59,017 nucleotides of DNA from a virus (Duplodnaviria > Caudoviricetes), in the IMG/VR virus record IMGVR_UViG_3300048576_000482, positions 1 to 59,017 of that record. One strand, given 5' to 3'. Positions within the stretch are counted from its first letter, which is position 1, and each line of letters begins with the position of its first letter. Shown here piece by piece: positions 1 through 59,017 of this stretch. The notes beneath the pieces are model-generated. The model saw only the letters and a list, made by a program, of their open reading frames with translations. It was not told where the DNA came from and did not search any database. Made by a program: the position numbers and the translations under genes.

Positions 1-1218
1 TTATTTTTGAGATGAAGCTGTTTTTGAAGTTATTAGTTTCTCTAGTGTTTCCACCGCTGGACGTTGAGCTTCAACATCAGGGTGTAGATATCTGCTTTTG
101 AAGAAATTGTAGTCCTTATGTCTAGCTAAATTGCAAATTGCATTTGGATCGGCGTTGTTGTTTGCTAAAATAGTAAGCACAGAATGACGAAGACCATGGA
201 ACTTCATATCGGGCAAACCGGCTTTTTCGAGAGCCTTTTTAAAAGTTCTAGAACTTAAATTTTTAGAGTCAATTGGTCCTCCGGTAGAATTAGTGAAAAC
301 CAAGCCATAATCTTTCCAAATAAGACCCCTTTCCTCTGCTTCCCCCTTTTTAATTTCATTATACTTAATTTCTTTTTTTAATTCATCAACAACCATATCA
401 GCTAATGGAATTCTATCCGGTAATTGTCCTTCGCGGTCTTTTGCTGGACCAAATGTAGGATTAGCTCCGGCACTAGTGACTTGCGATCTAACATAATAGA
501 TTTTTCGTTTAAAGTCAATGTCTTTCACCATCATGCCACACAATTCATCAATTCTCAATGCCGTAGTAAGCTCTGTTAAAAACATTCGATAATAGGTTTG
601 TCGTTGATCTTGAGCAAATTTTGTATCACATTTACTTGGTTTCAATACGGACTCAAGAAAGACTGGAATGTTTTCTTCCGATAACAGCGAATATTCCCTT
701 TCTGCGACAACAGGACAATCTACGAATTCCATCAAGTTTTCTGCTATTTTACGTTTTTTCTTAGCCCATCCAAACATTGAGCTCATAGTAGAGTATATAC
801 TAGCTAAAGTTGTGTCTTTTTTTCCGCCTTCTGCAGTTACTTTATTGGCGCTTTCAAATAAAACTAGATCTAGATCGTCTACAGTCAAATCTAGGATTTT
901 TATGGTGCCAATTACCGGGATAATATAAATATCTAATCGGCTTTGATAAAATACTTGAGTAGGTTCAGCTAAAGGTTCAACTGGAGATTTAACATGCTGT
1001 TCCATCCATATTTTAGATAAATCATAGACGGTCATTTTGGGGTCGATTGTTATTCCCTGTTTTTTCTTTTTCTTTAGACTATCTTCAATTTTTTTTGCTT
1101 CCTCTTTACAAGTTGCCGAAATGGGAATCCAGTCCTGTTTATATCTTTTCTTCCCGTCTTCGATAATGGGTTTACTTTTAACTATATACCAGTGCCCATT
1201 TTTCTCTGCTACAGCCAT
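1..1218 (-). CDS. int: Tyrosine recombinase / phage integrase
   Basis: Catalytic motifs ALRIDEL (R), FHGLRHS (HxxR), ARHK (H) and RYLH (Y); N-terminal arm and core-binding region. Confidence 0.93.
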   Translation of the reverse strand: MAVAEKNGHWYIVKSKPIIEDGKKRYKQDWIPISATCKEEAKKIEDSLKKKKKQGITIDPKMTVYDLSKIWMEQHVKSPVEPLAEPTQVFYQSRLDIYIIPVIGTIKILDLTVDDLDLVLFESANKVTAEGGKKDTTLASIYSTMSSMFGWAKKKRKIAENLMEFVDCPVVAEREYSLLSEENIPVFLESVLKPSKCDTKFAQDQRQTYYRMFLTELTTALRIDELCGMMVKDIDFKRKIYYVRSQVTSAGANPTFGPAKDREGQLPDRIPLADMVVDELKKEIKYNEIKKGEAEERGLIWKDYGLVFTNSTGGPIDSKNLSSRTFKKALEKAGLPDMKFHGLRHSVLTILANNNADPNAICNLARHKDYNFFKSRYLHPDVEAQRPAVETLEKLITSKTASSQK

Positions 1219-1240
1219 ATTTAATCACCCTAGTAAATAT

Positions 1241-2134
1241 TCATTTTTTTAAACGCCAAAAGGTTCCATCTTCAAATTGTACTTCTCTTATATAAGGTTT
1301 AATCTTACGTGTATTTTCATATAATCTTAAAACCCAAGGCCCAATATCAACTGGTGAAGACATTTCCGGGATTGTTGTATCTTGAGACATAAAATTAAAT
1401 CGATTATTCCCGCCACCCCAAGTAACCGGTTTATTCATTTTGTTAAACATTTCAAATGTACCAACAAAACCAACAATCTTCTTTTTAGAGGTATTTTTCA
1501 AAATAAGATCTATATTAACATTTCCATATTCATCTATATCTATTTGGTAAGCTAAAATTTTTAATGGGCATAATGATTTATCTTCAATAGACATATAATA
1601 AGAATCATGATTTTCACTAAGCTTAGGATTAATTCGATAAATTTTATGATGCACTGTAATATCCGTAAATACTTCATATTTCCATTCTGAATTATTGTAT
1701 TCATTTTTTATAGCTACGATATAAAAATCTAATTGTCGTTTATTATTCCATATATCAATTCCTTTTACTTTAAGAGCATAGCCATTTTCAAATGATGAAA
1801 TCATATAATTTTGTTTCGCAAGATCAATAATCTTCATGCAATTTGAGTCTTTGGTAAATGATGTTTGATCCAATTTTACGTATCTATATATTGTATCGAA
1901 ATACAATATCTCACTCCAAGATTTATATGTATCAATTAAATTTTGCTCAATTTCAATAAATTGAGCTTCGGTTGCAGTTGGTGGGACTGTTGGTTCGGGA
2001 TCAACATATATCCAAGTATAATTATCTTTTAGTAACACTTTTTTGCCATCTTTAGTTGTGACAATTTCCTCAGCTAAGCAAATCGAAGATAATAAAAATA
2101 GTAAAATTATTAGCTGTTTTATAAATTTTAACAT
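1241..2134 (-). CDS. Secreted/surface accessory protein (DUF3157-like N-terminus)
   Basis: Signal peptide MLKFIKQLIILLFLLSSICLA followed by EIVTTKDGKKVLLKDNYTW; low GC; located between integrase and repressor. Confidence 0.6.
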   Translation of the reverse strand: MLKFIKQLIILLFLLSSICLAEEIVTTKDGKKVLLKDNYTWIYVDPEPTVPPTATEAQFIEIEQNLIDTYKSWSEILYFDTIYRYVKLDQTSFTKDSNCMKIIDLAKQNYMISSFENGYALKVKGIDIWNNKRQLDFYIVAIKNEYNNSEWKYEVFTDITVHHKIYRINPKLSENHDSYYMSIEDKSLCPLKILAYQIDIDEYGNVNIDLILKNTSKKKIVGFVGTFEMFNKMNKPVTWGGGNNRFNFMSQDTTIPEMSSPVDIGPWVLRLYENTRKIKPYIREVQFEDGTFWRLKK

Positions 2135-2224
2135 CAAAGAACCTCCTTTTTAATTTTATGATGCTATTTTTTTAAATACGAAAGCAGGGTTTGTGATTTA
2201 TAATATTGGCAACATTAAGCATCT

Positions 2225-2392
2225 CTAACTTACCTTTTCCTCGGTATTCGCTTTGTTAGTAACAAATTCACCAACTAACGTTTTTTGTAATGCCCCAATA
2301 CCTTTTGATACCACAATTATCGTTTCATCGTTGTACTCAATCATGATAAAATCAACATTTCCCGGTAACTCTGAAATTTCAATAAAACACAT
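2225..2392 (-). CDS. Small hypothetical protein (55 aa, MCFIEISELPGNVDF...), not in ORF track
   Basis: Hand translation; purine-rich AAAGGGTGGG RBS upstream; lies downstream of a LexA box. Confidence 0.5.
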   Translation of the reverse strand: MCFIEISELPGNVDFIMIEYNDETIIVVSKGIGALQKTLVGEFVTNKANTEEKVS

Positions 2393-2632
2393 CGCACATT
2401 CCCACCCTTTCTTTTTTTTTGTTAGTGTAATTGCCGATTGGGTGTACCGAACAAATGTATTCGCCTATGTTTTCCGTACATCATCAAATGTTAATTAATA
2501 TAAGAATCGGGAAATAACAGGAAAACTTTATATAAATGTAAACTATTTAACAATTTATTTACTTTAAAAAGGTAAAAGAGTGCTACATAGTGACATTTTT
2601 TTAAATAAATGAATAGGTTTATTTTTATTATA

Positions 2633-2644
2633 GAACATATGTTC
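2633..2644. promoter_or_regulatory. LexA/DinR (Cheo) SOS box
   Basis: GAACATATGTTC is a perfect GAAC-N4-GTTC in an intergenic region. Confidence 0.75.
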
Positions 2645-2698
2645 GATTGATGCAAGGCATTATTTTTTCTTGTATTTTCCTGATTTACTTTTGTTTGC

Positions 2699-3055
2699 CT
2701 ATTTTTTCTTGTTTTTACCTTTTGTCAATTCGACAGCGCCGCGAACGATCTCAAGAATTTTTTCTTGATCTGTCGGGGAAAGTGATTCGATGTCTAATTC
2801 CTGAAATTTTTTATAGATGTGGAATGTGGGAAGTTCGGGTGGCTTTGCAGCATTTTCTCGTTTAAGTAAATAATCGATTGAAACTCCATATAAATCGGCT
2901 AATTGCTTTAAAACATCTTCATTTAATCTCCGCCGGCCTGTTTCTAAATCGTAAATATATTGATTAGAAACGTTTAGCTTTTCCGCTACTTCGCCAACCT
3001 CAATGTTTAATTTCTCCCTTGTTTCACGCAAATTATTAGGGTTATCATGCTTCAT
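2699..3055 (-). CDS. CI-like XRE-family repressor
   Basis: HTH LRETREKLNIEVGEVAEKLNVSNQYIYDLETGRR...LADLYGVSIDYLL; divergent from a Cro-like gene. Confidence 0.88.
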   Translation of the reverse strand: MKHDNPNNLRETREKLNIEVGEVAEKLNVSNQYIYDLETGRRRLNEDVLKQLADLYGVSIDYLLKRENAAKPPELPTFHIYKKFQELDIESLSPTDQEKILEIVRGAVELTKGKNKKK

Positions 3056-3113
3056 TGTTTACTCCTCCGCAAATAGCTTATTAAAGTCTACCATAGAATA
3101 CTATATTTGTAAT

Positions 3114-3232
3114 TAGCAATATGACGAAAAGTTAAAGATATTTCAAGCAAATGGACGAAAAATGGAGTAAATTAAATCATATTTCGTCGTATCGACTAAA
3201 ATTGACTTTGTAATTTTTCGTCATATTGACTA
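3114..3232. promoter_or_regulatory. Genetic-switch operator array (4 copies of a TTTCGTC-N5-G(A)CT-like site)
   Basis: Copies at ~3114-3130 (rc), 3144-3161 (rc), 3182-3198 and 3215-3232, between the divergent XRE genes. Confidence 0.7.
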
Positions 3233-3277
3233 TTATAATATTACAGTATTAAATTTGATTGCAGGTGATTAGAAACG

Positions 3278-3508
3278 ATGACAGTTTCGGAGCAAATAAA
3301 AAAGGAAATGGAGTCTCAGAACATAGATCCTATAGAGCTTTCACGGCGAATGGGATATAGCTTCCAATATATTTACGATCTTTTCAAAGGAAGACGTCGA
3401 TGGAATGAGACCACTATTACGAAAGCTTGCAAAGCTCTTGGGCTTGAAATTTCTATTATTAAAACATCAGGTATTGAAAATTTATCGCCCACCGGCACGG
3501 ACAATTAA
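3278..3508 (+). CDS. Cro-like XRE HTH regulator
   Basis: 76-aa HTH (ELSRRMGYSFQYIYDLFKGRRRW) with a recognition helix similar to the repressor (QYIYDL). Confidence 0.85.
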   Translation: MTVSEQIKKEMESQNIDPIELSRRMGYSFQYIYDLFKGRRRWNETTITKACKALGLEISIIKTSGIENLSPTGTDN

Positions 3509-3741
3509 TTTAATTCAGCAACCCGGTCCCTACGCCTTGGGTAAGCGTCGCGGCCATTGCACAAATTTCTTCTTTTCCTTTCCTCCTAACTTTTTGATAT
3601 AGGGGAGCCTGACTTTTAAATGGCTCCCAGGATGGACCTCGAAGCAACTAAACCGTTCAAGTCGGAGATCAGACAACATGATTGAGGCCCATCCTGGGGA
3701 TCATTTTGAGCCAACAAAATTTACTTAAAGGGGTTGATTTT

Positions 3742-3882
3742 ATGAACAGCCAAAAGAAATTGAGCGCCACTAGTAATTTACCGCACAACACCAAGAATCC
3801 TTACCGGGTGGTCCGGGACGGACATAAGATCATCCTGATCCCCACTGTAATTCCGATATACACGCCGCCAAGCGCTGCGTAA
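3742..3882 (+). CDS. Small hypothetical protein
   Basis: AAGGGG RBS before ATG 3742. Confidence 0.4.
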   Translation: MNSQKKLSATSNLPHNTKNPYRVVRDGHKIILIPTVIPIYTPPSAA

Positions 3883-4106
3883 AATTTAAAAAAGTACCGG
3901 CTCCCGCTGACACCGGGAACCGGTATAAAAAGTAAAACATGGGCGGGGGTATATCGAGGGTTAAGTATTGGTGAAATTGAGCGGGGTTTGTGTAAATGTC
4001 GAGGTTTGATTTAATAGGTTTATTTCGGTGATTTACAAATTGATTATATAATATCTAAATTTATTTAAAAGGAAATAAATTGGCTGAAAGGAGGTGTGAT
4101 GCAGAC

Positions 4107-4589
4107 ATGCGGTGTCAAGGTGGGGATGTATGCAAAAAGGCAAGGCTCCGCGTTAACATGGTTACTGAAAACGCCTCCGAAAGTTTAAACTTATCATCGC
4201 GAATGTTGGGGCGATACGAAGCAGGGGAGTACATTGTTCCGGAAGATGTTTTGATTAGGATGGCTGAATTGTATAATGATCCGCTATTGCCGTGGAATTA
4301 TTGGGCCGTGAATAGCTTGATAGCAAAACAATATGGTATAAGGCCGATTCAAGATGTAAATTTTTCCGCTGTAGCGTTAAGGGTAATCAATGGGTTAAAC
4401 AAGCTATCAAACAAGCGAGAAGACTTCGCCGAGATAATTTCCGACGAGATGATTGAGCCAAAAGAAAAGGTTGAATTCGAAGAGATTATCGCAATGGTTG
4501 AAAGCGTTTCGCAAGGAGTAACATTTTTAAAACTAACTGGATCTTTTGGGAAAAAAGAAAAACCGCTTTTGCGAGAAGCGGCTGTGTGA
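4107..4589 (+). CDS. XRE-like HTH phage regulator
   Basis: KKARLRVNMVTENASESLNLSSRMLGRYEAGE HTH pattern; AAAGGAGG RBS. Confidence 0.7.
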   Translation: MRCQGGDVCKKARLRVNMVTENASESLNLSSRMLGRYEAGEYIVPEDVLIRMAELYNDPLLPWNYWAVNSLIAKQYGIRPIQDVNFSAVALRVINGLNKLSNKREDFAEIISDEMIEPKEKVEFEEIIAMVESVSQGVTFLKLTGSFGKKEKPLLREAAV

Positions 4590-4688
4590 AAAAACTTCAG
4601 GTAACTTAATTAGGCATTTATATTGTACCATGTTTTGTTTTAAAACACAACATCTTGTATTTGGTTAAAAAATAAAATGGAGGTAAAT

Positions 4689-5012
4689 ATGGCCGCGACA
4701 GTTTTTAAGCCTTGCTTTGCGCTCGTCAGTTCAAGAAAGGATCTGACCTTGAACGCTGACGATGAGGGAATCGTAATATCCGTTAAAAGCGCCCACGATG
4801 ACAGCGCTATCCGGATGACCTTGACCGATGAGGTCGCCATGGAATTGGCCGCTGATATCATCAAGGTTCAATTCGAACGTGTGAGTAATGCAGCGGCGAA
4901 GAACGCTCCTGGAACGTTTAAAGTGATTCACACTTCACCGCCTACACCATTCGCAAGCATCAATGATTTACTTGACGATATTTTTAAGCCTAAAAAAGTT
5001 TCCGGCTTATAA
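4689..5012 (+). CDS. Hypothetical protein
   Basis: GGAGG RBS; ORF in the early operon. Confidence 0.6.
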   Translation: MAATVFKPCFALVSSRKDLTLNADDEGIVISVKSAHDDSAIRMTLTDEVAMELAADIIKVQFERVSNAAAKNAPGTFKVIHTSPPTPFASINDLLDDIFKPKKVSGL

Positions 5013-5129
5013 AAACAGCCGGCCCGGATCGGGGGCGCCAACGAATCGCGATTTCCCGGCAGGCCACCGGAGACGCTCCGGGCGTTGATGAGCGGTGGCC
5101 GTTATAAAAGATTTGTATGGAGGCAAGTT

Positions 5130-5603
5130 ATGAATATCAAGCAAAAACAGGATATTTATTCAACAATTAATCCGTCTTTAATTCACCGGGAACTTGATGC
5201 TTATCCGGAACGGATCGCTAATCAAAAGAGCATTGTCCGCAACGCTAAACGAACTTTCGATAATGCTGATCTGGACCGGGCACAACGTGAAAATGAACTT
5301 TTGGCGATTATCACCAGTGAAACTGAATCAGCAACCGGTAAGGCTAAATATTCCAATAAAGAGTCCCGTGATGCCGAGTTAAAAAAGCGCTGTCGGATCG
5401 ACGCCGAATACAAGGCCGCCACCCAAAAAAGTCAGGAAGCGGAAAATGCTTGGCAGCAAGAGGTTGATAAACTTGAACAATTGCAGGATAAATACAAGAG
5501 TATGAGATACCGGGCTAAACTTGCCGGTGATGAATTGGAATTTTGGGCCGGAGAAGAAACCGAGGAAGAGGAACAGGTCCAGGGGAGTAAGCAAGCTTAT
5601 TAA
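5130..5603 (+). CDS. Coiled-coil hypothetical protein
   Basis: GGAGG RBS before ATG 5130; helical charged sequence with acidic tail. Confidence 0.65.
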   Translation: MNIKQKQDIYSTINPSLIHRELDAYPERIANQKSIVRNAKRTFDNADLDRAQRENELLAIITSETESATGKAKYSNKESRDAELKKRCRIDAEYKAATQKSQEAENAWQQEVDKLEQLQDKYKSMRYRAKLAGDELEFWAGEETEEEEQVQGSKQAY

Positions 5604-5633
5604 AGATTGTTAAAGCCTAATGGGGGATCTGCA

Positions 5634-5798
5634 ATGGCAAATTCATCTGATTTTCCAATACCAAATGAAAGTATGACGATTGAGGAATTGATTGATGCCA
5701 CAAATATTTATGGAGCCGAGATTCTTTTGGCCCAAACGATATTACAAAGAAAGCTAGAAGCTCTCGGGGAAATTAAGGTACCGAAAAAAACTTATTAA
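5634..5798 (+). CDS. Small hypothetical protein
   Basis: GGGGGA RBS before ATG 5634. Confidence 0.45.
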   Translation: MANSSDFPIPNESMTIEELIDATNIYGAEILLAQTILQRKLEALGEIKVPKKTY

Positions 5799-5800
5799 AA

Positions 5801-5943
5801 TCGCCTAGCGGCTTAATGGTCGAAGCCAGAATATGAGGTGGACGAGTGAAGGCGTTAACCGTAGACGGATTGAGTCAGCCACAACGCACCAAGGAATTGT
5901 ATCAAATCACAGACCATGACCAGCCCGGGAGAGCAGCGGGCGA
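5801..5943 (+). ncRNA. Putative structured intergenic RNA element
   Basis: TCGCCT/GGGCGA closing stem; ATGGTC (5816-5821) pairs with GACCAT (5912-5917); GC-rich island without an ORF. Confidence 0.4.
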
Positions 5944-5967
5944 ATAAAATAAAACTAGGTCCTTATT

Positions 5968-6435
5968 ATGGGATATATCGAAAAATATCACCTTAAAACC
6001 ATAAAAAGAGTTTGTTTAAATTGTGGAAAAGAATTTGATTTTCCTGCCAAATTCGCTAAACAATCTAAAAGAGGTAGGTATTGTTCCATTAAGTGCTCAT
6101 CTATGGTGGGAGGTAAAATTGGAAATAAAGTTTTAAGAGAAAAATATGATTTCCATGGATCAAATAATCCAAATTATAAAGACGGCAAATGCCACGAACG
6201 TTCAGTTGAATACAAGAATAGGTTTCGTGCTAAAAATCCAGAAAAAGCCAAAGCTCATGATATTGTGAAAAATGCTAAAGCGGCAAAATTATTAATTCCT
6301 AATCCTTGTCAATCTTGCGGTTCAACTGAAGAAATTCACGCTCATCATGATGATTATAGCAAACCTTTACAAGTAACGTGGTTATGTAGAAAATGCCACA
6401 TCCAACATCATAAAATTCATAAAGTTGCAAGTTAG
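5968..6435 (+). CDS. HNH endonuclease with N-terminal Zn finger
   Basis: CLNCGKEF...YCSIKC, then CQSCG..IHAHHDDYSKPLQVTWLCRKCHIQHH. Confidence 0.85.
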   Translation: MGYIEKYHLKTIKRVCLNCGKEFDFPAKFAKQSKRGRYCSIKCSSMVGGKIGNKVLREKYDFHGSNNPNYKDGKCHERSVEYKNRFRAKNPEKAKAHDIVKNAKAAKLLIPNPCQSCGSTEEIHAHHDDYSKPLQVTWLCRKCHIQHHKIHKVAS

Positions 6436-6569
6436 AGTTTTGGCGGCGATACAGGGCACATTATCATCCTTTAGCCCGGTTAAACGGAAGGATGTAACCG
6501 GAAACCATCGCCCGCCAAATTTAAGAGCCAAGGAGATGATGGAGACTCCATAATCTCAAGTAATCTCCT

Positions 6570-6663
6570 CCTCTTAAAAATGGGCTTTGCGGGAAAGTAG
6601 CGTGAAATACTGTTTAAAAAGAGCGACAGCGAAAAGCGCTATACAAAGCCCATTTTTAAGAGG
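6570..6663. repeat. 20-bp perfect inverted repeat enclosing 54 nt
   Basis: CCTCTTAAAAATGGGCTTTG (6570-6589) / CAAAGCCCATTTTTAAGAGG (6644-6663). Confidence 0.9.
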
Positions 6664-6695
6664 ATTAAGAAAAGTAAAGTTAGGAGTGATAAGCA

Positions 6696-7031
6696 ATGCC
6701 AAGGACTAAATTAGCCCCAAAAATTCAAGAAATTCCTTTTATCACATTTGCAGCACAGCAACGATTAGCCAGTAAGGAAATGTATGGACGGTTTTATCCG
6801 GCAGTTACAAAAGATGTATCCCAAGAAGGTACTGTTACTTACAATATTTGCATCAAAACTGGAGAATCATGGCGCGGCCAATATGTAACGGTATCATGGG
6901 ATTATTTTAAGCTTGATGCAACAGGATTGATATATCAAAGTCCACACGGATCTGCCAAGCAGTATAATAAAAAAATTCGATTACTTGATATGGATAAAGC
7001 CGTGGAAATGTACAAAGATAAGGTTTGTTAA
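6696..7031 (+). CDS. Hypothetical protein
   Basis: AGGAG RBS; 111-aa ORF. Confidence 0.65.
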   Translation: MPRTKLAPKIQEIPFITFAAQQRLASKEMYGRFYPAVTKDVSQEGTVTYNICIKTGESWRGQYVTVSWDYFKLDATGLIYQSPHGSAKQYNKKIRLLDMDKAVEMYKDKVC

Positions 7032-7060
7032 AAAAAGAGAAAGGCCAGGTGAACTTTAAA

Positions 7061-7219
7061 ATGTACGAAACCTTTAGAAATATGGACTTTAATCAGCAAT
7101 GTGTCTTTGCTATTTTAATAGGCATTTCCGTTTTCTTGTTAACCTGCGCCTTTATTGGAGTAATACAGGATCTGGTGACGCGGCGACGCGAGTCTAATAG
7201 TTACCGGATTCGAAGATAA
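7061..7219 (+). CDS. Small membrane protein
   Basis: One hydrophobic helix CVFAILIGISVFLLTCAFIGVI. Confidence 0.45.
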   Translation: MYETFRNMDFNQQCVFAILIGISVFLLTCAFIGVIQDLVTRRRESNSYRIRR

Positions 7220-7368
7220 AAAAAGCGCAAAAGAAGAAGGCCGGCCATGAAAAAAATGCTGCCATTCCGAAAGGAACCATAACAAGCCGGGAGGCGCTGA
7301 GTTAAGCGGGAAGCAGATCTTCTTCTTGATTTTAAGCACAAGTTTATTAAAAGGAGGTGAAAACTATA

Positions 7369-8304
7369 ATGGACCAACAAAATTTAACCCAAGGTAATTT
7401 AGCTTTAAACCCTCAGCCCGCACAACCGGCAATCCAACCGACGCAAACTCAAACAGCCAATCTCACATTGGTTCCAAAATCAATCGAGAATCCAACCATC
7501 AACTATCCGGTGTTATCGAACTTTCAAGATTTGATGGAGGCTATCAAAACCAATTACGCCGAGGGAGAGAAACAACGAATTGATCGAATTTCTGTTCCAT
7601 CCGGTGGTGGTTTATCATTCACAGTGATTGATGAAAATGGCCAGGAAGTTCCGGTGGCCAATATAAAGGGAACCATTCTTCATCATCAATACTACTGCAT
7701 ACGCTGGATGAAAAAATTCCAAGACCTCCAAGAAGGTGAAGTCAATCCGTTTTGTTTTTCTGCGGATCAAGTAGCCGGAAGTGGTTGTCCGGAAATGGGT
7801 ATTCCCGCGGGCCAACCATGTGCCAGTTGTCAATTCAAACAATCCGGAAGCGACCGCAACGGCGGAGAAGGTTCAGACTGTCATGATCGCTGCGCGGTGT
7901 TTACCCTTAAGGAAGGTTCAGCCATGCCGGTTAATGTTGATTTACCCCGGACATCTCTGAGTAATTGGAAAGCTTACCGGGGAATGTTGACTAAAACCAT
8001 CGGCAAAGCGTATACCCATGTTGTTACCAAGTTTGGACTGGAGAAAGTCGAGAAACCGGGCAAAAAATATTCCGCTGTCACGTTTGCGCGGGAAAGCACG
8101 TTGGTACTAACCCGCCAAGAAATCGAAATGATTCAGGAACTTAAAAAGTTGCTAATGCCGCAAATGGTAGTTGATTATACTGTTATGAAACAAGTGGCGG
8201 CAACGGTAAAGAGTGATGAAGAAGGTTCCGGAACTGGAACCGGTAGCCCGGATATTAACAACATGAATTTCGGCCCCGGAGATCCGAACAAGCAAGTGTA
8301 TTAA
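7369..8304 (+). CDS. Conserved phage recombination/ssDNA-binding-type protein (function inferred)
   Basis: RISVPSGGGLSF, PFCFSAD, CASC and LPRTS motifs; flexible tail; immediately precedes SbcCD. Confidence 0.5.
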   Translation: MDQQNLTQGNLALNPQPAQPAIQPTQTQTANLTLVPKSIENPTINYPVLSNFQDLMEAIKTNYAEGEKQRIDRISVPSGGGLSFTVIDENGQEVPVANIKGTILHHQYYCIRWMKKFQDLQEGEVNPFCFSADQVAGSGCPEMGIPAGQPCASCQFKQSGSDRNGGEGSDCHDRCAVFTLKEGSAMPVNVDLPRTSLSNWKAYRGMLTKTIGKAYTHVVTKFGLEKVEKPGKKYSAVTFARESTLVLTRQEIEMIQELKKLLMPQMVVDYTVMKQVAATVKSDEEGSGTGTGSPDINNMNFGPGDPNKQVY

Positions 8305-8348
8305 GCCGGATCGTATTTAAAGTTTATATTTAGTTTATATTTATTCAC

Positions 8349-8378
8349 CTGGAGGCCGGGTTAACCGGCCTCCAGTTT
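8349..8378 (+). terminator. GC-rich hairpin / possible terminator
   Basis: CTGGAGGCCGG-GTTAA-CCGGCCTCCAG-TTT. Confidence 0.55.
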
Positions 8379-8414
8379 CCCGGAAATAAAAATATAAAGC
8401 AGGAGGTAACCCAA

Positions 8415-11400
8415 TTGAGTCAATTAACCAACCTCTCAAACACCGAAATCATCATCGGCCATACCGCCGATTCCCACATAGACGAACTTACCGGACCAGA
8501 ATTGAATGGGGCCAATTTACGGCTTGCTGATACTCAAAGATGCCTTAATGACATATTAAATGGATTCCGCCGGGAGAAAGTCGATGTAATTGTCCATGCT
8601 GGTGATTTATTTGATAAGGCAAAGTTATGGAGCGATCGGACGTTACAAAACCTTTCGGTATCGATTGATTTTCTGAGATCGTGCGCCGAGCTCGCCCCAA
8701 CCGTGATAATCATGGGAACCGATAATCATGATAATCCGGGTAACTTCGAGGTACTTAAAAAACTCGGTATCCCCAATTTATATGTCATTACGGAACCGCA
8801 AATTGTAATGGTTTTAACCAAAAAGGGATTTATTCAGGTGGCTGGGCTACCTGTTGTTGGCGAAGAGAATTTGTTGGATTGTGAATCGGATTCAACGGCA
8901 CATGATCTTTCGAAATTGTCAATTGAAGAGAAAAAAATGATTGCTATTAATGGATTGGTCGGTGTGATTAAATCCTTGGAATCCCAATTAAATTTAACCA
9001 TGCCGTCAATTCTAGTATGCCATTATGAAATCCAAGGATGTGAACGGGAAAACGGGACAATTTCATCTCGCAAAAAAGAAATTATCGTTCCCCTTGATGC
9101 GCTTACCAGCAGTCAATATAGTTTAATTTGCGCTGGTCACATCCACAAGGCCCAACGATTACAATCCATTAAACCAATTTATTATTCGGGTCCGCCGACC
9201 GGGATCGGATTCGGGGAAGAGGGACAACCCAAAGGATTTTATATTCACCGGCTTGGTTCTGGAGTTGTTCAATCCGATTTTATTAAAACTTCTTACCGAC
9301 GATTCTACACCATAAGTTTAACTCCGGAAGATGTTTCTTTTTGGAATAAAGATGGCGCGTTACTTATGGCTGATAAATTACCGCTTGTTCAAGATTCTAT
9401 TGTCCGAGTTAGTTACACCTGCTCCGACGAAGATAATAAGATCTTTAATAAACGTGCATTCGAGCAATATCTTTACGATCAAGGCGCCTTCTTTGTTCAT
9501 TCTATCACTCCGGAAAATGTTGTGTTATCCACTGTAAAACAGACCATTTCCGAGGGCGATGGTGTGACCGAAAATATCGATGCCTGGCTGAAAGATTATT
9601 TTTTAACCCTGGACATTACCACACGACCTGATCCGGACACCCAAGAAAAAATAATCACCAACGTTTTAAACTTGGCCCATCCAATCATCGCCCTGGCCAG
9701 CGCCAAGTCGCCCAGCGGAAAATTGTCCGGAGTATTCTCACTAAAAAGCCTTAAAGCAGTTAATTACCGAATGCACCGGAACAGTTTTATTGATTTTGAA
9801 AAAATCGGCTTTGCCATCGTCAACGGGAAAAACGGCACTGGTAAAAGTTCCTTTTTCTCAGATGCGTTGATTGATGGGTTTTTTGAGGAACCACGCAGCG
9901 GTGAAACTGGGAGTTGGATCACGAATGGTCAATGGGACGGTCTGATTGAGATTGTGTTTGAATTGAACTCCACATGGAAAGTTACCCGGCAGCGAAGCCG
10001 GAGGGGACAAGGTAAAATTGAACTAACTCTTCACGAGCTAGTGGGTGAAAACTGGGAGAATCGTTCCGGAGTAAACAAAGGGGAGACTCAAGCAAAAATC
10101 AACGCCCTGCTTGGAATGGATGCTGATACCCTTCGTTGTGTCGCTCTAGTCCAACAAGGACGATATGATCAATTTTTCAAAGCTGATCGCAAGGACCGGA
10201 TGCGGATATTATGTGCCATCTTAGGAATCGGCGTATACGAAGTAATTATGGAATTGGCGAAAGACCGGGCCAAAGAGATTAACCGGGAAATCGGGATGAT
10301 TAAAGACAAAGTCGCCGAGCTGGGCCAGAAACTTTCTGGGAAAGATGTGGTATTGGCTGAACTGGGATCGACTACATTAGATTTAGCCAGTTATCATCAA
10401 GACTTAAAACAGAAAGAATTCGCACATCAACAAACTTTGGAATTGATTGTCTCTCTTAATACCGAAATTGAAAAGACAAAGGGCATCAAGGAACAGATCG
10501 CCGCGTTGGAACAGGAAGTGTTAACAAAGAACCGGCAGGTTACGGAACAAGGCGAAATCATCCAAAAGATGAATAAACTCCTGGATAATCGAGCTGTGAT
10601 TACTGAAAAGGCCGTGGAATACGAAACGCTTAAAGAACAGCAGACCGCCTTGAACGCCAGAAAACCCCAACTTGAAAGCCTAGAACAGCAAGAAAAGCAA
10701 TTAAGTGAACAACTAAACCAACAAGAAAACACGGTCAAAACAGCTGAGAAAATCTTAGATAACCGGGCCGTTATCCTTGAAAAGGCTACAGAATGCGAAA
10801 CGTTGAAAGAACAACGAACGGCCTTGAATGCCAAGAAGCCGCAATTGGATAGCCTGGGACAACAGGAAAATCAATTGAGCAATGAATTGCATGAGTTAAT
10901 TATTGCGAGTGAAAAGCTTGGCGGTGACATTATAACTTTAGAAATGACGCTGACAAACCAGGACATAATTAAGCAAAACGCCGACTTATACCGAAAAAAC
11001 GCTCCAAAACTCGAAGCAATGAATGAGTTATCCATTAAACACCGGGATAAGCAAACAGAATGCCGCGAAATCGAAACCAAGCTTACTGTGGAAAACAACC
11101 GCTTAAAACATGAGTATTCGACAATCGAAACCGCGATCTCGCAAGCCGAACAAAAAGCCTTAATGCTTAATAATTCTGGCTGTATCGATTCAGCCAAAGC
11201 AGCATGTAATTTTTTAGCCGATGCGGTAACGGCGAACGCTTCTTTAAATGGGTTGCATGCAAAACTTGAAGAACTCAAGCATTCTGAACTGCGCCGTGAA
11301 CTAGCTGCTCAACTATCCCAGGCTAACGAAGAACTCGTCGCCATTCAATTCGATACTATAGAATTTGAGCGCTTAAAATCCGAAGTTATTCGACTTGCCC

Positions 11401-12629
11401 CGTTCGTCGAACAAGCGGCGCAAATTGATTCCAAGATGGAACTGCTTCAAAATTACCGAGATCAATTGCAAGCCAATTTGTTAAAACAAGAGTTGATTCA
11501 GAAACAATGCGCTGCTTTAACGCTGGAATATTCGGCCTTGAGTATCGAACTTGAACCGCTTGTTACCATCGATGCTAGAATTACCGAACTCGAAACCTAC
11601 GCTCGTCTAAAAGAGCAAATCCCGGCAGCGGAGTTAGCTGTTCAAACTGCCCAAAATCAAATACAAGCAATTCAATCCTCTTTGGATAGTTCTAGGCTTC
11701 AGAAGGATAGTTTAATTATCGAACTTGAACCGCTTGCTACCATCGATGCCAGAATTACCGAACTCGAAACCTACGCTCGTCTAAAAGAGCAAATCCCGGC
11801 AGCGGAGTTAGCTGTTCAAACTGCCCAAAATCAAATACAAGCAATTCAATTAGAAGTTCGAGAAAAGCAAAACAAAGCGGCATTTTTAACGCTCGACTTA
11901 CCTAAAAACGATAAACAAGTTGAGCTTGACCGGACCATTGAAGCCAAAAACTTCCTTGATCACGAATTGGGAACATTACGGACCAATATTAATAACTCGT
12001 CCACCAAGTTAGGACGGTTGCAATCCGTTGTTGAAGGTTATCAAAAGCAAGAAGCCGAGTTATCTGAAGCTCAGGAAAAGCTCGATACTTTGACTGAAAC
12101 CTGGAATAATTACAATCTGCTTATTAAAGCTTGCGGATTTGACGGCGTACCATTGGCAATCATCCGAAATATCATCCCAGAACTAACCAACCGAGCTAAT
12201 TATATCCTGGGACAAATGAGCCGGGGAACCATGGCCATCGAGATAATTATGGACAAGGAGCAGGCCAACGGCAAAGAAGTAGCTTGCCTGGATGTGAAAG
12301 TAAACGAGATTTATTCCGGATCGTTATCCTTCTCGGAACGTTCCGGCGGAGAACAGGTCCGTGCCGGGTTGGCGTTCGCGTTCGCCCTGAGTGATATTAA
12401 GGCCCGGAGAATTGGAATTCAAGTCGCGTTTATGGCTGTAGATGAACCACCGTTTTTGGATGAAGATGGTACGGAAGCATATTGTGACGCGCTGGAGTGG
12501 TTGTATGGTGAATTCCCACAAATGAAGGTAACGGCTATCAGCCACGACCCAAGAATGAAGGCCAGGTTTAAGCAGGAGATTAATTGCTGGAAAGATGATG
12601 AAGGATCGCATTTGAAACTGGTGGCTTAA
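8415..12629 (+). CDS. sbcCD: Fused SbcD-SbcC (Mre11-Rad50) nuclease-ATPase
   Basis: Phosphoesterase motifs HTADSH, HAGDLFD, NHD and AGHIH; Walker A GKNGTGKSS; long coiled coil; signature SGGEQ; Walker B AVDEP; ISHD. Confidence 0.92.
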   Translation: MSQLTNLSNTEIIIGHTADSHIDELTGPELNGANLRLADTQRCLNDILNGFRREKVDVIVHAGDLFDKAKLWSDRTLQNLSVSIDFLRSCAELAPTVIIMGTDNHDNPGNFEVLKKLGIPNLYVITEPQIVMVLTKKGFIQVAGLPVVGEENLLDCESDSTAHDLSKLSIEEKKMIAINGLVGVIKSLESQLNLTMPSILVCHYEIQGCERENGTISSRKKEIIVPLDALTSSQYSLICAGHIHKAQRLQSIKPIYYSGPPTGIGFGEEGQPKGFYIHRLGSGVVQSDFIKTSYRRFYTISLTPEDVSFWNKDGALLMADKLPLVQDSIVRVSYTCSDEDNKIFNKRAFEQYLYDQGAFFVHSITPENVVLSTVKQTISEGDGVTENIDAWLKDYFLTLDITTRPDPDTQEKIITNVLNLAHPIIALASAKSPSGKLSGVFSLKSLKAVNYRMHRNSFIDFEKIGFAIVNGKNGTGKSSFFSDALIDGFFEEPRSGETGSWITNGQWDGLIEIVFELNSTWKVTRQRSRRGQGKIELTLHELVGENWENRSGVNKGETQAKINALLGMDADTLRCVALVQQGRYDQFFKADRKDRMRILCAILGIGVYEVIMELAKDRAKEINREIGMIKDKVAELGQKLSGKDVVLAELGSTTLDLASYHQDLKQKEFAHQQTLELIVSLNTEIEKTKGIKEQIAALEQEVLTKNRQVTEQGEIIQKMNKLLDNRAVITEKAVEYETLKEQQTALNARKPQLESLEQQEKQLSEQLNQQENTVKTAEKILDNRAVILEKATECETLKEQRTALNAKKPQLDSLGQQENQLSNELHELIIASEKLGGDIITLEMTLTNQDIIKQNADLYRKNAPKLEAMNELSIKHRDKQTECREIETKLTVENNRLKHEYSTIETAISQAEQKALMLNNSGCIDSAKAACNFLADAVTANASLNGLHAKLEELKHSELRRELAAQLSQANEELVAIQFDTIEFERLKSEVIRLAPFVEQAAQIDSKMELLQNYRDQLQANLLKQELIQKQCAALTLEYSALSIELEPLVTIDARITELETYARLKEQIPAAELAVQTAQNQIQAIQSSLDSSRLQKDSLIIELEPLATIDARITELETYARLKEQIPAAELAVQTAQNQIQAIQLEVREKQNKAAFLTLDLPKNDKQVELDRTIEAKNFLDHELGTLRTNINNSSTKLGRLQSVVEGYQKQEAELSEAQEKLDTLTETWNNYNLLIKACGFDGVPLAIIRNIIPELTNRANYILGQMSRGTMAIEIIMDKEQANGKEVACLDVKVNEIYSGSLSFSERSGGEQVRAGLAFAFALSDIKARRIGIQVAFMAVDEPPFLDEDGTEAYCDALEWLYGEFPQMKVTAISHDPRMKARFKQEINCWKDDEGSHLKLVA
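10581..10890 (+). repeat. Diverged 174-bp (58-aa) tandem duplication, N-arm of coiled coil
   Basis: LDNRAVITEKAVEYETLKEQQTALNARKPQL at 10581 and LDNRAVILEKATECETLKEQRTALNAKKPQL at 10755. Confidence 0.9.
11544..11849 (+). repeat. Near-identical duplication with 174-bp (58-aa) period, C-arm of coiled coil
   Basis: 11544-11675 vs 11718-11849: 132 nt with 2 mismatches. Confidence 0.95.
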
Positions 12630-12653
12630 AAATTAAAATCGGAGGCGGCGTAA

Positions 12654-12872
12654 ATGTTAACCATCCCGGAAACCAAAACATTTATTGATCCTCAAGGCTT
12701 TGAAGTAATGGTCTGCCAGGATATTGATACCCAGGAGTTTGGATCATATTATAAGCTTCCATCCGGCTCTTTAGTCCGGGTGGAAAATATCCCCATGATG
12801 CAGAGTCCATTTCGCGCCCAGGATATGCTGGACGAGTATGCGACGGACAGGGGATGGAAGGTGAAGAAGTGA
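12654..12872 (+). CDS. Hypothetical protein
   Basis: GGAGG RBS. Confidence 0.65.
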   Translation: MLTIPETKTFIDPQGFEVMVCQDIDTQEFGSYYKLPSGSLVRVENIPMMQSPFRAQDMLDEYATDRGWKVKK

Positions 12873-13075
12873 GTAATAATAATAATTCCGGCAAAACTCG
12901 TAAAATCCCTGGATATGACGATGCTGTTCGAGCCATCAATATTATCCAGGAACATATGAATCAATTGCCCACTGGTTCCGAAGGCCGATTTCAATTGGCT
13001 TATGCAATTGGTGTTATTAAAGGCGGATTTTTGATTTCGGATAGTGATTTGGAGTTGGAGAATAATCATGGCTAA
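12869..13075 (+). CDS. Hypothetical protein
   Basis: GTG start overlapping the upstream stop; operon context. Confidence 0.5.
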   Translation: MSNNNNSGKTRKIPGYDDAVRAINIIQEHMNQLPTGSEGRFQLAYAIGVIKGGFLISDSDLELENNHG

Positions 13076-13571
13076 AAAAATTGAAATAACTGAACAAGTT
13101 AAACCCAAGCGTATGCGCCTAACCAAACAAGAAGCAGATCCAATCTTTCAAAAAGCCCGAAATAATTACCGTCTATGGCGACGCTATAATAAATTAAACA
13201 ATAAAGGCTTTTTCGTTGTATATAACGATTTTAAGGAAACCAACATTTTAAGTAGAATCAGCGGGAACGCTTGCCGGTTATATCTGTATCTTGGAATCGT
13301 ATCTAAAAATGAAACCGGTGAATCATGGCATAGCAATGAGTTGATCGCTGAATATTTTAATTGTGATATTCGCAGTGTCAAGCGATGGTTTGTGGAACTT
13401 CAACAGGTCGGATTAATTAACCGGGTTCAAAAGGGAGCAATGCGACGGGCCAATACATTTTTATTGCCATATCCCGAGAATTATCAAACAATTGATGAGA
13501 TTGATGAGAAGGAAGAAAAAGACTTAAAAAAGAAAAGCCGGATTGATCTGGCGATAGCACTGGTGAAGTAA
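13068..13571 (+). CDS. Winged-HTH DNA-binding protein (replication-organizer-like)
   Basis: ISGNACRLYLYL...SWHSNELIAEYFNCDIRSVKRWFVELQQVGLINR pattern. Confidence 0.7.
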   Translation: MAKKIEITEQVKPKRMRLTKQEADPIFQKARNNYRLWRRYNKLNNKGFFVVYNDFKETNILSRISGNACRLYLYLGIVSKNETGESWHSNELIAEYFNCDIRSVKRWFVELQQVGLINRVQKGAMRRANTFLLPYPENYQTIDEIDEKEEKDLKKKSRIDLAIALVK

Positions 13572-13572
13572 C

Positions 13573-13803
13573 ATGGTCTATCTAATTCATTTCGACCGCC
13601 CTTTTAAACATGCCCGGCATTATATCGGCTACGCGCACGATCATCTATTCGACTCCCGGATAGAGTGTCACCGCAAAGGACACGGAGCCTGCATTATGCG
13701 AGCCGTCAATGAGGCCGGAATAAAGTGGCAAGTGGTCCGCACCTGGCCGGGTAGTGCATATTTGCAGCTTTTCAAATCGAAATATCGTGCCTTCTGGAAA
13801 TGA
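13573..13803 (+). CDS. GIY-YIG-like nuclease, short and possibly truncated
   Basis: VYLIHF...HYIGYA...RIECHRKGHGA. Confidence 0.6.
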   Translation: MVYLIHFDRPFKHARHYIGYAHDHLFDSRIECHRKGHGACIMRAVNEAGIKWQVVRTWPGSAYLQLFKSKYRAFWK

Positions 13804-13886
13804 TTTGATTAAATACAGTCCAAAGTGGTGTCCGAAACGAAGCAGTTAATAATTTATAAATAGATTTAGAATCGAAGGTGACTTAA

Positions 13887-16337
13887 TTGGCCAGATCGTC
13901 AGCCGCATTAAAAAAAGAGTCGGCACAGCAAGCCGAACAAAATCAAATAACTATAACCGGTACCCTAACCGACGGTCGTATCCATCGAAACAATTTTGCA
14001 ACCATAAAAATACTGCCCGAAGGCGAACCGTTCCCGATTAGTGCCGTGGGTTTCATGGACTCGCTCCGGAAAGGTGATACATATCAATTATCCGGTAATT
14101 ACACCAATCATCCGACCTATGGCCGCCAGTTTAACTTTAAATCCGCCGCGTTGATAATGCCGACTGGTACCGCCGGACGTACTAAATATCTGGCAAATGC
14201 CATCTCCGGTATCGGACCGGCCAGGGCAGCTAAATTACTTTTTGCTTTGGAAGAATTCTATCCTGGCCAGGACAGTTTTGAATTAATCAGGACTAATCCG
14301 GATGTGTTAAAACGTCCTGAATTATACTCCATCCTTTCCGAATCACAGCGTCAAGAATTAATTGAGGACCTATCAAAAAATTCCGTCTTATCCACCCTGG
14401 CCGGGATGATTATTCGTGACGGTGTGGGAATGGGTACCGTAATCAAAATTTATAATACCCCTGGATTCGGTAAAAATGCCGTCCAAAAAATCAAAGATAA
14501 TCCTTATTGCTTGGCGGATGAAGTTTTTGGTATCGGTTTCATCAAAGCCGACGAAATCGCCCAGGCTATTGGAATCAATCCAAAATCTCCATATCGAATT
14601 AAAGCGGCCATTAACTACATACTGAATGAGGGTGCCAGCGACGGCAACTGCTTTTTAACTCCAAACGAGATTCAACGGGAATTGTTAGGTGGCCGGAAAC
14701 AGTTTGGAAATAAAATGTTACCGGTTAAAGGGCTACTTGCTAATTCCGGAATACAAACCATTCCGGATATCCGGGATGCCAATTATGCGCTTATCGACGA
14801 GGGACGTTGCATCCGTGAGGGAGACGCCATTTACTCGACAGAGCTTTATTTGGCGGAATGCGCTGTGGCTCAAATGATATGCAAATTATTGTTGCAAGAA
14901 CGTTCTAAGAGTGATTTACGACTACTCGAAACCGAGCAATTAGAAAAACAAATTTCCGATATCGAGAGCCGCGATGGAATTGAATACGCTCCTGAGCAAC
15001 GGCAGGCAATTATACAAGCTCTTCAAAATCCGCTCTCGGTGATCACTGGAGGTCCCGGAACTGGAAAAAGTACTGTTTTGAACGCAGTAATCCAGATTTT
15101 TAAACGGCTGTTTCCGGGACAAGAATTATATCTCTGCGCTCCCACCGGTAAAGCAGCCAAGCGGATGAACGAGGTTACCGGGGAACCGGCAAAAACAATT
15201 CATCGATTACTAAGATATAATCCGATGTGCGGCGGTTTTGAATATGGCGAAGGTAATCCCCTTCCTGGACCGGGCCTTTTAATTGTGGACGAATTTTCGA
15301 TGGCAGACATTTTGATTACCCGAGATTTTTTATCAGCGGTTGAAAATTTGCAAATTATCTTTGTAGGTGATGTCGATCAGCTCCCTTCGGTGGGTCCCGG
15401 ATCAGTGCTCCGCGATCTAATTAATTGTGGACATATTCCAACTACCCGTTTGAAATTTAACTTCCGGCAAGCTGGCGGGAGCCGAATCGCTGAGTATGCA
15501 AATTACATCAACCAGGGCGAAATGATACCTCTTTGCTCCGATAGAGATTTCGAATATTCGCTTATCGAGTCGGTTGATCATGCCGGTGATAATGCCGCGG
15601 CAGTTATATTACAATACGTTACTAATCTGGCCGCATCCGGTTATTCTCCAATGCAGTACCAGGTTCTTTCCCCAATGAATAAATTTGCTTCCGGGGTAAT
15701 CAATCTTAACGACAAGATCCGGGAAATTGTCAATCCTCCGTCACTGGATAAGCCGGAACTCGGTTTTTTTAGGCTCAGGGATAAGGTGATGGTGATTAAA
15801 AACAACTACCAGCTAGGGGTGTTTAATGGAGATTTAGGCCAAATTATCCATGTTCAAAAAGGCGAGAAAAGCTTTTTAACCATTGATTTTGGTGATTATT
15901 CCGTTGATTTTGCTCAGGAAGATTTGAAATTACTTACTCACGCCTATGCAACCACGATTCATAAAAGCCAAGGCGCGGAATTTCCGATTGTTATTGTCCC
16001 AATCACGTTCCAGCATACAATTATGTTGCTTAGAAATTTACTTTACACTGCGTTAACCCGGGCCAAAAAACGGCTCGTGTTGATAGCCGACGGCAAAGCG
16101 GTCAAGTTTGCCATTGATACAAATATCGCTCAGGACCGTAACAGCTTGTTGGTGGAGAGAATTAAAAAAATAATGAACGAAAGGAGGCGAAATAATCAAA
16201 TGTGTGATCAGGAAAACATTAATGGCATCGGCATAGCTGAATCCGTAATCGAAAACACGGAAGCAGCGACGAATGAAATAACCGCCGATACCATTGAACC
16301 GGCCAGTGAAGGTCAAGAAGAATCCCAGGAGTCCTAA
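13887..16337 (+). CDS. recD2: RecD2-like SF1B helicase
   Basis: HhH ISGIGP and FGIGFIKAD; Walker A GGPGTGKST; APTGKAA, TIHRLL, VDEFSM, GDVDQLPSVGPG, TIHKSQG and YTALTRA. Confidence 0.93.
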   Translation: MARSSAALKKESAQQAEQNQITITGTLTDGRIHRNNFATIKILPEGEPFPISAVGFMDSLRKGDTYQLSGNYTNHPTYGRQFNFKSAALIMPTGTAGRTKYLANAISGIGPARAAKLLFALEEFYPGQDSFELIRTNPDVLKRPELYSILSESQRQELIEDLSKNSVLSTLAGMIIRDGVGMGTVIKIYNTPGFGKNAVQKIKDNPYCLADEVFGIGFIKADEIAQAIGINPKSPYRIKAAINYILNEGASDGNCFLTPNEIQRELLGGRKQFGNKMLPVKGLLANSGIQTIPDIRDANYALIDEGRCIREGDAIYSTELYLAECAVAQMICKLLLQERSKSDLRLLETEQLEKQISDIESRDGIEYAPEQRQAIIQALQNPLSVITGGPGTGKSTVLNAVIQIFKRLFPGQELYLCAPTGKAAKRMNEVTGEPAKTIHRLLRYNPMCGGFEYGEGNPLPGPGLLIVDEFSMADILITRDFLSAVENLQIIFVGDVDQLPSVGPGSVLRDLINCGHIPTTRLKFNFRQAGGSRIAEYANYINQGEMIPLCSDRDFEYSLIESVDHAGDNAAAVILQYVTNLAASGYSPMQYQVLSPMNKFASGVINLNDKIREIVNPPSLDKPELGFFRLRDKVMVIKNNYQLGVFNGDLGQIIHVQKGEKSFLTIDFGDYSVDFAQEDLKLLTHAYATTIHKSQGAEFPIVIVPITFQHTIMLLRNLLYTALTRAKKRLVLIADGKAVKFAIDTNIAQDRNSLLVERIKKIMNERRRNNQMCDQENINGIGIAESVIENTEAATNEITADTIEPASEGQEESQES

Positions 16338-16473
16338 GCTCCTCAGATGGCCAAAAAACCGGTAAAAAACAATTGAATAATAGTCAATTCGTGATCCAAA
16401 GTTAAAAGCAAGATTAAAAGTAAAGCACTTAAAAAAAACAAAGCACTTAAAAGCAAAAATATTCCCTAAAAAA

Positions 16474-16509
16474 GCCTACCCGCCGTCTGTGTGTGAGCGG
16501 CGGGTAGGC
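16474..16509. terminator. GC-rich hairpin
   Basis: GCCTACCCGCCG...CGGCGGGTAGGC flanked by A-tracts. Confidence 0.6.
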
Positions 16510-16546
16510 GTAAAAAATACAATAGCTTTACCAAGGAGCTATTTGG

Positions 16547-19500
16547 ATGCCTAATTCGAACTCAGATCTAGATACAATTTTAAAGCAGCTCGACAAAGAG
16601 GCTTTTTTAAACTCTTTGGGGTTACAAAAAAACAGGAATGGCAGGTGGTATGTGGACTGCCCGTTTTGTGGCGGGAAAGAAAAATTAAGTATTAATGTTG
16701 ATAATGGCCTATGGAAATGTTTTAAGGATAACTGCCCAGGCGGCCAGGGAAATATTATTACGTTATACGCTAAAATGCAGGATTGCACCAACGGCGAAGC
16801 GGTTAAAGCGATCAAAGAATTTGCTGGAATCGAGGATGAGTCGAAATTTGGCCAATCTAGTAAATCAAAAAAAACCATAAAAAAAACGGTATCGCCTAAA
16901 GTTAATGATATTCCTGATGCAGATCAAACCGGTGGTGATGACATTCCGCCTTGGGAAGATCCGGTGTCTACCGAAGAGGGGACCCATCTTCCGGACAAAT
17001 ATGTCGAATCTGCAATCAACGCGGAAACGGCGCTTTCCCAGAATATCTATTCCGAATTGGTAAAACTGGCTCACTTGACAGACGCGCACCGGAATGAGCT
17101 CCGGACCAAAAGAGGATTTACAGACGACACAATTGAGCGGCTGTCGTTCCGCTCCGGCGGTCCATATATGGTTCAGATTATTGAAACTTTAAAAGGGAAA
17201 TTTACGGCCGAGGATTTAAGGAAAGCGGGAATACTTTTTGAAGTTAACGGCAAGTTGGTTCCCAATAAGCAATTAATTGATCCTGTAATCAAGCTTACCA
17301 AGGACGGTAAAGAGAAAACGCACTCGAATATTTTAATTCCATATCCGGACGAATATGGCCGATTTGTTTATTTACGATCTCACAAGCTTGGTTTTAAAAA
17401 CGTTCCAATCCAAATTTACTGCCGAATGTTTTTGGCCGAAGCACGAGCCGCCGGATTTGACTGGACTTTTATAACCGAAGGGGAGTTTAAAGCCGGAGCA
17501 CTTCGCCAATTAAAATTTCCCTCATTTGCCATTCCAGGTGTCGGCAGTTTTAGTGATACCCGGTTCGATGAACTGGTTTCACTCCTTAAAGAATTTGGCA
17601 TTAAAAAAGTAATATGGCTCTTTGATAATGAAATAAAAGACAACCCGGATTTTGATAACTACAAACAAAAACCGGAAAAGCGTTATGATACCGAATTCTA
17701 TTCCTATATCATGGCGTACAAATTTCATAAAGCCGGTTTTGTATCACTTATTGGAAAATTGCCTGACGAGTGGCGCCAAAAAGGGAAAATTGATTGCGAT
17801 GGCGCCGTGGCGCTTGGGAAAAAACATGATGATTTTTTACCCATAATCAACAAAGCCAAGACTCACAATGAATTTATCAATCAACTTCCAGATGACGCCC
17901 AGCGTATAGTCAAACGTAAAAATGCCAAATATTTTTTGGAAACCAAGTCACCAATAACCAGAGAGTTCAATAAATACGTTATTACCCATAAAAAAGGCGA
18001 AGAAAACGAATGGGAAGAGACAATCAGTAATTTTATCATTAACATCAAATCATCTTTTTTTACTCCAGATGGGGTGATCCGAAATATCCAGTTGGTCAAC
18101 GAATTTGGGGAAACTTCCGCGACGTTTGCCATGACTCCCGGCAATATGGCCGGACTGCACGAGTTTAAACAGTTTTGTTTTTCCAAAGGGAACTACCTTT
18201 TCAAAGGCAGTTCTGATGATCTTTTAAAAATATGGGAATTTGAATTTGCCCGGGATGTGGGAGACTTAATCTATATGCCGGAAGGAATTGGCCGAGTAGA
18301 TAACGATGTCTGGTTATTTGCCAATGCCGCAATCCATGAAGGGAAAATATACCGCCCGGATTCGGACGGAATTATGTGGATTAACGGGAAAGGGTATAAA
18401 CCGCAATCAATCCAGATTAATGCCCATGGTGAAAGTACTAATGAATCGATTCCGGCTCTATCGGAAAAACCTATTGATTTAGCGGATTTAGCCCGTAAAA
18501 TGCGGCAAACGGTTGGAGGCTACGAGGCTTATATGGGGCTTGGCTGGGTGATCGCCACACTATTCAATGATGATATTTTTGATGTATACAAGTGCTGCCC
18601 AATCTTTTTTCCCCACGGAAAACGCGGTTCAGGCAAATCGACTTTTGCACGGTGGCTGATCCGGTGTTTCGGGATTGAACTTGAAGGTACTGGCCTGGCT
18701 GATACGACTGCCCCTTATATTTCGCGCGCAGTATCATTTTATAGTTCGCTAGGGGTTCCTTTTGAAGAATATCGTAATGAGCAAAAGGTAAAACAAAAAG
18801 ACGGCCTTTTTCGCGGGTTATATAACCGGCAGTTCTCCGGCAAAGGGACTAATACATCGATTTACACCAGAGCTTTTAATGTAAATGCAAATATATTGAT
18901 TGTTGGCGAAGAATTACCCGGAGACAATGGATTATTTACCCGTTTGATCCCAGTGCAGATTTCGGAACACAAACGGGATCGCACTCACTACGAATACTTA
19001 AATAGGCATATGACATCATTCTCATATTTAACGTATTACGTAATAATGAATTTTACCGAGTTAAAGCCCAAAATAATGGCTAATATCGCTGAATTAAAAC
19101 AAATGCTACTATCCAGAGACATTAGTGACCGGACGGCTGAAAACTGGGCGATATGTGCCGGAGCTTTTTATACAGTGATACTGCAAGACGATGAGTTTAT
19201 TCGATGGGTTGAAAAAGCTTGCCAAGAAATCAAGCAGACCGGCGAAAAAGAACATATGTTGAATCAGTTTTTTCATGGAGTATCGGTACTTGTCAACGAA
19301 CATAAGCTTAATTCATCCCACATTTGTTTTGACAGATCTAAGAACTATATTGCCATATGGACCGGGGTGTATGATATTTGGTCTGAGCATTACCGGAAAG
19401 TCACCGGCAACGATCCGTTCGACGAACTATCTATTCGCAAATACCTAATGGATGAGCCATATTATTTAAAAACCGAAAAAATTACTTTCTTTGGAAAAGA

Positions 19501-19603
19501 ACGAAAACGAGCATTTGTAATAAATTTAAGTAAAGCTCCTGAAGAATTGCATGATGTCATTGATATCATGGAAGCCAGACAATGGCAGCAAGAATCCGGT
19601 TAA
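16547..19603 (+). CDS. Primase (Zn finger + TOPRIM) fused to P-loop ATPase/helicase
   Basis: CPFC...WKCFKDNC Zn finger; FITEGEFKA, LFDNE and KIDCD TOPRIM-like motifs; Walker A HGKRGSGKST; Walker B-like PFEEY. Confidence 0.85.
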   Translation: MPNSNSDLDTILKQLDKEAFLNSLGLQKNRNGRWYVDCPFCGGKEKLSINVDNGLWKCFKDNCPGGQGNIITLYAKMQDCTNGEAVKAIKEFAGIEDESKFGQSSKSKKTIKKTVSPKVNDIPDADQTGGDDIPPWEDPVSTEEGTHLPDKYVESAINAETALSQNIYSELVKLAHLTDAHRNELRTKRGFTDDTIERLSFRSGGPYMVQIIETLKGKFTAEDLRKAGILFEVNGKLVPNKQLIDPVIKLTKDGKEKTHSNILIPYPDEYGRFVYLRSHKLGFKNVPIQIYCRMFLAEARAAGFDWTFITEGEFKAGALRQLKFPSFAIPGVGSFSDTRFDELVSLLKEFGIKKVIWLFDNEIKDNPDFDNYKQKPEKRYDTEFYSYIMAYKFHKAGFVSLIGKLPDEWRQKGKIDCDGAVALGKKHDDFLPIINKAKTHNEFINQLPDDAQRIVKRKNAKYFLETKSPITREFNKYVITHKKGEENEWEETISNFIINIKSSFFTPDGVIRNIQLVNEFGETSATFAMTPGNMAGLHEFKQFCFSKGNYLFKGSSDDLLKIWEFEFARDVGDLIYMPEGIGRVDNDVWLFANAAIHEGKIYRPDSDGIMWINGKGYKPQSIQINAHGESTNESIPALSEKPIDLADLARKMRQTVGGYEAYMGLGWVIATLFNDDIFDVYKCCPIFFPHGKRGSGKSTFARWLIRCFGIELEGTGLADTTAPYISRAVSFYSSLGVPFEEYRNEQKVKQKDGLFRGLYNRQFSGKGTNTSIYTRAFNVNANILIVGEELPGDNGLFTRLIPVQISEHKRDRTHYEYLNRHMTSFSYLTYYVIMNFTELKPKIMANIAELKQMLLSRDISDRTAENWAICAGAFYTVILQDDEFIRWVEKACQEIKQTGEKEHMLNQFFHGVSVLVNEHKLNSSHICFDRSKNYIAIWTGVYDIWSEHYRKVTGNDPFDELSIRKYLMDEPYYLKTEKITFFGKERKRAFVINLSKAPEELHDVIDIMEARQWQQESG

Positions 19604-19633
19604 GAATTAAGTTTACATAAGTAAATATTAAAA

Positions 19634-20008
19634 ATGTGCCCAGGCTGTTTTGTTAATAATATCAATGGTTTACTTGTTTTGCGCCCAACGCGCCCAGACG
19701 ATTTTATAAAAAGTGCCCAGCCACAAAATTTAGAGCATCAATAATTTACACGATTTCGCCCAGCGCGCCCAAGCAATATAGATCAAAAACTTTTTTTAAA
19801 ATTCATGGCGAGCAGATCGTTTCTAAAATCCTGAGAAGAAAATATGAAAAAATTTTATCTCATTTTCCTGGGCGCGCTGGGCGCGAAACAGCAAAGTACC
19901 GTGGTTATCGAACAAAACCGCGCCCAAGCAATGTGGCAGGGAAAACGTTGTAGAGCATTAATGAATTAACTTTTTTCCGCGCCCAACTAGTTTTTTCCAC
20001 CTGGGCGG
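19634..20008. repeat. Putative replication origin: 11 GCCCA-core iterons in both orientations
   Basis: Non-coding stretch right after the primase-ATPase; (C)GCCCA on + at ~19638, 19683, 19692, 19715, 19758, 19767, 19922 and 19981, and on - at ~19869, 19878 and 20002; AT-rich spacers. Confidence 0.7.
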
Positions 20009-20061
20009 ATGGCTGATTAATAAGGATTTATGGTTGGCATACCAGCTAGGAGGATGTTTTC

Positions 20062-20439
20062 ATGAATAAATTTGCGGCAATGCTCGATAAATCAAAAACT
20101 TTAAATAATGTATCTGGTTCCGTATTAACTTCCCAGGTTCGAATCATTGATCCCCGCCCGGATCTATCCCGAGACTCCATCTTATGGCAGCAGTTACTCA
20201 CCGCCGCCAATGATATTGATTATCGCCTTTTCGGAGCCCTTTTATGTATGCGCCGGGCCGGTACTGGGATAGTTAGAAATCCAAATGGCGGATTAAGGCT
20301 ATATCCGCATATCGCCAAAAATCCGGCAATCGAGACAGACCGGTGGGCCAGCTTGGATGAGTATGATCGGCTGAAAGGTGAGATATTGGCGCCGGTGGCC
20401 GAGGAGCTGTTTAAACTGATGGGGAAGATAGTGGCATAA
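20062..20439 (+). CDS. Hypothetical protein
   Basis: AGGAGG RBS; DPRPDL..DS..W motif. Confidence 0.7.
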   Translation: MNKFAAMLDKSKTLNNVSGSVLTSQVRIIDPRPDLSRDSILWQQLLTAANDIDYRLFGALLCMRRAGTGIVRNPNGGLRLYPHIAKNPAIETDRWASLDEYDRLKGEILAPVAEELFKLMGKIVA

Positions 20440-20492
20440 TATGCCCAGATTGTAGAAAGAAATTTAAATTAAAATAAGGAGGTTCTTTAAAA

Positions 20493-20711
20493 ATGCAATC
20501 ACATCATCAAATCAACCAAACCGATCTAAAAAATCATCAGGCCGTGCACCTAATTGACCAGGCTATCGAAATTTTATTCTCGCCGCCGGAGCCGGAATCA
20601 CTCCCGCTTTTTGTTCCGGACATGGCAGACCCGGGCAGCAGATGGGTGGCATCTCCCTGGGCGGACAATGGGGATAATGGATTAGGAAATAACTCTAGAA
20701 AGGCGGCGTGA
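20493..20711 (+). CDS. Hypothetical protein
   Basis: AAGGAGG RBS. Confidence 0.55.
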   Translation: MQSHHQINQTDLKNHQAVHLIDQAIEILFSPPEPESLPLFVPDMADPGSRWVASPWADNGDNGLGNNSRKAA

Positions 20712-20715
20712 AGCT

Positions 20716-21894
20716 ATGCAAATTACCGTCAATCAAGCCGTTTTTGCAAAAAACCTTTCCATTGTTAATCGGTCCACTGGAGTCGGCGGTACGTTACCCA
20801 TTCTTGAAAATATTTTGCTTGAAATTGATAGTGACAATTCATGCATTAAAGCCACAGCGACAAACTTGGCAATCTTTATTAAAGCAACAATCCCAGCTCA
20901 ATTTGATTTGTTTGAAAATACTTCGACCACCAAATCATTTTTGATTAATGGCAAGCAATTGGTTGATTTTATAAACACATTGCCAAGTAACAGTGAAATA
21001 AAGTTAACTCCTAATAATTTAAACGGAATCAACCTACAATGCAACAAAATCAAGTTTCAATTCCCCGGAATGCCAGTTGAACAATTTCCCAATGTATCTG
21101 AAATTCCAGAACCAGCGAAATCCAGTATATTATTCGTGCCAGGAGAAAAATTGAAGGACGGGTTAAAACAAACTCTCTATATTCCTGATCCTAAAGAAGT
21201 AACTCCATTTAGATGTTCAGTGTTAATGGATATATTTGAATCGGAAATACGGTTTGTATCTACCGATGGACATCGAATGGCGATTCGAAAAATACCGGTT
21301 ACCAATATCACAAAATCTCAGATTATGTTGCCCGTTAACTCAATCAAAAAAATCGTTGATTTAATCATTGACGATAGTGTGCAATTGATTTTCAACGAAC
21401 AAAAACTATTTATCATATCTCCGGATACTGTGATTGGAATTAACCTGGTAGCCGGTAATTATCCCAAATACGAATCAGTTTTTAACAATGGTTTAGCTGG
21501 AAATTTGCTTGATAATAACAACATATCTCAAATTTCCATTAATGCTGATGTTTTGGAAAAAGCATTAAGGAGAGCTTCATCTATCGATGATAGAGCATTG
21601 TTCATATTTAAGGGCGATAGTTCCAGTATAAATATCTCCGGCAAATCCACTGAGGGAGATTTGCGGACATCCGATGAAGACTTGGATTTAATTAAAAACT
21701 CAGAAATTGGTTTCGAAGAAGTGTTTAATGTCAAGTACATGGCGGATTATTTAAAAAATATTGATACAGACAATGTTCGGTTGATATACCAAAAAGTAAA
21801 AAATAAGGCTGTTTTAATAGAATCGGGCAATAAAGAGGACGGTGTATATCAATATTTGATAATGCCTATTATTGTGAATAAAGGAGTTGCCTAA
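20716..21894 (+). CDS. dnaN: DNA polymerase III beta sliding clamp homolog
   Basis: LPILENILL, ATATNL, FVSTDGHRMA, GNYPKYE, FNVKYMAD and YLIMPI. Confidence 0.92.
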   Translation: MQITVNQAVFAKNLSIVNRSTGVGGTLPILENILLEIDSDNSCIKATATNLAIFIKATIPAQFDLFENTSTTKSFLINGKQLVDFINTLPSNSEIKLTPNNLNGINLQCNKIKFQFPGMPVEQFPNVSEIPEPAKSSILFVPGEKLKDGLKQTLYIPDPKEVTPFRCSVLMDIFESEIRFVSTDGHRMAIRKIPVTNITKSQIMLPVNSIKKIVDLIIDDSVQLIFNEQKLFIISPDTVIGINLVAGNYPKYESVFNNGLAGNLLDNNNISQISINADVLEKALRRASSIDDRALFIFKGDSSSINISGKSTEGDLRTSDEDLDLIKNSEIGFEEVFNVKYMADYLKNIDTDNVRLIYQKVKNKAVLIESGNKEDGVYQYLIMPIIVNKGVA

Positions 21895-21895
21895 T

Positions 21896-22234
21896 ATGGC
21901 TAACAATACCAAACCTCACGACTCCATCCGTGAAATCTGCGCCTTATGCGGCCGGTCAGATTTCAAATATCGTTTCAGCGAGGATTATTTCAAGGAACAA
22001 ATTGTCGTAATCCAATGCGCTGATCCGAAATGTAACTGGCTGGTGGGTATCGTATCCGCGACTCCGGACCATCAATGGTATATCGCCCGGGCGCTGGAGT
22101 ATAAAGCAAAACATGGAGAAGGGCAAGTGGAGCAGATGGGGCGGGTTGAACGGATGGAACAAATTCTGGCAACTATTAATCCGCCAACACTACCACTAGC
22201 GCCGGAACCATCCGGGCAGTTAAGTTTATTTTAA
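21896..22234 (+). CDS. Zn-ribbon protein with C-terminal QLSLF clamp-binding motif
   Basis: CALC...CADPKC; ends in GQLSLF. Confidence 0.65.
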   Translation: MANNTKPHDSIREICALCGRSDFKYRFSEDYFKEQIVVIQCADPKCNWLVGIVSATPDHQWYIARALEYKAKHGEGQVEQMGRVERMEQILATINPPTLPLAPEPSGQLSLF

Positions 22235-22252
22235 TTTTAAGGAGTTGATAAT

Positions 22253-22855
22253 ATGTATTTCACAGGAATAGACCCTTCACTAGCTTCCACGGGAATTGTA
22301 ATCATCGACGAATTAGGAAAATTACAACGGTCCAAAGTAATTTCAGTAAAACAAACTGGGCCAGCTAGACTAGTCGCAATCCGGAACACAGTGCGGTATG
22401 AACTAGCTCATTTTTCCGAAACTCCGATAATTGATTGCCTTGCCCAAGTCTGTATTGAACATTACGCCATGGGTGCCAAGTTTGGCCGGGAGTTAGCCGG
22501 AGAGCTGGGCGGAGTCCTCCGGGTAATGATGTTTGAAAATGAGATTGATTATACCGAGATCCCTCCGCTCCGACTGAAACAATTCGCCACTGGGAAGGCC
22601 ACCGCCGAAAAAGATCATATACTTTTAGCCGTGTTCAAAAAGTGGGGAGTTGAATTTAAAACAAACGATGAAGCCGATGCGTTCATCCTGGCGCAAATGG
22701 CCAGGGTGTTATGGACGGTGAAATCAATCGGGGAGACTGGGTATGATAGGTTAAAGTTGACAGCTTACGAGCGGGATGTGATTAATAATATTCTTAACCC
22801 CACAACCAAGCCTAAAAAGAAATCCGGCAGGAAAATCAAAAGCGAGGCGGCTTGA
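22253..22855 (+). CDS. ruvC: RuvC-like Holliday junction resolvase
   Basis: GIDPSLASTG, CIEHY, LKQFATGKATAEK and NDEADAF. Confidence 0.88.
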   Translation: MYFTGIDPSLASTGIVIIDELGKLQRSKVISVKQTGPARLVAIRNTVRYELAHFSETPIIDCLAQVCIEHYAMGAKFGRELAGELGGVLRVMMFENEIDYTEIPPLRLKQFATGKATAEKDHILLAVFKKWGVEFKTNDEADAFILAQMARVLWTVKSIGETGYDRLKLTAYERDVINNILNPTTKPKKKSGRKIKSEAA

Positions 22856-22856
22856 A

Positions 22857-23252
22857 ATGTCCAACAAACTTCCCGAAGCGCTCCACCAGCAACGTCTTAC
22901 CCTATACAACCAGGGTCTAAGCGATAATGAAATCGCCAAACGGCTAAACTTATCAAGCGGACCAGCGATTTACTACTGGCGTAAGATTAACAACTTGCCC
23001 GCTCATCCGTCCAAGTTTAGCAACCGGGCACCAGAATTAACCGACCAACAAAAAGCCTGGATACGCGAAAATTATTATAAACTTACGCTTACTGAAATTG
23101 CGCAATATCTGGACATACCAGAGACGACTTTCAAAAAGCTGTTATACAGTAAGCTAATCAAGGAACTAAACCTTGAGTTAAAATGCCCGAAGCAAAGGAG
23201 AACGGTTAGCCGGGCCGGATTGATGGAATTAATGAAAAAGGCGGTGAGTTAA
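22857..23252 (+). CDS. HTH DNA-binding protein
   Basis: LYNQGLSDNEIAKRL...YWR and a second HTH-like LTEIAQYL. Confidence 0.7.
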   Translation: MSNKLPEALHQQRLTLYNQGLSDNEIAKRLNLSSGPAIYYWRKINNLPAHPSKFSNRAPELTDQQKAWIRENYYKLTLTEIAQYLDIPETTFKKLLYSKLIKELNLELKCPKQRRTVSRAGLMELMKKAVS

Positions 23253-23254
23253 GG

Positions 23255-24109
23255 ATGAATGATGTAATAAATAATAATCCCAATCTCAAACCATTCCTTA
23301 AATGGCCCGGAGGCAAACGCCAGCTTCTCCCCGAGCTAAAGAAGTATATGCCGGTAAATTACAAGAGATACTTTGAGCCGTTCGTCGGGGCCGGAGCGAT
23401 GCTGTTTGATTTGCAACCAAAGGGAGCGATGATAAATGATTATAACACGGAATTAATTAATTGCTACAGGGTAATAAGATCTGCTCCCGATAGGCTTATT
23501 GAAATATTGAATACTTTTAAAAACAACGAGAGCTTTTATTATCAATTACGAAGCTATAACCCTGTTTCGTTAATTGAACAGGCCGCCCGAACTATTTTCC
23601 TAAATAAAACATGCTTCAACGGATTATACCGGCTTAACTCAAAAGGCCAGTTTAATGCCTCATATGGGTTCTATAAAAATGAATTTAAGCCAGACACCGA
23701 AACTATCCAGGCGGCTAGCCAGTATCTGAATCAAAAAGAGATATTTATTTTAAATCAAGATTTCTCGTCTGTGGTTTTATACGCCCAGGCTGGTGACTTC
23801 GTTTATTTTGACCCACCCTATGATGTAATATCTAAGACGGCGAATTTCACCGGATATACTTCAACCGGTTTCACTCGGGATGATCAGATTCGTTTACACC
23901 AAGCGGCTATAAAATTAACCGAAAATGGTATCTCTGTAATGATAAGCAACTCAAACACTGAGTTTATCGACGGATTATACAGTGATCCGATGTGGCATAT
24001 TCACGAAATCCAGGCCAAGCGAAATATCAATTGCGACGGTGCCGGCCGGGGAAAAGTGACCGAGTTGATAGTAACGAATTATAGCCATTATAAGGAGGCA
24101 GCGGCGTGA
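23255..24109 (+). CDS. dam: Dam-family DNA adenine methyltransferase (orphan)
   Basis: KWPGGK, EPFVGAG, FNGLYRLN and YFDPPY. Confidence 0.93.
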   Translation: MNDVINNNPNLKPFLKWPGGKRQLLPELKKYMPVNYKRYFEPFVGAGAMLFDLQPKGAMINDYNTELINCYRVIRSAPDRLIEILNTFKNNESFYYQLRSYNPVSLIEQAARTIFLNKTCFNGLYRLNSKGQFNASYGFYKNEFKPDTETIQAASQYLNQKEIFILNQDFSSVVLYAQAGDFVYFDPPYDVISKTANFTGYTSTGFTRDDQIRLHQAAIKLTENGISVMISNSNTEFIDGLYSDPMWHIHEIQAKRNINCDGAGRGKVTELIVTNYSHYKEAAA

Positions 24110-24110
24110 T

Positions 24111-24320
24111 ATGTACTTCACTACCTTTTGGGATGCGTTTTCCTTTTTAAGCAGTATTTTTCTCCTGGGATTCGTTGCTGGACTGGCTTTGATTGGCAAT
24201 ATCGCTTTGGGCCGGGAGGCCAGGCTGGAAAATAAAAATGTGTTGCTCCGAAGGCAGGTGGTTGAGCTGGAGAGGGAGAGGGATTCAAACAGTCAAGATT
24301 ATCAACAAAAAGCAGCTTAA
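24111..24320 (+). CDS. Small membrane protein
   Basis: TM helix followed by coiled coil. Confidence 0.55.
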   Translation: MYFTTFWDAFSFLSSIFLLGFVAGLALIGNIALGREARLENKNVLLRRQVVELERERDSNSQDYQQKAA

Positions 24321-24341
24321 AAAAACAGGAGGGTTAATCTA

Positions 24342-24620
24342 ATGCCAAAGTCAAACTTAAAGTACACTGTTGAGGTTACTACCGAAGGAGTTAAAAAACG
24401 TTTTGAATTCAAAGGTCAAGTCTTTGAAGAAATTTGGGTGAGGGGAAAAGAAGGAGAAAGTTGTCACGCTAAAACTACCGGAAAAGGCATCGATTTGCAA
24501 GTGGAGGACGCCGGATTAGATGAACAGCTCGGCCATAATATCATGGATTTTTTCTGCAGCGGTGATGATCCGCAGGAATTGTGGGACGCTTTTGAGGATT
24601 ACGAAGAAGATAATAATTAG
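24342..24620 (+). CDS. Hypothetical acidic protein
   Basis: AGGAGG RBS. Confidence 0.65.
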   Translation: MPKSNLKYTVEVTTEGVKKRFEFKGQVFEEIWVRGKEGESCHAKTTGKGIDLQVEDAGLDEQLGHNIMDFFCSGDDPQELWDAFEDYEEDNN

Positions 24621-24658
24621 AAAGATAATAGTTAAATAAATCAGGAGGTCCGGACTCC

Positions 24659-25255
24659 ATGACTAAAAAACTAACCATCCAAACCAGACCAATAATTGAA
24701 TCCGTCTTCACCCCGGCCTGCCCGGTTTGCCAGTTACCCATGCTCCCGATTCCCGGTCAGAAATCAGGAGCCTGGCGGTGCAGGAATAGAACTTGCCGGA
24801 ATAATGGCGGCGAATACTGGGATGCGCTGGACCGTAGATTTAAAAAACTGCCATTAAATTCGTTAAACCAAGACAGCCCGGATCAATTAACCTTGATGAA
24901 TCAATATCAGGATTTCAATCCGACTTGTCCGCGATGCATCAGCGTACCCAAGAATTTATCAATTCCAATGTTATATATGCCGGATGAGTCATGGACCTGC
25001 CCGGAATGTTTGGGGCAGTATTACCCTGAGGGAGCTCCGGAGGTTGAGCGGGTGATCGACCAGAAAATAAAATGTCAAACCAAGGATATAATGAAACCGG
25101 GTGAAGGATTCAAAATGCAGATGTCAGCCAAGCATAAAAGCAGCGGCGGCAGTAAGTCCGGACGGAAACGAAGTAAACCGATGAAGCGGGACTTTGCTGG
25201 AAGATATTATTTTTCGGATGATTCGGGCGGGAATAAAGGTAGGAAGGGAGCGTAA
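24659..25255 (+). CDS. Multi-CxxC zinc-binding protein
   Basis: CPVC, CRNRTC, CPRC and CPEC; basic tail; last gene before the late region. Confidence 0.65.
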   Translation: MTKKLTIQTRPIIESVFTPACPVCQLPMLPIPGQKSGAWRCRNRTCRNNGGEYWDALDRRFKKLPLNSLNQDSPDQLTLMNQYQDFNPTCPRCISVPKNLSIPMLYMPDESWTCPECLGQYYPEGAPEVERVIDQKIKCQTKDIMKPGEGFKMQMSAKHKSSGGSKSGRKRSKPMKRDFAGRYYFSDDSGGNKGRKGA

Positions 25256-25259
25256 CTTT

Positions 25260-25315
25260 TAGGAATGTATTGATCTTAGGAATGTGTTGATCTATTGACA
25301 ACATTGTGGTAAAAT
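25260..25315 (+). promoter_or_regulatory. Putative late promoter with 17-bp tandem repeat
   Basis: TAGGAATGTATTGATCT/TAGGAATGTGTTGATCT; TTGATC-17-TAAAAT with extended TG. Confidence 0.55.
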
Positions 25316-25507
25316 CTAAAGTGAAAGTTCCATGTATAAGTATAAAGTGTTATATATAATAAAGTAATACTAAATAATACTACTATAAGTATATCTATAT
25401 TTAGGAAACGACTGTCCATTTTTGGGCAGTTTTATTTTTTTATTTAGACTTTTATGCAACACAACTAATTAATAGTTGCAACTGCTTGGATAAGTAGGTG
25501 AGGTGGT

Positions 25508-26530
25508 ATGGCTGCCAATGGTCCGGAAATAGATGCAATCAAGAATAAAATAAGACAAGCTTATGAATCCGGAGTTGCAACCTTCAAGCAACTATCCGAA
25601 AAGTATAGCGTTAAAGAAGGTACTATTAAGAGTTGGGCCAGCCGGGAGGGCTGGGTTAAGGGTAATACGCAGAGTAAGCGAGATGAAGGCAATAAGCAAC
25701 CGCAACTCAAAAAAAAAGTAAAGGTTGCAACTAAAAATAATATTAAAAAGGATGCAACTTCAAAGGACGCAACCAAGAAAAGTAAAAAAGGAAAAGTTGC
25801 GGTTAAGGATGCATCATCTTCATCTAAAAATAAGTTTCAGATCCAATCATATATTGAACCAGAGAAACCCAAGGAGCTTACCGAAAAGGAAAAGCTTTTT
25901 TGTTTTTACTTTGCAAGGACTCTTAATGCTACACAATCATATTTAAAGGCGTTTGAATGTAATTACCAAACAGCCAACAAGGAAGCCTGCAAATTAATGG
26001 TAATACCCGGTATTCGCGCCGAGATTGACCGTCTCAAGGAAATCAAGTATCAATCCATCATGCTGAATGTTGACGATATCGTCGAGAAACATATGCGGGC
26101 GGCGTTTGCTGAAATCACCGATTATGTTGAGTTTGGCCGCACCGAGATAATAACCGGTGTCACCAAGCAAAAAGTAATTAACCTGCAAACCGGCAAAGAG
26201 GAGGAACGCGAGTTCCCCATATTTAAAACCGTCAACGATGTCCGCTTCAAAGAATCATCCGAAGTGGATGGCAGTTTAATATCAGAGGTCAAGGTTGGCA
26301 AAGACGGCGCCTCAATCAAACTCCTTGATCCCCAAAAATCCATGGACTGGCTGGAGCGATACTTCCAATGGAATCCGATGGACCGGCATAAAATGGACTT
26401 CGATAATAAACGGCTGAAATTGCAGGAGCGCGATCTGGATATTAAACAGGAATCAGTAAGCAAAGGACAGAATATCACGCCGAATCAAGGTGTCTGTATT
26501 GTAGATGATATTGCTGGTGTAGCCAAATGA
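25508..26530 (+). CDS. terS: Terminase small subunit
   Basis: N-terminal HTH (LSEKYSVKEGTIKSWASREGW) and LTEKEKLFC...NATQSYLKAF; directly upstream of terL. Confidence 0.88.
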   Translation: MAANGPEIDAIKNKIRQAYESGVATFKQLSEKYSVKEGTIKSWASREGWVKGNTQSKRDEGNKQPQLKKKVKVATKNNIKKDATSKDATKKSKKGKVAVKDASSSSKNKFQIQSYIEPEKPKELTEKEKLFCFYFARTLNATQSYLKAFECNYQTANKEACKLMVIPGIRAEIDRLKEIKYQSIMLNVDDIVEKHMRAAFAEITDYVEFGRTEIITGVTKQKVINLQTGKEEEREFPIFKTVNDVRFKESSEVDGSLISEVKVGKDGASIKLLDPQKSMDWLERYFQWNPMDRHKMDFDNKRLKLQERDLDIKQESVSKGQNITPNQGVCIVDDIAGVAK

Positions 26531-27813
26531 TTGAAATAATTGATCAAGCAAACAAGGCTATCACCCGCCTATCATCCGTTATTGCCGCCAGTTTTCATGC
26601 CGTCCATTTATTCATTAAAAACCATGCGTTTACTCATTTTTGGTTCAAAGGTGGCCGCGGCTCAACCAAATCATCATGTATTTCCGTTGAAATTATCCTT
26701 GGCATGATGAAAGATCCGTTGGCTAATGCGGTTATATTACGCAAAGTTAAAGATACACTCAAGGATTCCGTATTTGAGCAGTTACAATGGGCAATTGACA
26801 CCCTGGGCGTAGCGCAATACTGGGACTCCAAAACAAGTCCACTAGAGCTGTCATACATCCCAACCGGCCAACGGATCGTATTCCGGGGAGCGGATAAGCC
26901 AAAGAAAATTAAGTCTATTAAGTTTTCTCATGGATATTGTAAATTTGTCTGGTTTGAGGAGCTGGACGAATTCTCCGGGATGGCTGAGATCAGAAACATT
27001 CTTCAATCATTATTGCGTGGTGGTCCGCAATACTACGTATTTTATAGCTACAATCCGCCCCAATCAGTCAAAAATTGGGTAAATGAAGAAGCATTGATTG
27101 ACCGTCCAGACAGGATAGTTCACCATAGCACTTATAAAGATGTTCCCCGGGAATGGCTAGGGGAACAATTTTTTATCGAGGCCGAGCATCTTAAGGCAAT
27201 CAATCAAAAAGCTTATGACCATGAGTATGGCGGCGAAGTAAACGGAACCGGCGGCGAGATATTCCAAAATGTCAAACTTCGCGTTATTACCGATGAAGAG
27301 ATTGCCAGGTTTGACCGTATCCGGAGAGGCATTGACTGGGGATACTCAATCGACCCGTTTCATTACGGTGTCATGCATTATGATAAGACTCGGCGCAAGT
27401 TGTATATATTCTTCGAGATAACAAAAGTCGGTTTAAGCAATCGAAAAGCAGCCGAGCTAATTAAGGCTGAAAATAAGCATAATCAAATTATAATCTGCGA
27501 TAGCGCCGAGCCTAAATCTATAGCCGACATGATTAGTTATAACTTGAGAGTTAAAGGAGCCAAGAAAGGTCCGGATTCGGTTGAGTATGGAATTAAGTTT
27601 CTTCAGGATTTAGAAGAAATAATTATCGATCCGGTTCGCTGCCCCAACACGGCCAGAGAATTCCTTAACTACGAACTAGAGAAGGACGCTAAAGGGAACT
27701 TTAAAGCAGAGTTCCCGGATAAAGACGACCATGCGATAGACTGTGTTAGGTATGCAATGGAAGATGACATGATTGAATCAGGTCAAGTTGGCACGAAACC
27801 GCGCGGCGCGTAA
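26527..27813 (+). CDS. terL: Terminase large subunit, PBSX family
   Basis: KGGRGSTKS, WFEE, SYNPP, GIDWGY, DSAEP and DHAIDCVRYA. Confidence 0.95.
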   Translation: MIEIIDQANKAITRLSSVIAASFHAVHLFIKNHAFTHFWFKGGRGSTKSSCISVEIILGMMKDPLANAVILRKVKDTLKDSVFEQLQWAIDTLGVAQYWDSKTSPLELSYIPTGQRIVFRGADKPKKIKSIKFSHGYCKFVWFEELDEFSGMAEIRNILQSLLRGGPQYYVFYSYNPPQSVKNWVNEEALIDRPDRIVHHSTYKDVPREWLGEQFFIEAEHLKAINQKAYDHEYGGEVNGTGGEIFQNVKLRVITDEEIARFDRIRRGIDWGYSIDPFHYGVMHYDKTRRKLYIFFEITKVGLSNRKAAELIKAENKHNQIIICDSAEPKSIADMISYNLRVKGAKKGPDSVEYGIKFLQDLEEIIIDPVRCPNTAREFLNYELEKDAKGNFKAEFPDKDDHAIDCVRYAMEDDMIESGQVGTKPRGA

Positions 27814-27843
27814 ATGTACCCGTATTCAAGAGGAGCATAAACA

Positions 27844-29436
27844 ATGGTAGGATTATTTATAAATAACACAAAAGGCATATCCCCAAGCGATCCCAAACAA
27901 AACTATTCGTTCGCTCACGGAATGAAAACTGATATAATCGTCCCCAAGGGTACCTGGCCGGTATCGGATACCGAAGAAGCTTCCCGGTTGGAGCGATACC
28001 GAATAAACAATCTGCTTTTCCGGAACCGGTATCAAGATGTTTGGCCGACATGGCATGACCGGGTAACTCGTAATTGGGACAGAGAGGATCTGCGGATTGC
28101 CTTTGTGGTGGCTAACTTTTGTCAGATATTATCCCTGCTATGTGCTGATTTATTGGTTGGAGAGCAAGGCGAGGATTTTGGAGCAAGCTGCAAAGGTGAA
28201 AAAGCCAATCAGGGATTACAGGATATTATCAGCGCTAATCATTTTAATATCACCGCTTATGAGGTGAGTGGGATAGATACATCCATGCGTGGCGATGGTG
28301 TTTATAAACTCGTTGTCAGAAATGGCAAGGTTCGGATATACGGTCAACCGGCTAATACCTGGTTTCCTTTGGTCGAAGAAGATAATCTCAAGGAAATCAA
28401 AGCTCATATTTTGGCATGGAAAACAACCAAGAATGGTCAAGACTATCTCCGGAAAGAGATTCACGAGCGGGGCCGGATTTATAATCAGGCATTCAGACTC
28501 AATGGGCAAATGATTGAAGACCAGGTTAAACTCAGCGAACTTGGGTTGAAGCGCATCGTAGACGGCCAAGAAGCGGACTATCCCGAACAAGAAGACACGA
28601 AATTGCCGGATGATTTTCTTATTGTCCATAATCCAAATTGGGGGCTAACAGATCAGATTTACGGTGTGGATGACTACGAAAATATCGATACTTTAGTCGG
28701 AGAATTTGCAATCATGCTATCACGTAATAGCATGGTATTAGCCAAACACACCGATCCGAGTATGTACGGCGATCATACATATTTAACTCAAAAAGTATCG
28801 TCAGATGGTAACGTGGAATACACGCTCCCTTCCGGTGGCACATTTTTTCCGGTTTCGGCTGATAGTAAACCGCCTGGATACATCACCTGGGACGGCCAAC
28901 TCGAAGCGGCAGAAAAACAAATTGACCGGCTGTTAGAGTGCCTGTTTTACTGTTCGGAAACCTCTTCTGCTGCGTTCGGCTTGGACAAAGACGCAGTGGC
29001 CGAGTCGGGGGTGGCATTGAAGCGGCGCTTATTCCGAACCCTAGCAAAAATCAATCGAAAAAAGCTGTTTGCAGACCCGGCTATCAAAGATGTCCTGGAA
29101 ATCGCCCAGAAACTGGACAACGAGTGGACCAGTGCAAACTACACTCCGGAGCGGCCAAGTATTGATTGGAAAGACGGTCTGCCGGACGACGATACCGAAG
29201 TTGGAACATATTGTGATCAGCGGCTCAATAATAACACTTTGAGCCGGGTTGAGGCGATTATACGCATGGATAATGTTGACGAGGAGACAGCTAAGGAGCG
29301 AGCCGAGAAAATTCAAAAAGAGATGGATGAGGCGCTTCCGGAATTTGGGCGGGGAGGAGTCAAAGGGCAAACAGGGCAGGCTGGACAAGCGGCCAAGGGA
29401 ACTCCGACGATTCCGGAGGATCCGTTTCAAAAATAA
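27844..29436 (+). CDS. Portal protein (SPP1 gp6-like)
   Basis: Position after terL; 530 aa; YGVDDY, ESGVALK and IDWKDGLPDD. Confidence 0.85.
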   Translation: MVGLFINNTKGISPSDPKQNYSFAHGMKTDIIVPKGTWPVSDTEEASRLERYRINNLLFRNRYQDVWPTWHDRVTRNWDREDLRIAFVVANFCQILSLLCADLLVGEQGEDFGASCKGEKANQGLQDIISANHFNITAYEVSGIDTSMRGDGVYKLVVRNGKVRIYGQPANTWFPLVEEDNLKEIKAHILAWKTTKNGQDYLRKEIHERGRIYNQAFRLNGQMIEDQVKLSELGLKRIVDGQEADYPEQEDTKLPDDFLIVHNPNWGLTDQIYGVDDYENIDTLVGEFAIMLSRNSMVLAKHTDPSMYGDHTYLTQKVSSDGNVEYTLPSGGTFFPVSADSKPPGYITWDGQLEAAEKQIDRLLECLFYCSETSSAAFGLDKDAVAESGVALKRRLFRTLAKINRKKLFADPAIKDVLEIAQKLDNEWTSANYTPERPSIDWKDGLPDDDTEVGTYCDQRLNNNTLSRVEAIIRMDNVDEETAKERAEKIQKEMDEALPEFGRGGVKGQTGQAGQAAKGTPTIPEDPFQK

Positions 29437-29461
29437 TCAGCAAAAGTAAGCCGGTGATCCA

Positions 29462-30487
29462 ATGATAACACCTTATAATATTGACGAGCTGTTATACATT
29501 AACGAAGAATTGCTTTATGCCGCATACCAAGATGCTTATAACAAAGCTGTGGCCACGCTAATGAAACAAGAAATTCGCGGCATGTCCAAGGCTCACATGG
29601 AATCGGTCATGGCTGATATTGAGCAGATTATAGAGGAGTTGCGGCAAACTCATTATAATTGGTTTTTGGCTAATATCCCGGATGGTTATCAGCTCGGCTC
29701 CGACTTGGTAGTCGATAAAATGACCCAAAGATATTCAATCGCCGCAGATACTATTAATAAATCATTCGGCTCCGTCCATATCGACGCAGCCAAGGCGCTC
29801 ATTAATAGCACGTTCCAGGACGTGGCAGGGCTGACTCGCAACATGGAAGACAGCATGAGACAATTACTGAGAGATTCGGCCAAGGAAATATTCAATCCTA
29901 ATTTGATTATTGGTGAGGCCAGGCGCAAAACAAGCCGGGAATTGGTCCGTAATCTCAATCAAAAAGGATGGACTGTTTACTATGATGATAAGGGACGATA
30001 CATTCCACTTAAGGAATATGTCAATTTGGTTATGGATGAAAACTGGGTCGGATTCATCGACAAGGCCGGCCGGGCCTGGGACCCAATGCATTATTCAAAA
30101 ATGCTTACCCGGACCAAAATGGCGGAGGCGGCAAGCGTTGGGACTGAGAATAGGTTGCGGGCGAATGGCTTGGATTTAGTGATTATCCCGACCAACTACG
30201 GGACCGATGATTGGTGCCGATTTTATGAAAACAAGGTATTTTCGATTAGCGGCCAGACCGAAGGATATCCGAGACTAAGCGACGTTCCAAATGGCGGTTG
30301 CCCGATGCATCCGCTGTGCCGCCACCGGCAGGCACCTTTCATTCCTAAGTTTGAAAGCGAGGAAATGATTAATTTTGGAAAGAGTTTAGATAGGCGGTTT
30401 TTGGGGCTGAATAACGATGTGACCGGGTACGCCGATCAGGCCAAATTGAGGGTGTTAGAAAGGAAGTATCTTAGTAAGGTGTTGTAA
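29462..30487 (+). CDS. Minor capsid / head morphogenesis protein
   Basis: FIDKAGRAW...YSKMLTRT; C-terminal HPLCRH. Confidence 0.85.
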   Translation: MITPYNIDELLYINEELLYAAYQDAYNKAVATLMKQEIRGMSKAHMESVMADIEQIIEELRQTHYNWFLANIPDGYQLGSDLVVDKMTQRYSIAADTINKSFGSVHIDAAKALINSTFQDVAGLTRNMEDSMRQLLRDSAKEIFNPNLIIGEARRKTSRELVRNLNQKGWTVYYDDKGRYIPLKEYVNLVMDENWVGFIDKAGRAWDPMHYSKMLTRTKMAEAASVGTENRLRANGLDLVIIPTNYGTDDWCRFYENKVFSISGQTEGYPRLSDVPNGGCPMHPLCRHRQAPFIPKFESEEMINFGKSLDRRFLGLNNDVTGYADQAKLRVLERKYLSKVL

Positions 30488-30743
30488 TATCAATCTTAAA
30501 CCGCTTTACCGATTCATCTCGGTACCGAATCTCGACCAAACAAACATTTTCCAAAAGATGAAACTTTGGGCCTTGCGATACACGCTCGAAACCAAGCTCA
30601 CGTATGTACTTAACCGATATTTCTGAACTCAATCGAAGAAGTATCGGTTTTTGTTTTTGCATTTTTACTATGTCTTCGAGATAAAGGTTTATTTCGAGGA
30701 GAATCGGGAGCTTGGGGTGGGGGAAATAGGAGAGGTTTGACAT
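30471..30743 (-). CDS. Hypothetical antisense moron, possibly leaderless
   Basis: TGG-TAAAAT -10 element 6 nt upstream of the ATG; no RBS. Confidence 0.5.
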   Translation of the reverse strand: MSNLSYFPHPKLPILLEINLYLEDIVKMQKQKPILLRLSSEISVKYIRELGFERVSQGPKFHLLENVCLVEIRYRDESVKRFKIDITTPY

Positions 30744-30811
30744 AGTTGTATTTTACCATATTGGTTTAAATTGCAAAGTAAAATAATGGGTATTAAAAAG
30801 GAAGGTTTACT

Positions 30812-31018
30812 GTGATATTTAAATTGGGCAAAGCATATCGGCACTCGGGCGGAGTGGAAATGAAGATTGTAGGATTGGCAGAGACAACCGCCTGGGGAAG
30901 TTCTTTAATCGGTGAGGATGTTCACGGTCATTTATCTCCAATTGGCAAAACAGAAGAAAATGCAATTAACTGGGTTGAAATTACGGAAAAAGAATGGATG
31001 AAAAATTTTTCTAAATAA
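30812..31018 (+). CDS. Hypothetical protein
   Basis: AAGGAAGG RBS. Confidence 0.6.
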   Translation: MIFKLGKAYRHSGGVEMKIVGLAETTAWGSSLIGEDVHGHLSPIGKTEENAINWVEITEKEWMKNFSK

Positions 31019-31192
31019 TCAATCCAGGGGCGAAATGTCGCACGGTTGGAACTCAGCGCTATTTTTTTATTCATTTGAATAGCGTTCTCCGCCATCGAAG
31101 GCCGGGGCAGATCCGGTTTCCCTGGTGAAATAAATTAACAATTTTAGACAGAGAGCCAGCAGAAAGAAAGCAAAACAGAAAGGGTGACAGGG

Positions 31193-31654
31193 ATGATTAT
31201 TAAGTATCTTAAAGATGGCGTATGGGGTTATATTGACAATGTAAGGCAAGTTGGCAACAAAAGCATTATCGCCGGTGAATTAATCGCTAAATATGATGAA
31301 GAAGTCAAGAAAGGCGAAAGGGACGATGACGCAAGTTATATTGATTTTACAACCGGAATTATAAACGCCGAGAAGGAAGGAAATCAACTCGCCTATCAAC
31401 GATTACCGGAAGATGTTATTGCCGTTAATAAAGTGTTTTTAATGGCAACGGAATTGTTACCGGAAGAAATTAGAGAGCTTGGGTATAGTTACGAAAATTT
31501 CCTTAACGGCGAGGCTTTAATTGAAAATTTTCCGGTTAACATGATTATGCTTCACCTTAACAAACACAAGGAATGCGACGTTTTGGTTCTTGTGACAAAC
31601 CAAAAGACCTACCTAATGAATGACGAAGGTAAAACTATTGAACGTTTAGTATAA
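31193..31654 (+). CDS. Hypothetical protein (C-terminal YLMNDEGKTIERL) flanked by inverted repeats
   Basis: ORF bracketed by TAGACAGAGAGCCA / TGGCTCTCTGTCTA. Confidence 0.65.
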   Translation: MIIKYLKDGVWGYIDNVRQVGNKSIIAGELIAKYDEEVKKGERDDDASYIDFTTGIINAEKEGNQLAYQRLPEDVIAVNKVFLMATELLPEEIRELGYSYENFLNGEALIENFPVNMIMLHLNKHKECDVLVLVTNQKTYLMNDEGKTIERLV

Positions 31655-31691
31655 GGCAGATTGGCTCTCTGTCTATTATAAAAAGGAAATT

Positions 31692-31718
31692 AACCGCTTA
31701 ACATAGCGGTTTTATTTT
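31692..31718 (+). terminator. Rho-independent terminator
   Basis: AACCGCT-TAACAT-AGCGGTT-TTATTTT. Confidence 0.6.
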
Positions 31719-31788
31719 GCCTATCACATGCGGCGGCGTACAATTGCATGGTTAAATTAGCCGACGGGCAATAAACGGAGGGATATTG

Positions 31789-32559
31789 ATGTATAACATT
31801 TTTAAACGTTTTTTAAAAATACTCTTTCTGGCGCCGATGATTTTACTTTTTGGAGTAGACGGCGCCGGTGGAGGCAGCGACACCAGCGGTAATGGTGGAG
31901 ATGACGGAAAAGACGGTAAGAGCGGTAAAGGCGGAGATGATGGCAAAGGTGGAGATGACAGTAAGGGCGGCGATAAAACCACCGTCACAATGACCCAGGC
32001 CGATCTTGATAAACTTATCCAGCAACGTCTTGACCGCGGCGGCAAAGCGGCGGTAAAAGAGTTTCTTAAGGGGCTTGGCGTTTCCGAGGAGGAAATTACC
32101 AATATCATCAAGGCAAAAAAAGACGCCGAGGAAAAAGAGAAAACCGACCTTCAAAAAGCCAACGAAAAAACCGCCAAAGCAGAGCAAGAACGCGACGCCG
32201 CCAAACAAACGGCCAATAATAAACTTGCTAAAGCTGCTTTTTTGGTTCAAGCGGTCGCTGTTGGCATTCCGGCAGACCGGATCGGCGATGCTGCTGAGTT
32301 GGTACGCGCTCAACTGGCTGAGTTGAAACCGGATGACAAGACCGGCGAATTCGACGATAAGGAAATTAAAAAGATTGCCGAAGAGTTGGTTAAAGCTAAG
32401 CCGTGGCTGAAAGGCGACAACAAAGGCGGTAATCTTGGTGGCGGAAGCAATTCTGGCGGAGGCGACGACAAGCCCGGTTCTTATGGTAAGAAAATGGCCG
32501 AGGCGAACAAAGCCGCCGCCGACGAAAACGATCCTTGGGAAGCCAAGAAATTAAAGTAA
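31789..32559 (+). CDS. Capsid scaffolding protein
   Basis: G/D/K-rich N-region, TQADLDKLIQQRL, EKTDLQKA and LVKAKPWL; upstream of capsid genes. Confidence 0.85.
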   Translation: MYNIFKRFLKILFLAPMILLFGVDGAGGGSDTSGNGGDDGKDGKSGKGGDDGKGGDDSKGGDKTTVTMTQADLDKLIQQRLDRGGKAAVKEFLKGLGVSEEEITNIIKAKKDAEEKEKTDLQKANEKTAKAEQERDAAKQTANNKLAKAAFLVQAVAVGIPADRIGDAAELVRAQLAELKPDDKTGEFDDKEIKKIAEELVKAKPWLKGDNKGGNLGGGSNSGGGDDKPGSYGKKMAEANKAAADENDPWEAKKLK

Positions 32560-32582
32560 ACATGAAAGAAAGGTGATATAAA

Positions 32583-33695
32583 ATGAATCTTAATGTAACG
32601 AGAGAAACTTTTCGCGCGGAATTGGCATGGTTAGCATCGCAAAGCGGGAAGATGGTTAAAACCGGAGGCATTACCTTGAGTTATGCTCACAGAGCGCCGG
32701 ACCCTGCGACTGGGAAAAGAATCTATCGGTCCGGAGAGTTTGTTGGGTTGCTGTCTACTACTTCCGGCTTATGGACTCGTTATCAAAGAGCAATTGGCGC
32801 CTTCGCACAATTAGTGACCAATGCGGCCGTGACCAATGCGTCCATTGTTTGGACAGCCAGGACCGCTGGAGTTGGAGGTAATGCCATTACATTGGCATTG
32901 GTCAACCCTGGAGTGCCAAATTCTCCTTTGGCTGTTACTGTTATTGCGACGGCTATTTCCGTTAGCCTTGAAACTAACGCCGCAGCTGCTTTGGTAACTA
33001 CTGCCGCACAATTAATCCAAGCAATCAAAGACGATCCCGCCGCCAATGCGCTTGTTTATGGCGAGTTAGCAAGAGGTCACAACGGTACTGGATTGATAGC
33101 CGCTATCGCTGCTACGAATCTGACTGGCGGAGTGGCTTCGGTAGGTCAACAAGCTACTTTGGATACTGGCGTTGTCGGTAATAACAATGCCATTACTCAT
33201 ACCGCTGTAAACATTGGAACCGCTGGCGATAATATCCAAGTGGCGCACTTAGATCCCGGCGCGAATAGTATTCCACTCTCTTTGGCAGTTGTTGGTTCCG
33301 GAACTGCGGCTGATCCATATGTCGTTAATGTAACATTAGCGACCGATGCTGGTGGTGTTATTACCTCAACCGCCGCTAATGTGATTGAATTAATTAACAA
33401 TCACGGATTTGCCCGGACTATCATTCGCGCATCCAACACCGGGGCAAGCACTGGCGCTGGCGTTATGGTCGCTGCCGTGGCCGCTCCTTTGGCCGGCGGA
33501 ACTGACATGAATGTTTTAATGAGCGAAGGCCAATTTGGAATTCTTCTCCATGACGTTGATGTTACTAACGGCAACGGAATCGGCGCGGTGTTGTACGGCG
33601 GAAAAGTTTTGGATGCCAGATTACCGGCGGTTTCGGATGCGTACGTTCGCGCCGCGTTGCCGATGGTGGCATTCACTAACGAAAACTGGCCCTAA
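32583..33695 (+). CDS. Head decoration protein with two inserted repeat domains
   Basis: Lies between scaffold and MCP; C-terminal GILLHDVDVTNGN...GKVLDARLP; two internal Ala/Gly/Thr-rich repeats. Confidence 0.7.
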   Translation: MNLNVTRETFRAELAWLASQSGKMVKTGGITLSYAHRAPDPATGKRIYRSGEFVGLLSTTSGLWTRYQRAIGAFAQLVTNAAVTNASIVWTARTAGVGGNAITLALVNPGVPNSPLAVTVIATAISVSLETNAAAALVTTAAQLIQAIKDDPAANALVYGELARGHNGTGLIAAIAATNLTGGVASVGQQATLDTGVVGNNNAITHTAVNIGTAGDNIQVAHLDPGANSIPLSLAVVGSGTAADPYVVNVTLATDAGGVITSTAANVIELINNHGFARTIIRASNTGASTGAGVMVAAVAAPLAGGTDMNVLMSEGQFGILLHDVDVTNGNGIGAVLYGGKVLDARLPAVSDAYVRAALPMVAFTNENWP

Positions 33696-33772
33696 TAATT
33701 TATTAGGGCTTTTAAATTTAATTTTTATCATAGCTTAAATTTAATTTACCAAACTGAAAGGAAGTGCAAATC

Positions 33773-34951
33773 ATGATATACTTAATTTTATTAATCGCGC
33801 TGCTTGTGTCCATGGTTTGGGCATATGCGACGCATCCGGCAAAAGTCCGACGGCTAATTAGGGTTATGTCTTTTGGTTCATTCGGACCGGCGGCGTTGCT
33901 GTTGGGAATCGATCGCCCACTAGACGCCGTCAGTGTTCCCGAATTATTATCATATATTAGGGCACGGACTCCCCGGCGTATGCTTGGGGATGTTTTATTT
34001 CCAGCCAAGGATATAACTGGATTGGATTGGAAAGCAGTTATAGGAGCAAATCGCCTCCCGGTGGCCGCGAAAGTCGTGGCGTTTAACCAAGAGGCCAGCA
34101 TCGCCTCCCGCGAAGGGGTTGAATTGCAGAAAGGCAGAATCGTTCCCATCAAACGGAAAATTACTATTGATGAGGAAACGATGCAAAAACTGTATACTCC
34201 GCGACCGAATACCAGCGAGCTGGACGACGCGATTGCTGAAATTTACAACGACGTGGAAAACATGATTATCGCGGTTGAAACTAAAATCGAAGCTATTCGG
34301 TGGGAGATTCTTTCAACTGGGCGGGTTATGCTCGATGAAGATGGTATTGTTCAACAGGTGGAGTTTGGTTTCAATCCGTTGCTCCAAACCCAAACCCTGG
34401 TTGGTAATGCCCAGTGGAGTAACCCGGCGACCTCTACTCCAATCACCGACATGATTCGGTGGAGGAATTCCATTGTAAACAGAACTGGAGTCCGTCCCGG
34501 CAGGTCTGTCACTTCGGAAACAAACTTGGCTTTAATCCTGCAATCGAACGAAGTCAACACCCTTGTACACGGAACCCAGGGCGCCGGTCTCCCGGTAACC
34601 GAGGCGCAATTACAACAGTTACTTCAAACTATGGGGTTACCGCCGATTGTTACTTATGACGACCAATACCGGGTACAGAACGAGAACGGCACTTATACTC
34701 AACTCCGGTATCTTCCAGAAGACTTGTTCGTGATGATGCCCGGGGATAAACTGGGTGACCAATTGTACTCACCGACTGTCGAAGCCCTGAAGAAGGTCCG
34801 TGACGGCGTTATCAATTATGGTGATGCACGTAGGATTTACGCCGAAGTTTGGGAAGAAAATGAGCCGCCTGCGCATTGGACCAAAGCGGCTGCTCTCAGC
34901 TTCCCTACTTGCCCAATGATTGACAGTATCTTCATCGCGGACGTAGCGTAA
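33773..34951 (+). CDS. Major capsid protein (phage capsid E family) with hydrophobic N-terminal leader
   Basis: LFPAK, PVAAKVVAFNQEA, PIKRK and WSNPATSTPITD; position and size. Confidence 0.88.
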   Translation: MIYLILLIALLVSMVWAYATHPAKVRRLIRVMSFGSFGPAALLLGIDRPLDAVSVPELLSYIRARTPRRMLGDVLFPAKDITGLDWKAVIGANRLPVAAKVVAFNQEASIASREGVELQKGRIVPIKRKITIDEETMQKLYTPRPNTSELDDAIAEIYNDVENMIIAVETKIEAIRWEILSTGRVMLDEDGIVQQVEFGFNPLLQTQTLVGNAQWSNPATSTPITDMIRWRNSIVNRTGVRPGRSVTSETNLALILQSNEVNTLVHGTQGAGLPVTEAQLQQLLQTMGLPPIVTYDDQYRVQNENGTYTQLRYLPEDLFVMMPGDKLGDQLYSPTVEALKKVRDGVINYGDARRIYAEVWEENEPPAHWTKAAALSFPTCPMIDSIFIADVA

Positions 34952-35020
34952 GCGGTTATTTTAAAATATAAAGGGGTTGTCCTACTGGCAATCCCTTTCC
35001 CTATTAAAATTTATTGAAAG

Positions 35021-35557
35021 ATGGTGAAAACATACATGGCTAACGTAGACGTAAAAGCCTTGAAGCCGCTCGGAATCAAGGAAGGCAAGACTACTGTAAA
35101 TAAAACCGCCGGGGAAACATTTAAAATGGACATGAAAGATGCTCTGGCGGCTGAAAAAGATGGTGCGGTGGAGATTTTAACCGGTGAAAATACAGTCGAT
35201 AATTTACCACCCGTCAACAATGACTCTCCAGTTGTAGTCAACGATCCAAAAGAGATTACCTTGTTAAAATCCAAGGCCAAGGAAATTGGAATCCCCGGTT
35301 ATACCAAAATGTCTCCCGAAACGCTTTTTAATGCCTTGATCCTCAAACAGTCTGAAGATGTCGCAGCACAATCCGCCGAACAGGCTGTCGATGTTACAAC
35401 CAAAGATCATGTTAAGCTATTAAAAATAGCCGCAGACTCGCTAAGGGTCGAGATTGATGGTTCCCTTAATTTCGCTGATGCAGTTGAAGTAGTTATAAAT
35501 GCGGCGGCAGGGTGGAAGGAAAAAGCGGAAGCGGTGGCGTCCGGTGATGGCGAGTGA
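35021..35557 (+). CDS. Head-associated protein with Rho-N-like helical motif
   Basis: LKSKAKEIGIPGYTKMSPETL. Confidence 0.55.
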   Translation: MVKTYMANVDVKALKPLGIKEGKTTVNKTAGETFKMDMKDALAAEKDGAVEILTGENTVDNLPPVNNDSPVVVNDPKEITLLKSKAKEIGIPGYTKMSPETLFNALILKQSEDVAAQSAEQAVDVTTKDHVKLLKIAADSLRVEIDGSLNFADAVEVVINAAAGWKEKAEAVASGDGE

Positions 35558-35919
35558 GTATTAACTTAACCAGCGCCAATAATTACTTTGCCACTCACCT
35601 GGATGAAGCGACATGGACAGCGGCCACCGATGATCAAAAAATTGCCGCACTCACCACCGCCGAAATGGAAATTAGCAGTTTACCAATTAGCAACTCCGTC
35701 CAAGCTCTATCTAAATGTTTAATCGCAATTTACGAGCAAGCCGTCTGGAGATTACGGACCAGCACAAAGCGGGAAGACTTGCAATCCCAAGGAGTAAAAA
35801 GCGTCAGAAATCCCTCTGGTGTGGCTGAAACTTACGGAGCTATGACGTATGGAATACCATTGGCTCCCCGGGCAAAAGCGGCATTGAATGGATGCTGGGT
35901 GATTGGGGCGATACGATGA
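35554..35919 (+). CDS. Head-tail adaptor/connector
   Basis: ANNYF...W..ATDDQK..AL; QGVKS; position. Confidence 0.7.
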   Translation: MSINLTSANNYFATHLDEATWTAATDDQKIAALTTAEMEISSLPISNSVQALSKCLIAIYEQAVWRLRTSTKREDLQSQGVKSVRNPSGVAETYGAMTYGIPLAPRAKAALNGCWVIGAIR

Positions 35920-36236
35920 GTAAAGGGATAACCGAGGATTATTATAACGAGGATCTTGTTTGGATTCCCGCTTTGAGAAATCTTGATGGGTCTGCCAAAA
36001 AGGGCGGAGATGGCCGGACGCTCTATGCCTCCCCGCGAAATATCCGGGGGTGTTTGACTGAAAAAATAAAAATAGTCCGAGATAAAACCGGCCAGGAAGT
36101 AACATCGTCCAGCAATGCAGCTTTAAGCGAGGCGGTAGGTCTGGACGATAAAATCAACGGGCGCTTGGTTATTGCGTTAAGTAACCACAAAGATCTGGAT
36201 GGCAATAGCGAAGGGCGAACGGTTTATATGGCTTAG
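35916..36236 (+). CDS. Head closure/joining protein
   Basis: Position; KIVRDKTGQEVTSS. Confidence 0.6.
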   Translation: MSKGITEDYYNEDLVWIPALRNLDGSAKKGGDGRTLYASPRNIRGCLTEKIKIVRDKTGQEVTSSSNAALSEAVGLDDKINGRLVIALSNHKDLDGNSEGRTVYMA

Positions 36237-36258
36237 ACGGCAAGGCGGCGGTGAGGTT

Positions 36259-36741
36259 ATGGCAGACGATATTTTTAATTTCCATATCGATTTTGAAGCT
36301 TTAAGTAATGATGTTGATGCCGTTTGCCATAATTTCGACCTATACGATGAGAAATCCGTCCAAGCTACCACACAGGCCATGGTGGAAAACACCGAGGATT
36401 TACTTAGTAAAAGTATGCGAATAGTCCCCCACGATGAAGGGATTCTGGAGGGGTCCGGATCGGCCCGGGTGCAAAATGTGGAAGTCGCCAAAGCATCACC
36501 GGAAGGTCCGGCGGAGACGCACACACTGGAAATCAAAGATACCATTCCGGCTGTTCGCCCTGGTTCAGTTATCACCGGCCAGGTGAGTTATAATACCCCA
36601 TATGCAGCAATACAGCATGAGGAATTATCATACGAGCATAAACCAGGCCGTCAGGCAAAATACCTAGAAACTCCACTCAAAGCAATGTTTAAGCGCTATA
36701 CCAAAAATATTGCCGATATGGTCAAAGCGGTCAGGAGGTAG
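36259..36741 (+). CDS. HK97 gp10-like neck protein
   Basis: VPHDEGIL, YNTPYAAIQHE and AKYLETP. Confidence 0.75.
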   Translation: MADDIFNFHIDFEALSNDVDAVCHNFDLYDEKSVQATTQAMVENTEDLLSKSMRIVPHDEGILEGSGSARVQNVEVAKASPEGPAETHTLEIKDTIPAVRPGSVITGQVSYNTPYAAIQHEELSYEHKPGRQAKYLETPLKAMFKRYTKNIADMVKAVRR

Positions 36742-36744
36742 CCG

Positions 36745-37179
36745 ATGGATTATTTAAACGCCAAAACTCTTGCAGAATATTGCGCTATCCCGGAACCGGT
36801 TGAACCTCCGGCAGAGCCGCCGGAATCGCCCGGTCTTGGAATCGTCGGCGAAAATTTATTTTATTCTACAATGCCGGAATCCCCAGATCAATGCGTATCG
36901 ATTTTTGACACCGGTGGCTGGGCCAAAGATGAAATATTCCCCCGGGTGGATCTCACTTTTCAATTTTTATTTCGGGCGGCGGATTACGATTCCGCTCAGG
37001 TATTGATTAAAAAATTATCTGACTTTTTTCTTCCCGGCGGAATCCCAAAGCAAAATTTTTATATTGGATCATTCTATGTTCATATGGTTTCACCCAACCA
37101 GCCAGCGGCGTTTCAACTCGGCTACGATTCAAGTAATAGAATTAAGTTTACGTGGAATTTTACGTTTCAAATTCATTAA
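36745..37179 (+). CDS. Tail terminator / tail completion protein
   Basis: MPESPDQCVSIFDTGG...LGYDSSNR..FTWNF. Confidence 0.7.
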   Translation: MDYLNAKTLAEYCAIPEPVEPPAEPPESPGLGIVGENLFYSTMPESPDQCVSIFDTGGWAKDEIFPRVDLTFQFLFRAADYDSAQVLIKKLSDFFLPGGIPKQNFYIGSFYVHMVSPNQPAAFQLGYDSSNRIKFTWNFTFQIH

Positions 37180-37224
37180 AAGTTTAAAGTTTAAAACTAA
37201 AATAGGAAGGACGTGAAATAATTA

Positions 37225-38067
37225 ATGCCCGAATACAGAATGGGACCGGCGAGAATTACCCATAATGGTGTTGTAAAAGATTGGTTTACTCGCGGTTGTA
37301 AGGTAACCATCGAGCCAACCCTTAAGGAAATCAAATGGGATCAGTACGGTGATACCAAGTATGATCAATTAGTCATGGGGGCGGCAGTTAGCCTCGAATT
37401 AGTTGTCGCGGTCAAAAAGACCGATGATATGGCAATATTTTTATCATGGGCTGACCTAGTTACCGATGGGGCTAAGTTATTGGTAGACGGGGTTGTCCAT
37501 ATTGGCCGGAGTCTCCGCGATGGAGCTAAGTCTTTATTGCTTCACCCGATTGATTTAGGTGATAGCGACGTTTCGAATGATGTTTATCTTCCGTTGGCAG
37601 CTTGCGTTGGAGGTTTCCAGAAGATTTTCGAGGGGACCAATGAAGATATATTTACTTCCAAATGGGAGGGCTTGATTGATCAGACCACTCTGAGACTCTT
37701 CCAAATCGGTGACCGCTCCGCTTCTGCGGATATTATTGCGCCGACGGTATCCAGTACAGTTCCGGTCGATAACGCGGAGGCCATTGCCAAGGCCATCGGA
37801 CTAAATATTGATTTTGTAATGTCTGAGGACATCAACCCGGATACTGCCGTAAAGGGTAATACCGTTATGCAAACTGTAACCGGCAGTACGTTATTTACCA
37901 ATTATACGGTATCGTATATTTCAGCGTCTAAAACCATCCGAATCACAACTGGGGCGGCGTTGGAAGCATCAACCGAGTATCTGGTTACGCTTACAACCGG
38001 CGTAAAAGATCTGTCGGGGAATGCGTTGGCGGCTCCGAATCAGTTGACGTTTACGACCGGAGTGTAA
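37225..38067 (+). CDS. Major tail protein with C-terminal Ig-like domain
   Basis: Position; C-terminal APTVSSTVP...FVMSEDI...LEASTEYLVTLTTGVKDLSGNAL. Confidence 0.8.
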   Translation: MPEYRMGPARITHNGVVKDWFTRGCKVTIEPTLKEIKWDQYGDTKYDQLVMGAAVSLELVVAVKKTDDMAIFLSWADLVTDGAKLLVDGVVHIGRSLRDGAKSLLLHPIDLGDSDVSNDVYLPLAACVGGFQKIFEGTNEDIFTSKWEGLIDQTTLRLFQIGDRSASADIIAPTVSSTVPVDNAEAIAKAIGLNIDFVMSEDINPDTAVKGNTVMQTVTGSTLFTNYTVSYISASKTIRITTGAALEASTEYLVTLTTGVKDLSGNALAAPNQLTFTTGV

Positions 38068-38118
38068 GCGGTAAGGCAACGAGTTAAATTAGCAAAAGTA
38101 ATATTAAGTAATACTTTA

Positions 38119-38158
38119 AAACAGAGTAGAGGGATCACCTCTCTACTCTGTTTATTTT
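38119..38158 (+). terminator. Rho-independent terminator
   Basis: AAACAGAGTAGAG...CTCTACTCTGTTT-ATTTT. Confidence 0.7.
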
Positions 38159-38180
38159 AAAGTGGAGGTATTAAAAAAAT

Positions 38181-38612
38181 ATGGAAACCTATATCAATCT
38201 TGATTTATTTACACCAAAATCATTAACCGTGCGAATTAACGGGACCGTGTATCCCGTGAAAGATATAACCATGGAGCATTTTTTGGAATTGCTTGAACTT
38301 AGCCGGGGAGCGATCGGGACCGACGAGACTTTGGATAAAACGATTAAAGAAATAAGGAAGACCACTGTAATTTCATCTTGGGTTCGGTTTAGAAAGTGGT
38401 TTAGTCGAATACTACGATTCGGCCGGCCCATTACAGAATATGAGGGAATTAATCGTTTATACCGGTTTCTCCACAAAGTCATGCCAACGGTACCCGGCGA
38501 GTTAATCTTAAATATGACTCAAGCTCAGATTGCAGCTTTGCTGGAATTTTTGATTCAATCCTGTTATGAGGGGCGGAATAACCCAAATTTTCGAAAACCG
38601 ATGTTAGGCTAA
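38181..38612 (+). CDS. Tail assembly chaperone (gpG-like)
   Basis: Between MTP and TMP; slippery site near the 3' end. Confidence 0.75.
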   Translation: METYINLDLFTPKSLTVRINGTVYPVKDITMEHFLELLELSRGAIGTDETLDKTIKEIRKTTVISSWVRFRKWFSRILRFGRPITEYEGINRLYRFLHKVMPTVPGELILNMTQAQIAALLEFLIQSCYEGRNNPNFRKPMLG

Positions 38613-38929
38613 ATAAAAAAGGCCAAAACGAAGATATTGAGCTTGACATCGGCAATATAATTGCGACATTTTTGCATTGGTACCCCGGACATCGGTTGGA
38701 AGATGTGCTTGGTATGGCGGCTCGGCATTTTTTTGTGCTTTATCACCAGATAAGCCAGATCCGGGAGCGGGCGAACTGGGATTTGTGGACCATGGTAAAT
38801 TATCAATATCTAAAAAAAGAGTCCCAGGATGAAATATTTAAAACTATGCGCGAAACCGCGTTCCCGGAAATTAAGAAGGAAAAGCCCTGGTGGGAAGACG
38901 TTAAACCAGGGCTGAATCGCATATCGTAA
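38582..38929 (+). CDS. gpT-like extension reached by -1 frameshift
   Basis: Overlapping heptamers C CCA AAT and A AAT TTT; the -1 frame is open from 38591 to the stop at 38929. Confidence 0.75.
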   Translation, partial: PKFSKTDVRLNKKGQNEDIELDIGNIIATFLHWYPGHRLEDVLGMAARHFFVLYHQISQIRERANWDLWTMVNYQYLKKESQDEIFKTMRETAFPEIKKEKPWWEDVKPGLNRIS

Positions 38930-38958
38930 CGCAACTTGTTACACTAATTTAGTAAAGG

Positions 38959-41700
38959 GTGATATTCTTGGCCGAATTTGACGCCGGAACAGTAAAAGCC
39001 ACAATGACCGCCGATACATCCGGCAGTCATGCGGCAGTGGAAAGGGTAAAAAAAGACTATAAGGATTTGGCCCAAGCCATTGCTGATGCGATGCGGACGG
39101 TCAAACAAGAGGAAAACGAGGCTAACCGGACCGAGCGGGAACGACAGCGAATTATGCAAGAGACGGCCCGTAAGGCCCGTGAAGCTGCTCAGGCCGAGAA
39201 GCAAGCAGCTCAAGAAAGAAAAGAGGCTTATCGTGACCTTGGCATAACTGCCGGGGTGGGATTCGGTGCAATTGTCCTGGCTATCAAAAAGGCCACTGAT
39301 GAAAATAATAAATTAAAAGCATCGATGACCGGATTAGATTCCGTGGCCATTGGTAACTTGGGGACGTATGACAAAATCAAGACCAAGCTCCAGGAAATTC
39401 AGGCCGACGGTATGATCCCACTTACCAACGCTACAGCGGCATATAAAAACCTTATTTCCAGGTACAAAGATGAGGATGTCGCTATCCAAATGTTTGACCG
39501 GCTGGCAAACTCCGCTGCATTCGGCAGACAGGCTCATCTTTCTTTAGGAGAGGCTATTGAAGGCGCCAGTGAGGGCTTGAAAAATGAAAATAGCGTACTC
39601 GTCGATAATGTCGGTGTGACCGAAAACGTCTCCCAGATGTGGGCGAAATATGCAGCGGTCATTGGAAAAGGGGCAAATTCATTGACACTTGCCGAAAAGC
39701 GCCAAGCTGAAATAAACGGTGTCATGGAGGCCACCCGGTTCCAAATGGGAGACATGGCAAAACTCCAAGACCAATTATCCGGACAGATGGCGAAAGCGAC
39801 CGTCGAAACTACTATGACTGCCGTAGCTTTTGGTGATGCTTTGGAACCGGCGATGACTGGGGTGGTTGGAGGATTCGCAGGACTTATGAAAGGAGTTCGC
39901 GAGTTTATCCAGGCTAATCCTGGATTAGTCTCCGGAATAACTACCGCAGCGCTGGCAATGACTGGGTTAGTGTCTGTAACCTCTGCCTGGATAGCTCTTG
40001 ACATTGGTAAAAAAATTGCCGCTGGATTTACGGCTTTGACTGGACCGGTAGGGATTTCAGTTATGGCTCTTTCGGCACTGGCGGCCGTTTTTGTCGGGGT
40101 AGCCACCGCCGAAGCAAAGGCACGGGAGGAAAATGATAAACTTATCCAATCCACTCGGGATGAGGTTCGAAATACTAATGATTTAATCAATGAATATCAA
40201 AGCTTATCATCCAAGGCAAATAAAACCACTGCTGAAAAGCAAAAATTGCTTGATATATCCAATAAAATTGCTAAAGCTCTTCCGGAATCCGTAAAAGGTT
40301 ATACAAAAGAAGGCGATGCCATCATTGATGTCAACGCAGCCCTCGTTAATATGATTGCCCTCAAAAGAAAAGAGCTGGATTTACAAGCCAAAAAGCTGGA
40401 TTTTGATATAAAAGATCTTGAAAATCAAAACAGTTTCTTACGGCAGGAAAAACAGACAATTGAGATGGCGAATGAACGGGCCGGAAGTTACGGAAAATCC
40501 CGTATGAGTGCTGAACAATTAAAAGAAGCTGAAGATGATTACACGAATACTATTAATAAAAAAACTGCTGCTATTACCAAAAACCAAGCGGCTATCGATG
40601 CTTTGAAAGACAAGCAAAAAGCTTTGCGAGAAGAATCTAAAAATGTGACCGTGGAATCTATTCGAAAAGAGTTACAATTAACTGTCAAAGAAACTAAAAC
40701 TGAAGAGCCGAACGAAGAACCAGGTCTTACCGATTCCCAGAAACAAAAACAAGCTGAATTAAAGCTTAAACTCGAAGCGGAAAGTTTGGAAGCAATTGGG
40801 GCGATGCGCGAGGCTGCTTTAAAAGAAGAAGAATTGCGTTACGAGAAAGAAAAACAGATCGCCAAGGGAAATAAAGCTCTTTTAGCTGAAGCCGAACAGA
40901 ATCACCAGTTACGGATTTATACAATCAATCGAGAATATGACCAGAAAGACCAGGAGATATCCGATGAACGGCTGAAGCGATACCAGCAAGCCATTAATGA
41001 CAAATATCAACTGGAACGCAATCTCACTGACTGGCAAAAACAAGAGTTGCTTAAACGGATGCAGGCTGAACTCGATACGCTATTGGAAATCAATGGCGCA
41101 AGTATTGAGGAAATACAGGCGTTACAAATGGCGATTGAAAAATTATCTCAAGAGACTATGCCGGATATGGAGCAAAAAACGGCTGAATGGGGTCAAGAAT
41201 TGATCGATAGTATGTCAGCAGCTATTGCCCGGGGCGAATCACTCAATGATGTATTTAAAAATCTACTTACGTCAATAGCTGAATATACCATTAAAACAAA
41301 AATACTGCAGCCATTGTTAGGCCCTATTTTTGACACATTTCATTCCGGAGGTATTGTTCAAAAATATCATTCCGGAGGAATGATTACGGACATCATGGCG
41401 CCGGTTCGTGCTCATACCGGAATGTTAGTCGGCGATTTAAAACGGGACGAGGTGCCGATTATCGCCCAGACGGGTGAGCGGGTATTAAACCGAAAAGAGA
41501 CCGCAGCATATGAAGCCGGTAAAAGTGCATCAGGAGAAGCAGCATCAATCGTCCAGCAACAACCTATTATAAATAATTACAATATCAGTGCTATGGACGC
41601 CCAAAGCTTTGCCGCTTTCGCTGCTCAAAATCACGATGCCATTGGTAATGCTTGGGCAATCAATCGGGGCCGCAATGGAGCAGCCAGGAGGACGAAATAG
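38959..41700 (+). CDS. Tape measure protein
   Basis: 913 aa, helical and Ala-rich, with TM-like segment; C-terminal FHSGG...EVPIIAQTGERVL. Confidence 0.9.
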   Translation: MIFLAEFDAGTVKATMTADTSGSHAAVERVKKDYKDLAQAIADAMRTVKQEENEANRTERERQRIMQETARKAREAAQAEKQAAQERKEAYRDLGITAGVGFGAIVLAIKKATDENNKLKASMTGLDSVAIGNLGTYDKIKTKLQEIQADGMIPLTNATAAYKNLISRYKDEDVAIQMFDRLANSAAFGRQAHLSLGEAIEGASEGLKNENSVLVDNVGVTENVSQMWAKYAAVIGKGANSLTLAEKRQAEINGVMEATRFQMGDMAKLQDQLSGQMAKATVETTMTAVAFGDALEPAMTGVVGGFAGLMKGVREFIQANPGLVSGITTAALAMTGLVSVTSAWIALDIGKKIAAGFTALTGPVGISVMALSALAAVFVGVATAEAKAREENDKLIQSTRDEVRNTNDLINEYQSLSSKANKTTAEKQKLLDISNKIAKALPESVKGYTKEGDAIIDVNAALVNMIALKRKELDLQAKKLDFDIKDLENQNSFLRQEKQTIEMANERAGSYGKSRMSAEQLKEAEDDYTNTINKKTAAITKNQAAIDALKDKQKALREESKNVTVESIRKELQLTVKETKTEEPNEEPGLTDSQKQKQAELKLKLEAESLEAIGAMREAALKEEELRYEKEKQIAKGNKALLAEAEQNHQLRIYTINREYDQKDQEISDERLKRYQQAINDKYQLERNLTDWQKQELLKRMQAELDTLLEINGASIEEIQALQMAIEKLSQETMPDMEQKTAEWGQELIDSMSAAIARGESLNDVFKNLLTSIAEYTIKTKILQPLLGPIFDTFHSGGIVQKYHSGGMITDIMAPVRAHTGMLVGDLKRDEVPIIAQTGERVLNRKETAAYEAGKSASGEAASIVQQQPIINNYNISAMDAQSFAAFAAQNHDAIGNAWAINRGRNGAARRTK

Positions 41701-42024
41701 ATGGAACGATGGTCTTTTATTAATCCTCCGGAGATTGAGCGGGGATCTAATCATAAAAACTTAGTAACCCAGTACGAAAACGGCCGGGAGCAGGTTAGGA
41801 ACAAATTTTCATGGCTAACTTGGACCATTCGTTTCAATCGGTCGTTTACCGAGAGCGAACAGTTTTTCGCTTTTTATACGGCTCGAAAGGGTTCGTGTGA
41901 GGCGTTCGAATTTGTAGACCAAGGAATCGTTTATACCGTAAGGTTTTCACAGGATTCTTTATCAAAGACAGACTTTTTAACCGCTGCATCCAATTACGGA
42001 ATCACTTTAAAGCAGGTGTTATAA
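41701..42024 (+). CDS. Distal tail protein (lambda gpM / DUF2460-like)
   Basis: ENGREQ, FFAFYTARKGSCEAF and YTVRF. Confidence 0.65.
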   Translation: MERWSFINPPEIERGSNHKNLVTQYENGREQVRNKFSWLTWTIRFNRSFTESEQFFAFYTARKGSCEAFEFVDQGIVYTVRFSQDSLSKTDFLTAASNYGITLKQVL

Positions 42025-43175
42025 TGCCTAAGATACTATCATCACCGTTTCTTACCGAGGCCGGGAAATACGCAAACCGGCCGGTCGAACTATATCAATT
42101 TTATTTGGATGAGCAGACGCTTTATTTTGCGGCTCACCCAACTAATATCCATTTTTACAACGAATCCGGTAATGAAACGACATATTATGCCTGGGGGCTG
42201 TCTCGATCCGCGGTCAAAACAGATACATCATCCCAGATTGATGAGGTGACCATATATCTGGATAACGTGACGTTGGACATGTCGGCGATTATCGGACATA
42301 CAAACTTAGTCGGGCGCCGGGCGGTTGTTTGGAAAGTGTTCCGGATGGTGCCGGTGGAAGTTGAGGAAATTTTAATAGAAGGTACAATTGAAAATGATAT
42401 CCGGATCTCTCCAGCCTATGATTTATCCGAATACGGAACTTGTGAAGATTCGTCAATCCGGTGGGCACTACAAGACGGACAATCAGCAAAGGTTGAAACA
42501 AGCATATCAATCGACGGCGGCACTACTTGGAGCGATTGGGTGGAAGTAGTTTCCGGGCAAACTGTTCCAGGTCTATATTACAATATGGATTTGTCGCTGG
42601 TGCAGTTCAAGATTCGCCAGAATCCGGCTTCAGCCATATCAGCTAGTTATTTTGCTATTGGAACTTTGGGAAATACAAATAGTGGTGTAGATGATTACGG
42701 CGTGATTTTCGACGGATTGATGGATGAGCCTGTTATATCAGAATATAACGCCAAAGTTACAGTGCTTTCCGATTTGGATTTTTTGGGTAGCGATTTCCCG
42801 GGACGAATATACCGGCGGTTATGTACGGTTAAATTTGGCAGTACGTCCTGTGGGGTTAGCTTGGGTACCGTCACAGGAACGGTGTCCAGTGTAAATATAG
42901 ATGGGGTGACATTAACTCTATCCGGACGATCCGAGGCGGGTAATTATTTTGAGGATGGTATACTGATAGTCGGCAGCGAATACCGGCGGGTGATGTCGTC
43001 TAATGCCGGGACAATTGTAGTGGATTATCCGTTTGTAGAAAATGTGGTTGGTGATAGTTATACACTCCGGCGCGGCTGTGATAAGCGTTACGATACATGT
43101 TCCGGGAGATTTGCCAACCAAGCCAATTTCCGGGGGTTCCGGAGCGTGCCAAACGAAGTGAGGATATTCCGATGA
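42024..43175 (+). CDS. Tail tip hub protein (gpL / DUF2163-BR0599-like) with inserted domain
   Basis: PVELYQF; C-x8-C; GCDKRYDTCSGRFANQANFRGF. Confidence 0.75.
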   Translation: MPKILSSPFLTEAGKYANRPVELYQFYLDEQTLYFAAHPTNIHFYNESGNETTYYAWGLSRSAVKTDTSSQIDEVTIYLDNVTLDMSAIIGHTNLVGRRAVVWKVFRMVPVEVEEILIEGTIENDIRISPAYDLSEYGTCEDSSIRWALQDGQSAKVETSISIDGGTTWSDWVEVVSGQTVPGLYYNMDLSLVQFKIRQNPASAISASYFAIGTLGNTNSGVDDYGVIFDGLMDEPVISEYNAKVTVLSDLDFLGSDFPGRIYRRLCTVKFGSTSCGVSLGTVTGTVSSVNIDGVTLTLSGRSEAGNYFEDGILIVGSEYRRVMSSNAGTIVVDYPFVENVVGDSYTLRRGCDKRYDTCSGRFANQANFRGFRSVPNEVRIFR

Positions 43176-43579
43176 ATCAGATAGAGACCATTATTTCAAA
43201 GTATATCGGCGTGCCTTATCTCCATGGCGGCCGTGACATCAAAACTGGTCTCGATTGTCTGGGACTATGCTATTTAATTTATCGCGATTTTGGTATAAAC
43301 ATTCCAGATGGAGACGGTAGCGAATATCCTCCGGATTGGTTTATGTTTGACAAAGAACGATACATCCGGGGGATATTAACGCATGGCCAAGCGGTTGAGT
43401 TATCAAAACTAAAACCGCTTGATTTTGTTTATTTCAGCATGGCTGGAATAATCACTCATACCGGAGTAATGGTGGATACTTACCGATTTATACACGTGCT
43501 CGAAAATAAATCGGTCTGTATCGAACAATTAAGTTCCCCCTGGCGGAGACGGTTGGCCGGGGCGAGGAGGTTTGTCTAA
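43172..43579 (+). CDS. NlpC/P60 tail-tip peptidase (gpK-like)
   Basis: YIGVPYLHGGRD..GLDCLGL; HTGV; FIH. Confidence 0.88.
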   Translation: MNQIETIISKYIGVPYLHGGRDIKTGLDCLGLCYLIYRDFGINIPDGDGSEYPPDWFMFDKERYIRGILTHGQAVELSKLKPLDFVYFSMAGIITHTGVMVDTYRFIHVLENKSVCIEQLSSPWRRRLAGARRFV

Positions 43580-46500
43580 TGGGAGCAGGGGCATTAATTG
43601 GAGCGTTGGTTGGAGGTCTGTCCAGTGGTAACGTACTAGGGGGCGCTTTAATGCATTTTTTTGGCGACTCCATCCTCACCGGTATCATGACCGGGGCATC
43701 CCTGGGCTCCCTTTTTGATCAGTCGGCAACGTCGAGCACTTATGAATTCGGGTCGAGTCAAAACACCAGGTCAAACCGGCTCCCCATACCGGTTATCTAT
43801 GGCCGGTGCAAAGTAGCGGGGAATGTAGTTTATGAATCCAGACCTGACCCGATTGCTATTAAAAACGAGACTTTGAGTAATCCATCTGGGAATAAACAAA
43901 ATTATTTATTTGCTCATGGTGATATTTTTTTATCTCCAGCCCCGGTGATAAAGTTATACCGATATTATAATTTATGGGGCGGCCGCGTCCAATATAACGA
44001 AACAGTCATAGTGGATTCGAGCCAGTACTCGATCAATGAAGTAAACGGAGAATTAAATTTTTATCAGGCACTGGTGGTTCCGACATCTCCAAATGGTGGG
44101 ATTACTCAAGAGGTACGAGCCGATTATACCTACCAACCGGCCACGAGCGGTCAAATTAAAATCCAGGTTGCTTTGGGCGAAGGGCCGGTCCAAAGTGTAT
44201 CGGACATTAAAATCAATAATGTAGCCATTGAGCGTATCGCGAATGCCTCGTGGTCAATTTATTATGGGACTTCAAGCCAAGTGGCGGATTCCCGAAACCC
44301 GATTGGTGAAGCTTTTCGGGATGTAGCATATTTATCTATATCTTTGCAGGCTAATGATCAGGTGTCCGGGACGGTCACGGCCACCGCAATTGTAGAGGGT
44401 CGGATAGTAAACGTGTGGGATTCCGACGCCGGAGCATGGATACAAACATACAGCCGGAATCCGGTTTGGTGTCTGTTGGACATGTTGACGAATACCAGGT
44501 ATGGTAAGGGCATACCGACAAGTAAAATTAATCTGGAGAGTTTTAAAGCGGTGGCGCCATACTGTGATGCGCTGGTCGATAATGGCAACGGTGGCCAAGA
44601 GTCCCGTTTTTTATTCGATTACAGTTTCGACTCTATCATTGATTCTAGCGATGCTATCGAAGAAATCTTGAAGACATTCGGCGGCATGTTAATTCGTGCA
44701 GACGGACAAATCCAATTGCGCGTTGAACAGTCAGAGGCAGCGACGTTTGCATTTGACAGCACTAATATCATCGAGGGCAGTTTTACATACCAGCCCAGGC
44801 AGAGGTCTAAAGAGATTCCAAACCGGGTTGTCATCGAGTTTATTAACCCCAACAATAACCGCAATGCTTGGGAAATGGACGCGGTGGTCATCGACGATGA
44901 ATGGGACCAGGAGCAGCGTGGTAAAATCATCGAGAAAAAACTACAATATCGGGGCATCACCCGGGCCAGCCAGGCCGGTCGAATGGGTTGGCTGGTTTAT
45001 GACAAGCTCCGTTGGTGCGGGGCGATATGCCAATTTAGAGTTGGGATTGACTCGATCGCCAATACAGTTGGCGACGTTGTAACGATCAACCACATGTTAT
45101 CCGGAGGAGTGGCGAAGAAGTTTAGAATATTATCCATGGAAGAGGCCGAGAATGACGAAGCCACGATTACGGCAATGATTCACCGGGATGACATTTTTCA
45201 TGATCGCGGGGTTGTATATGTGCCGGTGCCGGAGACTAGTCTGCCTGATCCGTTTAGCGTGCCGGACCCGACCGGGCTGGTGTTAAGTGAATCTACATAT
45301 TTAAACAACTCCGGGGAAGTCATCCCGGAAATTACTGTGGAGTTTAGCGCGGCGTCGCAATATACGTTTTATTATGGCACGCAAATTCAAATATCCAATG
45401 ACGCTGGAACCACTTGGCAGGATGTGGGGACGCCTATAATTGGCAGTTACAAAATCCACGGAATACAAGTTGGCACCAGCTACCAGGTGCGCCTCAGAAC
45501 CATATCCCGTGGTGGGATACCAAGCACCGGGATTATTGGTAATATTACATTAGATGGTAAAGTAACCCCACCAGCGTTAATAACATCGGATGCGCCGGTG
45601 GTCTACCGGGGGTTGCGCCAAATATCGTTAACTTGGAGCGGATCGGACGATACCGATATTACGTATTATGTGGTCGAGCGTAGCGAGGCCATAGCTACAT
45701 GGGACGAGGGTAACAAACAATATATAGTTCCATCTTCTCCAGAGTGGAGTGATTGGGGAGTTTTAATAAAAATAAAAGGGCTCAGTTTTACAGATCCCAA
45801 CGTGGAGTATAACAAGGTATATCGGTATCGGTATCGCGCACGGGATAACTCAAACAATTATAGTAGTTATTCGGACGCTTCGACCCCGACTGCAGGGAGC
45901 GCCGAGGGAATCCCAGAACAAACGCAAGCTGTTGATTTAAGCCAACACATTGCAGAGGCCTTGGCCGAAAATGTTGCGTGGTACCCGAGCGATATAGCGT
46001 CAAAAAACACAAAAACCATTAATTATTGCGAAACGGCATTTAGCGCTAACACGTGGACGGGGATAGCCGGTACATCCGGCACAAATGTGACTTACGTTAA
46101 AACTGGAAATGTGTCCATCTACATAAACTCAGCAACTAACTATGGCGGGGCGTCAGTTGTAGCGAGTCTAAATTTAGCCGTTTTTGGTGATGGATCAGTA
46201 AGCACAACAGATGATTATATTTGTTTTGCGGTATATATAAGCACAGTAAGCTTAAGCTACGTATCAACCGGGCTACTGTTGCGGTTTTTTTGCGATACCA
46301 AGCCAACGGCGATAAACCGGTTTGCATACTCTATACCAAAAACCAGTCTGTCTCCAGACACTTGGACAATGTTTGCAATACCAAAAACTGCGTTTACGAT
46401 ATACGGATCGCCGAACTGGTCAAACATAACCGGGTTTGATTGGGTTTTTGAGGGTGCTCCATCGGCAAACGCGGCGTTTTTTGTCGATGCATTCCAGATG

Positions 46501-47451
46501 GTACGGCGGGACCCAGTAGAGGCGAAGCCGAACCCATTCCAGACCAAAATCAACAATACCTGGGTGAGATTGATGGATATTCGATCTGGTCACTGGTATG
46601 TCGGTGCCGAGACTGCGAGCGCGACGCAAATTACATGTCGCAATCTAAATCCTAGCAATGACAATATGTCGCTGCAAAGCAATTATCCGTTTGCTGGCAG
46701 TTGGCAGATCGATGGGCATTCGATTTGCAAGGTCGCAAATAATATTGATGGATATGGTTGGTACATCGACGAGGATAATTATATCCAGGCTTATGTTGAT
46801 AGTGGTATATTGTATTTGGTTACATGTGAGGGCGGAATTGTTAGCAATGTATTAGCGTCATTATCTATTATTGCCAATGACAAAGTGCATTTTCGGCTCA
46901 ACCGGCAGGGATCGTCGGTTACATTACTAGTCGTTAAAAATGGTCAGATGGCAACGTCAAAGGCATTAACGATTGAAACATCGTTAAGTCTTTTGGAAAA
47001 TGGTTATCTGGGAGTTATAAGCAGCACGGGCAAAGGGTTTAATATGTTATTGACTGCCATCAGCCGGGGTGTATATGCTGGGGCCGCCGGAACTGCGGGG
47101 AGTGCCGAGATTGCGAGCAGGGCGTATTTGGCAGACGTGGCAGTCGCAGCGGATAGTCTTAGCTCAATTGCAACTGCAGCACAATTCGCAATGTCGCGTT
47201 CCGCAAACGGTTATCAAAAATTTCCAACAGGTATAATAATACAATGGGGATCAGGGGCTAATCAGCAGCCTAATATACTTAATGTTACCTTTCCGACGCA
47301 GTTTCCCACTGCTTGTTTTGTTGTAATACCAACTGTAGCGGTACAGCAATTAGTCTCTATTGCCGCGATTAATCTTTCACAGACAGGTTGTCAAATATAT
47401 AATGGTCTGTCAACTGGATATTGGTTTGCTTGGATGGCAATAGGGTGGTAA
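43579..47451 (+). CDS. Central tail fibre / host-specificity protein (gpJ-like)
   Basis: IPVIYG, LGEGPV and NPVWCLLDMLTNTRYG; Fn3-like repeats; C-terminal NGYQKFPTGIIIQWG..FPTQFP fibre-tip domain. Confidence 0.88.
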   Translation: MGAGALIGALVGGLSSGNVLGGALMHFFGDSILTGIMTGASLGSLFDQSATSSTYEFGSSQNTRSNRLPIPVIYGRCKVAGNVVYESRPDPIAIKNETLSNPSGNKQNYLFAHGDIFLSPAPVIKLYRYYNLWGGRVQYNETVIVDSSQYSINEVNGELNFYQALVVPTSPNGGITQEVRADYTYQPATSGQIKIQVALGEGPVQSVSDIKINNVAIERIANASWSIYYGTSSQVADSRNPIGEAFRDVAYLSISLQANDQVSGTVTATAIVEGRIVNVWDSDAGAWIQTYSRNPVWCLLDMLTNTRYGKGIPTSKINLESFKAVAPYCDALVDNGNGGQESRFLFDYSFDSIIDSSDAIEEILKTFGGMLIRADGQIQLRVEQSEAATFAFDSTNIIEGSFTYQPRQRSKEIPNRVVIEFINPNNNRNAWEMDAVVIDDEWDQEQRGKIIEKKLQYRGITRASQAGRMGWLVYDKLRWCGAICQFRVGIDSIANTVGDVVTINHMLSGGVAKKFRILSMEEAENDEATITAMIHRDDIFHDRGVVYVPVPETSLPDPFSVPDPTGLVLSESTYLNNSGEVIPEITVEFSAASQYTFYYGTQIQISNDAGTTWQDVGTPIIGSYKIHGIQVGTSYQVRLRTISRGGIPSTGIIGNITLDGKVTPPALITSDAPVVYRGLRQISLTWSGSDDTDITYYVVERSEAIATWDEGNKQYIVPSSPEWSDWGVLIKIKGLSFTDPNVEYNKVYRYRYRARDNSNNYSSYSDASTPTAGSAEGIPEQTQAVDLSQHIAEALAENVAWYPSDIASKNTKTINYCETAFSANTWTGIAGTSGTNVTYVKTGNVSIYINSATNYGGASVVASLNLAVFGDGSVSTTDDYICFAVYISTVSLSYVSTGLLLRFFCDTKPTAINRFAYSIPKTSLSPDTWTMFAIPKTAFTIYGSPNWSNITGFDWVFEGAPSANAAFFVDAFQMVRRDPVEAKPNPFQTKINNTWVRLMDIRSGHWYVGAETASATQITCRNLNPSNDNMSLQSNYPFAGSWQIDGHSICKVANNIDGYGWYIDEDNYIQAYVDSGILYLVTCEGGIVSNVLASLSIIANDKVHFRLNRQGSSVTLLVVKNGQMATSKALTIETSLSLLENGYLGVISSTGKGFNMLLTAISRGVYAGAAGTAGSAEIASRAYLADVAVAADSLSSIATAAQFAMSRSANGYQKFPTGIIIQWGSGANQQPNILNVTFPTQFPTACFVVIPTVAVQQLVSIAAINLSQTGCQIYNGLSTGYWFAWMAIGW

Positions 47452-47528
47452 CGATTTAATTTTTGAAAAATAGATCTCAATAATTGTAAATATTTATGAT
47501 ATTATGGATTTAAGGGGGTGCTTTAAAA

Positions 47529-48408
47529 ATGAAAAATAAAATTTGTCTAAGCTTGGTTATGGTGTTATTGTTGATTTTTTTTGTCAGGTTGTTTTAGTGG
47601 TGGCCCCAAAAAAATAAATGGACTCAAATTAATTTCGTTCGCAGGAGGTGGAACGACAAGTATGACCGCAAAAACGATTACTCCCGGTACAATGCCGGAT
47701 ATTGACGGAAAAGAAGGTAAGTTTAACGCCAGCACTGAATATGATGTTAAAGAGGTTGGCGGTACTCCATTCCATAGAACCTTATATTTACGTCCAACGG
47801 ACTTGAACGGCACTCCCATTTCGGTCGGTCCTGGTGAATCGATTGCTTGGGATCATGATTTTGACGCTTCAGAAGTGCGAACAGTCCAAGAAAACATTAT
47901 CGAAATCACCACCAATGCCGTTGGAGTCCATAACGTAAGTGCGACTTATCAAGGCTACACCAGCGTAAATAAAGTAGTAGTAGTCCCAAGATTAGTCACT
48001 GGTGATCAGCGTTACTATGGGTGTGCGCTAAAAATTAGTGATTATGATGAGGCTTCGTCGTCTCCGGATATTACATTTAACTATTCTAATTTTGGCGATA
48101 AATCATATACGCTGGACGCCCCTAATGGGTTGGCGGTACTCCAGATAACCGATGCTACATATCTGGATAGAGATGCTCGCCAAGCGTTTTGCGATTTAGC
48201 CTCTATTCCGGGTGATTTAAATGAATCAGATTATCAAACCAGTCTGATTATACCGGCGGATAAATCGGTGTTATGTATCGCCCGGGATGCCGCAGGAGGG
48301 CATGCAAAAATTTTATTCAGTCAGGGGCTAAATTGCTTTTATGCTGGATTGGACACATATATCGAGTATATTGGGGCAGGACAAACAGAGTTTGTATGTC
48401 ATTATTAA
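47529..48408 (+). pseudogene. Lipoprotein moron frameshifted in a T8 tract (phase-variable or sequencing error)
   Basis: ATG 47529 with AAGGGGGTG RBS; removing one T from 47575-47582 gives MKNKICLSLVMVLLLIFLSGC (lipobox), in frame with the 47581..48408 ORF. Confidence 0.75.
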
Positions 48409-48429
48409 GAGCCGTAAGGCTCTTTTTTT
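48407..48429 (+). terminator. Rho-independent terminator
   Basis: AAGAGCC-GTAA-GGCTCTT-TTTTT. Confidence 0.85.
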
Positions 48430-48466
48430 GTTACCGCTTGACTTTATAGTCATATTTTCGGTTTCT

Positions 48467-48519
48467 ACAGGACAAAACCTGTCCTTTTATTTGCCACGAT
48501 AGCCAATAAAATTAAAGTA
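48467..48519 (+). promoter_or_regulatory. Shared upstream element, copy 1
   Basis: ACAGGACAAAACCTGTCCTTTTATTTGCCACGATAGCCAATAAAATTAAAGTA; near-identical to 54878-54931. Confidence 0.8.
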
Positions 48520-48547
48520 TCGAGATAAAAGGGAGGTGTAAAATAAA

Positions 48548-49576
48548 ATGAATAAATTAGTGATTAAAGGTAATACCGTGATATGCGGCATGGAAGTACC
48601 CAAAATTTCCGGAGGATTTGGGCCGGGAAGACCGGTTATGTTAGCAAAGACGATTGCGGAACTGCATGAAATGCAATTAAAACATGTTAATGAAGCTATC
48701 AATGCAAACCGGAAACGATTTAAAGATGGAGTTGATGTTATTGATTTAAAAAACTCGATCACTTTAAGTGATCCACTTTCTAAAAACTCGGTCGACCAAA
48801 TCGACCCACTTCTTGTAGCTGGGATTTTATCTAAACAATCAATAGCCAACTCAGAAAATATCTACTTATGTTCCCAACGTGGCTACGCCAAACTTTTAAA
48901 GATATTCAACGACGATCTGGCATGGGAACGATATGATCAGATTATCAGCGAATATTTCGAAATGAAGGAAAGAAAGCCAAAACTTAAACCAATGGCACAG
49001 TTTAACCGGGAATTGAAATTGGCTAGCGAATTAGCGTTTCAGGCTTCCGACAACAAAACTAAGGCTAGAATATATCGTGCATTCGCGGACAGCCAAAACC
49101 TTGAGGCCAGTTTTATTAGTGTACTTGAAACTTTACCGGAAAATAATGACCGCCTTTTGCCCACCCCGGGTGGTCAAGTTAGTCAAGCAGTGATCACCCC
49201 AATCAATGATCCGGGGCTTAAAAAATTAAATTCTTTCTTGGAAGATGTACTTTCCTTAATTCGTTTCGGAGAAGTGGATCGTCGCTATATTCAGATTAAA
49301 ACATTAACTTCCGGTGAATTACGCGGAATGACTATGTTATTACTTTGGACGTGGGGAATATATGAAATATGGGCAGCAAAATACTTTCATGGAAATAGAA
49401 TTGACTATAAAGCTTACCATGATAACTTGATTGTTTGTCTTAAAAAACAGCCATATTATGGTGGATATATCGACAATAAAATTGCCTTTATCGATAAAGA
49501 ACGCCACCGGCCACATGCATTCTATCCTAAAAGGCTTGAAGGGGTTTTATTGGAGATTTTGAAGATGTTTGAATAA
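48548..49576 (+). CDS. ORF6N-domain (antirepressor-type) protein with primase-ATPase-like C-terminal domain
   Basis: GGFG...MLAKTIAELH..HVNEAINANRKRF.DGVDVIDLK...IYLCSQRGYAKLLKI; C-terminal part aligns with the end of 16547..19603. Confidence 0.8.
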   Translation: MNKLVIKGNTVICGMEVPKISGGFGPGRPVMLAKTIAELHEMQLKHVNEAINANRKRFKDGVDVIDLKNSITLSDPLSKNSVDQIDPLLVAGILSKQSIANSENIYLCSQRGYAKLLKIFNDDLAWERYDQIISEYFEMKERKPKLKPMAQFNRELKLASELAFQASDNKTKARIYRAFADSQNLEASFISVLETLPENNDRLLPTPGGQVSQAVITPINDPGLKKLNSFLEDVLSLIRFGEVDRRYIQIKTLTSGELRGMTMLLLWTWGIYEIWAAKYFHGNRIDYKAYHDNLIVCLKKQPYYGGYIDNKIAFIDKERHRPHAFYPKRLEGVLLEILKMFE

Positions 49577-49612
49577 CTTAACTTGACTTTTGATTAATAT
49601 AAAACTTAAGGA

Positions 49613-49885
49613 GTGATATCAACGAACGGCAAAGTAATTATTGATGGATACGCAAATGGAGATATATGGATGCACGGAGGAAAGCCCGATTCGAAAGCCA
49701 TAATTAATTTAGCCGTATCAAGTACAGCGTGGGATAATGATGTTAATAATAACAGTGAGAATATAAAGTCGATACTCTTGCAAATGGTTGATTTTCTTGA
49801 TAAATCCATTGAAGATGAAAAACAAAGCAAAAGATCGCAAACAATTAAAAAAAGAAAATTTGGGGTAATTATTCCAATAAAATAA
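49613..49885 (+). CDS. Hypothetical protein
   Basis: Open frame of 90 aa; start uncertain. Confidence 0.4.
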   Translation: MISTNGKVIIDGYANGDIWMHGGKPDSKAIINLAVSSTAWDNDVNNNSENIKSILLQMVDFLDKSIEDEKQSKRSQTIKKRKFGVIIPIK

Positions 49886-50049
49886 TTTTGTTCATTCTTA
49901 TCGTCTTTGGGCGGTATTTTTATCTCCAGCGTAGAGCCGGACCTGTTTGCACCAGGTTTCCCGGCTCTTTTTTCAACCTCTTGAGCGAGCAAGAGGTGAT
50001 ATCTTAATCGGTAGATATCGCCTTTTAGTTTATATAAATATAAAGGCGG

Positions 50050-50301
50050 GTGGTTAGTTTGTTGAAGGAAATTTTAGAATTAGTTGGCCTTATCGGGGGT
50101 GCGCTTACAGTATTAGTGGGTCTTTATAAATGCATCAGAACCCTCGAAGAAATGAAGAAATCCGGGCAGGAACGAAAAGAGGAAAATAAACTTTTAATCC
50201 ATGGAGTATTGGCGGCTTTGGACGGATTGCAACAGCTTGGCGCTAATGGCAATGTCACGAAGGCAAAAGAAAACTTAAAGAATTTTATCATTGATAATTG
50301 A
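50050..50301 (+). CDS. Holin-like membrane protein
   Basis: N-terminal TM plus coiled coil, upstream of the lysin. Confidence 0.55.
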   Translation: MVSLLKEILELVGLIGGALTVLVGLYKCIRTLEEMKKSGQERKEENKLLIHGVLAALDGLQQLGANGNVTKAKENLKNFIIDN

Positions 50302-50397
50302 GGTGTTAATCATGAAACTATTGGCTATTTTATTCGGTGATTTGATAATGCAGCTGTGCCAACGGATTATCAACTTTTTTATGGGCGGTGACAAACA

Positions 50398-50997
50398 TTG
50401 AAACCAATACAGTTAACCGATCTTATTGCCGCCATGGAGCACAAAAATTACCGAGTTTTCGAAAGTAATCACAAACCCTACAATTTGAACCTCGTCGGTA
50501 TCCGGGCCGCTGACCCGACGCCCAATGTTTTCAATGATCAGCTTTGGGTGTTTTGGCGAAATAAACAAAGCAATCCAGCTTGGGATATTAATATTTATCG
50601 CATCACAACCGACCCCGGTCTGTATTGGCTTTTTAATCCGATGAATCCAAAGGGAACGGGGATATTAAAGCCCGGTCAGTATCCGGGATTGTGGCAAATT
50701 GGATTTCATAACGGAAAATATGAAGCGCTTGTCCAGGCCAAACCTTGTACCTTAATCAGGGATTACAACCGGGACGATAAGGTCGATTATTACTCCGGCC
50801 GGGAGGAAACCGGGCTTTTTGGGGTTAACCTGCATCATGCCGGGGAAAATTCGGTGACGGTGGATAAATGGTCTGCCGGGTGCCAGGTGTTTGCTGGAAT
50901 AAGGGAGTTTAATGAATTTATGGATCTGGCGCGCAAAGCCCGGGACTTTTGGGGAAATTCATTTACCTATACGCTGATGGAGGAGGATGAAATATAA
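50398..50997 (+). CDS. Putative endolysin with YkuD/L,D-transpeptidase-like catalytic motif
   Basis: GVNLHHAG...WSAGCQV (H...SxGC); located between two membrane-protein genes. Confidence 0.65.
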   Translation: MKPIQLTDLIAAMEHKNYRVFESNHKPYNLNLVGIRAADPTPNVFNDQLWVFWRNKQSNPAWDINIYRITTDPGLYWLFNPMNPKGTGILKPGQYPGLWQIGFHNGKYEALVQAKPCTLIRDYNRDDKVDYYSGREETGLFGVNLHHAGENSVTVDKWSAGCQVFAGIREFNEFMDLARKARDFWGNSFTYTLMEEDEI

Positions 50998-51003
50998 AAC
51001 CCC

Positions 51004-51165
51004 TCATTTTGGAGGGGTTTCTTTGTTTAGTTCCTCGCGGAGCCTGGCCGCGAGGATCACGGTATCGATTATCCGGGAGATAGATTCGCCGGTTTCGGCT
51101 GATTTGTTTTTCAGCCACTCGGCGTTATCCTTGCTTAAGTAAATGTCTTTTCGAATTCCGGCCAT
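51004..51165 (-). CDS. Ribbon-helix-helix (CopG-like) protein, 53 aa, not in ORF track
   Basis: MAGIRKDIYLSKDNAEWLKNKSAETGESISRII; GAGGTG RBS. Confidence 0.75.
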   Translation of the reverse strand: MAGIRKDIYLSKDNAEWLKNKSAETGESISRIIDTVILAARLREELNKETPPK

Positions 51166-51175
51166 TTTTAGCACC

Positions 51176-51424
51176 TCACCCATTATTTTTTAAAACTCTT
51201 AACTGATCAGAATACTCACCGAATTTATCAGTTAGGTACTGTACCTGAGCTTTAACGCATCCCATTTCAAATTGTAGTTCTTGGTATCTGGGGTTTCCGG
51301 TTCCGATCTTGATTTCTAAAAATTCATCTTCAAGTTTTTCATACTGCTCATTTAAAGTTTTAATTTTTGAGTTAATGTAATTCATTGCGTTTATAGCTCT
51401 TTCGGTGATTTGTTCGTTTAACAT
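51176..51424 (-). CDS. Hypothetical coiled-coil protein
   Basis: AAGGAG RBS; own promoter. Confidence 0.7.
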   Translation of the reverse strand: MLNEQITERAINAMNYINSKIKTLNEQYEKLEDEFLEIKIGTGNPRYQELQFEMGCVKAQVQYLTDKFGEYSDQLRVLKNNG

Positions 51425-51461
51425 TTTAATCGACTCCTTTGTTTATTTATCTTATATTTTT

Positions 51462-51501
51462 ATTATACACCATTTTAACGTATACGTCAATATGACGTAT
51501 A
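51462..51501 (-). promoter_or_regulatory. sigmaA promoter overlapped by a perfect palindrome
   Basis: TTGACG-17-TATAAT on the - strand; TATACGTCA-ATA-TGACGTATA at 51481-51501. Confidence 0.8.
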
Positions 51502-51534
51502 GATATTTTTAAAATAATTTTGGAGGTGTGGTCA

Positions 51535-51837
51535 ATGACTAATTTCACAATCTCTCCGCTCGACGGTGGAACTGTAGCGATTTTGATTTTTATTATCCAA
51601 GTATTAAAAAAGCACGTCATGCCCAGGTGGATTCCGGTACTACCTTTCCTGGTTGGTTGGGTTCTGGCGGTCCCGGTTGTGTTTGTAACCAAAGGGGCCG
51701 GACTTGCGGTCCCGGTTTTTGTTTCGGCTGTTTTTTTGGAAGGGCTGAAGATGGCCGTTTTGTCGATGGCTACATATAAAATCGGCTTTACCACGATCGC
51801 CGGAAAGGATACACAACGAAATGATAAAAAAGTTTAA
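51535..51837 (+). CDS. Holin
   Basis: Three hydrophobic segments, IQVLKK...RWIPVLP, basic C-terminus. Confidence 0.7.
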   Translation: MTNFTISPLDGGTVAILIFIIQVLKKHVMPRWIPVLPFLVGWVLAVPVVFVTKGAGLAVPVFVSAVFLEGLKMAVLSMATYKIGFTTIAGKDTQRNDKKV

Positions 51838-51967
51838 ATGGTTTTTGATCGCTTATGGACTGGGGATTATAACTGGTATCTGGTTAACGGTCAGGGTGTA
51901 TCATTTTTGGCCGTTTCTGTTTAAGTTGATAGCAAGATAATACTGGCTTTATTTGGTTCTGAAATTT

Positions 51968-52000
51968 AAAAGCCTACGGGTTATCCCGTGGGCTTTTTTT
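51968..52000 (+). terminator. Rho-independent (bidirectional) terminator
   Basis: AAAAGCCTACGGG-TTAT-CCCGTGGGCTTTTTTT. Confidence 0.8.
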
Positions 52001-52122
52001 AATTTTTATATACCATATCCTGTATCTTGTCAAGAATAATGTCGTATTATATAATCTATCCAATCTCCCTGGTTATCGGCCAGGGGCTTTTTGCTTATTT
52101 ATCGGCTTATTCTTGATTCCTT

Positions 52123-52413
52123 TTAACTCACCTTTTTAACTACCCCACCCAGCACCCGATCACATTTCGGGCATCGGTCAACAGAGTTCCCATTGTTGTC
52201 GTAAAATATCGATTCCGGGATGCACCGCAGCTTCCCCACCACCAGGGTATAACCGCATAAACAGTGATAGATTTTCCCGGGCTCAGATTGCCCAGAGTTA
52301 TCCCGGGAACCTTTGGCCGTTGGGGTAAGTTGCCGATTAATGTATTCCTGGAATTCGAGTTCATCCGGGGAGATGGATTGAATTATTTCGGCAGTATAAC
52401 GATTAGTTGGCAT
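52123..52413 (-). CDS. Zn-ribbon hypothetical protein
   Basis: CLCG...CPKC; AAGGAG RBS. Confidence 0.55.
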   Translation of the reverse strand: MPTNRYTAEIIQSISPDELEFQEYINRQLTPTAKGSRDNSGQSEPGKIYHCLCGYTLVVGKLRCIPESIFYDNNGNSVDRCPKCDRVLGGVVKKVS

Positions 52414-52514
52414 TATAATTCACGCTCCTTAAATTTTAATCTTCCTTGGTCCCCTTCTTAGGGCCGGGAGGGTGGCGAACCTCCCGCGCACGATTTTTAC
52501 GCCGGCCAAGGTGG

Positions 52515-52751
52515 TTACTGTGGGAAATGCTTCCCCACTTCCAACGCTGCCAACATTTCTTCCATTTTTAGAGTCCTTATTTGCCGCGGTGTATCATCCC
52601 AATTATCAAGCAGGGAGGCAAATTCACCGGCGACGATTTGAAAGGCTTCCTTTTGAGTCATTTCAGTTTGGACGGGTTTTGGTTGGTCACTGGTAATACC
52701 TGCAAATTCTCTTATTATTGTTGCGGCTTCCGTGTGAGTATTGGTTGTCAT
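52515..52751 (-). CDS. Hypothetical protein
   Basis: AAGGAG RBS. Confidence 0.6.
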   Translation of the reverse strand: MTTNTHTEAATIIREFAGITSDQPKPVQTEMTQKEAFQIVAGEFASLLDNWDDTPRQIRTLKMEEMLAALEVGKHFPQ

Positions 52752-52870
52752 GGTCTACACGCTCCTTGTAAAATTATTTTTAGGGTGTCGGTTCCCCCTA
52801 TCCCGGATATCTCGGCTACTATGCCGCAGTGTCGAGATGCCCTGGAAAGAGGGACCGGCGGGGAGCCGGG

Positions 52871-53143
52871 TTATTTTAATGACCTTTCTGTAATGATAAC
52901 TAAATTTCTCACCGGGTAAAGAATGAATCTTTTAACCCATTCCGGATAAATGTTACGAGCTAATTTTTGATTAAGATAAATATTAAGCATTGCCGTTTGA
53001 TGTCTGAGCCATTTCTTAAAATCGATTCTGCCGTGCTGGCAAATCGGACATTGGTCACCGTAAGCATAGACTTCATCTTCGTAATAACCGTCTTTGTCTA
53101 TAATTGGAATAAGACCGATCCCATTGCAATTCCAACATTTCAT
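52871..53143 (-). CDS. Hypothetical protein with CxxCxG motifs
   Basis: CWNCNGIG...CPICQHG; AAAGGAAG RBS. Confidence 0.55.
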   Translation of the reverse strand: MKCWNCNGIGLIPIIDKDGYYEDEVYAYGDQCPICQHGRIDFKKWLRHQTAMLNIYLNQKLARNIYPEWVKRFILYPVRNLVIITERSLK

Positions 53144-53177
53144 GGGTGACACTTCCTTTCTCAATTTACCATCGTAT

Positions 53178-53978
53178 TTACCAAGTATGTTGCCGGGTTG
53201 CTTTAATCGTCCCGTCCGGCATGGCCCATTCGTAAACCATATCTATACTGCATTCCTCGTTGGGGTCATTGCATTCATCCGAATATTTCCGGAGTAAAAC
53301 TTTTTCGCCGGTAGTTTTAGCCTGTTCAAACTTAGCCGCGAGTTCCGCTTCAGCGGCCTTTTCCGCTTCTGCCTTTTTCTGTTCGGCCGCTTCCTTGGCC
53401 TCTTTCAATTCCTGCAATCTTACCCGGTCAATCGACGCGATACACTTTTCCGCAAAAGGCGCCATTGCTCCGGGATATGTAGCGGAAGCCCAACCGATTA
53501 TATTGACATCCTGCCAGTTTAATTTAAATCCATCAACAAAATAATCTAAAATTGGATATCCGTCCGAGTCACCAGCCTTGACGACTGTTACTTCTACATG
53601 GTCCGTGGGGATGCTATTTTGAAGCTCAATTGTTTTTGTTTTCATAGCTTCCAGTAACGGCTTTTCAATGGCTTCCTGTTCCGCACGCTTGGCGGCTCTT
53701 TTGGTTTCCCGTTTAGTTTCTTCTTCGGCTTCAAGGGCGTTGTATTGCTCCACCAGGGCGGCTAAATCCGGTTTGTTCTCATATTTAACGTTAATTCCTT
53801 TGCCTTGATAGGTCTCCTGAAAATGGACCACTTTTGTTCCGTTTATGACTGTCGGTTTTCCACCGGTCAATTGTTTACCGGCTATTACTCCGCAATCAGG
53901 AGACGCTACCCAACTGATACTATGAATATAAATGTCCATATCGGGGTGAATTTTCTTGGATACCACTTCGCTTGCCAT
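53178..53978 (-). CDS. Hypothetical protein
   Basis: GAGGAGG RBS; C-terminal CNDPNEECS.D...PDG....RQHTW. Confidence 0.75.
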   Translation of the reverse strand: MASEVVSKKIHPDMDIYIHSISWVASPDCGVIAGKQLTGGKPTVINGTKVVHFQETYQGKGINVKYENKPDLAALVEQYNALEAEEETKRETKRAAKRAEQEAIEKPLLEAMKTKTIELQNSIPTDHVEVTVVKAGDSDGYPILDYFVDGFKLNWQDVNIIGWASATYPGAMAPFAEKCIASIDRVRLQELKEAKEAAEQKKAEAEKAAEAELAAKFEQAKTTGEKVLLRKYSDECNDPNEECSIDMVYEWAMPDGTIKATRQHTW

Positions 53979-54011
53979 TTCTATCTCCTCCTCAAATTTA
54001 TCCTATAATTC

Positions 54012-54099
54012 ATTATAGCATGATTTAAAACATTTTGCAACATATTAAAACGATATAATTTAAAATCTAATTGACTGCAACAATTTAAGATTGTATACT
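54012..54099. promoter_or_regulatory. Divergent sigmaA promoters
   Basis: - strand TTGCAA-17-TATAAT (54040-54012, extended TG); + strand TTGACT-17-TATACT (54071-54099). Confidence 0.75.
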
Positions 54100-54122
54100 A
54101 TACCTAGATAGGAGGTATTAAC

Positions 54123-54290
54123 ATGGACTATTTAACATTAGAGGAATTATTGAAAGAGTTGAATATCAGGGCGGACAGAACAACCGCGTGGCGTTGGCGC
54201 AAAGAGGGAATGCCACATATCAAAATTGGAAACCAGATCCGATACAACAAAGAAGAAGTATTAGAGTGGTTAAAGAATAAAAATAAATAA
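54123..54290 (+). CDS. Excisionase/MerR-like HTH protein, 55 aa, not in ORF track
   Basis: MDYLTLEELLKEL...TTAWRWRKEGMPHIKIGNQIRYNKEEVLEWL; AGGAGG RBS. Confidence 0.8.
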   Translation: MDYLTLEELLKELNIRADRTTAWRWRKEGMPHIKIGNQIRYNKEEVLEWLKNKNK

Positions 54291-54293
54291 GGA

Positions 54294-54833
54294 GTGATTG
54301 CCTTGTACCAATCCCTTGAAGTCGGCAAACTATTCCGCCCCGATGTGTATAGTTACCCGGAGCAAGTTCAATTTGAATTCGAACAAAGCGGACCATCCCT
54401 CTATATATATTTCAGTCAGCCAACCATCAAAGAGATCGAGGCCGTCCGTTCTGGTAAATTTAAAATCGGTTTTTATGAAACAGAAAGTATCATATTCATC
54501 CTAGTTAAATTCGAGGGCATGAACTGGATCGATGCCCCATATACGGTCCATTTGTCGCCGCCATTTGAATTTATGGAGGAGCTGGATAGTTCGCCGATGC
54601 TTGGGTTTGGGTTGCAAATATTCCTTGTGGACGCAGCGACAGGGATTTTAAAGGTTATAAGGTATGTCGGATTAGGACATGATTTCTCAGTTCGGCTCCG
54701 GGATGGAATTTTAAGACAAAAAGGAATACCCTTTGATAAAGGTACTTATGGATTTCGATTAAACGAAATATACCGTAGATACAGCACAGATCAATTAGTT
54801 GATTATGCAAAATGGTTCTTTAAGATAGAGTAG
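54294..54833 (+). CDS. Hypothetical protein
   Basis: 179-aa ORF co-transcribed with the Xis-like gene. Confidence 0.7.
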   Translation: MIALYQSLEVGKLFRPDVYSYPEQVQFEFEQSGPSLYIYFSQPTIKEIEAVRSGKFKIGFYETESIIFILVKFEGMNWIDAPYTVHLSPPFEFMEELDSSPMLGFGLQIFLVDAATGILKVIRYVGLGHDFSVRLRDGILRQKGIPFDKGTYGFRLNEIYRRYSTDQLVDYAKWFFKIE

Positions 54834-54877
54834 AGATAGACGATTGCGCGAAATTATAATTATAAGTAATTTACCGG

Positions 54878-54931
54878 ACAGGACAGAACCTGTCCTTTTT
54901 ATTTGCCCTGAAAGCCAATAAAATTAAAGTA
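54878..54931 (+). promoter_or_regulatory. Shared upstream element, copy 2
   Basis: ACAGGACAGAACCTGTCCTTTTTATTTGCCCTGAAAGCCAATAAAATTAAAGTA. Confidence 0.8.
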
Positions 54932-54980
54932 ATACTAAGTAATATTTAAAAAATCAACACTAAGAAAGGATGTTAACCGC

Positions 54981-56039
54981 ATGAAAACAAAAATCATTTC
55001 CAGCGACAACGGCCGGTCATTTAATAAATCTGGCTGCGCTTATCCGGGTATCAATGGTACACAATTCAAAACAAATGTTTTTCAGTCCGTCATGGCTCCA
55101 GCGGAATCCGGTTTCAATCTTACAGTAAAAATCGATCCAACCGACATCTGGATTGAATACCAGCGTGGCGGAGAATTTGGCCGCGGGGAATACCTTCCGG
55201 AGCACTATCTTGCCAACGGCTTGGCTATCCGGCAAAAACCAAAAAGCCTAATTAATGACCGGAATAGTGACAAAACCAATAAGCAAAATATTATTCAGAC
55301 CTTGATCGCCTGTTCCTTTTACGCCAAAACTGGCGATAACGTCATCCTGCTTACCAACATTCCGGCCGGCGATTATTCAGCCCAGCAGGGGAAACTAGGC
55401 GCCGCGCTCCGGGGCGTCCACAAAATTGTCCATAAAGCCGGGGACATGAAGGGCGTCGCTACGGAATTCAATATCGAAAAATGTTACGAATTCCCCGAGT
55501 GTGAAACGGCTTATTATGGCGCTGCTTATGATTTAGATCTGAATCTGGTTAATCCGGATATATGGAACTATCCCACGTTGATTTTAGACATCGGGGATGA
55601 GACGACAAACTATGTCGCAATGAATCCCCAGGGTGATCCGGTGGACGGTGAGTCCGGCACAATCCCTCATGGGATGAGCGAGGTATATTCGGATGTGTGC
55701 GCCTGGGCGACTAAAAAAGGTGCAGATATAAGTATCTCGGAACTAACCAGGATGATCATCTTCGGAGGTACTTTGTTTGCCGGTAAAGAGCAATTAAATT
55801 ATCGTACGGAATATCTGCGACGGCTCAGCGAGTTCGATTATACAATTTATAGCAAGTTAAATTCGCTGGTAAGCTTAAAACGATACCGGACTTTGTTACC
55901 AGTAGGCGGGAGCTTGCCACACACCGGCGACATGATTAAAAAACGATATCACTTCATGAACATTCCGGAAAAGACGGCCGGGGCTCAGATGTTAAATTGC
56001 TACGGGCAGTATATTGCGTATATGCTGGCGCAGGAGTGA
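54981..56039 (+). CDS. parM: ParM/StbA/Alp-family actin-like ATPase
   Basis: Phosphate 1 SDNGRSFNK; connect 1 FPECETA; phosphate 2 LDIGDETTN; adenosine VGGS; connect 2 AQMLNCYG. Confidence 0.85.
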   Translation: MKTKIISSDNGRSFNKSGCAYPGINGTQFKTNVFQSVMAPAESGFNLTVKIDPTDIWIEYQRGGEFGRGEYLPEHYLANGLAIRQKPKSLINDRNSDKTNKQNIIQTLIACSFYAKTGDNVILLTNIPAGDYSAQQGKLGAALRGVHKIVHKAGDMKGVATEFNIEKCYEFPECETAYYGAAYDLDLNLVNPDIWNYPTLILDIGDETTNYVAMNPQGDPVDGESGTIPHGMSEVYSDVCAWATKKGADISISELTRMIIFGGTLFAGKEQLNYRTEYLRRLSEFDYTIYSKLNSLVSLKRYRTLLPVGGSLPHTGDMIKKRYHFMNIPEKTAGAQMLNCYGQYIAYMLAQE

Positions 56040-56045
56040 TATTCT

Positions 56046-56198
56046 ATGTCAAAAGTGCTCGATTTAAAACAACTTAGTTCCGTAGAAAATAAAATAATCA
56101 GCAAAATTGGCGCCACCGATTATATCTGCAATATTATTTTTACGGATGGAAGTTGGTTGACGATTCACACCGGATTGGGTGGCGGAAAATCAGAATAA
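56046..56198 (+). CDS. Small hypothetical protein (50 aa), not in ORF track
   Basis: AGGAG RBS overlapping the parM stop; MSKVLDLKQ...GGGKSE. Confidence 0.5.
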   Translation: MSKVLDLKQLSSVENKIISKIGATDYICNIIFTDGSWLTIHTGLGGGKSE

Positions 56199-56210
56199 AA
56201 TGAGGCTCAA

Positions 56211-56651
56211 ATGATCATAACAAAATCCTTTAAATATGATACCGAACGCCACCTGGAAATACATGAGAAAATAAATTCACTCACTAAAATAGGCCGAGGC
56301 GGCGAATTCAGCGACTATGTCCGGGAACTGATTGAGAAGGATTGCCGCAAGGAGTCCACTCAATTAAGCCAATTAGCCCCCGTTGAAAACTCTTTTCCGG
56401 ACCGTGCCGAATTGGAAAAAGAACTAGAGCGTCTACGGGGTGATATGCAATTTCTAATCAGCCTAGTGAAGCAACTAAAAGTTTCCGGGGTGGCCCAGGC
56501 CGATGGAGAATCTGGCGATGGAGACTTAACAGATCAGGGATTGATTGAAATTGTTGGCGCATTCGAAGAGGCCGCGGCGAATCCGGAAGTAAAAGAAATC
56601 ACCCGGGAAGAGATTAAAAGTAAATTAAAGTCGAGGTTTAAGTTAGAGTAA
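56211..56651 (+). CDS. ParR-like RHH adaptor protein
   Basis: N-terminal TKSFKYD...FSDYVRELIEKD RHH pattern, coiled coil and tail; downstream of parM. Confidence 0.65.
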   Translation: MIITKSFKYDTERHLEIHEKINSLTKIGRGGEFSDYVRELIEKDCRKESTQLSQLAPVENSFPDRAELEKELERLRGDMQFLISLVKQLKVSGVAQADGESGDGDLTDQGLIEIVGAFEEAAANPEVKEITREEIKSKLKSRFKLE

Positions 56652-56676
56652 AAAAATAGTAGGAGCGTGATATTTA

Positions 56677-56910
56677 TTGAGTCAAGAAAAACTTACATCA
56701 TTTACATCATTAGGAAAAATTATGCTATGTCTTGGAATCCTGGTACATACCCCAGGTAATGATCGCGATTACATTCGCGGCTTGAATCCGCTTTCGTGGA
56801 TAATGATTGTCGCTTATGCGGTGATGTGGTTTATTGTCTGTCTGTTTAGCGAGAATCGGTTACAAGATTTGTTCACGAATTCTGATTTAGAAGATATCAG
56901 ATTATGGTAG
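56677..56910 (+). CDS. Small membrane protein
   Basis: AGGAG RBS; hydrophobic helix. Confidence 0.55.
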   Translation: MSQEKLTSFTSLGKIMLCLGILVHTPGNDRDYIRGLNPLSWIMIVAYAVMWFIVCLFSENRLQDLFTNSDLEDIRLW

Positions 56911-56919
56911 GAAGGATGG

Positions 56920-57138
56920 ATGATCATGTCCAGGCATAAATCACCACCCAAACCCGTTAAAATAGCCATTGCAAAACAAGATTTACCGATGTTTCCTTCT
57001 TGGTATATCAATTACCGTGGTGGCCGGGAGTATAAAATCAAGGAATTACCGCTGTCACATAGATTTGCTGCGAAAGTCCGGGATAAAAAGGGTAGGTATT
57101 TTTACTTTACCCAGGAAGAGTTGGAGCGGTTTTTTTGA
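56920..57138 (+). CDS. Hypothetical basic protein
   Basis: Operon context with RBS. Confidence 0.5.
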   Translation: MIMSRHKSPPKPVKIAIAKQDLPMFPSWYINYRGGREYKIKELPLSHRFAAKVRDKKGRYFYFTQEELERFF

Positions 57139-57191
57139 GGTGAAGGAAGTATGCGGAGATAAAGAAGCCGTAGCGGGAAAGGCGGCGTAAT

Positions 57192-57731
57192 ATGAAAGTA
57201 GGAACTAAAAGTATTCTTTTTGGAGTACATCAATTTATATGGCATCCAATAACCGTTCTTATTGCATGGTGGAAGTTATATGGCCGCCCAAATTGGCCAG
57301 AATTTGTTTGTATCATTATTCATGACTGGGGTTACTGGGGTAAGTCAAATATGGATGGCGAAGAAGGGGAAAGTCATCCAGAACTGGCCTGCTTATTAAC
57401 AAGCAAATGGTTTGGTATTAGAAGTGAATACGGAAGACTTTGTTTATTACATTCTCGCCATTATGCACGATTATCTAATCAGGAACCTTCAAAATTATGT
57501 TGGGCGGATAAATTAAGTATCAAATATGATCCATGGTGGTTTTATCTTCCCCGGGCAATTTTATCCGGTGAAATTAAGGAATATCGTAAGTCAGCAGCAG
57601 ACTCCGGCCATACCCCCATTGATAGGACGCACCGTGAATGGTTTAAATGGGTTAAGGAATACCTATCCAAGCAAGGGATAGATCAAAAATCAAGCGCAAA
57701 ATTGATTAATCGTGAACGAAAGGCCGGGTGA
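57192..57731 (+). CDS. HD-domain-like phosphohydrolase
   Basis: H...IIHDWG...H...LHS...WADK pattern. Confidence 0.6.
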   Translation: MKVGTKSILFGVHQFIWHPITVLIAWWKLYGRPNWPEFVCIIIHDWGYWGKSNMDGEEGESHPELACLLTSKWFGIRSEYGRLCLLHSRHYARLSNQEPSKLCWADKLSIKYDPWWFYLPRAILSGEIKEYRKSAADSGHTPIDRTHREWFKWVKEYLSKQGIDQKSSAKLINRERKAG

Positions 57732-58213
57732 ATAACATGATTATCGTTCCCGGAAAAATAGTTTCTCCAGTAATCGATCCATCGGTTCGATCTTTATGCT
57801 GCCGCCCATATCCGGGCCACCCAAAAGGATGCCCAAATTTTAATCATCGAGTCAATTGTCCGCCCAAGGCGCCGCTTTGGGATGAAGTCTTTGATATTAC
57901 CAAGCCTACTTATATCATTATCAATCAATTTGATTTCGGCGCCCACGTTGAACGAATGAAGCAGCTCCATCTGGATTGGAGTGACCGGCAACTTGAATGT
58001 TGTTTATACTGGCAAAATACAGACAGAAAGGAACTGCGGGCTGGGATTGCAGCGTTTAAAAAGTTACATCCGGAATACATTGTGGAGGAATGTCCAGAGG
58101 CTATGGGTATAAATGTTACCAAAACAACTAGCCAGGTTGGAGTGGAACTTGAATGGCCGCCTAAAAAGTTTGTTCATCATGTGGCGCTGGCGGGAATAAG
58201 AGATGAGGGGTGA
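57728..58213 (+). CDS. DUF2284-like metal-binding protein
   Basis: GCPNFN...CPP and PEAMGINV..T. Confidence 0.6.
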   Translation: MNNMIIVPGKIVSPVIDPSVRSLCCRPYPGHPKGCPNFNHRVNCPPKAPLWDEVFDITKPTYIIINQFDFGAHVERMKQLHLDWSDRQLECCLYWQNTDRKELRAGIAAFKKLHPEYIVEECPEAMGINVTKTTSQVGVELEWPPKKFVHHVALAGIRDEG

Positions 58214-58219
58214 ACGCAA

Positions 58220-58351
58220 ATGAATTCCGAATGTCAAAAGTGTATTTGTAAAAATTGTTCTATCAATAATACTGAATGCCGCCGATGTTGGCGAATATGT
58301 TGCGAAAATGAATTTCAGCCGAAGGATCATTGTGCGGCCAAGGAGGATTGA
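58220..58351 (+). CDS. Cys-rich micro-protein (43 aa, 9 Cys), not in ORF track
   Basis: MNSECQKCICKNC...CRRCWRICC; GAGGGG RBS; fills the gap in the operon. Confidence 0.5.
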   Translation: MNSECQKCICKNCSINNTECRRCWRICCENEFQPKDHCAAKED

Positions 58352-58356
58352 TATAA

Positions 58357-58641
58357 ATGAATTGTAACTGTCTAACTGAAATGACCCAAAAGCTTAGAGA
58401 GCATACAGGCGATCCGGAAGCTTGTTATCCAGATAGCTTTGTTACGATTACCGAAAAAATTGGCGATAAAAATAAGAACAGCATTAAAGTAGTGCCAGTA
58501 ATGACCGCTTATTACCGGGATAAAAAGCAGGACGGAACGCTTGCAAAAAGAGTCATACCTCATGAAATTAGTATTGGATACTGCCCATTTTGCGGAGTGG
58601 CGTTGTTTGATGGAGTGGTCACCAAGAAGGAGGCCAGTTAA
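58357..58641 (+). CDS. Zn-binding hypothetical protein
   Basis: MNCNC...YCPFCG; AGGAGG RBS. Confidence 0.65.
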   Translation: MNCNCLTEMTQKLREHTGDPEACYPDSFVTITEKIGDKNKNSIKVVPVMTAYYRDKKQDGTLAKRVIPHEISIGYCPFCGVALFDGVVTKKEAS

Positions 58642-58645
58642 ACCA

Positions 58646-59017
58646 ATGGACTACACCGGCATAAAATCATTCAAACTTGAACATACCCTACTCGGTTGGG
58701 AAGCTGAAATCCAGATCGATTTCAACCACCCCGAAGCCATGGGCAATATAGAAGAAATGGTTGATTATTGGACTGGTGGTCCGAAGCGATTAAGTCAAAG
58801 CCATGGCGATTATGTCCAGGCGTTTTTAAAGCAATTCGCTCCGGTGCTGTTCCATATGTCCGAGGAAATCAGTGACATAAAGGATATTATTAACGAGTTT
58901 AAAGATTGGAATACTGAAGGATTCTGTGACATGGACGGTTCACACGGGATAAAAATCATTAGCGTGGATTGCTGGCAAGCGGACGAAGATGAGTTTGATA
59001 TTAGTATGAAGGAGTGA
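58646..59017 (+). CDS. DUF2528-like hypothetical protein
   Basis: AGGAGG RBS before ATG 58646; YWTG..RL...EGFCDMDGSHGIKI. Confidence 0.6.
   Translation: MDYTGIKSFKLEHTLLGWEAEIQIDFNHPEAMGNIEEMVDYWTGGPKRLSQSHGDYVQAFLKQFAPVLFHMSEEISDIKDIINEFKDWNTEGFCDMDGSHGIKIISVDCWQADEDEFDISMKE

What the first reader, a model, noticed from the sequence alone, without database searches (positions are those of the whole stretch)
48548..49576. ORF6N protein fused to a diverged copy of the phage's own primase-ATPase C-terminal domain
Seen: collinear blocks between 49226-49576 and 19259-19573, namely LNSFLEDVLSLI/LNQFFHGVSVLV, LLWTWGIYEIWAAKY/AIWT-GVYDIWSEHY, LKKQPYY/LMDEPYY, KIAFIDKERHR/KITFFGKERKR and LLEILKMFE/LHDVIDIME. 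Known: the C-terminal winged helix of P4 alpha-type primase-helicases binds the origin. Inference: a catalytically empty origin-binding mimic that may control copy number, tether the origin or exclude related phages, co-regulated with ParM. This is the best candidate for an undescribed system here.
Basis: partly seen in the sequence, partly recalled or inferred. Interest (0 to 1): 0.85.

Follow-up and report, generated by a model that had tools for sequence, protein, structure and literature searches.

The report
Antirepressor-like protein carrying initiator's origin-reading domain
A prophage accessory gene joins a common phage DNA-binding module (ORF6N) to a diverged copy of the winged-helix domain that the phage's primase-helicase family probably uses to recognise its replication origin, so it may target origins without being able to replicate them; this function is untested.

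Summary
ORF 48548-49576 (342 aa) has an ORF6N domain. Its last ~115 residues are homologous to the C-terminal domain of the window's primase-helicase. A profile of 51 relatives' primase C-termini, without the window's own, gives E 9.5e-9 among 409 six-frame ORFs; hhalign gives 95.7%.

The primase's ATPase plus C-terminal region folds like the staphylococcal self-loading helicases Cch and SaPI Rep (Foldseek E 3e-7 and 1.5e-6). Their C-terminal winged helix reads iterons that lie just after the gene. The window has such iterons (GCGCCCA) at 19638-20006.

It is not a recent copy of the phage's own domain. An AU test rejects that pairing (p 0.0036). Its nearest kin are the C-domains of one other ORF6N protein and a Bro-N protein (98/99 support). 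None of 25 related phage records has a second copy.

Only the beta-hairpin wing resembles the resident primase best (7 of 11 residues, rank 1 of 190). This is suggestive and was noticed post hoc.

The promoter/operator element shared with parM is real.

Best reading: an origin-directed, catalytically empty DNA binder of the Bro/ORF6N network, analogous to ICP1 Odn. It is a new variant of known kinds. Its function is untested.

The parts
48548..49576 (+). Gene for the 342-aa ORF6N plus initiator-CTD-like protein (P0001)
   Evidence: ORF list and translation. Ribosome-binding site GGGAGG upstream. A full-length orthologue, P0202, is 41% identical.
48626..48904 (+). ORF6N domain (residues 27-119). 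The wider N-terminal module, residues 1-185, is shared with Firmicutes phage 'antirepressors'.
   Evidence: Pfam PF10543 at E 1.3e-10. PHROG anti-repressor families, best E 3e-21. tblastn against phages covers only residues 1-185.
49226..49567 (+). C-terminal winged-helix-like domain (residues 227-340), homologous to the primase-helicase C-terminal domain
   Evidence: HMM E 9.5e-9. hhalign probability 95.7%. AF2 model pLDDT 88.9. No Pfam model matches any of the 25 aligned members.
49478..49510 (+). Beta-hairpin 'wing' segment (residues 311-321), the only part where the resident primase is the best match
   Evidence: 7 of 11 residues identical to primase 978-988, rank 1 of 190 C-domains. Null: 5 of 187 rows outside the accessory clade reach a best-match run of this length.
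48467..48520 (+). Promoter/operator element: palindrome AGGACA-N5-TGTCCT at 48469-48485, then a sigma-70-like promoter at 48491-48518. A second copy lies before parM.
   Evidence: Alignment with 54878-54932. The palindrome occurs only twice in the window, against 0.06 expected. Promoter scan.
48407..48424 (+). Terminator-like hairpin that closes the upstream gene, so that P0001 starts a unit of its own
   Evidence: sequence.
49613..49885 (+). 90-aa ORF directly downstream with its own AAGGAG site. It may be co-transcribed. Terminator-like hairpins follow at 49899-49916 and about 49930-49970.
   Evidence: No Pfam, PHROG or PADLOC match.
16547..19603 (+). Primase-helicase initiator (P0002, 1018 aa): CHC2 zinc finger, Toprim-like DUF3854, ATPase and C-terminal domain
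   Evidence: The model of residues 640-1018 matches Cch 5dgk (E 3.4e-7), SaPIbov1 Rep 8tch (E 1.5e-6) and PriRep1-dsDNA 7pds (E 1.3e-3).
19232..19600 (+). C-terminal domain of the primase-helicase (residues 896-1018), the counterpart of the P0001 C-domain. Its wing is at 19478-19510.
19638..20006 (.). Putative origin: 7 exact GCGCCCA iterons (12 GCCCA cores) in both orientations around an AT-rich centre, starting 35 bp after the primase stop codon
   Evidence: Most related phages examined carry their own, different repeated GC-rich 7-mer in the same position: a top count of 5-12 in 15 of the 24 loci.
54878..54932 (+). Second copy of the promoter/operator element, upstream of the actin-like partition gene
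54981..56039 (+). ParM-like actin-family partition ATPase, which shares the upstream element with P0001
   Evidence: Pfam ALP_N and MreB-like_C; PHROG partition protein E 1.4e-22.

Best explanation
P0001 is an accessory (moron-type) protein of the domain-swapping Bro/ORF6N 'antirepressor-like' network. Its variable C-terminal module is a winged-helix domain captured from the origin-recognition C-terminal domain of PriRep-type primase-helicase initiators.

Shown here:
- the homology of the C-terminal domain;
- the two-module architecture without ATPase or primase parts;
- the gene's own promoter/operator, which is duplicated before parM;
- its sporadic distribution among related phages.

Inferred mechanism:
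- The basic winged helix takes the protein to iteron-type DNA. The likeliest targets are the GCGCCCA iterons of the resident origin, or those of closely related replicons.
- There, the protein cannot unwind or prime. It occupies or bridges the sites and so hinders loading of the initiator.
- The result would be negative control of replication in the maintained prophage state, or exclusion of an incoming relative or satellite that uses the same origin type.
- The ORF6N module would add a second DNA contact, oligomerisation or a partner.
For: (1) Homology with the primase C-domain.

(2) The primase ATPase plus C-domain region matches Cch, SaPIbov1 Rep and PriRep1. In SaPI Reps the CTD winged helix recognises 6-12 iterons placed immediately downstream of rep, around an AT-rich centre (PMC9371898, passages read). 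In PriRep5 the wing beta-sheet reads the iteron bases (bioRxiv 10.64898/2026.10.17.759575, section 5 read). The window shows this origin layout at 19638-20006. In 15 of the 24 related loci examined a different GC-rich 7-mer is repeated 5-12 times after the primase gene.

(3) P0001's wing is most like the resident primase's wing (7 of 11 residues, rank 1 of 190). Elsewhere in the domain the own primase ranks 48th to 86th.

(4) Five of six accessory C-domains are basic (pI 9.3-9.7; P0001 9.3). The median for 120 primase-borne domains is 5.97.

(5) The same domain was captured at least three times (three label changes on the quick tree). It is attached to ORF6N (P0001, P0202), Bro-N (P0068, P0168), a PD-(D/E)XK/HSDR_N nuclease-like module (P0178) and an unknown N-terminus (P0147).

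(6) Precedent: ICP1 Odn joins an initiator's origin-binding domain to a Bro-network nuclease and cuts the rival's origin (PMC8263062, passages read).

(7) The promoter/operator element shared with parM places the gene in the same regulon as a maintenance function.
Against: - No binding data exist.
- Identity to the own primase C-domain is only 21-28%, and sisterhood with it is rejected.
- The wing match was noticed before it was tested. In one search, 5 of 187 rows outside the accessory clade also hold a best-match run of four or more windows, so p is roughly 0.03 for 'some segment'.
- P0202 shares the E-R-x-R wing motif, so that motif may be ancestral to the accessory clade rather than matched to this phage.
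- The motif R-K-x-T-G-R-E-P-F, nearly invariant in the primases, is lost in P0001 and P0202.
- Foldseek with the C-domain alone gave no significant PDB hit. The best was E 0.43, and the top hits were winged-helix proteins only at TM 0.3-0.45.
- 0 of 25 relatives carry such a gene, so it is not needed for replication of this phage type.
- All 118 other listed ORF6N relatives carry other C-domains (KilAC, ORF6C, HTH) and are labelled antirepressors.
Confidence: 0.42

Rival explanations
1. Ordinary antirepressor or transcription regulator. The captured winged helix has acquired a new target unrelated to the origin, either another DNA site or a repressor protein. The protein would then act in the lysis-lysogeny circuit or on late or host genes, like other Bro/ORF6N proteins.
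For: The N-terminal 185 residues are 36-51% identical to Bacillus, Clostridium and Lactobacillus phage proteins annotated as antirepressors. PHROG families are all 'anti-repressor'. Modular swapping of C-domains is the rule in this network (PMC10111431, passages read). The primase-specific conserved motif is lost, and overall divergence from every primase is high. The gene is sporadic.
Against: This does not explain why the wing is most like the resident primase's. It also does not explain why initiator C-domains were captured repeatedly, once by a nuclease-like module. No repressor interaction is known for ORF6N proteins in the papers found (listing only).
Confidence: 0.35
2. Subunit poison. 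The free C-domain binds the primase-helicase itself, for example at the place on the neighbouring ATPase body where the domain-swapped CTD sits in SaPI Reps. It would thereby inhibit ATPase or helicase activity. A comparable case, recalled from memory, is P4 Cnr acting on the alpha origin-binding domain.
For: In PriRep5 the CTD sits under the adjacent subunit and is required for ATPase and helicase activity (PMC9371898, passages read). The P4 Cnr-alpha case is recalled, not seen here.
Against: The motif that is nearly invariant in primase C-domains, and could be the docking surface, is absent from P0001. The accessory copies have become basic, which points to nucleic acid rather than protein as the target.
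Confidence: 0.08
3. Origin-to-partition tether. The protein binds origin-type DNA and links it to the ParM/ParR machinery with which it shares a promoter element.
For: The promoter/operator is shared with parM.
Against: No similarity to ParR-type adaptors was found: ORF6N is the only Pfam hit above its curated cut-off. A shared promoter can result from promoter duplication when the moron was acquired. Related phages lack the gene; whether they carry parM was not checked.
Confidence: 0.05
4. The similarity to the primase C-terminus is due to chance or composition.
For: Pairwise identity is low: 28% over 97 columns with E 2e-4.
Against: Profile E 9.5e-9 with the next window ORF at E 1.3. Shuffles reach at most 7.1 bits. 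hhalign probability 95.7%. The reciprocal search finds primase C-termini in 10 of 25 relatives. An independent orthologue, P0202, also hits at E 1.5e-9.
Confidence: 0.01

Closest known systems
C-terminal winged-helix domain (CTD/WHD) of SaPI Rep / PriRep5 and SCCmec Cch self-loading helicases
   Same: The window's primase-helicase residues 640-1018 match Cch, SaPIbov1 Rep and PriRep1 structurally. The domain sits at the same C-terminal position. Iterons lie immediately downstream of the gene, in both orientations around an AT-rich centre, as described for SaPIs (PMC9371898). P0001's C-domain is homologous to that domain of the window's family.
   Different: P0001 has no ATPase, collar or primase part, so it cannot be an initiator or a helicase. 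Sequence similarity to the staphylococcal proteins themselves was not detected. The link is by fold, through the window's primase.
ICP1 Odn (Gp88), the origin-directed nuclease (PMC8263062)
   Same: A phage accessory protein built by domain shuffling from an initiator's origin-binding domain and a domain of the Bro network. It mimics the initiator's DNA specificity.
   Different: Odn uses a RepA_N domain, 42% identical to its target's, and a T5orf172/GIY-YIG nuclease. P0001 uses a PriRep-type winged helix at 21-28% identity and an ORF6N module with no known catalytic activity. The relative P0178 (HSDR_N/PD-(D/E)XK plus this domain) is architecturally closer to Odn. Odn targets a parasite's origin. 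Here the homologous initiator is the phage's own.
Bro-N / KilA-N / ORF6N 'antirepressor' network of domain-swapping phage proteins (PMC10111431; Iyer, Koonin and Aravind 2002, recalled and not held in the library)
   Same: N-terminal ORF6N module with a variable C-terminal module. The gene occurs sporadically, like a moron. Its nearest C-domain kin are attached to ORF6N or Bro-N.
   Different: This C-terminal module is in no Pfam model. It was not among the ten network domains listed in PMC10111431. It is otherwise found almost only at the end of primase-helicases.
Phage P4 alpha origin-binding domain and its regulator Cnr (recalled; the paper was not found in the library)
   Same: A primase-helicase with a C-terminal winged-helix origin binder, plus a separately encoded small protein that modulates it.
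   Different: No P4 entry appeared among the 50 PDB matches shown of 138 for the C-domain, or among the 50 shown of 626 for the ATPase plus C-domain model. Cnr acts by protein-protein contact, and no such contact is shown here.
Truncated or DNA-binding-only forms of initiators that antagonise the full-length Rep (e.g. plasmid pIGRK; PMC6854812, search listing and start of the abstract only)
   Same: The concept of a catalytically empty initiator derivative acting as a negative regulator.
   Different: Those are in-frame products of the rep gene itself. P0001 is a separate, anciently diverged gene fused to an unrelated module.

Membership tests
ORF6N domain proteins (Pfam PF10543) | Match to the ORF6N model above the curated cut-off | tested here: met
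   41.9 bits against a cut-off of 27.8, residues 27-119, model positions 8-86 of 86. The orthologue P0202 scores 44.1 bits.
Phage antirepressors (functional class) | Binds and inactivates the phage repressor | not testable with these tools
   Only annotation-level labels are available, from PHROGs and GenBank records.
Bro-network domain-swapping proteins | N-terminal Bro-N/KilA-N/ORF6N-type module combined with interchangeable C-terminal modules | tested here: met
   The same C-domain clade occurs on ORF6N (P0001, P0202) and on Bro-N (P0168, with P0068 nearby). 118 other ORF6N relatives carry other C-domains.
PriRep / SaPI Rep-type initiator C-terminal domain | Sequence homology to the C-terminal domain of such primase-helicases | tested here: met
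   HMM E 9.5e-9 and hhalign 95.7%, against the window's primase family. That family's ATPase plus CTD model matches Cch and Rep.
PriRep / SaPI Rep-type initiator C-terminal domain | Winged-helix fold | tested here: inconclusive
   The AF2 model (pLDDT 88.9) has the order helix, two strands, two helices, beta-hairpin strands, helix. Its alignment consisted of primase C-domains. Foldseek top PDB hits are winged-helix DNA binders, but all have E above 0.4 and TM 0.3-0.45.
PriRep / SaPI Rep-type initiator C-terminal domain | Sequence-specific binding to origin iterons | not testable with these tools
   Indirect only: iterons are present, and the wing is most like the resident primase's.
Replication initiator / self-loading helicase | ATPase (Walker A/B) and oligomerisation collar | tested here: not met
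   Only the C-domain aligns with the primase. ORF6N is the only Pfam hit above its curated cut-off. P0001 is therefore not an initiator.
Origin-directed nuclease (ICP1 Odn type) | Initiator-derived origin-binding domain fused to a nuclease domain | tested here: not met
   The initiator-derived domain is present, but no nuclease domain is detected in P0001. The relative P0178 does carry an HSDR_N/PD-(D/E)XK-like module.
   No P4 entry is in the top 50 PDB matches of either model. The general architecture (primase, ATPase, C-terminal winged helix) is shared. What is said of P4 itself is recalled.
Known anti-phage defence systems (PADLOC) | Match to a defence-system protein model | tested here: inconclusive
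   Only weak hits of the ORF6N part to the candidate family PDC-S05 (E 2.2e-6). Nothing matches the C-domain.

The most novel reading that the evidence does not exclude
Initiator origin-reading winged helices of PriRep-type primase-helicases form an unrecognised, repeatedly captured 'addressing' module. Bro-N, ORF6N and nuclease-type effectors would use it to aim at replication origins. In this prophage, the resident copy would be tuned, through its wing, to the phage's own GCGCCCA iterons. Expressed together with parM, it would act either as a copy-number brake or as an origin-specific exclusion factor against superinfecting relatives or satellites. That would be a non-nuclease counterpart of ICP1 Odn in Firmicutes phages.
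Probability: 0.3. Interest if true: 0.75.

Novelty: new variant of a known kind. Interest (0 to 1): 0.55.

Why it matters
If the C-domain does read origin iterons, this is a second, independent case, after ICP1 Odn, of a phage re-using an initiator's DNA-recognition domain outside the initiator. Here the attached effector is a different, apparently non-catalytic module.

It would also define a domain family that Pfam does not model. That family links the replication modules of Firmicutes phages with the Bro/ORF6N network, whose functions are mostly unknown.

The system is directly testable. The origin, the initiator and the putative mimic all lie on one 59-kb prophage. Related phages offer natural iteron and wing variants for specificity swaps.

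If the protein is instead an ordinary antirepressor, the finding reduces to one more domain combination in a network known for shuffling.

Tried and rejected
- Near-identical DNA in the phage collection: no match.
- Word-indexed protein search with the C-domain alone: only the query itself.
- The search for related loci with the single proteins P0001 and P0002 in viral contigs: nothing. The alignment A1 then gave 25 loci.
- Sequence search of solved structures with the C-domain profile and with the whole primase profile: nothing beyond DnaG zinc fingers.
- Protein Atlas for the C-domain: best feature score 0.84 (P22_AR_C cluster) and structure TM at most 0.47. Both are below the tool's own level for a lead worth quoting as evidence.
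- Two metagenome scans for P0202's contig: nothing. The context of the only full-length orthologue is therefore unknown.
- A sample of 401 genomes of one phylum: 5 have the domain. Four are in primase-size frames and one lies at a contig edge. No accessory copy was found in those searched.
- The weak off-primase hit in G015 was checked and is noise.
- Recent gene conversion between the two wing-coding stretches: 23 of 33 bases identical, with no long identical run, so not supported.
- Complex prediction of primase 640-1018 with the P0001 C-domain: 'no answer' (score 0.00, controls not run). This is no evidence either way.
- Literature searches for this fusion found no description of ORF6N or Bro-N joined to a primase or Rep C-domain. 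The Bro-segment tables of PMC10111431 could hold such a domain, and I could not see them.
- Iyer et al. 2002 and the P4 OBD/Cnr paper are not held, so what I say of them is recalled.
- Only the best 150 of 259 hits of the representative search were listed. Further accessory fusions may be among the 109 not shown.
- The trees used subsets. In one search, 76 of 191 rows were used: every second primase or helicase row, with the 'short' rows dropped. In one search, 43 rows were used.
Full report
**What is there.** The window is an IMG/VR provirus record of 59,017 bases. The ORF at 48548-49576 (+) encodes 342 residues and is preceded by a GGGAGG ribosome-binding site. Residues 27-119 match Pfam ORF6N (E 1.3e-10, above the curated cut-off). 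The best PHROG families are all labelled anti-repressor (best E 3e-21). In a tblastn search of 50,697 phage records, 62 records match. None covers 80% of the query. In the 30 rows listed, the matches end by residue 185.

**Is the C-terminal similarity real?** BLASTP aligns P0001 227-321 with residues 905-988 of the window's 1018-aa primase (16547-19603) at 28% identity, E 2e-4. I collected 53 relatives of the primase C-terminus and cut out the last ~120 residues. I then built an HMM from 51 of them, without the window's own primase.
- Among all 409 six-frame ORFs of at least 50 aa in the window, the HMM finds the primase (E 3e-43) and P0001 227-340 (30.2 bits, E 9.5e-9). The next ORF has E 1.3.
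- Of 2000 shuffles of the P0001 C-terminal part, 1640 were scored, and the maximum was 7.1 bits.
- hhalign against 23 primase C-domains taken from related viral contigs gives 95.7% probability, E 9.2e-9, over 100 columns.
- In the other direction, the P0001 C-domain used alone finds the primase C-terminus in 10 of 25 related viral records. An eleventh hit was noise.

**What is the domain in the primase?** Pfam has no model for it: 0 of 25 aligned members match any family. An AlphaFold2 model of primase residues 640-1018 (24-row alignment, mean pLDDT 81) matches the following in Foldseek:
- SCCmec Cch helicase 5dgk: E 3.4e-7, TM 0.58 over 386 columns.
- SaPIbov1 Rep 8tch: E 1.5e-6.
- PriRep1 bound to dsDNA 7pds: E 1.3e-3.

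These are self-loading initiator-helicases. In PMC9371898 (passages read), the Rep C-terminal domain contains a winged helix that recognises 6-12 iterons. These iterons lie immediately downstream of rep, around an AT-rich centre, with sites in opposite directions. Deleting the CTD abolishes origin binding, ATPase and helicase activity. In bioRxiv 10.64898/2026.10.17.759575 (section 5 read), the wing beta-sheet of the PriRep5 CTD lies in the major groove and reads the iteron bases.

The window has exactly this layout. Seven exact GCGCCCA copies (12 GCCCA cores) lie at 19638-20006, in both orientations around an AT-rich stretch, and they begin 35 bp after the primase stop codon. Outside this cluster the 7-mer occurs only three times in the window. 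In 15 of the 24 related loci examined, a different GC-rich 7-mer is repeated 5-12 times in the 480 bases after the primase gene; in the other nine, none stood out. Phages with the same or nearly the same iteron have nearly the same wing sequence, although they are also close kin.

I therefore read the primase as a PriRep-type initiator and its C-domain as the origin-recognition domain. This rests on fold and context, not on a test.

**The C-domain of P0001 itself.** AlphaFold2, with the primase C-domains as its alignment, gives a confident model (pLDDT 88.9). Its order is helix, two strands, two helices, beta-hairpin strands, helix. Foldseek with this small domain alone finds nothing significant. 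The top PDB hits are winged-helix DNA binders (TcpK, forkhead, IRF, RTP, PriRep1), all at E above 0.4. In BFVD the best hits are a 175-aa protein and a 903-aa Toprim protein of Flavobacterium phages, at E 0.07-0.25.

**Is it a copy of the phage's own domain?** No.
- By identity, the own primase ranks 48th of 190 C-domains. The nearest are a Bro-N protein (P0168, 34%) and the one full-length orthologue (P0202).
- A careful tree of 43 rows joins P0001, P0202 and P0168 with 98/99 support. A clade of all four accessory copies is not rejected (p-AU 0.46). A clade of P0001 with the own primase is rejected (lnL difference 38.5, p-AU 0.0036). The long branches of the accessory copies are a caveat.
- P0001 and P0168 also share an insertion in the first hairpin.

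**Where else does the domain occur?** An exhaustive profile search of 1.84 billion representatives found 259 proteins at E up to 1e-3, of which the best 150 were listed. The profile included P0001, so P0001's own score there is circular.
- In nearly all listed proteins the domain is the C-terminus of a primase-helicase, of a stand-alone ATPase, or of a fragment of these.
- The exceptions are P0202 (ORF6N; 41% identical to P0001 over the full length), P0068 and P0168 (Bro-N), P0178 (HSDR_N/PD-(D/E)XK-like) and P0147 (unknown N-terminus). All five also hit the primase-only HMM, at 33-87 bits.
- Among 118 other ORF6N relatives listed (of 864 found), none has the domain. They carry KilAC, ORF6C or HTH modules, or none named.
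- On the quick 76-row tree, the label 'accessory' needs three changes, so there were at least three captures.
- Five of the six accessory domains are basic (pI 9.3-9.7). The median for 120 primase-borne domains is 5.97, and the own primase domain is 6.32.
- The motif R-K-x-T-G-R-E-P-F is nearly invariant in the primases. It is not kept in P0001 or P0202.

**Distribution among relatives.** Each of the 25 related viral records has exactly one copy of the domain, in the primase. One of them shows two matches, which belong to a single frameshifted gene. So 0 of 25, and 0 of 8 records at least 90% complete, have an accessory copy. Only two of the records have distant ORF6N-like genes, and these lack the domain. 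In 401 genomes of one phylum, five carry the domain and none carries an accessory copy. The gene is therefore a sporadic accessory gene, not part of the replication module.

**The wing.** I slid 11-residue windows of the P0001 C-domain over all 190 other C-domains.
- The resident primase is the best match only at residues 309-322, with a peak at 311-321. There, 7 of 11 residues are identical and the score is 33, against 28 for P0202 and 20 for the primase's own closest relative, P0003.
- This segment is the beta-hairpin that, by analogy with PriRep5, reads the iteron.
- As a null, five of 187 rows outside the accessory clade also hold a best-match run of four or more windows somewhere in the domain. 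The chance that a named sequence does so is therefore about 3%, and smaller for this particular segment.
- I had seen the block before testing it. P0202 shares part of the motif.
- The DNA of the two wing segments is 23 of 33 bases identical without a long identical run, so there is no sign of recent conversion.

I count the wing match as suggestive.

**Gene context and regulation.** The gene lies between the tail-fibre gene (43579-47451), followed by a 275-aa ORF, and the lysis region. The lysis region has an 83-aa hydrophobic ORF and a 199-aa protein that matches an endolysin PHROG.
- A terminator-like hairpin (48407-48424) closes the upstream gene.
- A palindrome and a sigma-70-like promoter (48467-48518) precede P0001.
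- A 90-aa ORF with its own ribosome-binding site follows, and then terminator-like hairpins.
- The 48-50 kb interval has the lowest G+C of its surroundings, 38.3%.
I confirmed this. 48467-48520 and 54878-54932 align almost base for base, and the palindrome occurs only at these two places, against 0.06 expected.
- The parM copy carries an extra 22-base insert with direct repeats before the ribosome-binding site.
- parM itself is supported by Pfam and PHROG matches.

**Reading.** The closest known parallel in logic is ICP1 Odn. That phage protein is assembled from an initiator's origin-binding domain and a Bro-network nuclease domain, and it binds and cuts the origin of the rival element (PMC8263062, passages read). 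The Bro network of domain-swapping proteins is described in PMC10111431 (passages read).

My best reading, at about 0.4, is an origin-directed, catalytically empty DNA binder. It would hinder initiator loading at the resident origin or at a related one. Almost as likely, at 0.35, is an ordinary antirepressor-type regulator whose captured winged helix now has another target. Poisoning of the helicase by protein contact and tethering to the partition system are minor rivals.

**Novelty.** The parts are known kinds: an ORF6N module, an initiator winged helix, domain shuffling and initiator mimicry. New here are three things:
- the recognition of this un-modelled C-domain family;
- its repeated capture by Bro-N, ORF6N and nuclease-like modules;
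- a prophage that carries both the initiator and an accessory copy whose wing resembles the initiator's.

I found no description of this in three literature searches. I rate it a new variant of a known kind, with interest 0.55.

Noticed in passing
window 19604-20061: The intergenic region after the primase gene looks like a SaPI-type origin. It has seven exact GCGCCCA iterons (12 GCCCA cores) in both orientations, paired tandem sites 9 bases apart, an AT-rich centre, and two copies of an 18-base TAGAGCAT-type repeat.
   Followed up: partly
L002-L026, the 480 bases after each primase gene: Related phages carry their own iterons in the same place, for example TGGGACA x12, GTGGACA x12, CGTTCCA x12, TGAGCCA x10 and GCGTAAC x5-7. 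Wing sequences differ in step. This is a natural series for studying wing-iteron specificity. In L018 the repeated 7-mer GGTTGCA is the same as the iteron reported for SaPI5 PriRep5 in the 2026 preprint.
   Followed up: partly
protein P0178 (354 aa, metagenomic; no locus): An HSDR_N_2 / PD-(D/E)XK nuclease-like module is fused to the same initiator C-domain. This is architecturally the closest analogue of the ICP1 origin-directed nuclease.
   Followed up: partly
window 48467-48520 and 54878-54932: A ~55-bp promoter/operator element with the AGGACA-N5-TGTCCT palindrome is duplicated before the ORF6N gene and before parM. The protein that binds the palindrome is unknown.
   Followed up: yes
window 49613-49885: A 90-aa ORF with a good ribosome-binding site lies directly after P0001 and before terminator-like hairpins. 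It has no match in Pfam, PHROGs or PADLOC. It may be a partner of P0001.
   Followed up: partly
proteins P0068 and P0046: The Bro-N plus C-domain protein P0068 and the primase P0046 are both recorded on an NCBI contig of 62,869 bases. This may be a second element that carries both an initiator and an accessory copy. I could not fetch the contig.
   Followed up: no
G011 (L012), G015, G019: Primase genes of three related records are interrupted within or near the C-domain: a frameshift in G011, and an in-frame TAA in G015 and TAG in G019.
   Followed up: no
representative-search hits of 380-585 aa (e.g. P0081, P0102, P0103, P0111): Many relatives encode the ATPase plus C-domain as a separate protein without the primase part. 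The family thus exists in both split (Pri and Rep) and fused (PriRep) forms, as in SaPIs.
   Followed up: no
window 48001-50000: This interval has the lowest G+C (38.3%) of the right half of the window, which fits later acquisition of the cassette between the tail-fibre and lysis genes.
   Followed up: no
P0001 residues 27-184: The ORF6N part gives weak PADLOC hits to the candidate defence family PDC-S05 (best E 2.2e-6).
   Followed up: no

Follow-up and report, generated by a model that had tools for sequence, protein, structure and literature searches.

The stretch of DNA analysed here (the window, 59,017 nucleotides) is an IMG/VR provirus record whose ends were cut at gene ends and whose completeness CheckV estimated at 84%. 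Near its right end lie three consecutive plus-strand genes, located exactly where a preliminary description had placed them, which are predicted to encode a ParM-like motor, a small lineage-specific protein and a ParR-like adaptor. These genes and the other features that bear on their interpretation are as follows.

1–1218, minus strand: tyrosine integrase gene, 405 aa (PF00589 at 8.2e-21)
2699–3055, minus strand: cI-like repressor (HTH_3; PF01381 at 1.8e-14)
25508–50997, plus strand: packaging, head, tail and lysis genes of the same phage (PHROG matches)
38095–38120, plus strand: candidate centromere/operator site 2, a near copy of site 1 (23/26 bases identical)
50996–51021: bidirectional terminator (terminator scan)
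54123–54290, plus strand: small DNA-binding protein of the HTH_17 (excisionase/AlpA) type (PF12728, 6.4e-10; PHROG 66/668)
54294–54833, plus strand: phage-family protein, function unassigned (PHROG 12389, 1.8e-36)
54876–54895, plus strand: terminator-like hairpin (terminator scan), dividing the upstream genes from the parM unit
54926–54951, plus strand: candidate centromere/operator site 1, 26 nt, with two direct AAGTAATA repeats 10 bp apart
54981–56039, plus strand: parM-like gene, actin-fold ATPase, 352 aa (Pfam, PHROG, PDB sequence matches and fold search)
56046–56198, plus strand: orf50, lineage-specific small gene between parM and parR, 50 aa (AGGAG 8 nt upstream)
56211–56651, plus strand: parR-like adaptor gene, 146 aa (RHH-like N-terminus, coiled coil, acidic linker and conserved C-terminal tail)
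58357–59017, plus strand: two phage-family genes at the record's right edge, beyond the cassette (PHROG 7033, 6.5e-11; PHROG 646, 4.1e-11)

The motor gene product matched ALP_N (PF17989; 28.8 bits, cut-off 26.3) and MreB-like_C (PF21522; 35.3, cut-off 27.8) in Pfam and, over its full length, PHROG 691 ('partition protein'; 1.4e-22). A PDB search with the family profile retrieved the plasmid protein pCBH ParM (6izr, 6e-15) and, as third-best match, Dh-cParM1 (8x1i, 1.7e-13). In a Foldseek search with the ParM model, the 22 entries listed to rank 26 were all ParM/Alp-type proteins or the archaeal actin homologue Ta0583, with ParM-type proteins at ~1e-16 and MreB, FtsA and PilM at ~1e-8; identities in the structural alignments with plasmid ParMs were only 14–17%. 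The five actin motifs noticed in the preliminary description were recovered as invariant columns at the actin-fold nucleotide-binding positions of a 12-member family alignment (D9/G11, P172/E173/E175, D203/G205/D206/T208, G309/G310 and N339/C340/G342). The motif names follow Bork et al. and a study of the Corynebacterium prophage CGP3 (PMC4446434). On these profile, motif and fold matches, the product is a ParM-type actin-fold ATPase. AlfA, to which it had previously been compared, ranked only 45th in the fold search (6bqw, ~8e-8 against ~1e-16 for ParM-type proteins), far enough behind for that analogy to be dropped.

Directly 3' of ParM, an ORF of 94–146 aa homologous to the window's ParR was present in all 11 relatives with a visible junction. 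Conserved in this family are an RHH-like motif, KSF(K/R)Y..HP.IH.W..FSEAIRRLIE, and a C-terminal F(I/L)KNRYF. Pfam assigned the window protein to no family (VapB only sub-threshold, 0.043), and sub-threshold matches to RHH-type families were seen among ten family members (VapB in three, MatP_C in one). In the AF2 model (pLDDT 71.7), an extended segment (residues 1–13) precedes helices at residues 15–26 and 30–53; residues 1–48 superposed on 2q2k_B (pSK41 ParR) with a Z of 5.1 and an rmsd of 1.7 Å over 44 residues, and of the 13 rows of a VIA-align search that span the N-terminus, 12 were RHH proteins, at low Z values (4.1–5.2). A word-based homologue search returned ParR itself only, a PDB sequence profile search matched no solved protein meaningfully and Foldseek with ParR found nothing. 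When ParM and ParR were modelled as a complex, one control scored too close to tell the pair apart. The earlier assignment of a type II (ParM/ParR) cassette thus holds for a motor recognised by Pfam, PHROG, PDB and fold searches with an adaptor adjoining it in every relative in which this could be seen; as regards the RHH label, the conserved adaptor stands, and the RHH N-terminus is a supported prediction, with a middling Z on an AF2 model and Pfam matches below threshold.

The 171-bp spacer between parM and parR is unusual in containing an orphan ORF. By codon usage orf50 looks coding (score of 0.285 against an in-frame mean of 0.24 +/- 0.10, with none of 4000 off-frame windows scoring higher). 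Searches for homologues gave none that were convincing (only WD40/SLH repeat-like matches at ~1e-6), and Pfam gave a single sub-threshold match (DUF4988, 0.014). Atlas look-alikes of the orf50 product are small proteins without names (<=0.90) and serve as a lead only. The suggestion that this 50-aa ORF might be a third component of the system is not supported by its distribution: no counterpart was found in any of the 11 relatives, 10 of which leave no room for one and the other of which has an unrelated 71-aa ORF, and by this comparison orf50 is not a conserved third component.

Site 1 lies 30–55 nt upstream of parM, and its near copy, site 2, is the sole other match in the window at three or fewer mismatches (two matches were obtained in 0 of 100 shuffles). 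Site 2 falls in the gap between two tail genes (37225–38067 and 38181–38612), tying the cassette to a structural part of the same genome. Across the family, GTAATA or TATTAC occurred 15 times upstream of parM against ~1 expected (10 x 90 nt), at least once in 8 of 10 loci and always at −28 to −61 from parM; related hexamer pairs precede parM at 7 of the 12 loci, and three of the 12 (L004, L013 and that of relative G034) had no such hexamer. The pair upstream of parM is unique in the genome of relative G001 and within the sequenced stretches searched for G045 and for the G004 element (L005), and the 81-kb stretch of G002 has two pairs, the second of them outside the element. The predicted sites have the arrangement expected of a type II centromere, with repeats at or near the operon promoter. 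Classical parC of R1 comprises 10 iterons; beside the window operon there are only two or three short repeats, plus the distant site 2. A consensus scan called no clear sigma-70-type promoter for parM between 54896 and 54980.

The window phage is best explained as temperate, siphovirus-like and from a Bacillota host. PHROG assignments between 25508 and 50997 include TerS, TerL, portal, major head protein, tape measure, a tail J-like protein and an endolysin-like protein. The integrase had been called intact-looking, and this was borne out: it is full length, matches the integrases of G034 (63% identity end to end) and G002 (67%), and has R222, H341, R344 and Y377 as invariant columns of alignment A3. 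The G002 and G034 elements both sit in tRNA-Arg genes; a tRNA-Arg gene is the most likely integration target of the window phage as well. No DNA match to 50000–59017 and no protein match to ParM were found among 50,697 records of deposited phages. ParM alone or integrase alone, used as a query against viral contigs, gave no matches, and alignments were needed as queries in place of the single sequences.

Because the integrase reading frame terminates in the opening bases of the record, attL falls outside the window. An attR to the left of 54 kb, which according to the preliminary description would have placed the cassette outside the phage, left no trace: the region from 47 to 59 kb yielded neither tRNA fragments nor att cores nor flanking repeats. 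Nor did the window contain a match to the G002 tRNA-Arg 3' core, to a generic T-loop-plus-acceptor pattern, to the shared 12-mer acceptor end (two or fewer mismatches) or to the 18-mer arm repeat of G002/G034; no tRNA genes or tRNA-like Rfam matches were found in it, and no direct repeats longer than 16 nt flanked the cassette. Phage-type genes surround the cassette. The 54123–54290 gene opens the plus-strand block that contains it, and a homologue of this gene's product (49% identity) adjoins parM in G002; a homologue of the 53178–53978 product (266 aa) occurs in the complete phage G001, at 51% identity; and DUF2528 was found among the genes at the right edge. The cassette is very probably part of the integrating phage. 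With the window's own att sites outside the record, its residence in a prophage rests on the relatives and on site 2.

The ParM family is small (13 proteins in a 5.8-billion-protein search) and was present in 5 of 58 genomes of one class. Integrated copies of the ParM–ParR pair were found in G002, G003, G004, G034 and G045. Perfect 57-nt repeats of the 3' part of tRNA-Arg(ACG) bound a 20.6-kb element in G002; 57-nt tRNA-Thr repeats bound a 43.2-kb prophage in G003; a 10.7-kb element of G004, which includes a DnaB helicase, lies between copies of a 49-nt tRNA-Arg repeat (98% identical); and a 48-nt tRNA-Arg(tcg) repeat bounds a 64.9-kb prophage in G034, which has TerS (47%), the major head protein and other genes in common with the window phage. 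In these four, attR lies 445–1349 nt from the end of ParR. The co-occurrence of integrase and parM, which had been proposed for survey, was seen in all four relatives for which both ends could be examined, each att-bounded and each with a tyrosine integrase (PF00589 found in three by hmmscan of the protein and in G034's by genome search). The cassette is post-lysis and att-proximal in G002, G003 and G034, and post-lysis in G045 (holin, ParM, ParR, HTH and a truncated Mg-chelatase gene, in that order) and at a second G004 locus (L021), on whose contig no tyrosine integrase was found. The 63.3-kb phage G001, which is complete and bears a terminal repeat of 127 nt, encodes TerL, a head protein, a replication initiator and ParM–ParR; neither PF00589 nor PF00239 was found in it. 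The 10.7-kb and 20.6-kb elements yielded no homologues of the packaging, head or tail genes of the window (with Pfam run on some genes), and the window TerL was not found in the four relatives' records searched. By these sequence comparisons, the relatives are different phages with the cassette in common; the ParMs of those in integrative elements are only 30–62% identical to that of the window, and every copy with a resolved location lies inside a mobile element.

Our preferred reading, which we regard as evenly poised between right and wrong, is that the cassette is a complete type II module (ParM, ParR and a repeat site) carried as att-proximal cargo of the right arm, and that the phage is a facultative plasmid-prophage. 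ParR dimers would bind the AAGTAATA repeats upstream of parM through their RHH-like N-terminus, and probably also the second copy in the tail-gene cluster; the conserved C-terminal tail of ParR would recruit ParM, and ATP-dependent ParM filaments would push ParR-bound copies of the phage genome apart. The cassette would be relevant only when the genome is a free circle, that is, before integration, after excision or when no free attB is available, and would keep that circle from being lost at division. The dual integrated and episomal lifestyle suggested in the preliminary description would follow from such an episomal phase. More broadly, and as a tentative and somewhat doubtful extension, integrase-bearing temperate phages and small satellite-like elements of one Bacillota class may be facultative plasmid-prophages, integrating into tRNA genes while retaining a full ParMRC near att (at least one with a second centromere-like site in its tail operon) and capable of inheritance as free circles, some of the 'chromosome-encoded ParMs' of 2025 may be prophage partition systems, and the split between integrative phages and phage-plasmids may not be a clean one.

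The main rival, which we consider unlikely, holds that the cassette acts in the manner of AlpA/AlpC of CGP3, positioning or transporting excised, replicating DNA after induction and so raising lytic copy number, with no part in inheritance. Excerpts of the CGP3 study supply the precedent: an integrated Corynebacterium prophage with its actin-like gene at the very edge, as first ORF, and with a phage copy number 2-fold lower in mutants (PMC4446434). The window cassette is likewise att-proximal in an integrating phage, and its anatomy would fit this role about equally well. However, its motor-then-adaptor order is that of plasmids and is reversed in CGP3, and the cassette also occurs in the complete, apparently integrase-less phage G001; moreover, it is kept in the 10.7-kb and 20.6-kb elements, in which window-type virion genes were not found, and this fits replicon maintenance better than help with virion production. 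An origin outside the phage, as a second mobile element or as host DNA swept in by the provirus caller, seems improbable. Provirus edges are approximate (the IMG/VR record G060 matches the G034 prophage at 100% identity in both stretches compared, yet ends ~1.2 kb short of that prophage's attR), between the lysis genes and the cassette lie a minus-strand block and a divergent promoter region, and several genes between 51 and 58 kb lack a phage family. Set against this are the empty search for att remnants in 47–59 kb, the copy of the parM-upstream site inside the tail operon, PHROG families on both flanks, the G001 homologue of the 53178–53978 product, and the recurrence of the post-lysis position in G002, G003, G034, G045 and the second G004 locus.

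Quite improbable, too, is that the cassette works from the integrated state, either on the chromosome during division or sporulation or through incompatibility with incoming related episomal phages. Polymerising chromosomal ParMs with RHH ParRs have been reported in Firmicutes (PMC12270681, main text), Dh-cParM1 is among the best PDB matches of the window ParM, and the episomal relative G001 has a similar upstream hexamer pair; yet this analysis gave no sign of a host function, all resolved copies lie within mobile elements, and the family is sparse and patchy, a distribution to be expected if it is mobile cargo but not if it serves the host. Very improbable, finally, is the view that the cassette is inert, left over from a plasmid-prophage ancestor to which an integrase was added later. 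The long spacer with its orphan ORF and the lack of a clearly called parM promoter would suit a relic, but parM and parR are both intact, no invariant residue of the family has been lost, codon usage is in-frame-like, and the persistence of the arrangement in integrative elements across ParMs as divergent as those described above argues for selection.

Temperate phages are usually classed either as integrating or as maintained in plasmid form, and in a recent typing study plasmid-type phages found on chromosomes are assumed to be uncommon accidents that lack an integrase (PMC12977533). In the present case, a segregation module of the plasmid type turns up repeatedly at one fixed place, beside attR, in elements whose integrases look functional and whose att repeats are clean; it is found as well in a complete relative, G001, that yielded no integrase family. 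If the module is active, these phages would have two routes to stable lysogeny, their host range would be affected, because a host lacking a free attB could still be lysogenised, and prophage copy number would be affected, as would the proper handling of such genomes by prophage callers and phage-plasmid classifiers. At least one family with kinship to the 'genome-encoded ParMs' of 2025 thereby gains a prophage context, and prophage cargo offers a concrete, testable setting for these proteins, the role of which was left open by the 2025 JBC paper. A 26-nt candidate binding site is now defined for experiments.

Among known systems, the closest in sequence and fold are the ParMRC systems of Firmicutes plasmids (pCBH ParM of C. 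botulinum, 6izr/6ixw; pSK41 ParM, 3js6), which have a motor followed by an RHH-like adaptor and short repeats upstream of the operon, and whose ParMs are the best PDB sequence matches and among the top fold matches of the window ParM. The window system differs in its carrier (an integrating phage), in a ParR with neither a Pfam family nor a solved sequence match, and in its few repeats at the operon with a distant second candidate site. AlfA/AlfB of B. subtilis plasmid pLS32 is similar in its actin-like segregation, small adaptor and very few short upstream repeats (three of 8 bp), although the AlfA chain is listed at 275 residues and the 352-aa window ParM aligns well with ParM-type chains of 318–369. 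In the prophage-plasmid N15, centromere sites are scattered through the genome, so that more than one centromere-like site per phage genome is a likeness to the window, where the second site is a sequence prediction. The N15 sites are named IR1-4 (PMC7205306). They belong to SopAB, a type I (ParA/ParB-like) system in a phage without an integrase, whereas the window system is type II and an integrase is present.

On chromosomes, the nearest counterparts are the cParMR cassettes of Bacillota (Dh-cParM1 and Cb-cParM; Ali et al. 2025, PMC12270681), functional, polymerising ParMs with a downstream predicted-RHH ParR; Dh-cParM1 ties for best fold match of the window ParM, and the integrated copies described here likewise comprise, by prediction, a ParM and an adjacent RHH ParR on a chromosome. 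The main text of that paper treats the cassettes as chromosomal genes, with 'phage', 'prophage' and 'integrase' occurring 0 times each, whereas each resolved copy of the window family is in an att-bounded mobile element. AlpC/AlpA/alpS of the C. glutamicum prophage CGP3 shares an actin-like protein, an adaptor with sites (candidate sites in the window) upstream of the operon, which in CGP3 are repeats in the promoter region bound by the adaptor, and an integrated prophage as carrier (PMC4446434), and its position at a prophage edge is matched by the attR-proximal ParR of the relatives and, presumably, of the window phage. CGP3 is cryptic, however, and the role assigned to its system lies in replication and not in inheritance; the authors of that study argued against a segregation role and counted the position of the adaptor gene ahead of the motor as an argument against a par-like one, whereas parM precedes parR in the window. 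The Bacillus plasmid prophages IEBH, Bp8p-C and B83, as summarised in PMC11526630, are tailed temperate phages with ParM-like partition and an RHH/HTH adaptor; they are kept as plasmids, whereas the window phage and four relatives are integrated, with tyrosine integrases and, in the four relatives, att repeats. Phage-plasmids, as defined in PMC12977533, typically lack an integrase; the window phage, a provirus record with a full-length integrase, falls outside that definition, and its relative G001 falls within it.

The cassette comprises three open reading frames (ORFs), each found exactly where the preliminary description had placed it:

54981-56039, plus strand: parM, 352 aa
56046-56198, plus strand: orf50, 50 aa
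56211-56651, plus strand: parR, 146 aa

The assignment of the first ORF to the actin-like ParM proteins was borne out by Pfam, PHROG, PDB profile and fold searches, which agreed with one another. Both actin-like Pfam domains of the 352-aa protein exceeded their cut-offs, PHROG 691 ('partition protein') was matched across its full length, and the family profile matched the solved structures of pCBH ParM (6e-15) and Dh-cParM1 (1.7e-13). With an AF2 model (pLDDT 72, pTM 0.73) as the Foldseek query, 22 of the 22 entries listed through rank 26 were ParM/Alp-type proteins or the archaeal actin homologue Ta0583 (1e-16 to 1e-11), with MreB, FtsA and PilM at ~1e-8 and AlfA at rank 45. The nucleotide-binding motifs were invariant columns in a 12-member family alignment. 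By sequence and predicted structure, the protein is a ParM-type actin, and its family is small (13 proteins in a search of 5.8 billion; present at E ≤ 1e-30 in 5 of 58 genomes from the class of one host).

The 146-aa protein matched no Pfam or PHROG family, and a homologous ORF of 94-146 aa lies directly after ParM in all 11 relatives with a visible junction. Three regions stand out in the alignment of these proteins: KSF(K/R)Y..HP.IH.W..FSEAIRRLIE at the N terminus, then a coiled coil, then F(I/L)KNRYF at the C terminus. The AF2 model has residues 1-13 in an extended conformation ahead of two helices, and RHH proteins accounted for 12 of the 13 rows aligning to the ParR N terminus in a structural search against representatives (Z 4.1-5.2). 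Among structures superposing on this N terminus is 2q2k_B (Z 5.1, r.m.s.d. 1.7 Å, all 44 residues), which we take to be pSK41 ParR. Because the Z values are only middling, we grade the RHH adaptor proposed earlier as likely, not as proven.

The intervening orf50 has a good ribosome-binding site and a codon-usage score of 0.285 (in-frame mean in this phage, 0.24 ± 0.10; higher in 0 of 4,000 off-frame windows). Barring repeat-like matches at ~1e-6 to one WD40/STAND protein and one SLH protein, searches of 5.8 billion proteins and 1.84 billion representatives recovered only orf50 itself. It was absent from all 11 relatives: in 10, the start of ParR overlaps the ParM stop or comes no more than 8 nt after it, leaving no room, and in G034, a more distant relative with an integrated copy, the two genes are separated by an unrelated 71-aa ORF (L033, 1003-1218). 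We set aside a role for orf50 as a conserved third component; the ORF is probably a genuine gene inserted in this lineage only, and small genes seem to become inserted at the ParM-ParR junction.

As annotated, the window has the gene layout of a temperate siphovirus-like phage:

1-1218, minus strand: tyrosine integrase (ORF and domain search)
Minus strand, as the integrase: cI-like HTH_3 repressor (domain search)
Replication and recombination genes: SbcCD-like fusion, helicase, primase, clamp-like protein, resolvases and methyltransferase (PHROG matches)
Up to 50997: TerS, TerL, portal, head, tape measure, J-like tail protein and endolysin-like protein (PHROG matches)
Directly after the endolysin-like gene (end 50997): bidirectional terminator (terminator scan)
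51447-53978, minus strand: gene block
53979-54122: divergent promoter-like region separating HTH_17 from a 266-aa gene on the minus strand
54123 to record end, plus strand: HTH_17 (54123), PHROG-12389 protein (54294), the cassette and more small genes, the last two matching PHROG families 7033 and 646

Several features of this layout lie apart from the cassette. One 1,404-aa ORF (8415-12629) joins an SbcD-like metallophosphatase N terminus to an SbcC-like C terminus (PF00149; PHROG 100 and 77) and looks like a fused SbcCD-type nuclease of the early region. The gene for an anti-repressor-family protein (48548-49576; PHROG 1726, 3e-21) lies past the tail-fibre region and ahead of the lysis genes, where such a regulator is not usually found. 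The divergent region at 53979-54122, which may be a second regulatory switch, carries two repeats: one direct, imperfect and 27 nt long (54036/54076), the other inverted and 15 nt long (53995/54012). The neighbouring 266-aa protein of unknown function (53178-53978, minus strand) is 51% identical over its full length to a homologue from the unrelated complete phage G001 (37792-38592), ~22 kb away from the ParM of that phage.

An attR left of 54 kb would, as the preliminary description recognized, place the cassette outside the phage; the window was searched for one, and no att core, no flanking repeat around the cassette and no match to a tRNA-Arg 3' core, a generic tRNA 3' half, an acceptor-end 12-mer or a tRNA-like RNA was found. 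Because attL lies outside the window, relatives were needed to decide cassette membership, and both ends were available for four loci:

G002, 20.6-kb element: perfect 57-nt direct repeat, 3' part of tRNA-Arg(ACG)
G003, 43.2-kb prophage: perfect 57-nt direct repeat, tRNA-Thr
G004, 10.7-kb element (L005, 1993-12719): 49-nt repeat, 98% identical, tRNA-Arg(acg)
G034, 64.9-kb prophage (C4, 125435-190352): perfect 48-nt direct repeat, tRNA-Arg(tcg)

All four are att-bounded and integrase-bearing, with the cassette adjoining attR. The attR of G002 lies 445 nt past ParR, and that of G034 782 nt past it; their integrases are 67% and 63% identical, respectively, to that of the window, and G034 and the window phage have in common TerS (47%), the major head protein, a clamp and other genes. 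ParM-ParR and integrase occupy opposite ends of the G003 prophage. The order is DnaB helicase ... ParM-ParR-integrase in the 10.7-kb G004 element and ParM-ParR-integrase in a metagenome contig. Those genes of the G004 element that were scanned included no detected virion gene, and the element may be an integrative plasmid or a satellite; a second G004 locus, apart from the four above, reads amidase-holin-ParM-ParR. In the G045 contig, which stops inside its prophage, the order is holin, PG-binding protein, ParM, ParR, HTH gene, truncated Mg-chelatase gene. This last ORF (L028, 18725-19114), following ParR and the HTH_3 gene, encodes no more of a Mg-chelatase/ComM-like protein than its C-terminal domain, which suggests that the prophage interrupted the host gene. 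An identical 18-mer, TTCTAAGAATTTTTCTAA, occurs ~100-150 nt inside attL and attR of both G002 (L018/L003) and G034 (L034/L033), the two elements with integrases 63-67% identical to that of the window, and is likely an arm-type integrase site; the window, the att-proximal ends of which lie outside the record, lacks this 18-mer.

Both ends of the 59,017-bp window record, an IMG/VR provirus with a CheckV completeness estimate of 84%, coincide with gene ends: the integrase stop codon forms its first bases and the final ORF terminates at 59017. G060, a same-pipeline record of the G034 prophage (100% identical over the two stretches compared), was rated 100% complete, and it starts at the integrase stop, ends ~1.2 kb short of the true attR and has lost parR; such provirus records therefore truncate the right arm and its att-proximal cargo. 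Given the relatives, this truncation and the completeness estimate, we consider it highly probable that attR lies beyond 59017 and that the cassette is inside the prophage.

Just upstream of parM, the hexamer GTAATA/TATTAC was enriched (15 observed versus ~1 expected from summed background; 10 regions of 90 nt), occurring in 8 of the 10 loci, in every case at a distance of 28-61 nt from the parM start, with paired hexamers 8-14 nt apart. After two loci were added (n = 12), a pair was present in seven, a single hexamer in two and none in three (the relatives' loci L004 and L013, and G034). The parM-upstream pair was the sole such pair in the 63.3-kb G001 genome and in the stretches examined of the G004 element (L005) and G045; an 81-kb G002 stretch held one additional pair, outside the element. 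The window contains two related sites:

54876-54895: terminator-like hairpin preceding site 1 (terminator scan)
54926-54951: candidate site 1, AAAGTAATACTAAGTAATATTTAAAA, the parM-upstream repeat site
38095-38120: candidate site 2, 23/26 bases identical to site 1, in the gap between genes 37225-38067 and 38181-38612

The site 1 26-mer had no window match besides site 2, and two matches arose in 0 of 100 shuffles. Site 2 lies among the head-tail genes, a short way upstream of the one for the tape measure, and a terminator-like hairpin (about 38122-38150) immediately follows it. We read both sites as putative ParR sites, that is, candidate centromere/operator sites. Site 2 ties the cassette to the structural genes of this phage.

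Taken together, the parts match a type II segregation system of the standard kind, which, by analogy with plasmid systems, would most likely act on the free circular phage genome, since ParMRC is useful only on separate DNA copies. An inheritance role is favoured by the motor-then-adaptor order, the same as in plasmids, by retention of the cassette in 10.7- and 20.6-kb elements, too small for whole phages, and by the presence of the family in the complete phage G001, which has a terminal repeat and yielded no match to PF00589 or PF00239. The main rival, drawn by analogy from AlpAC, would suit the gene anatomy about equally well: an actin-like system at the edge of an integrated prophage would support replication after induction. 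Its precedent is the Corynebacterium glutamicum prophage CGP3 (actin-like AlpC, adaptor AlpA), for which PMC4446434 assigns AlpAC to post-induction replication and argues against segregation.

Some elements of this arrangement have precedents. ParM-like partition is already known in plasmid prophages of Bacillus (PMC11526630), CGP3 is a known integrated prophage with an actin-like system (PMC4446434), and a 2025 paper reported that Firmicutes chromosomes encode ParMs that polymerise (PMC12270681, the main text of which has no occurrence of the words phage, prophage or integrase). A 2026 typing paper defines phage-plasmids as typically without integrases and regards chromosomal look-alikes as rare and defective (PMC12977533); the window phage bears an integrase. 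In the literature searched, we found no account of a ParMR phage family that is att-bounded and carries an integrase, a limited reading that is not proof of absence. What appears new is a distinct ParM/ParR subfamily whose ParR belongs to no known family, a fixed att-proximal place for the cassette in tRNA-integrating elements of widely differing size, a short putative operator conserved across cassette loci and, in the window phage, a second copy of the operator-like site in the tail operon; the cassette would gain further interest if an episomal phase is shown.
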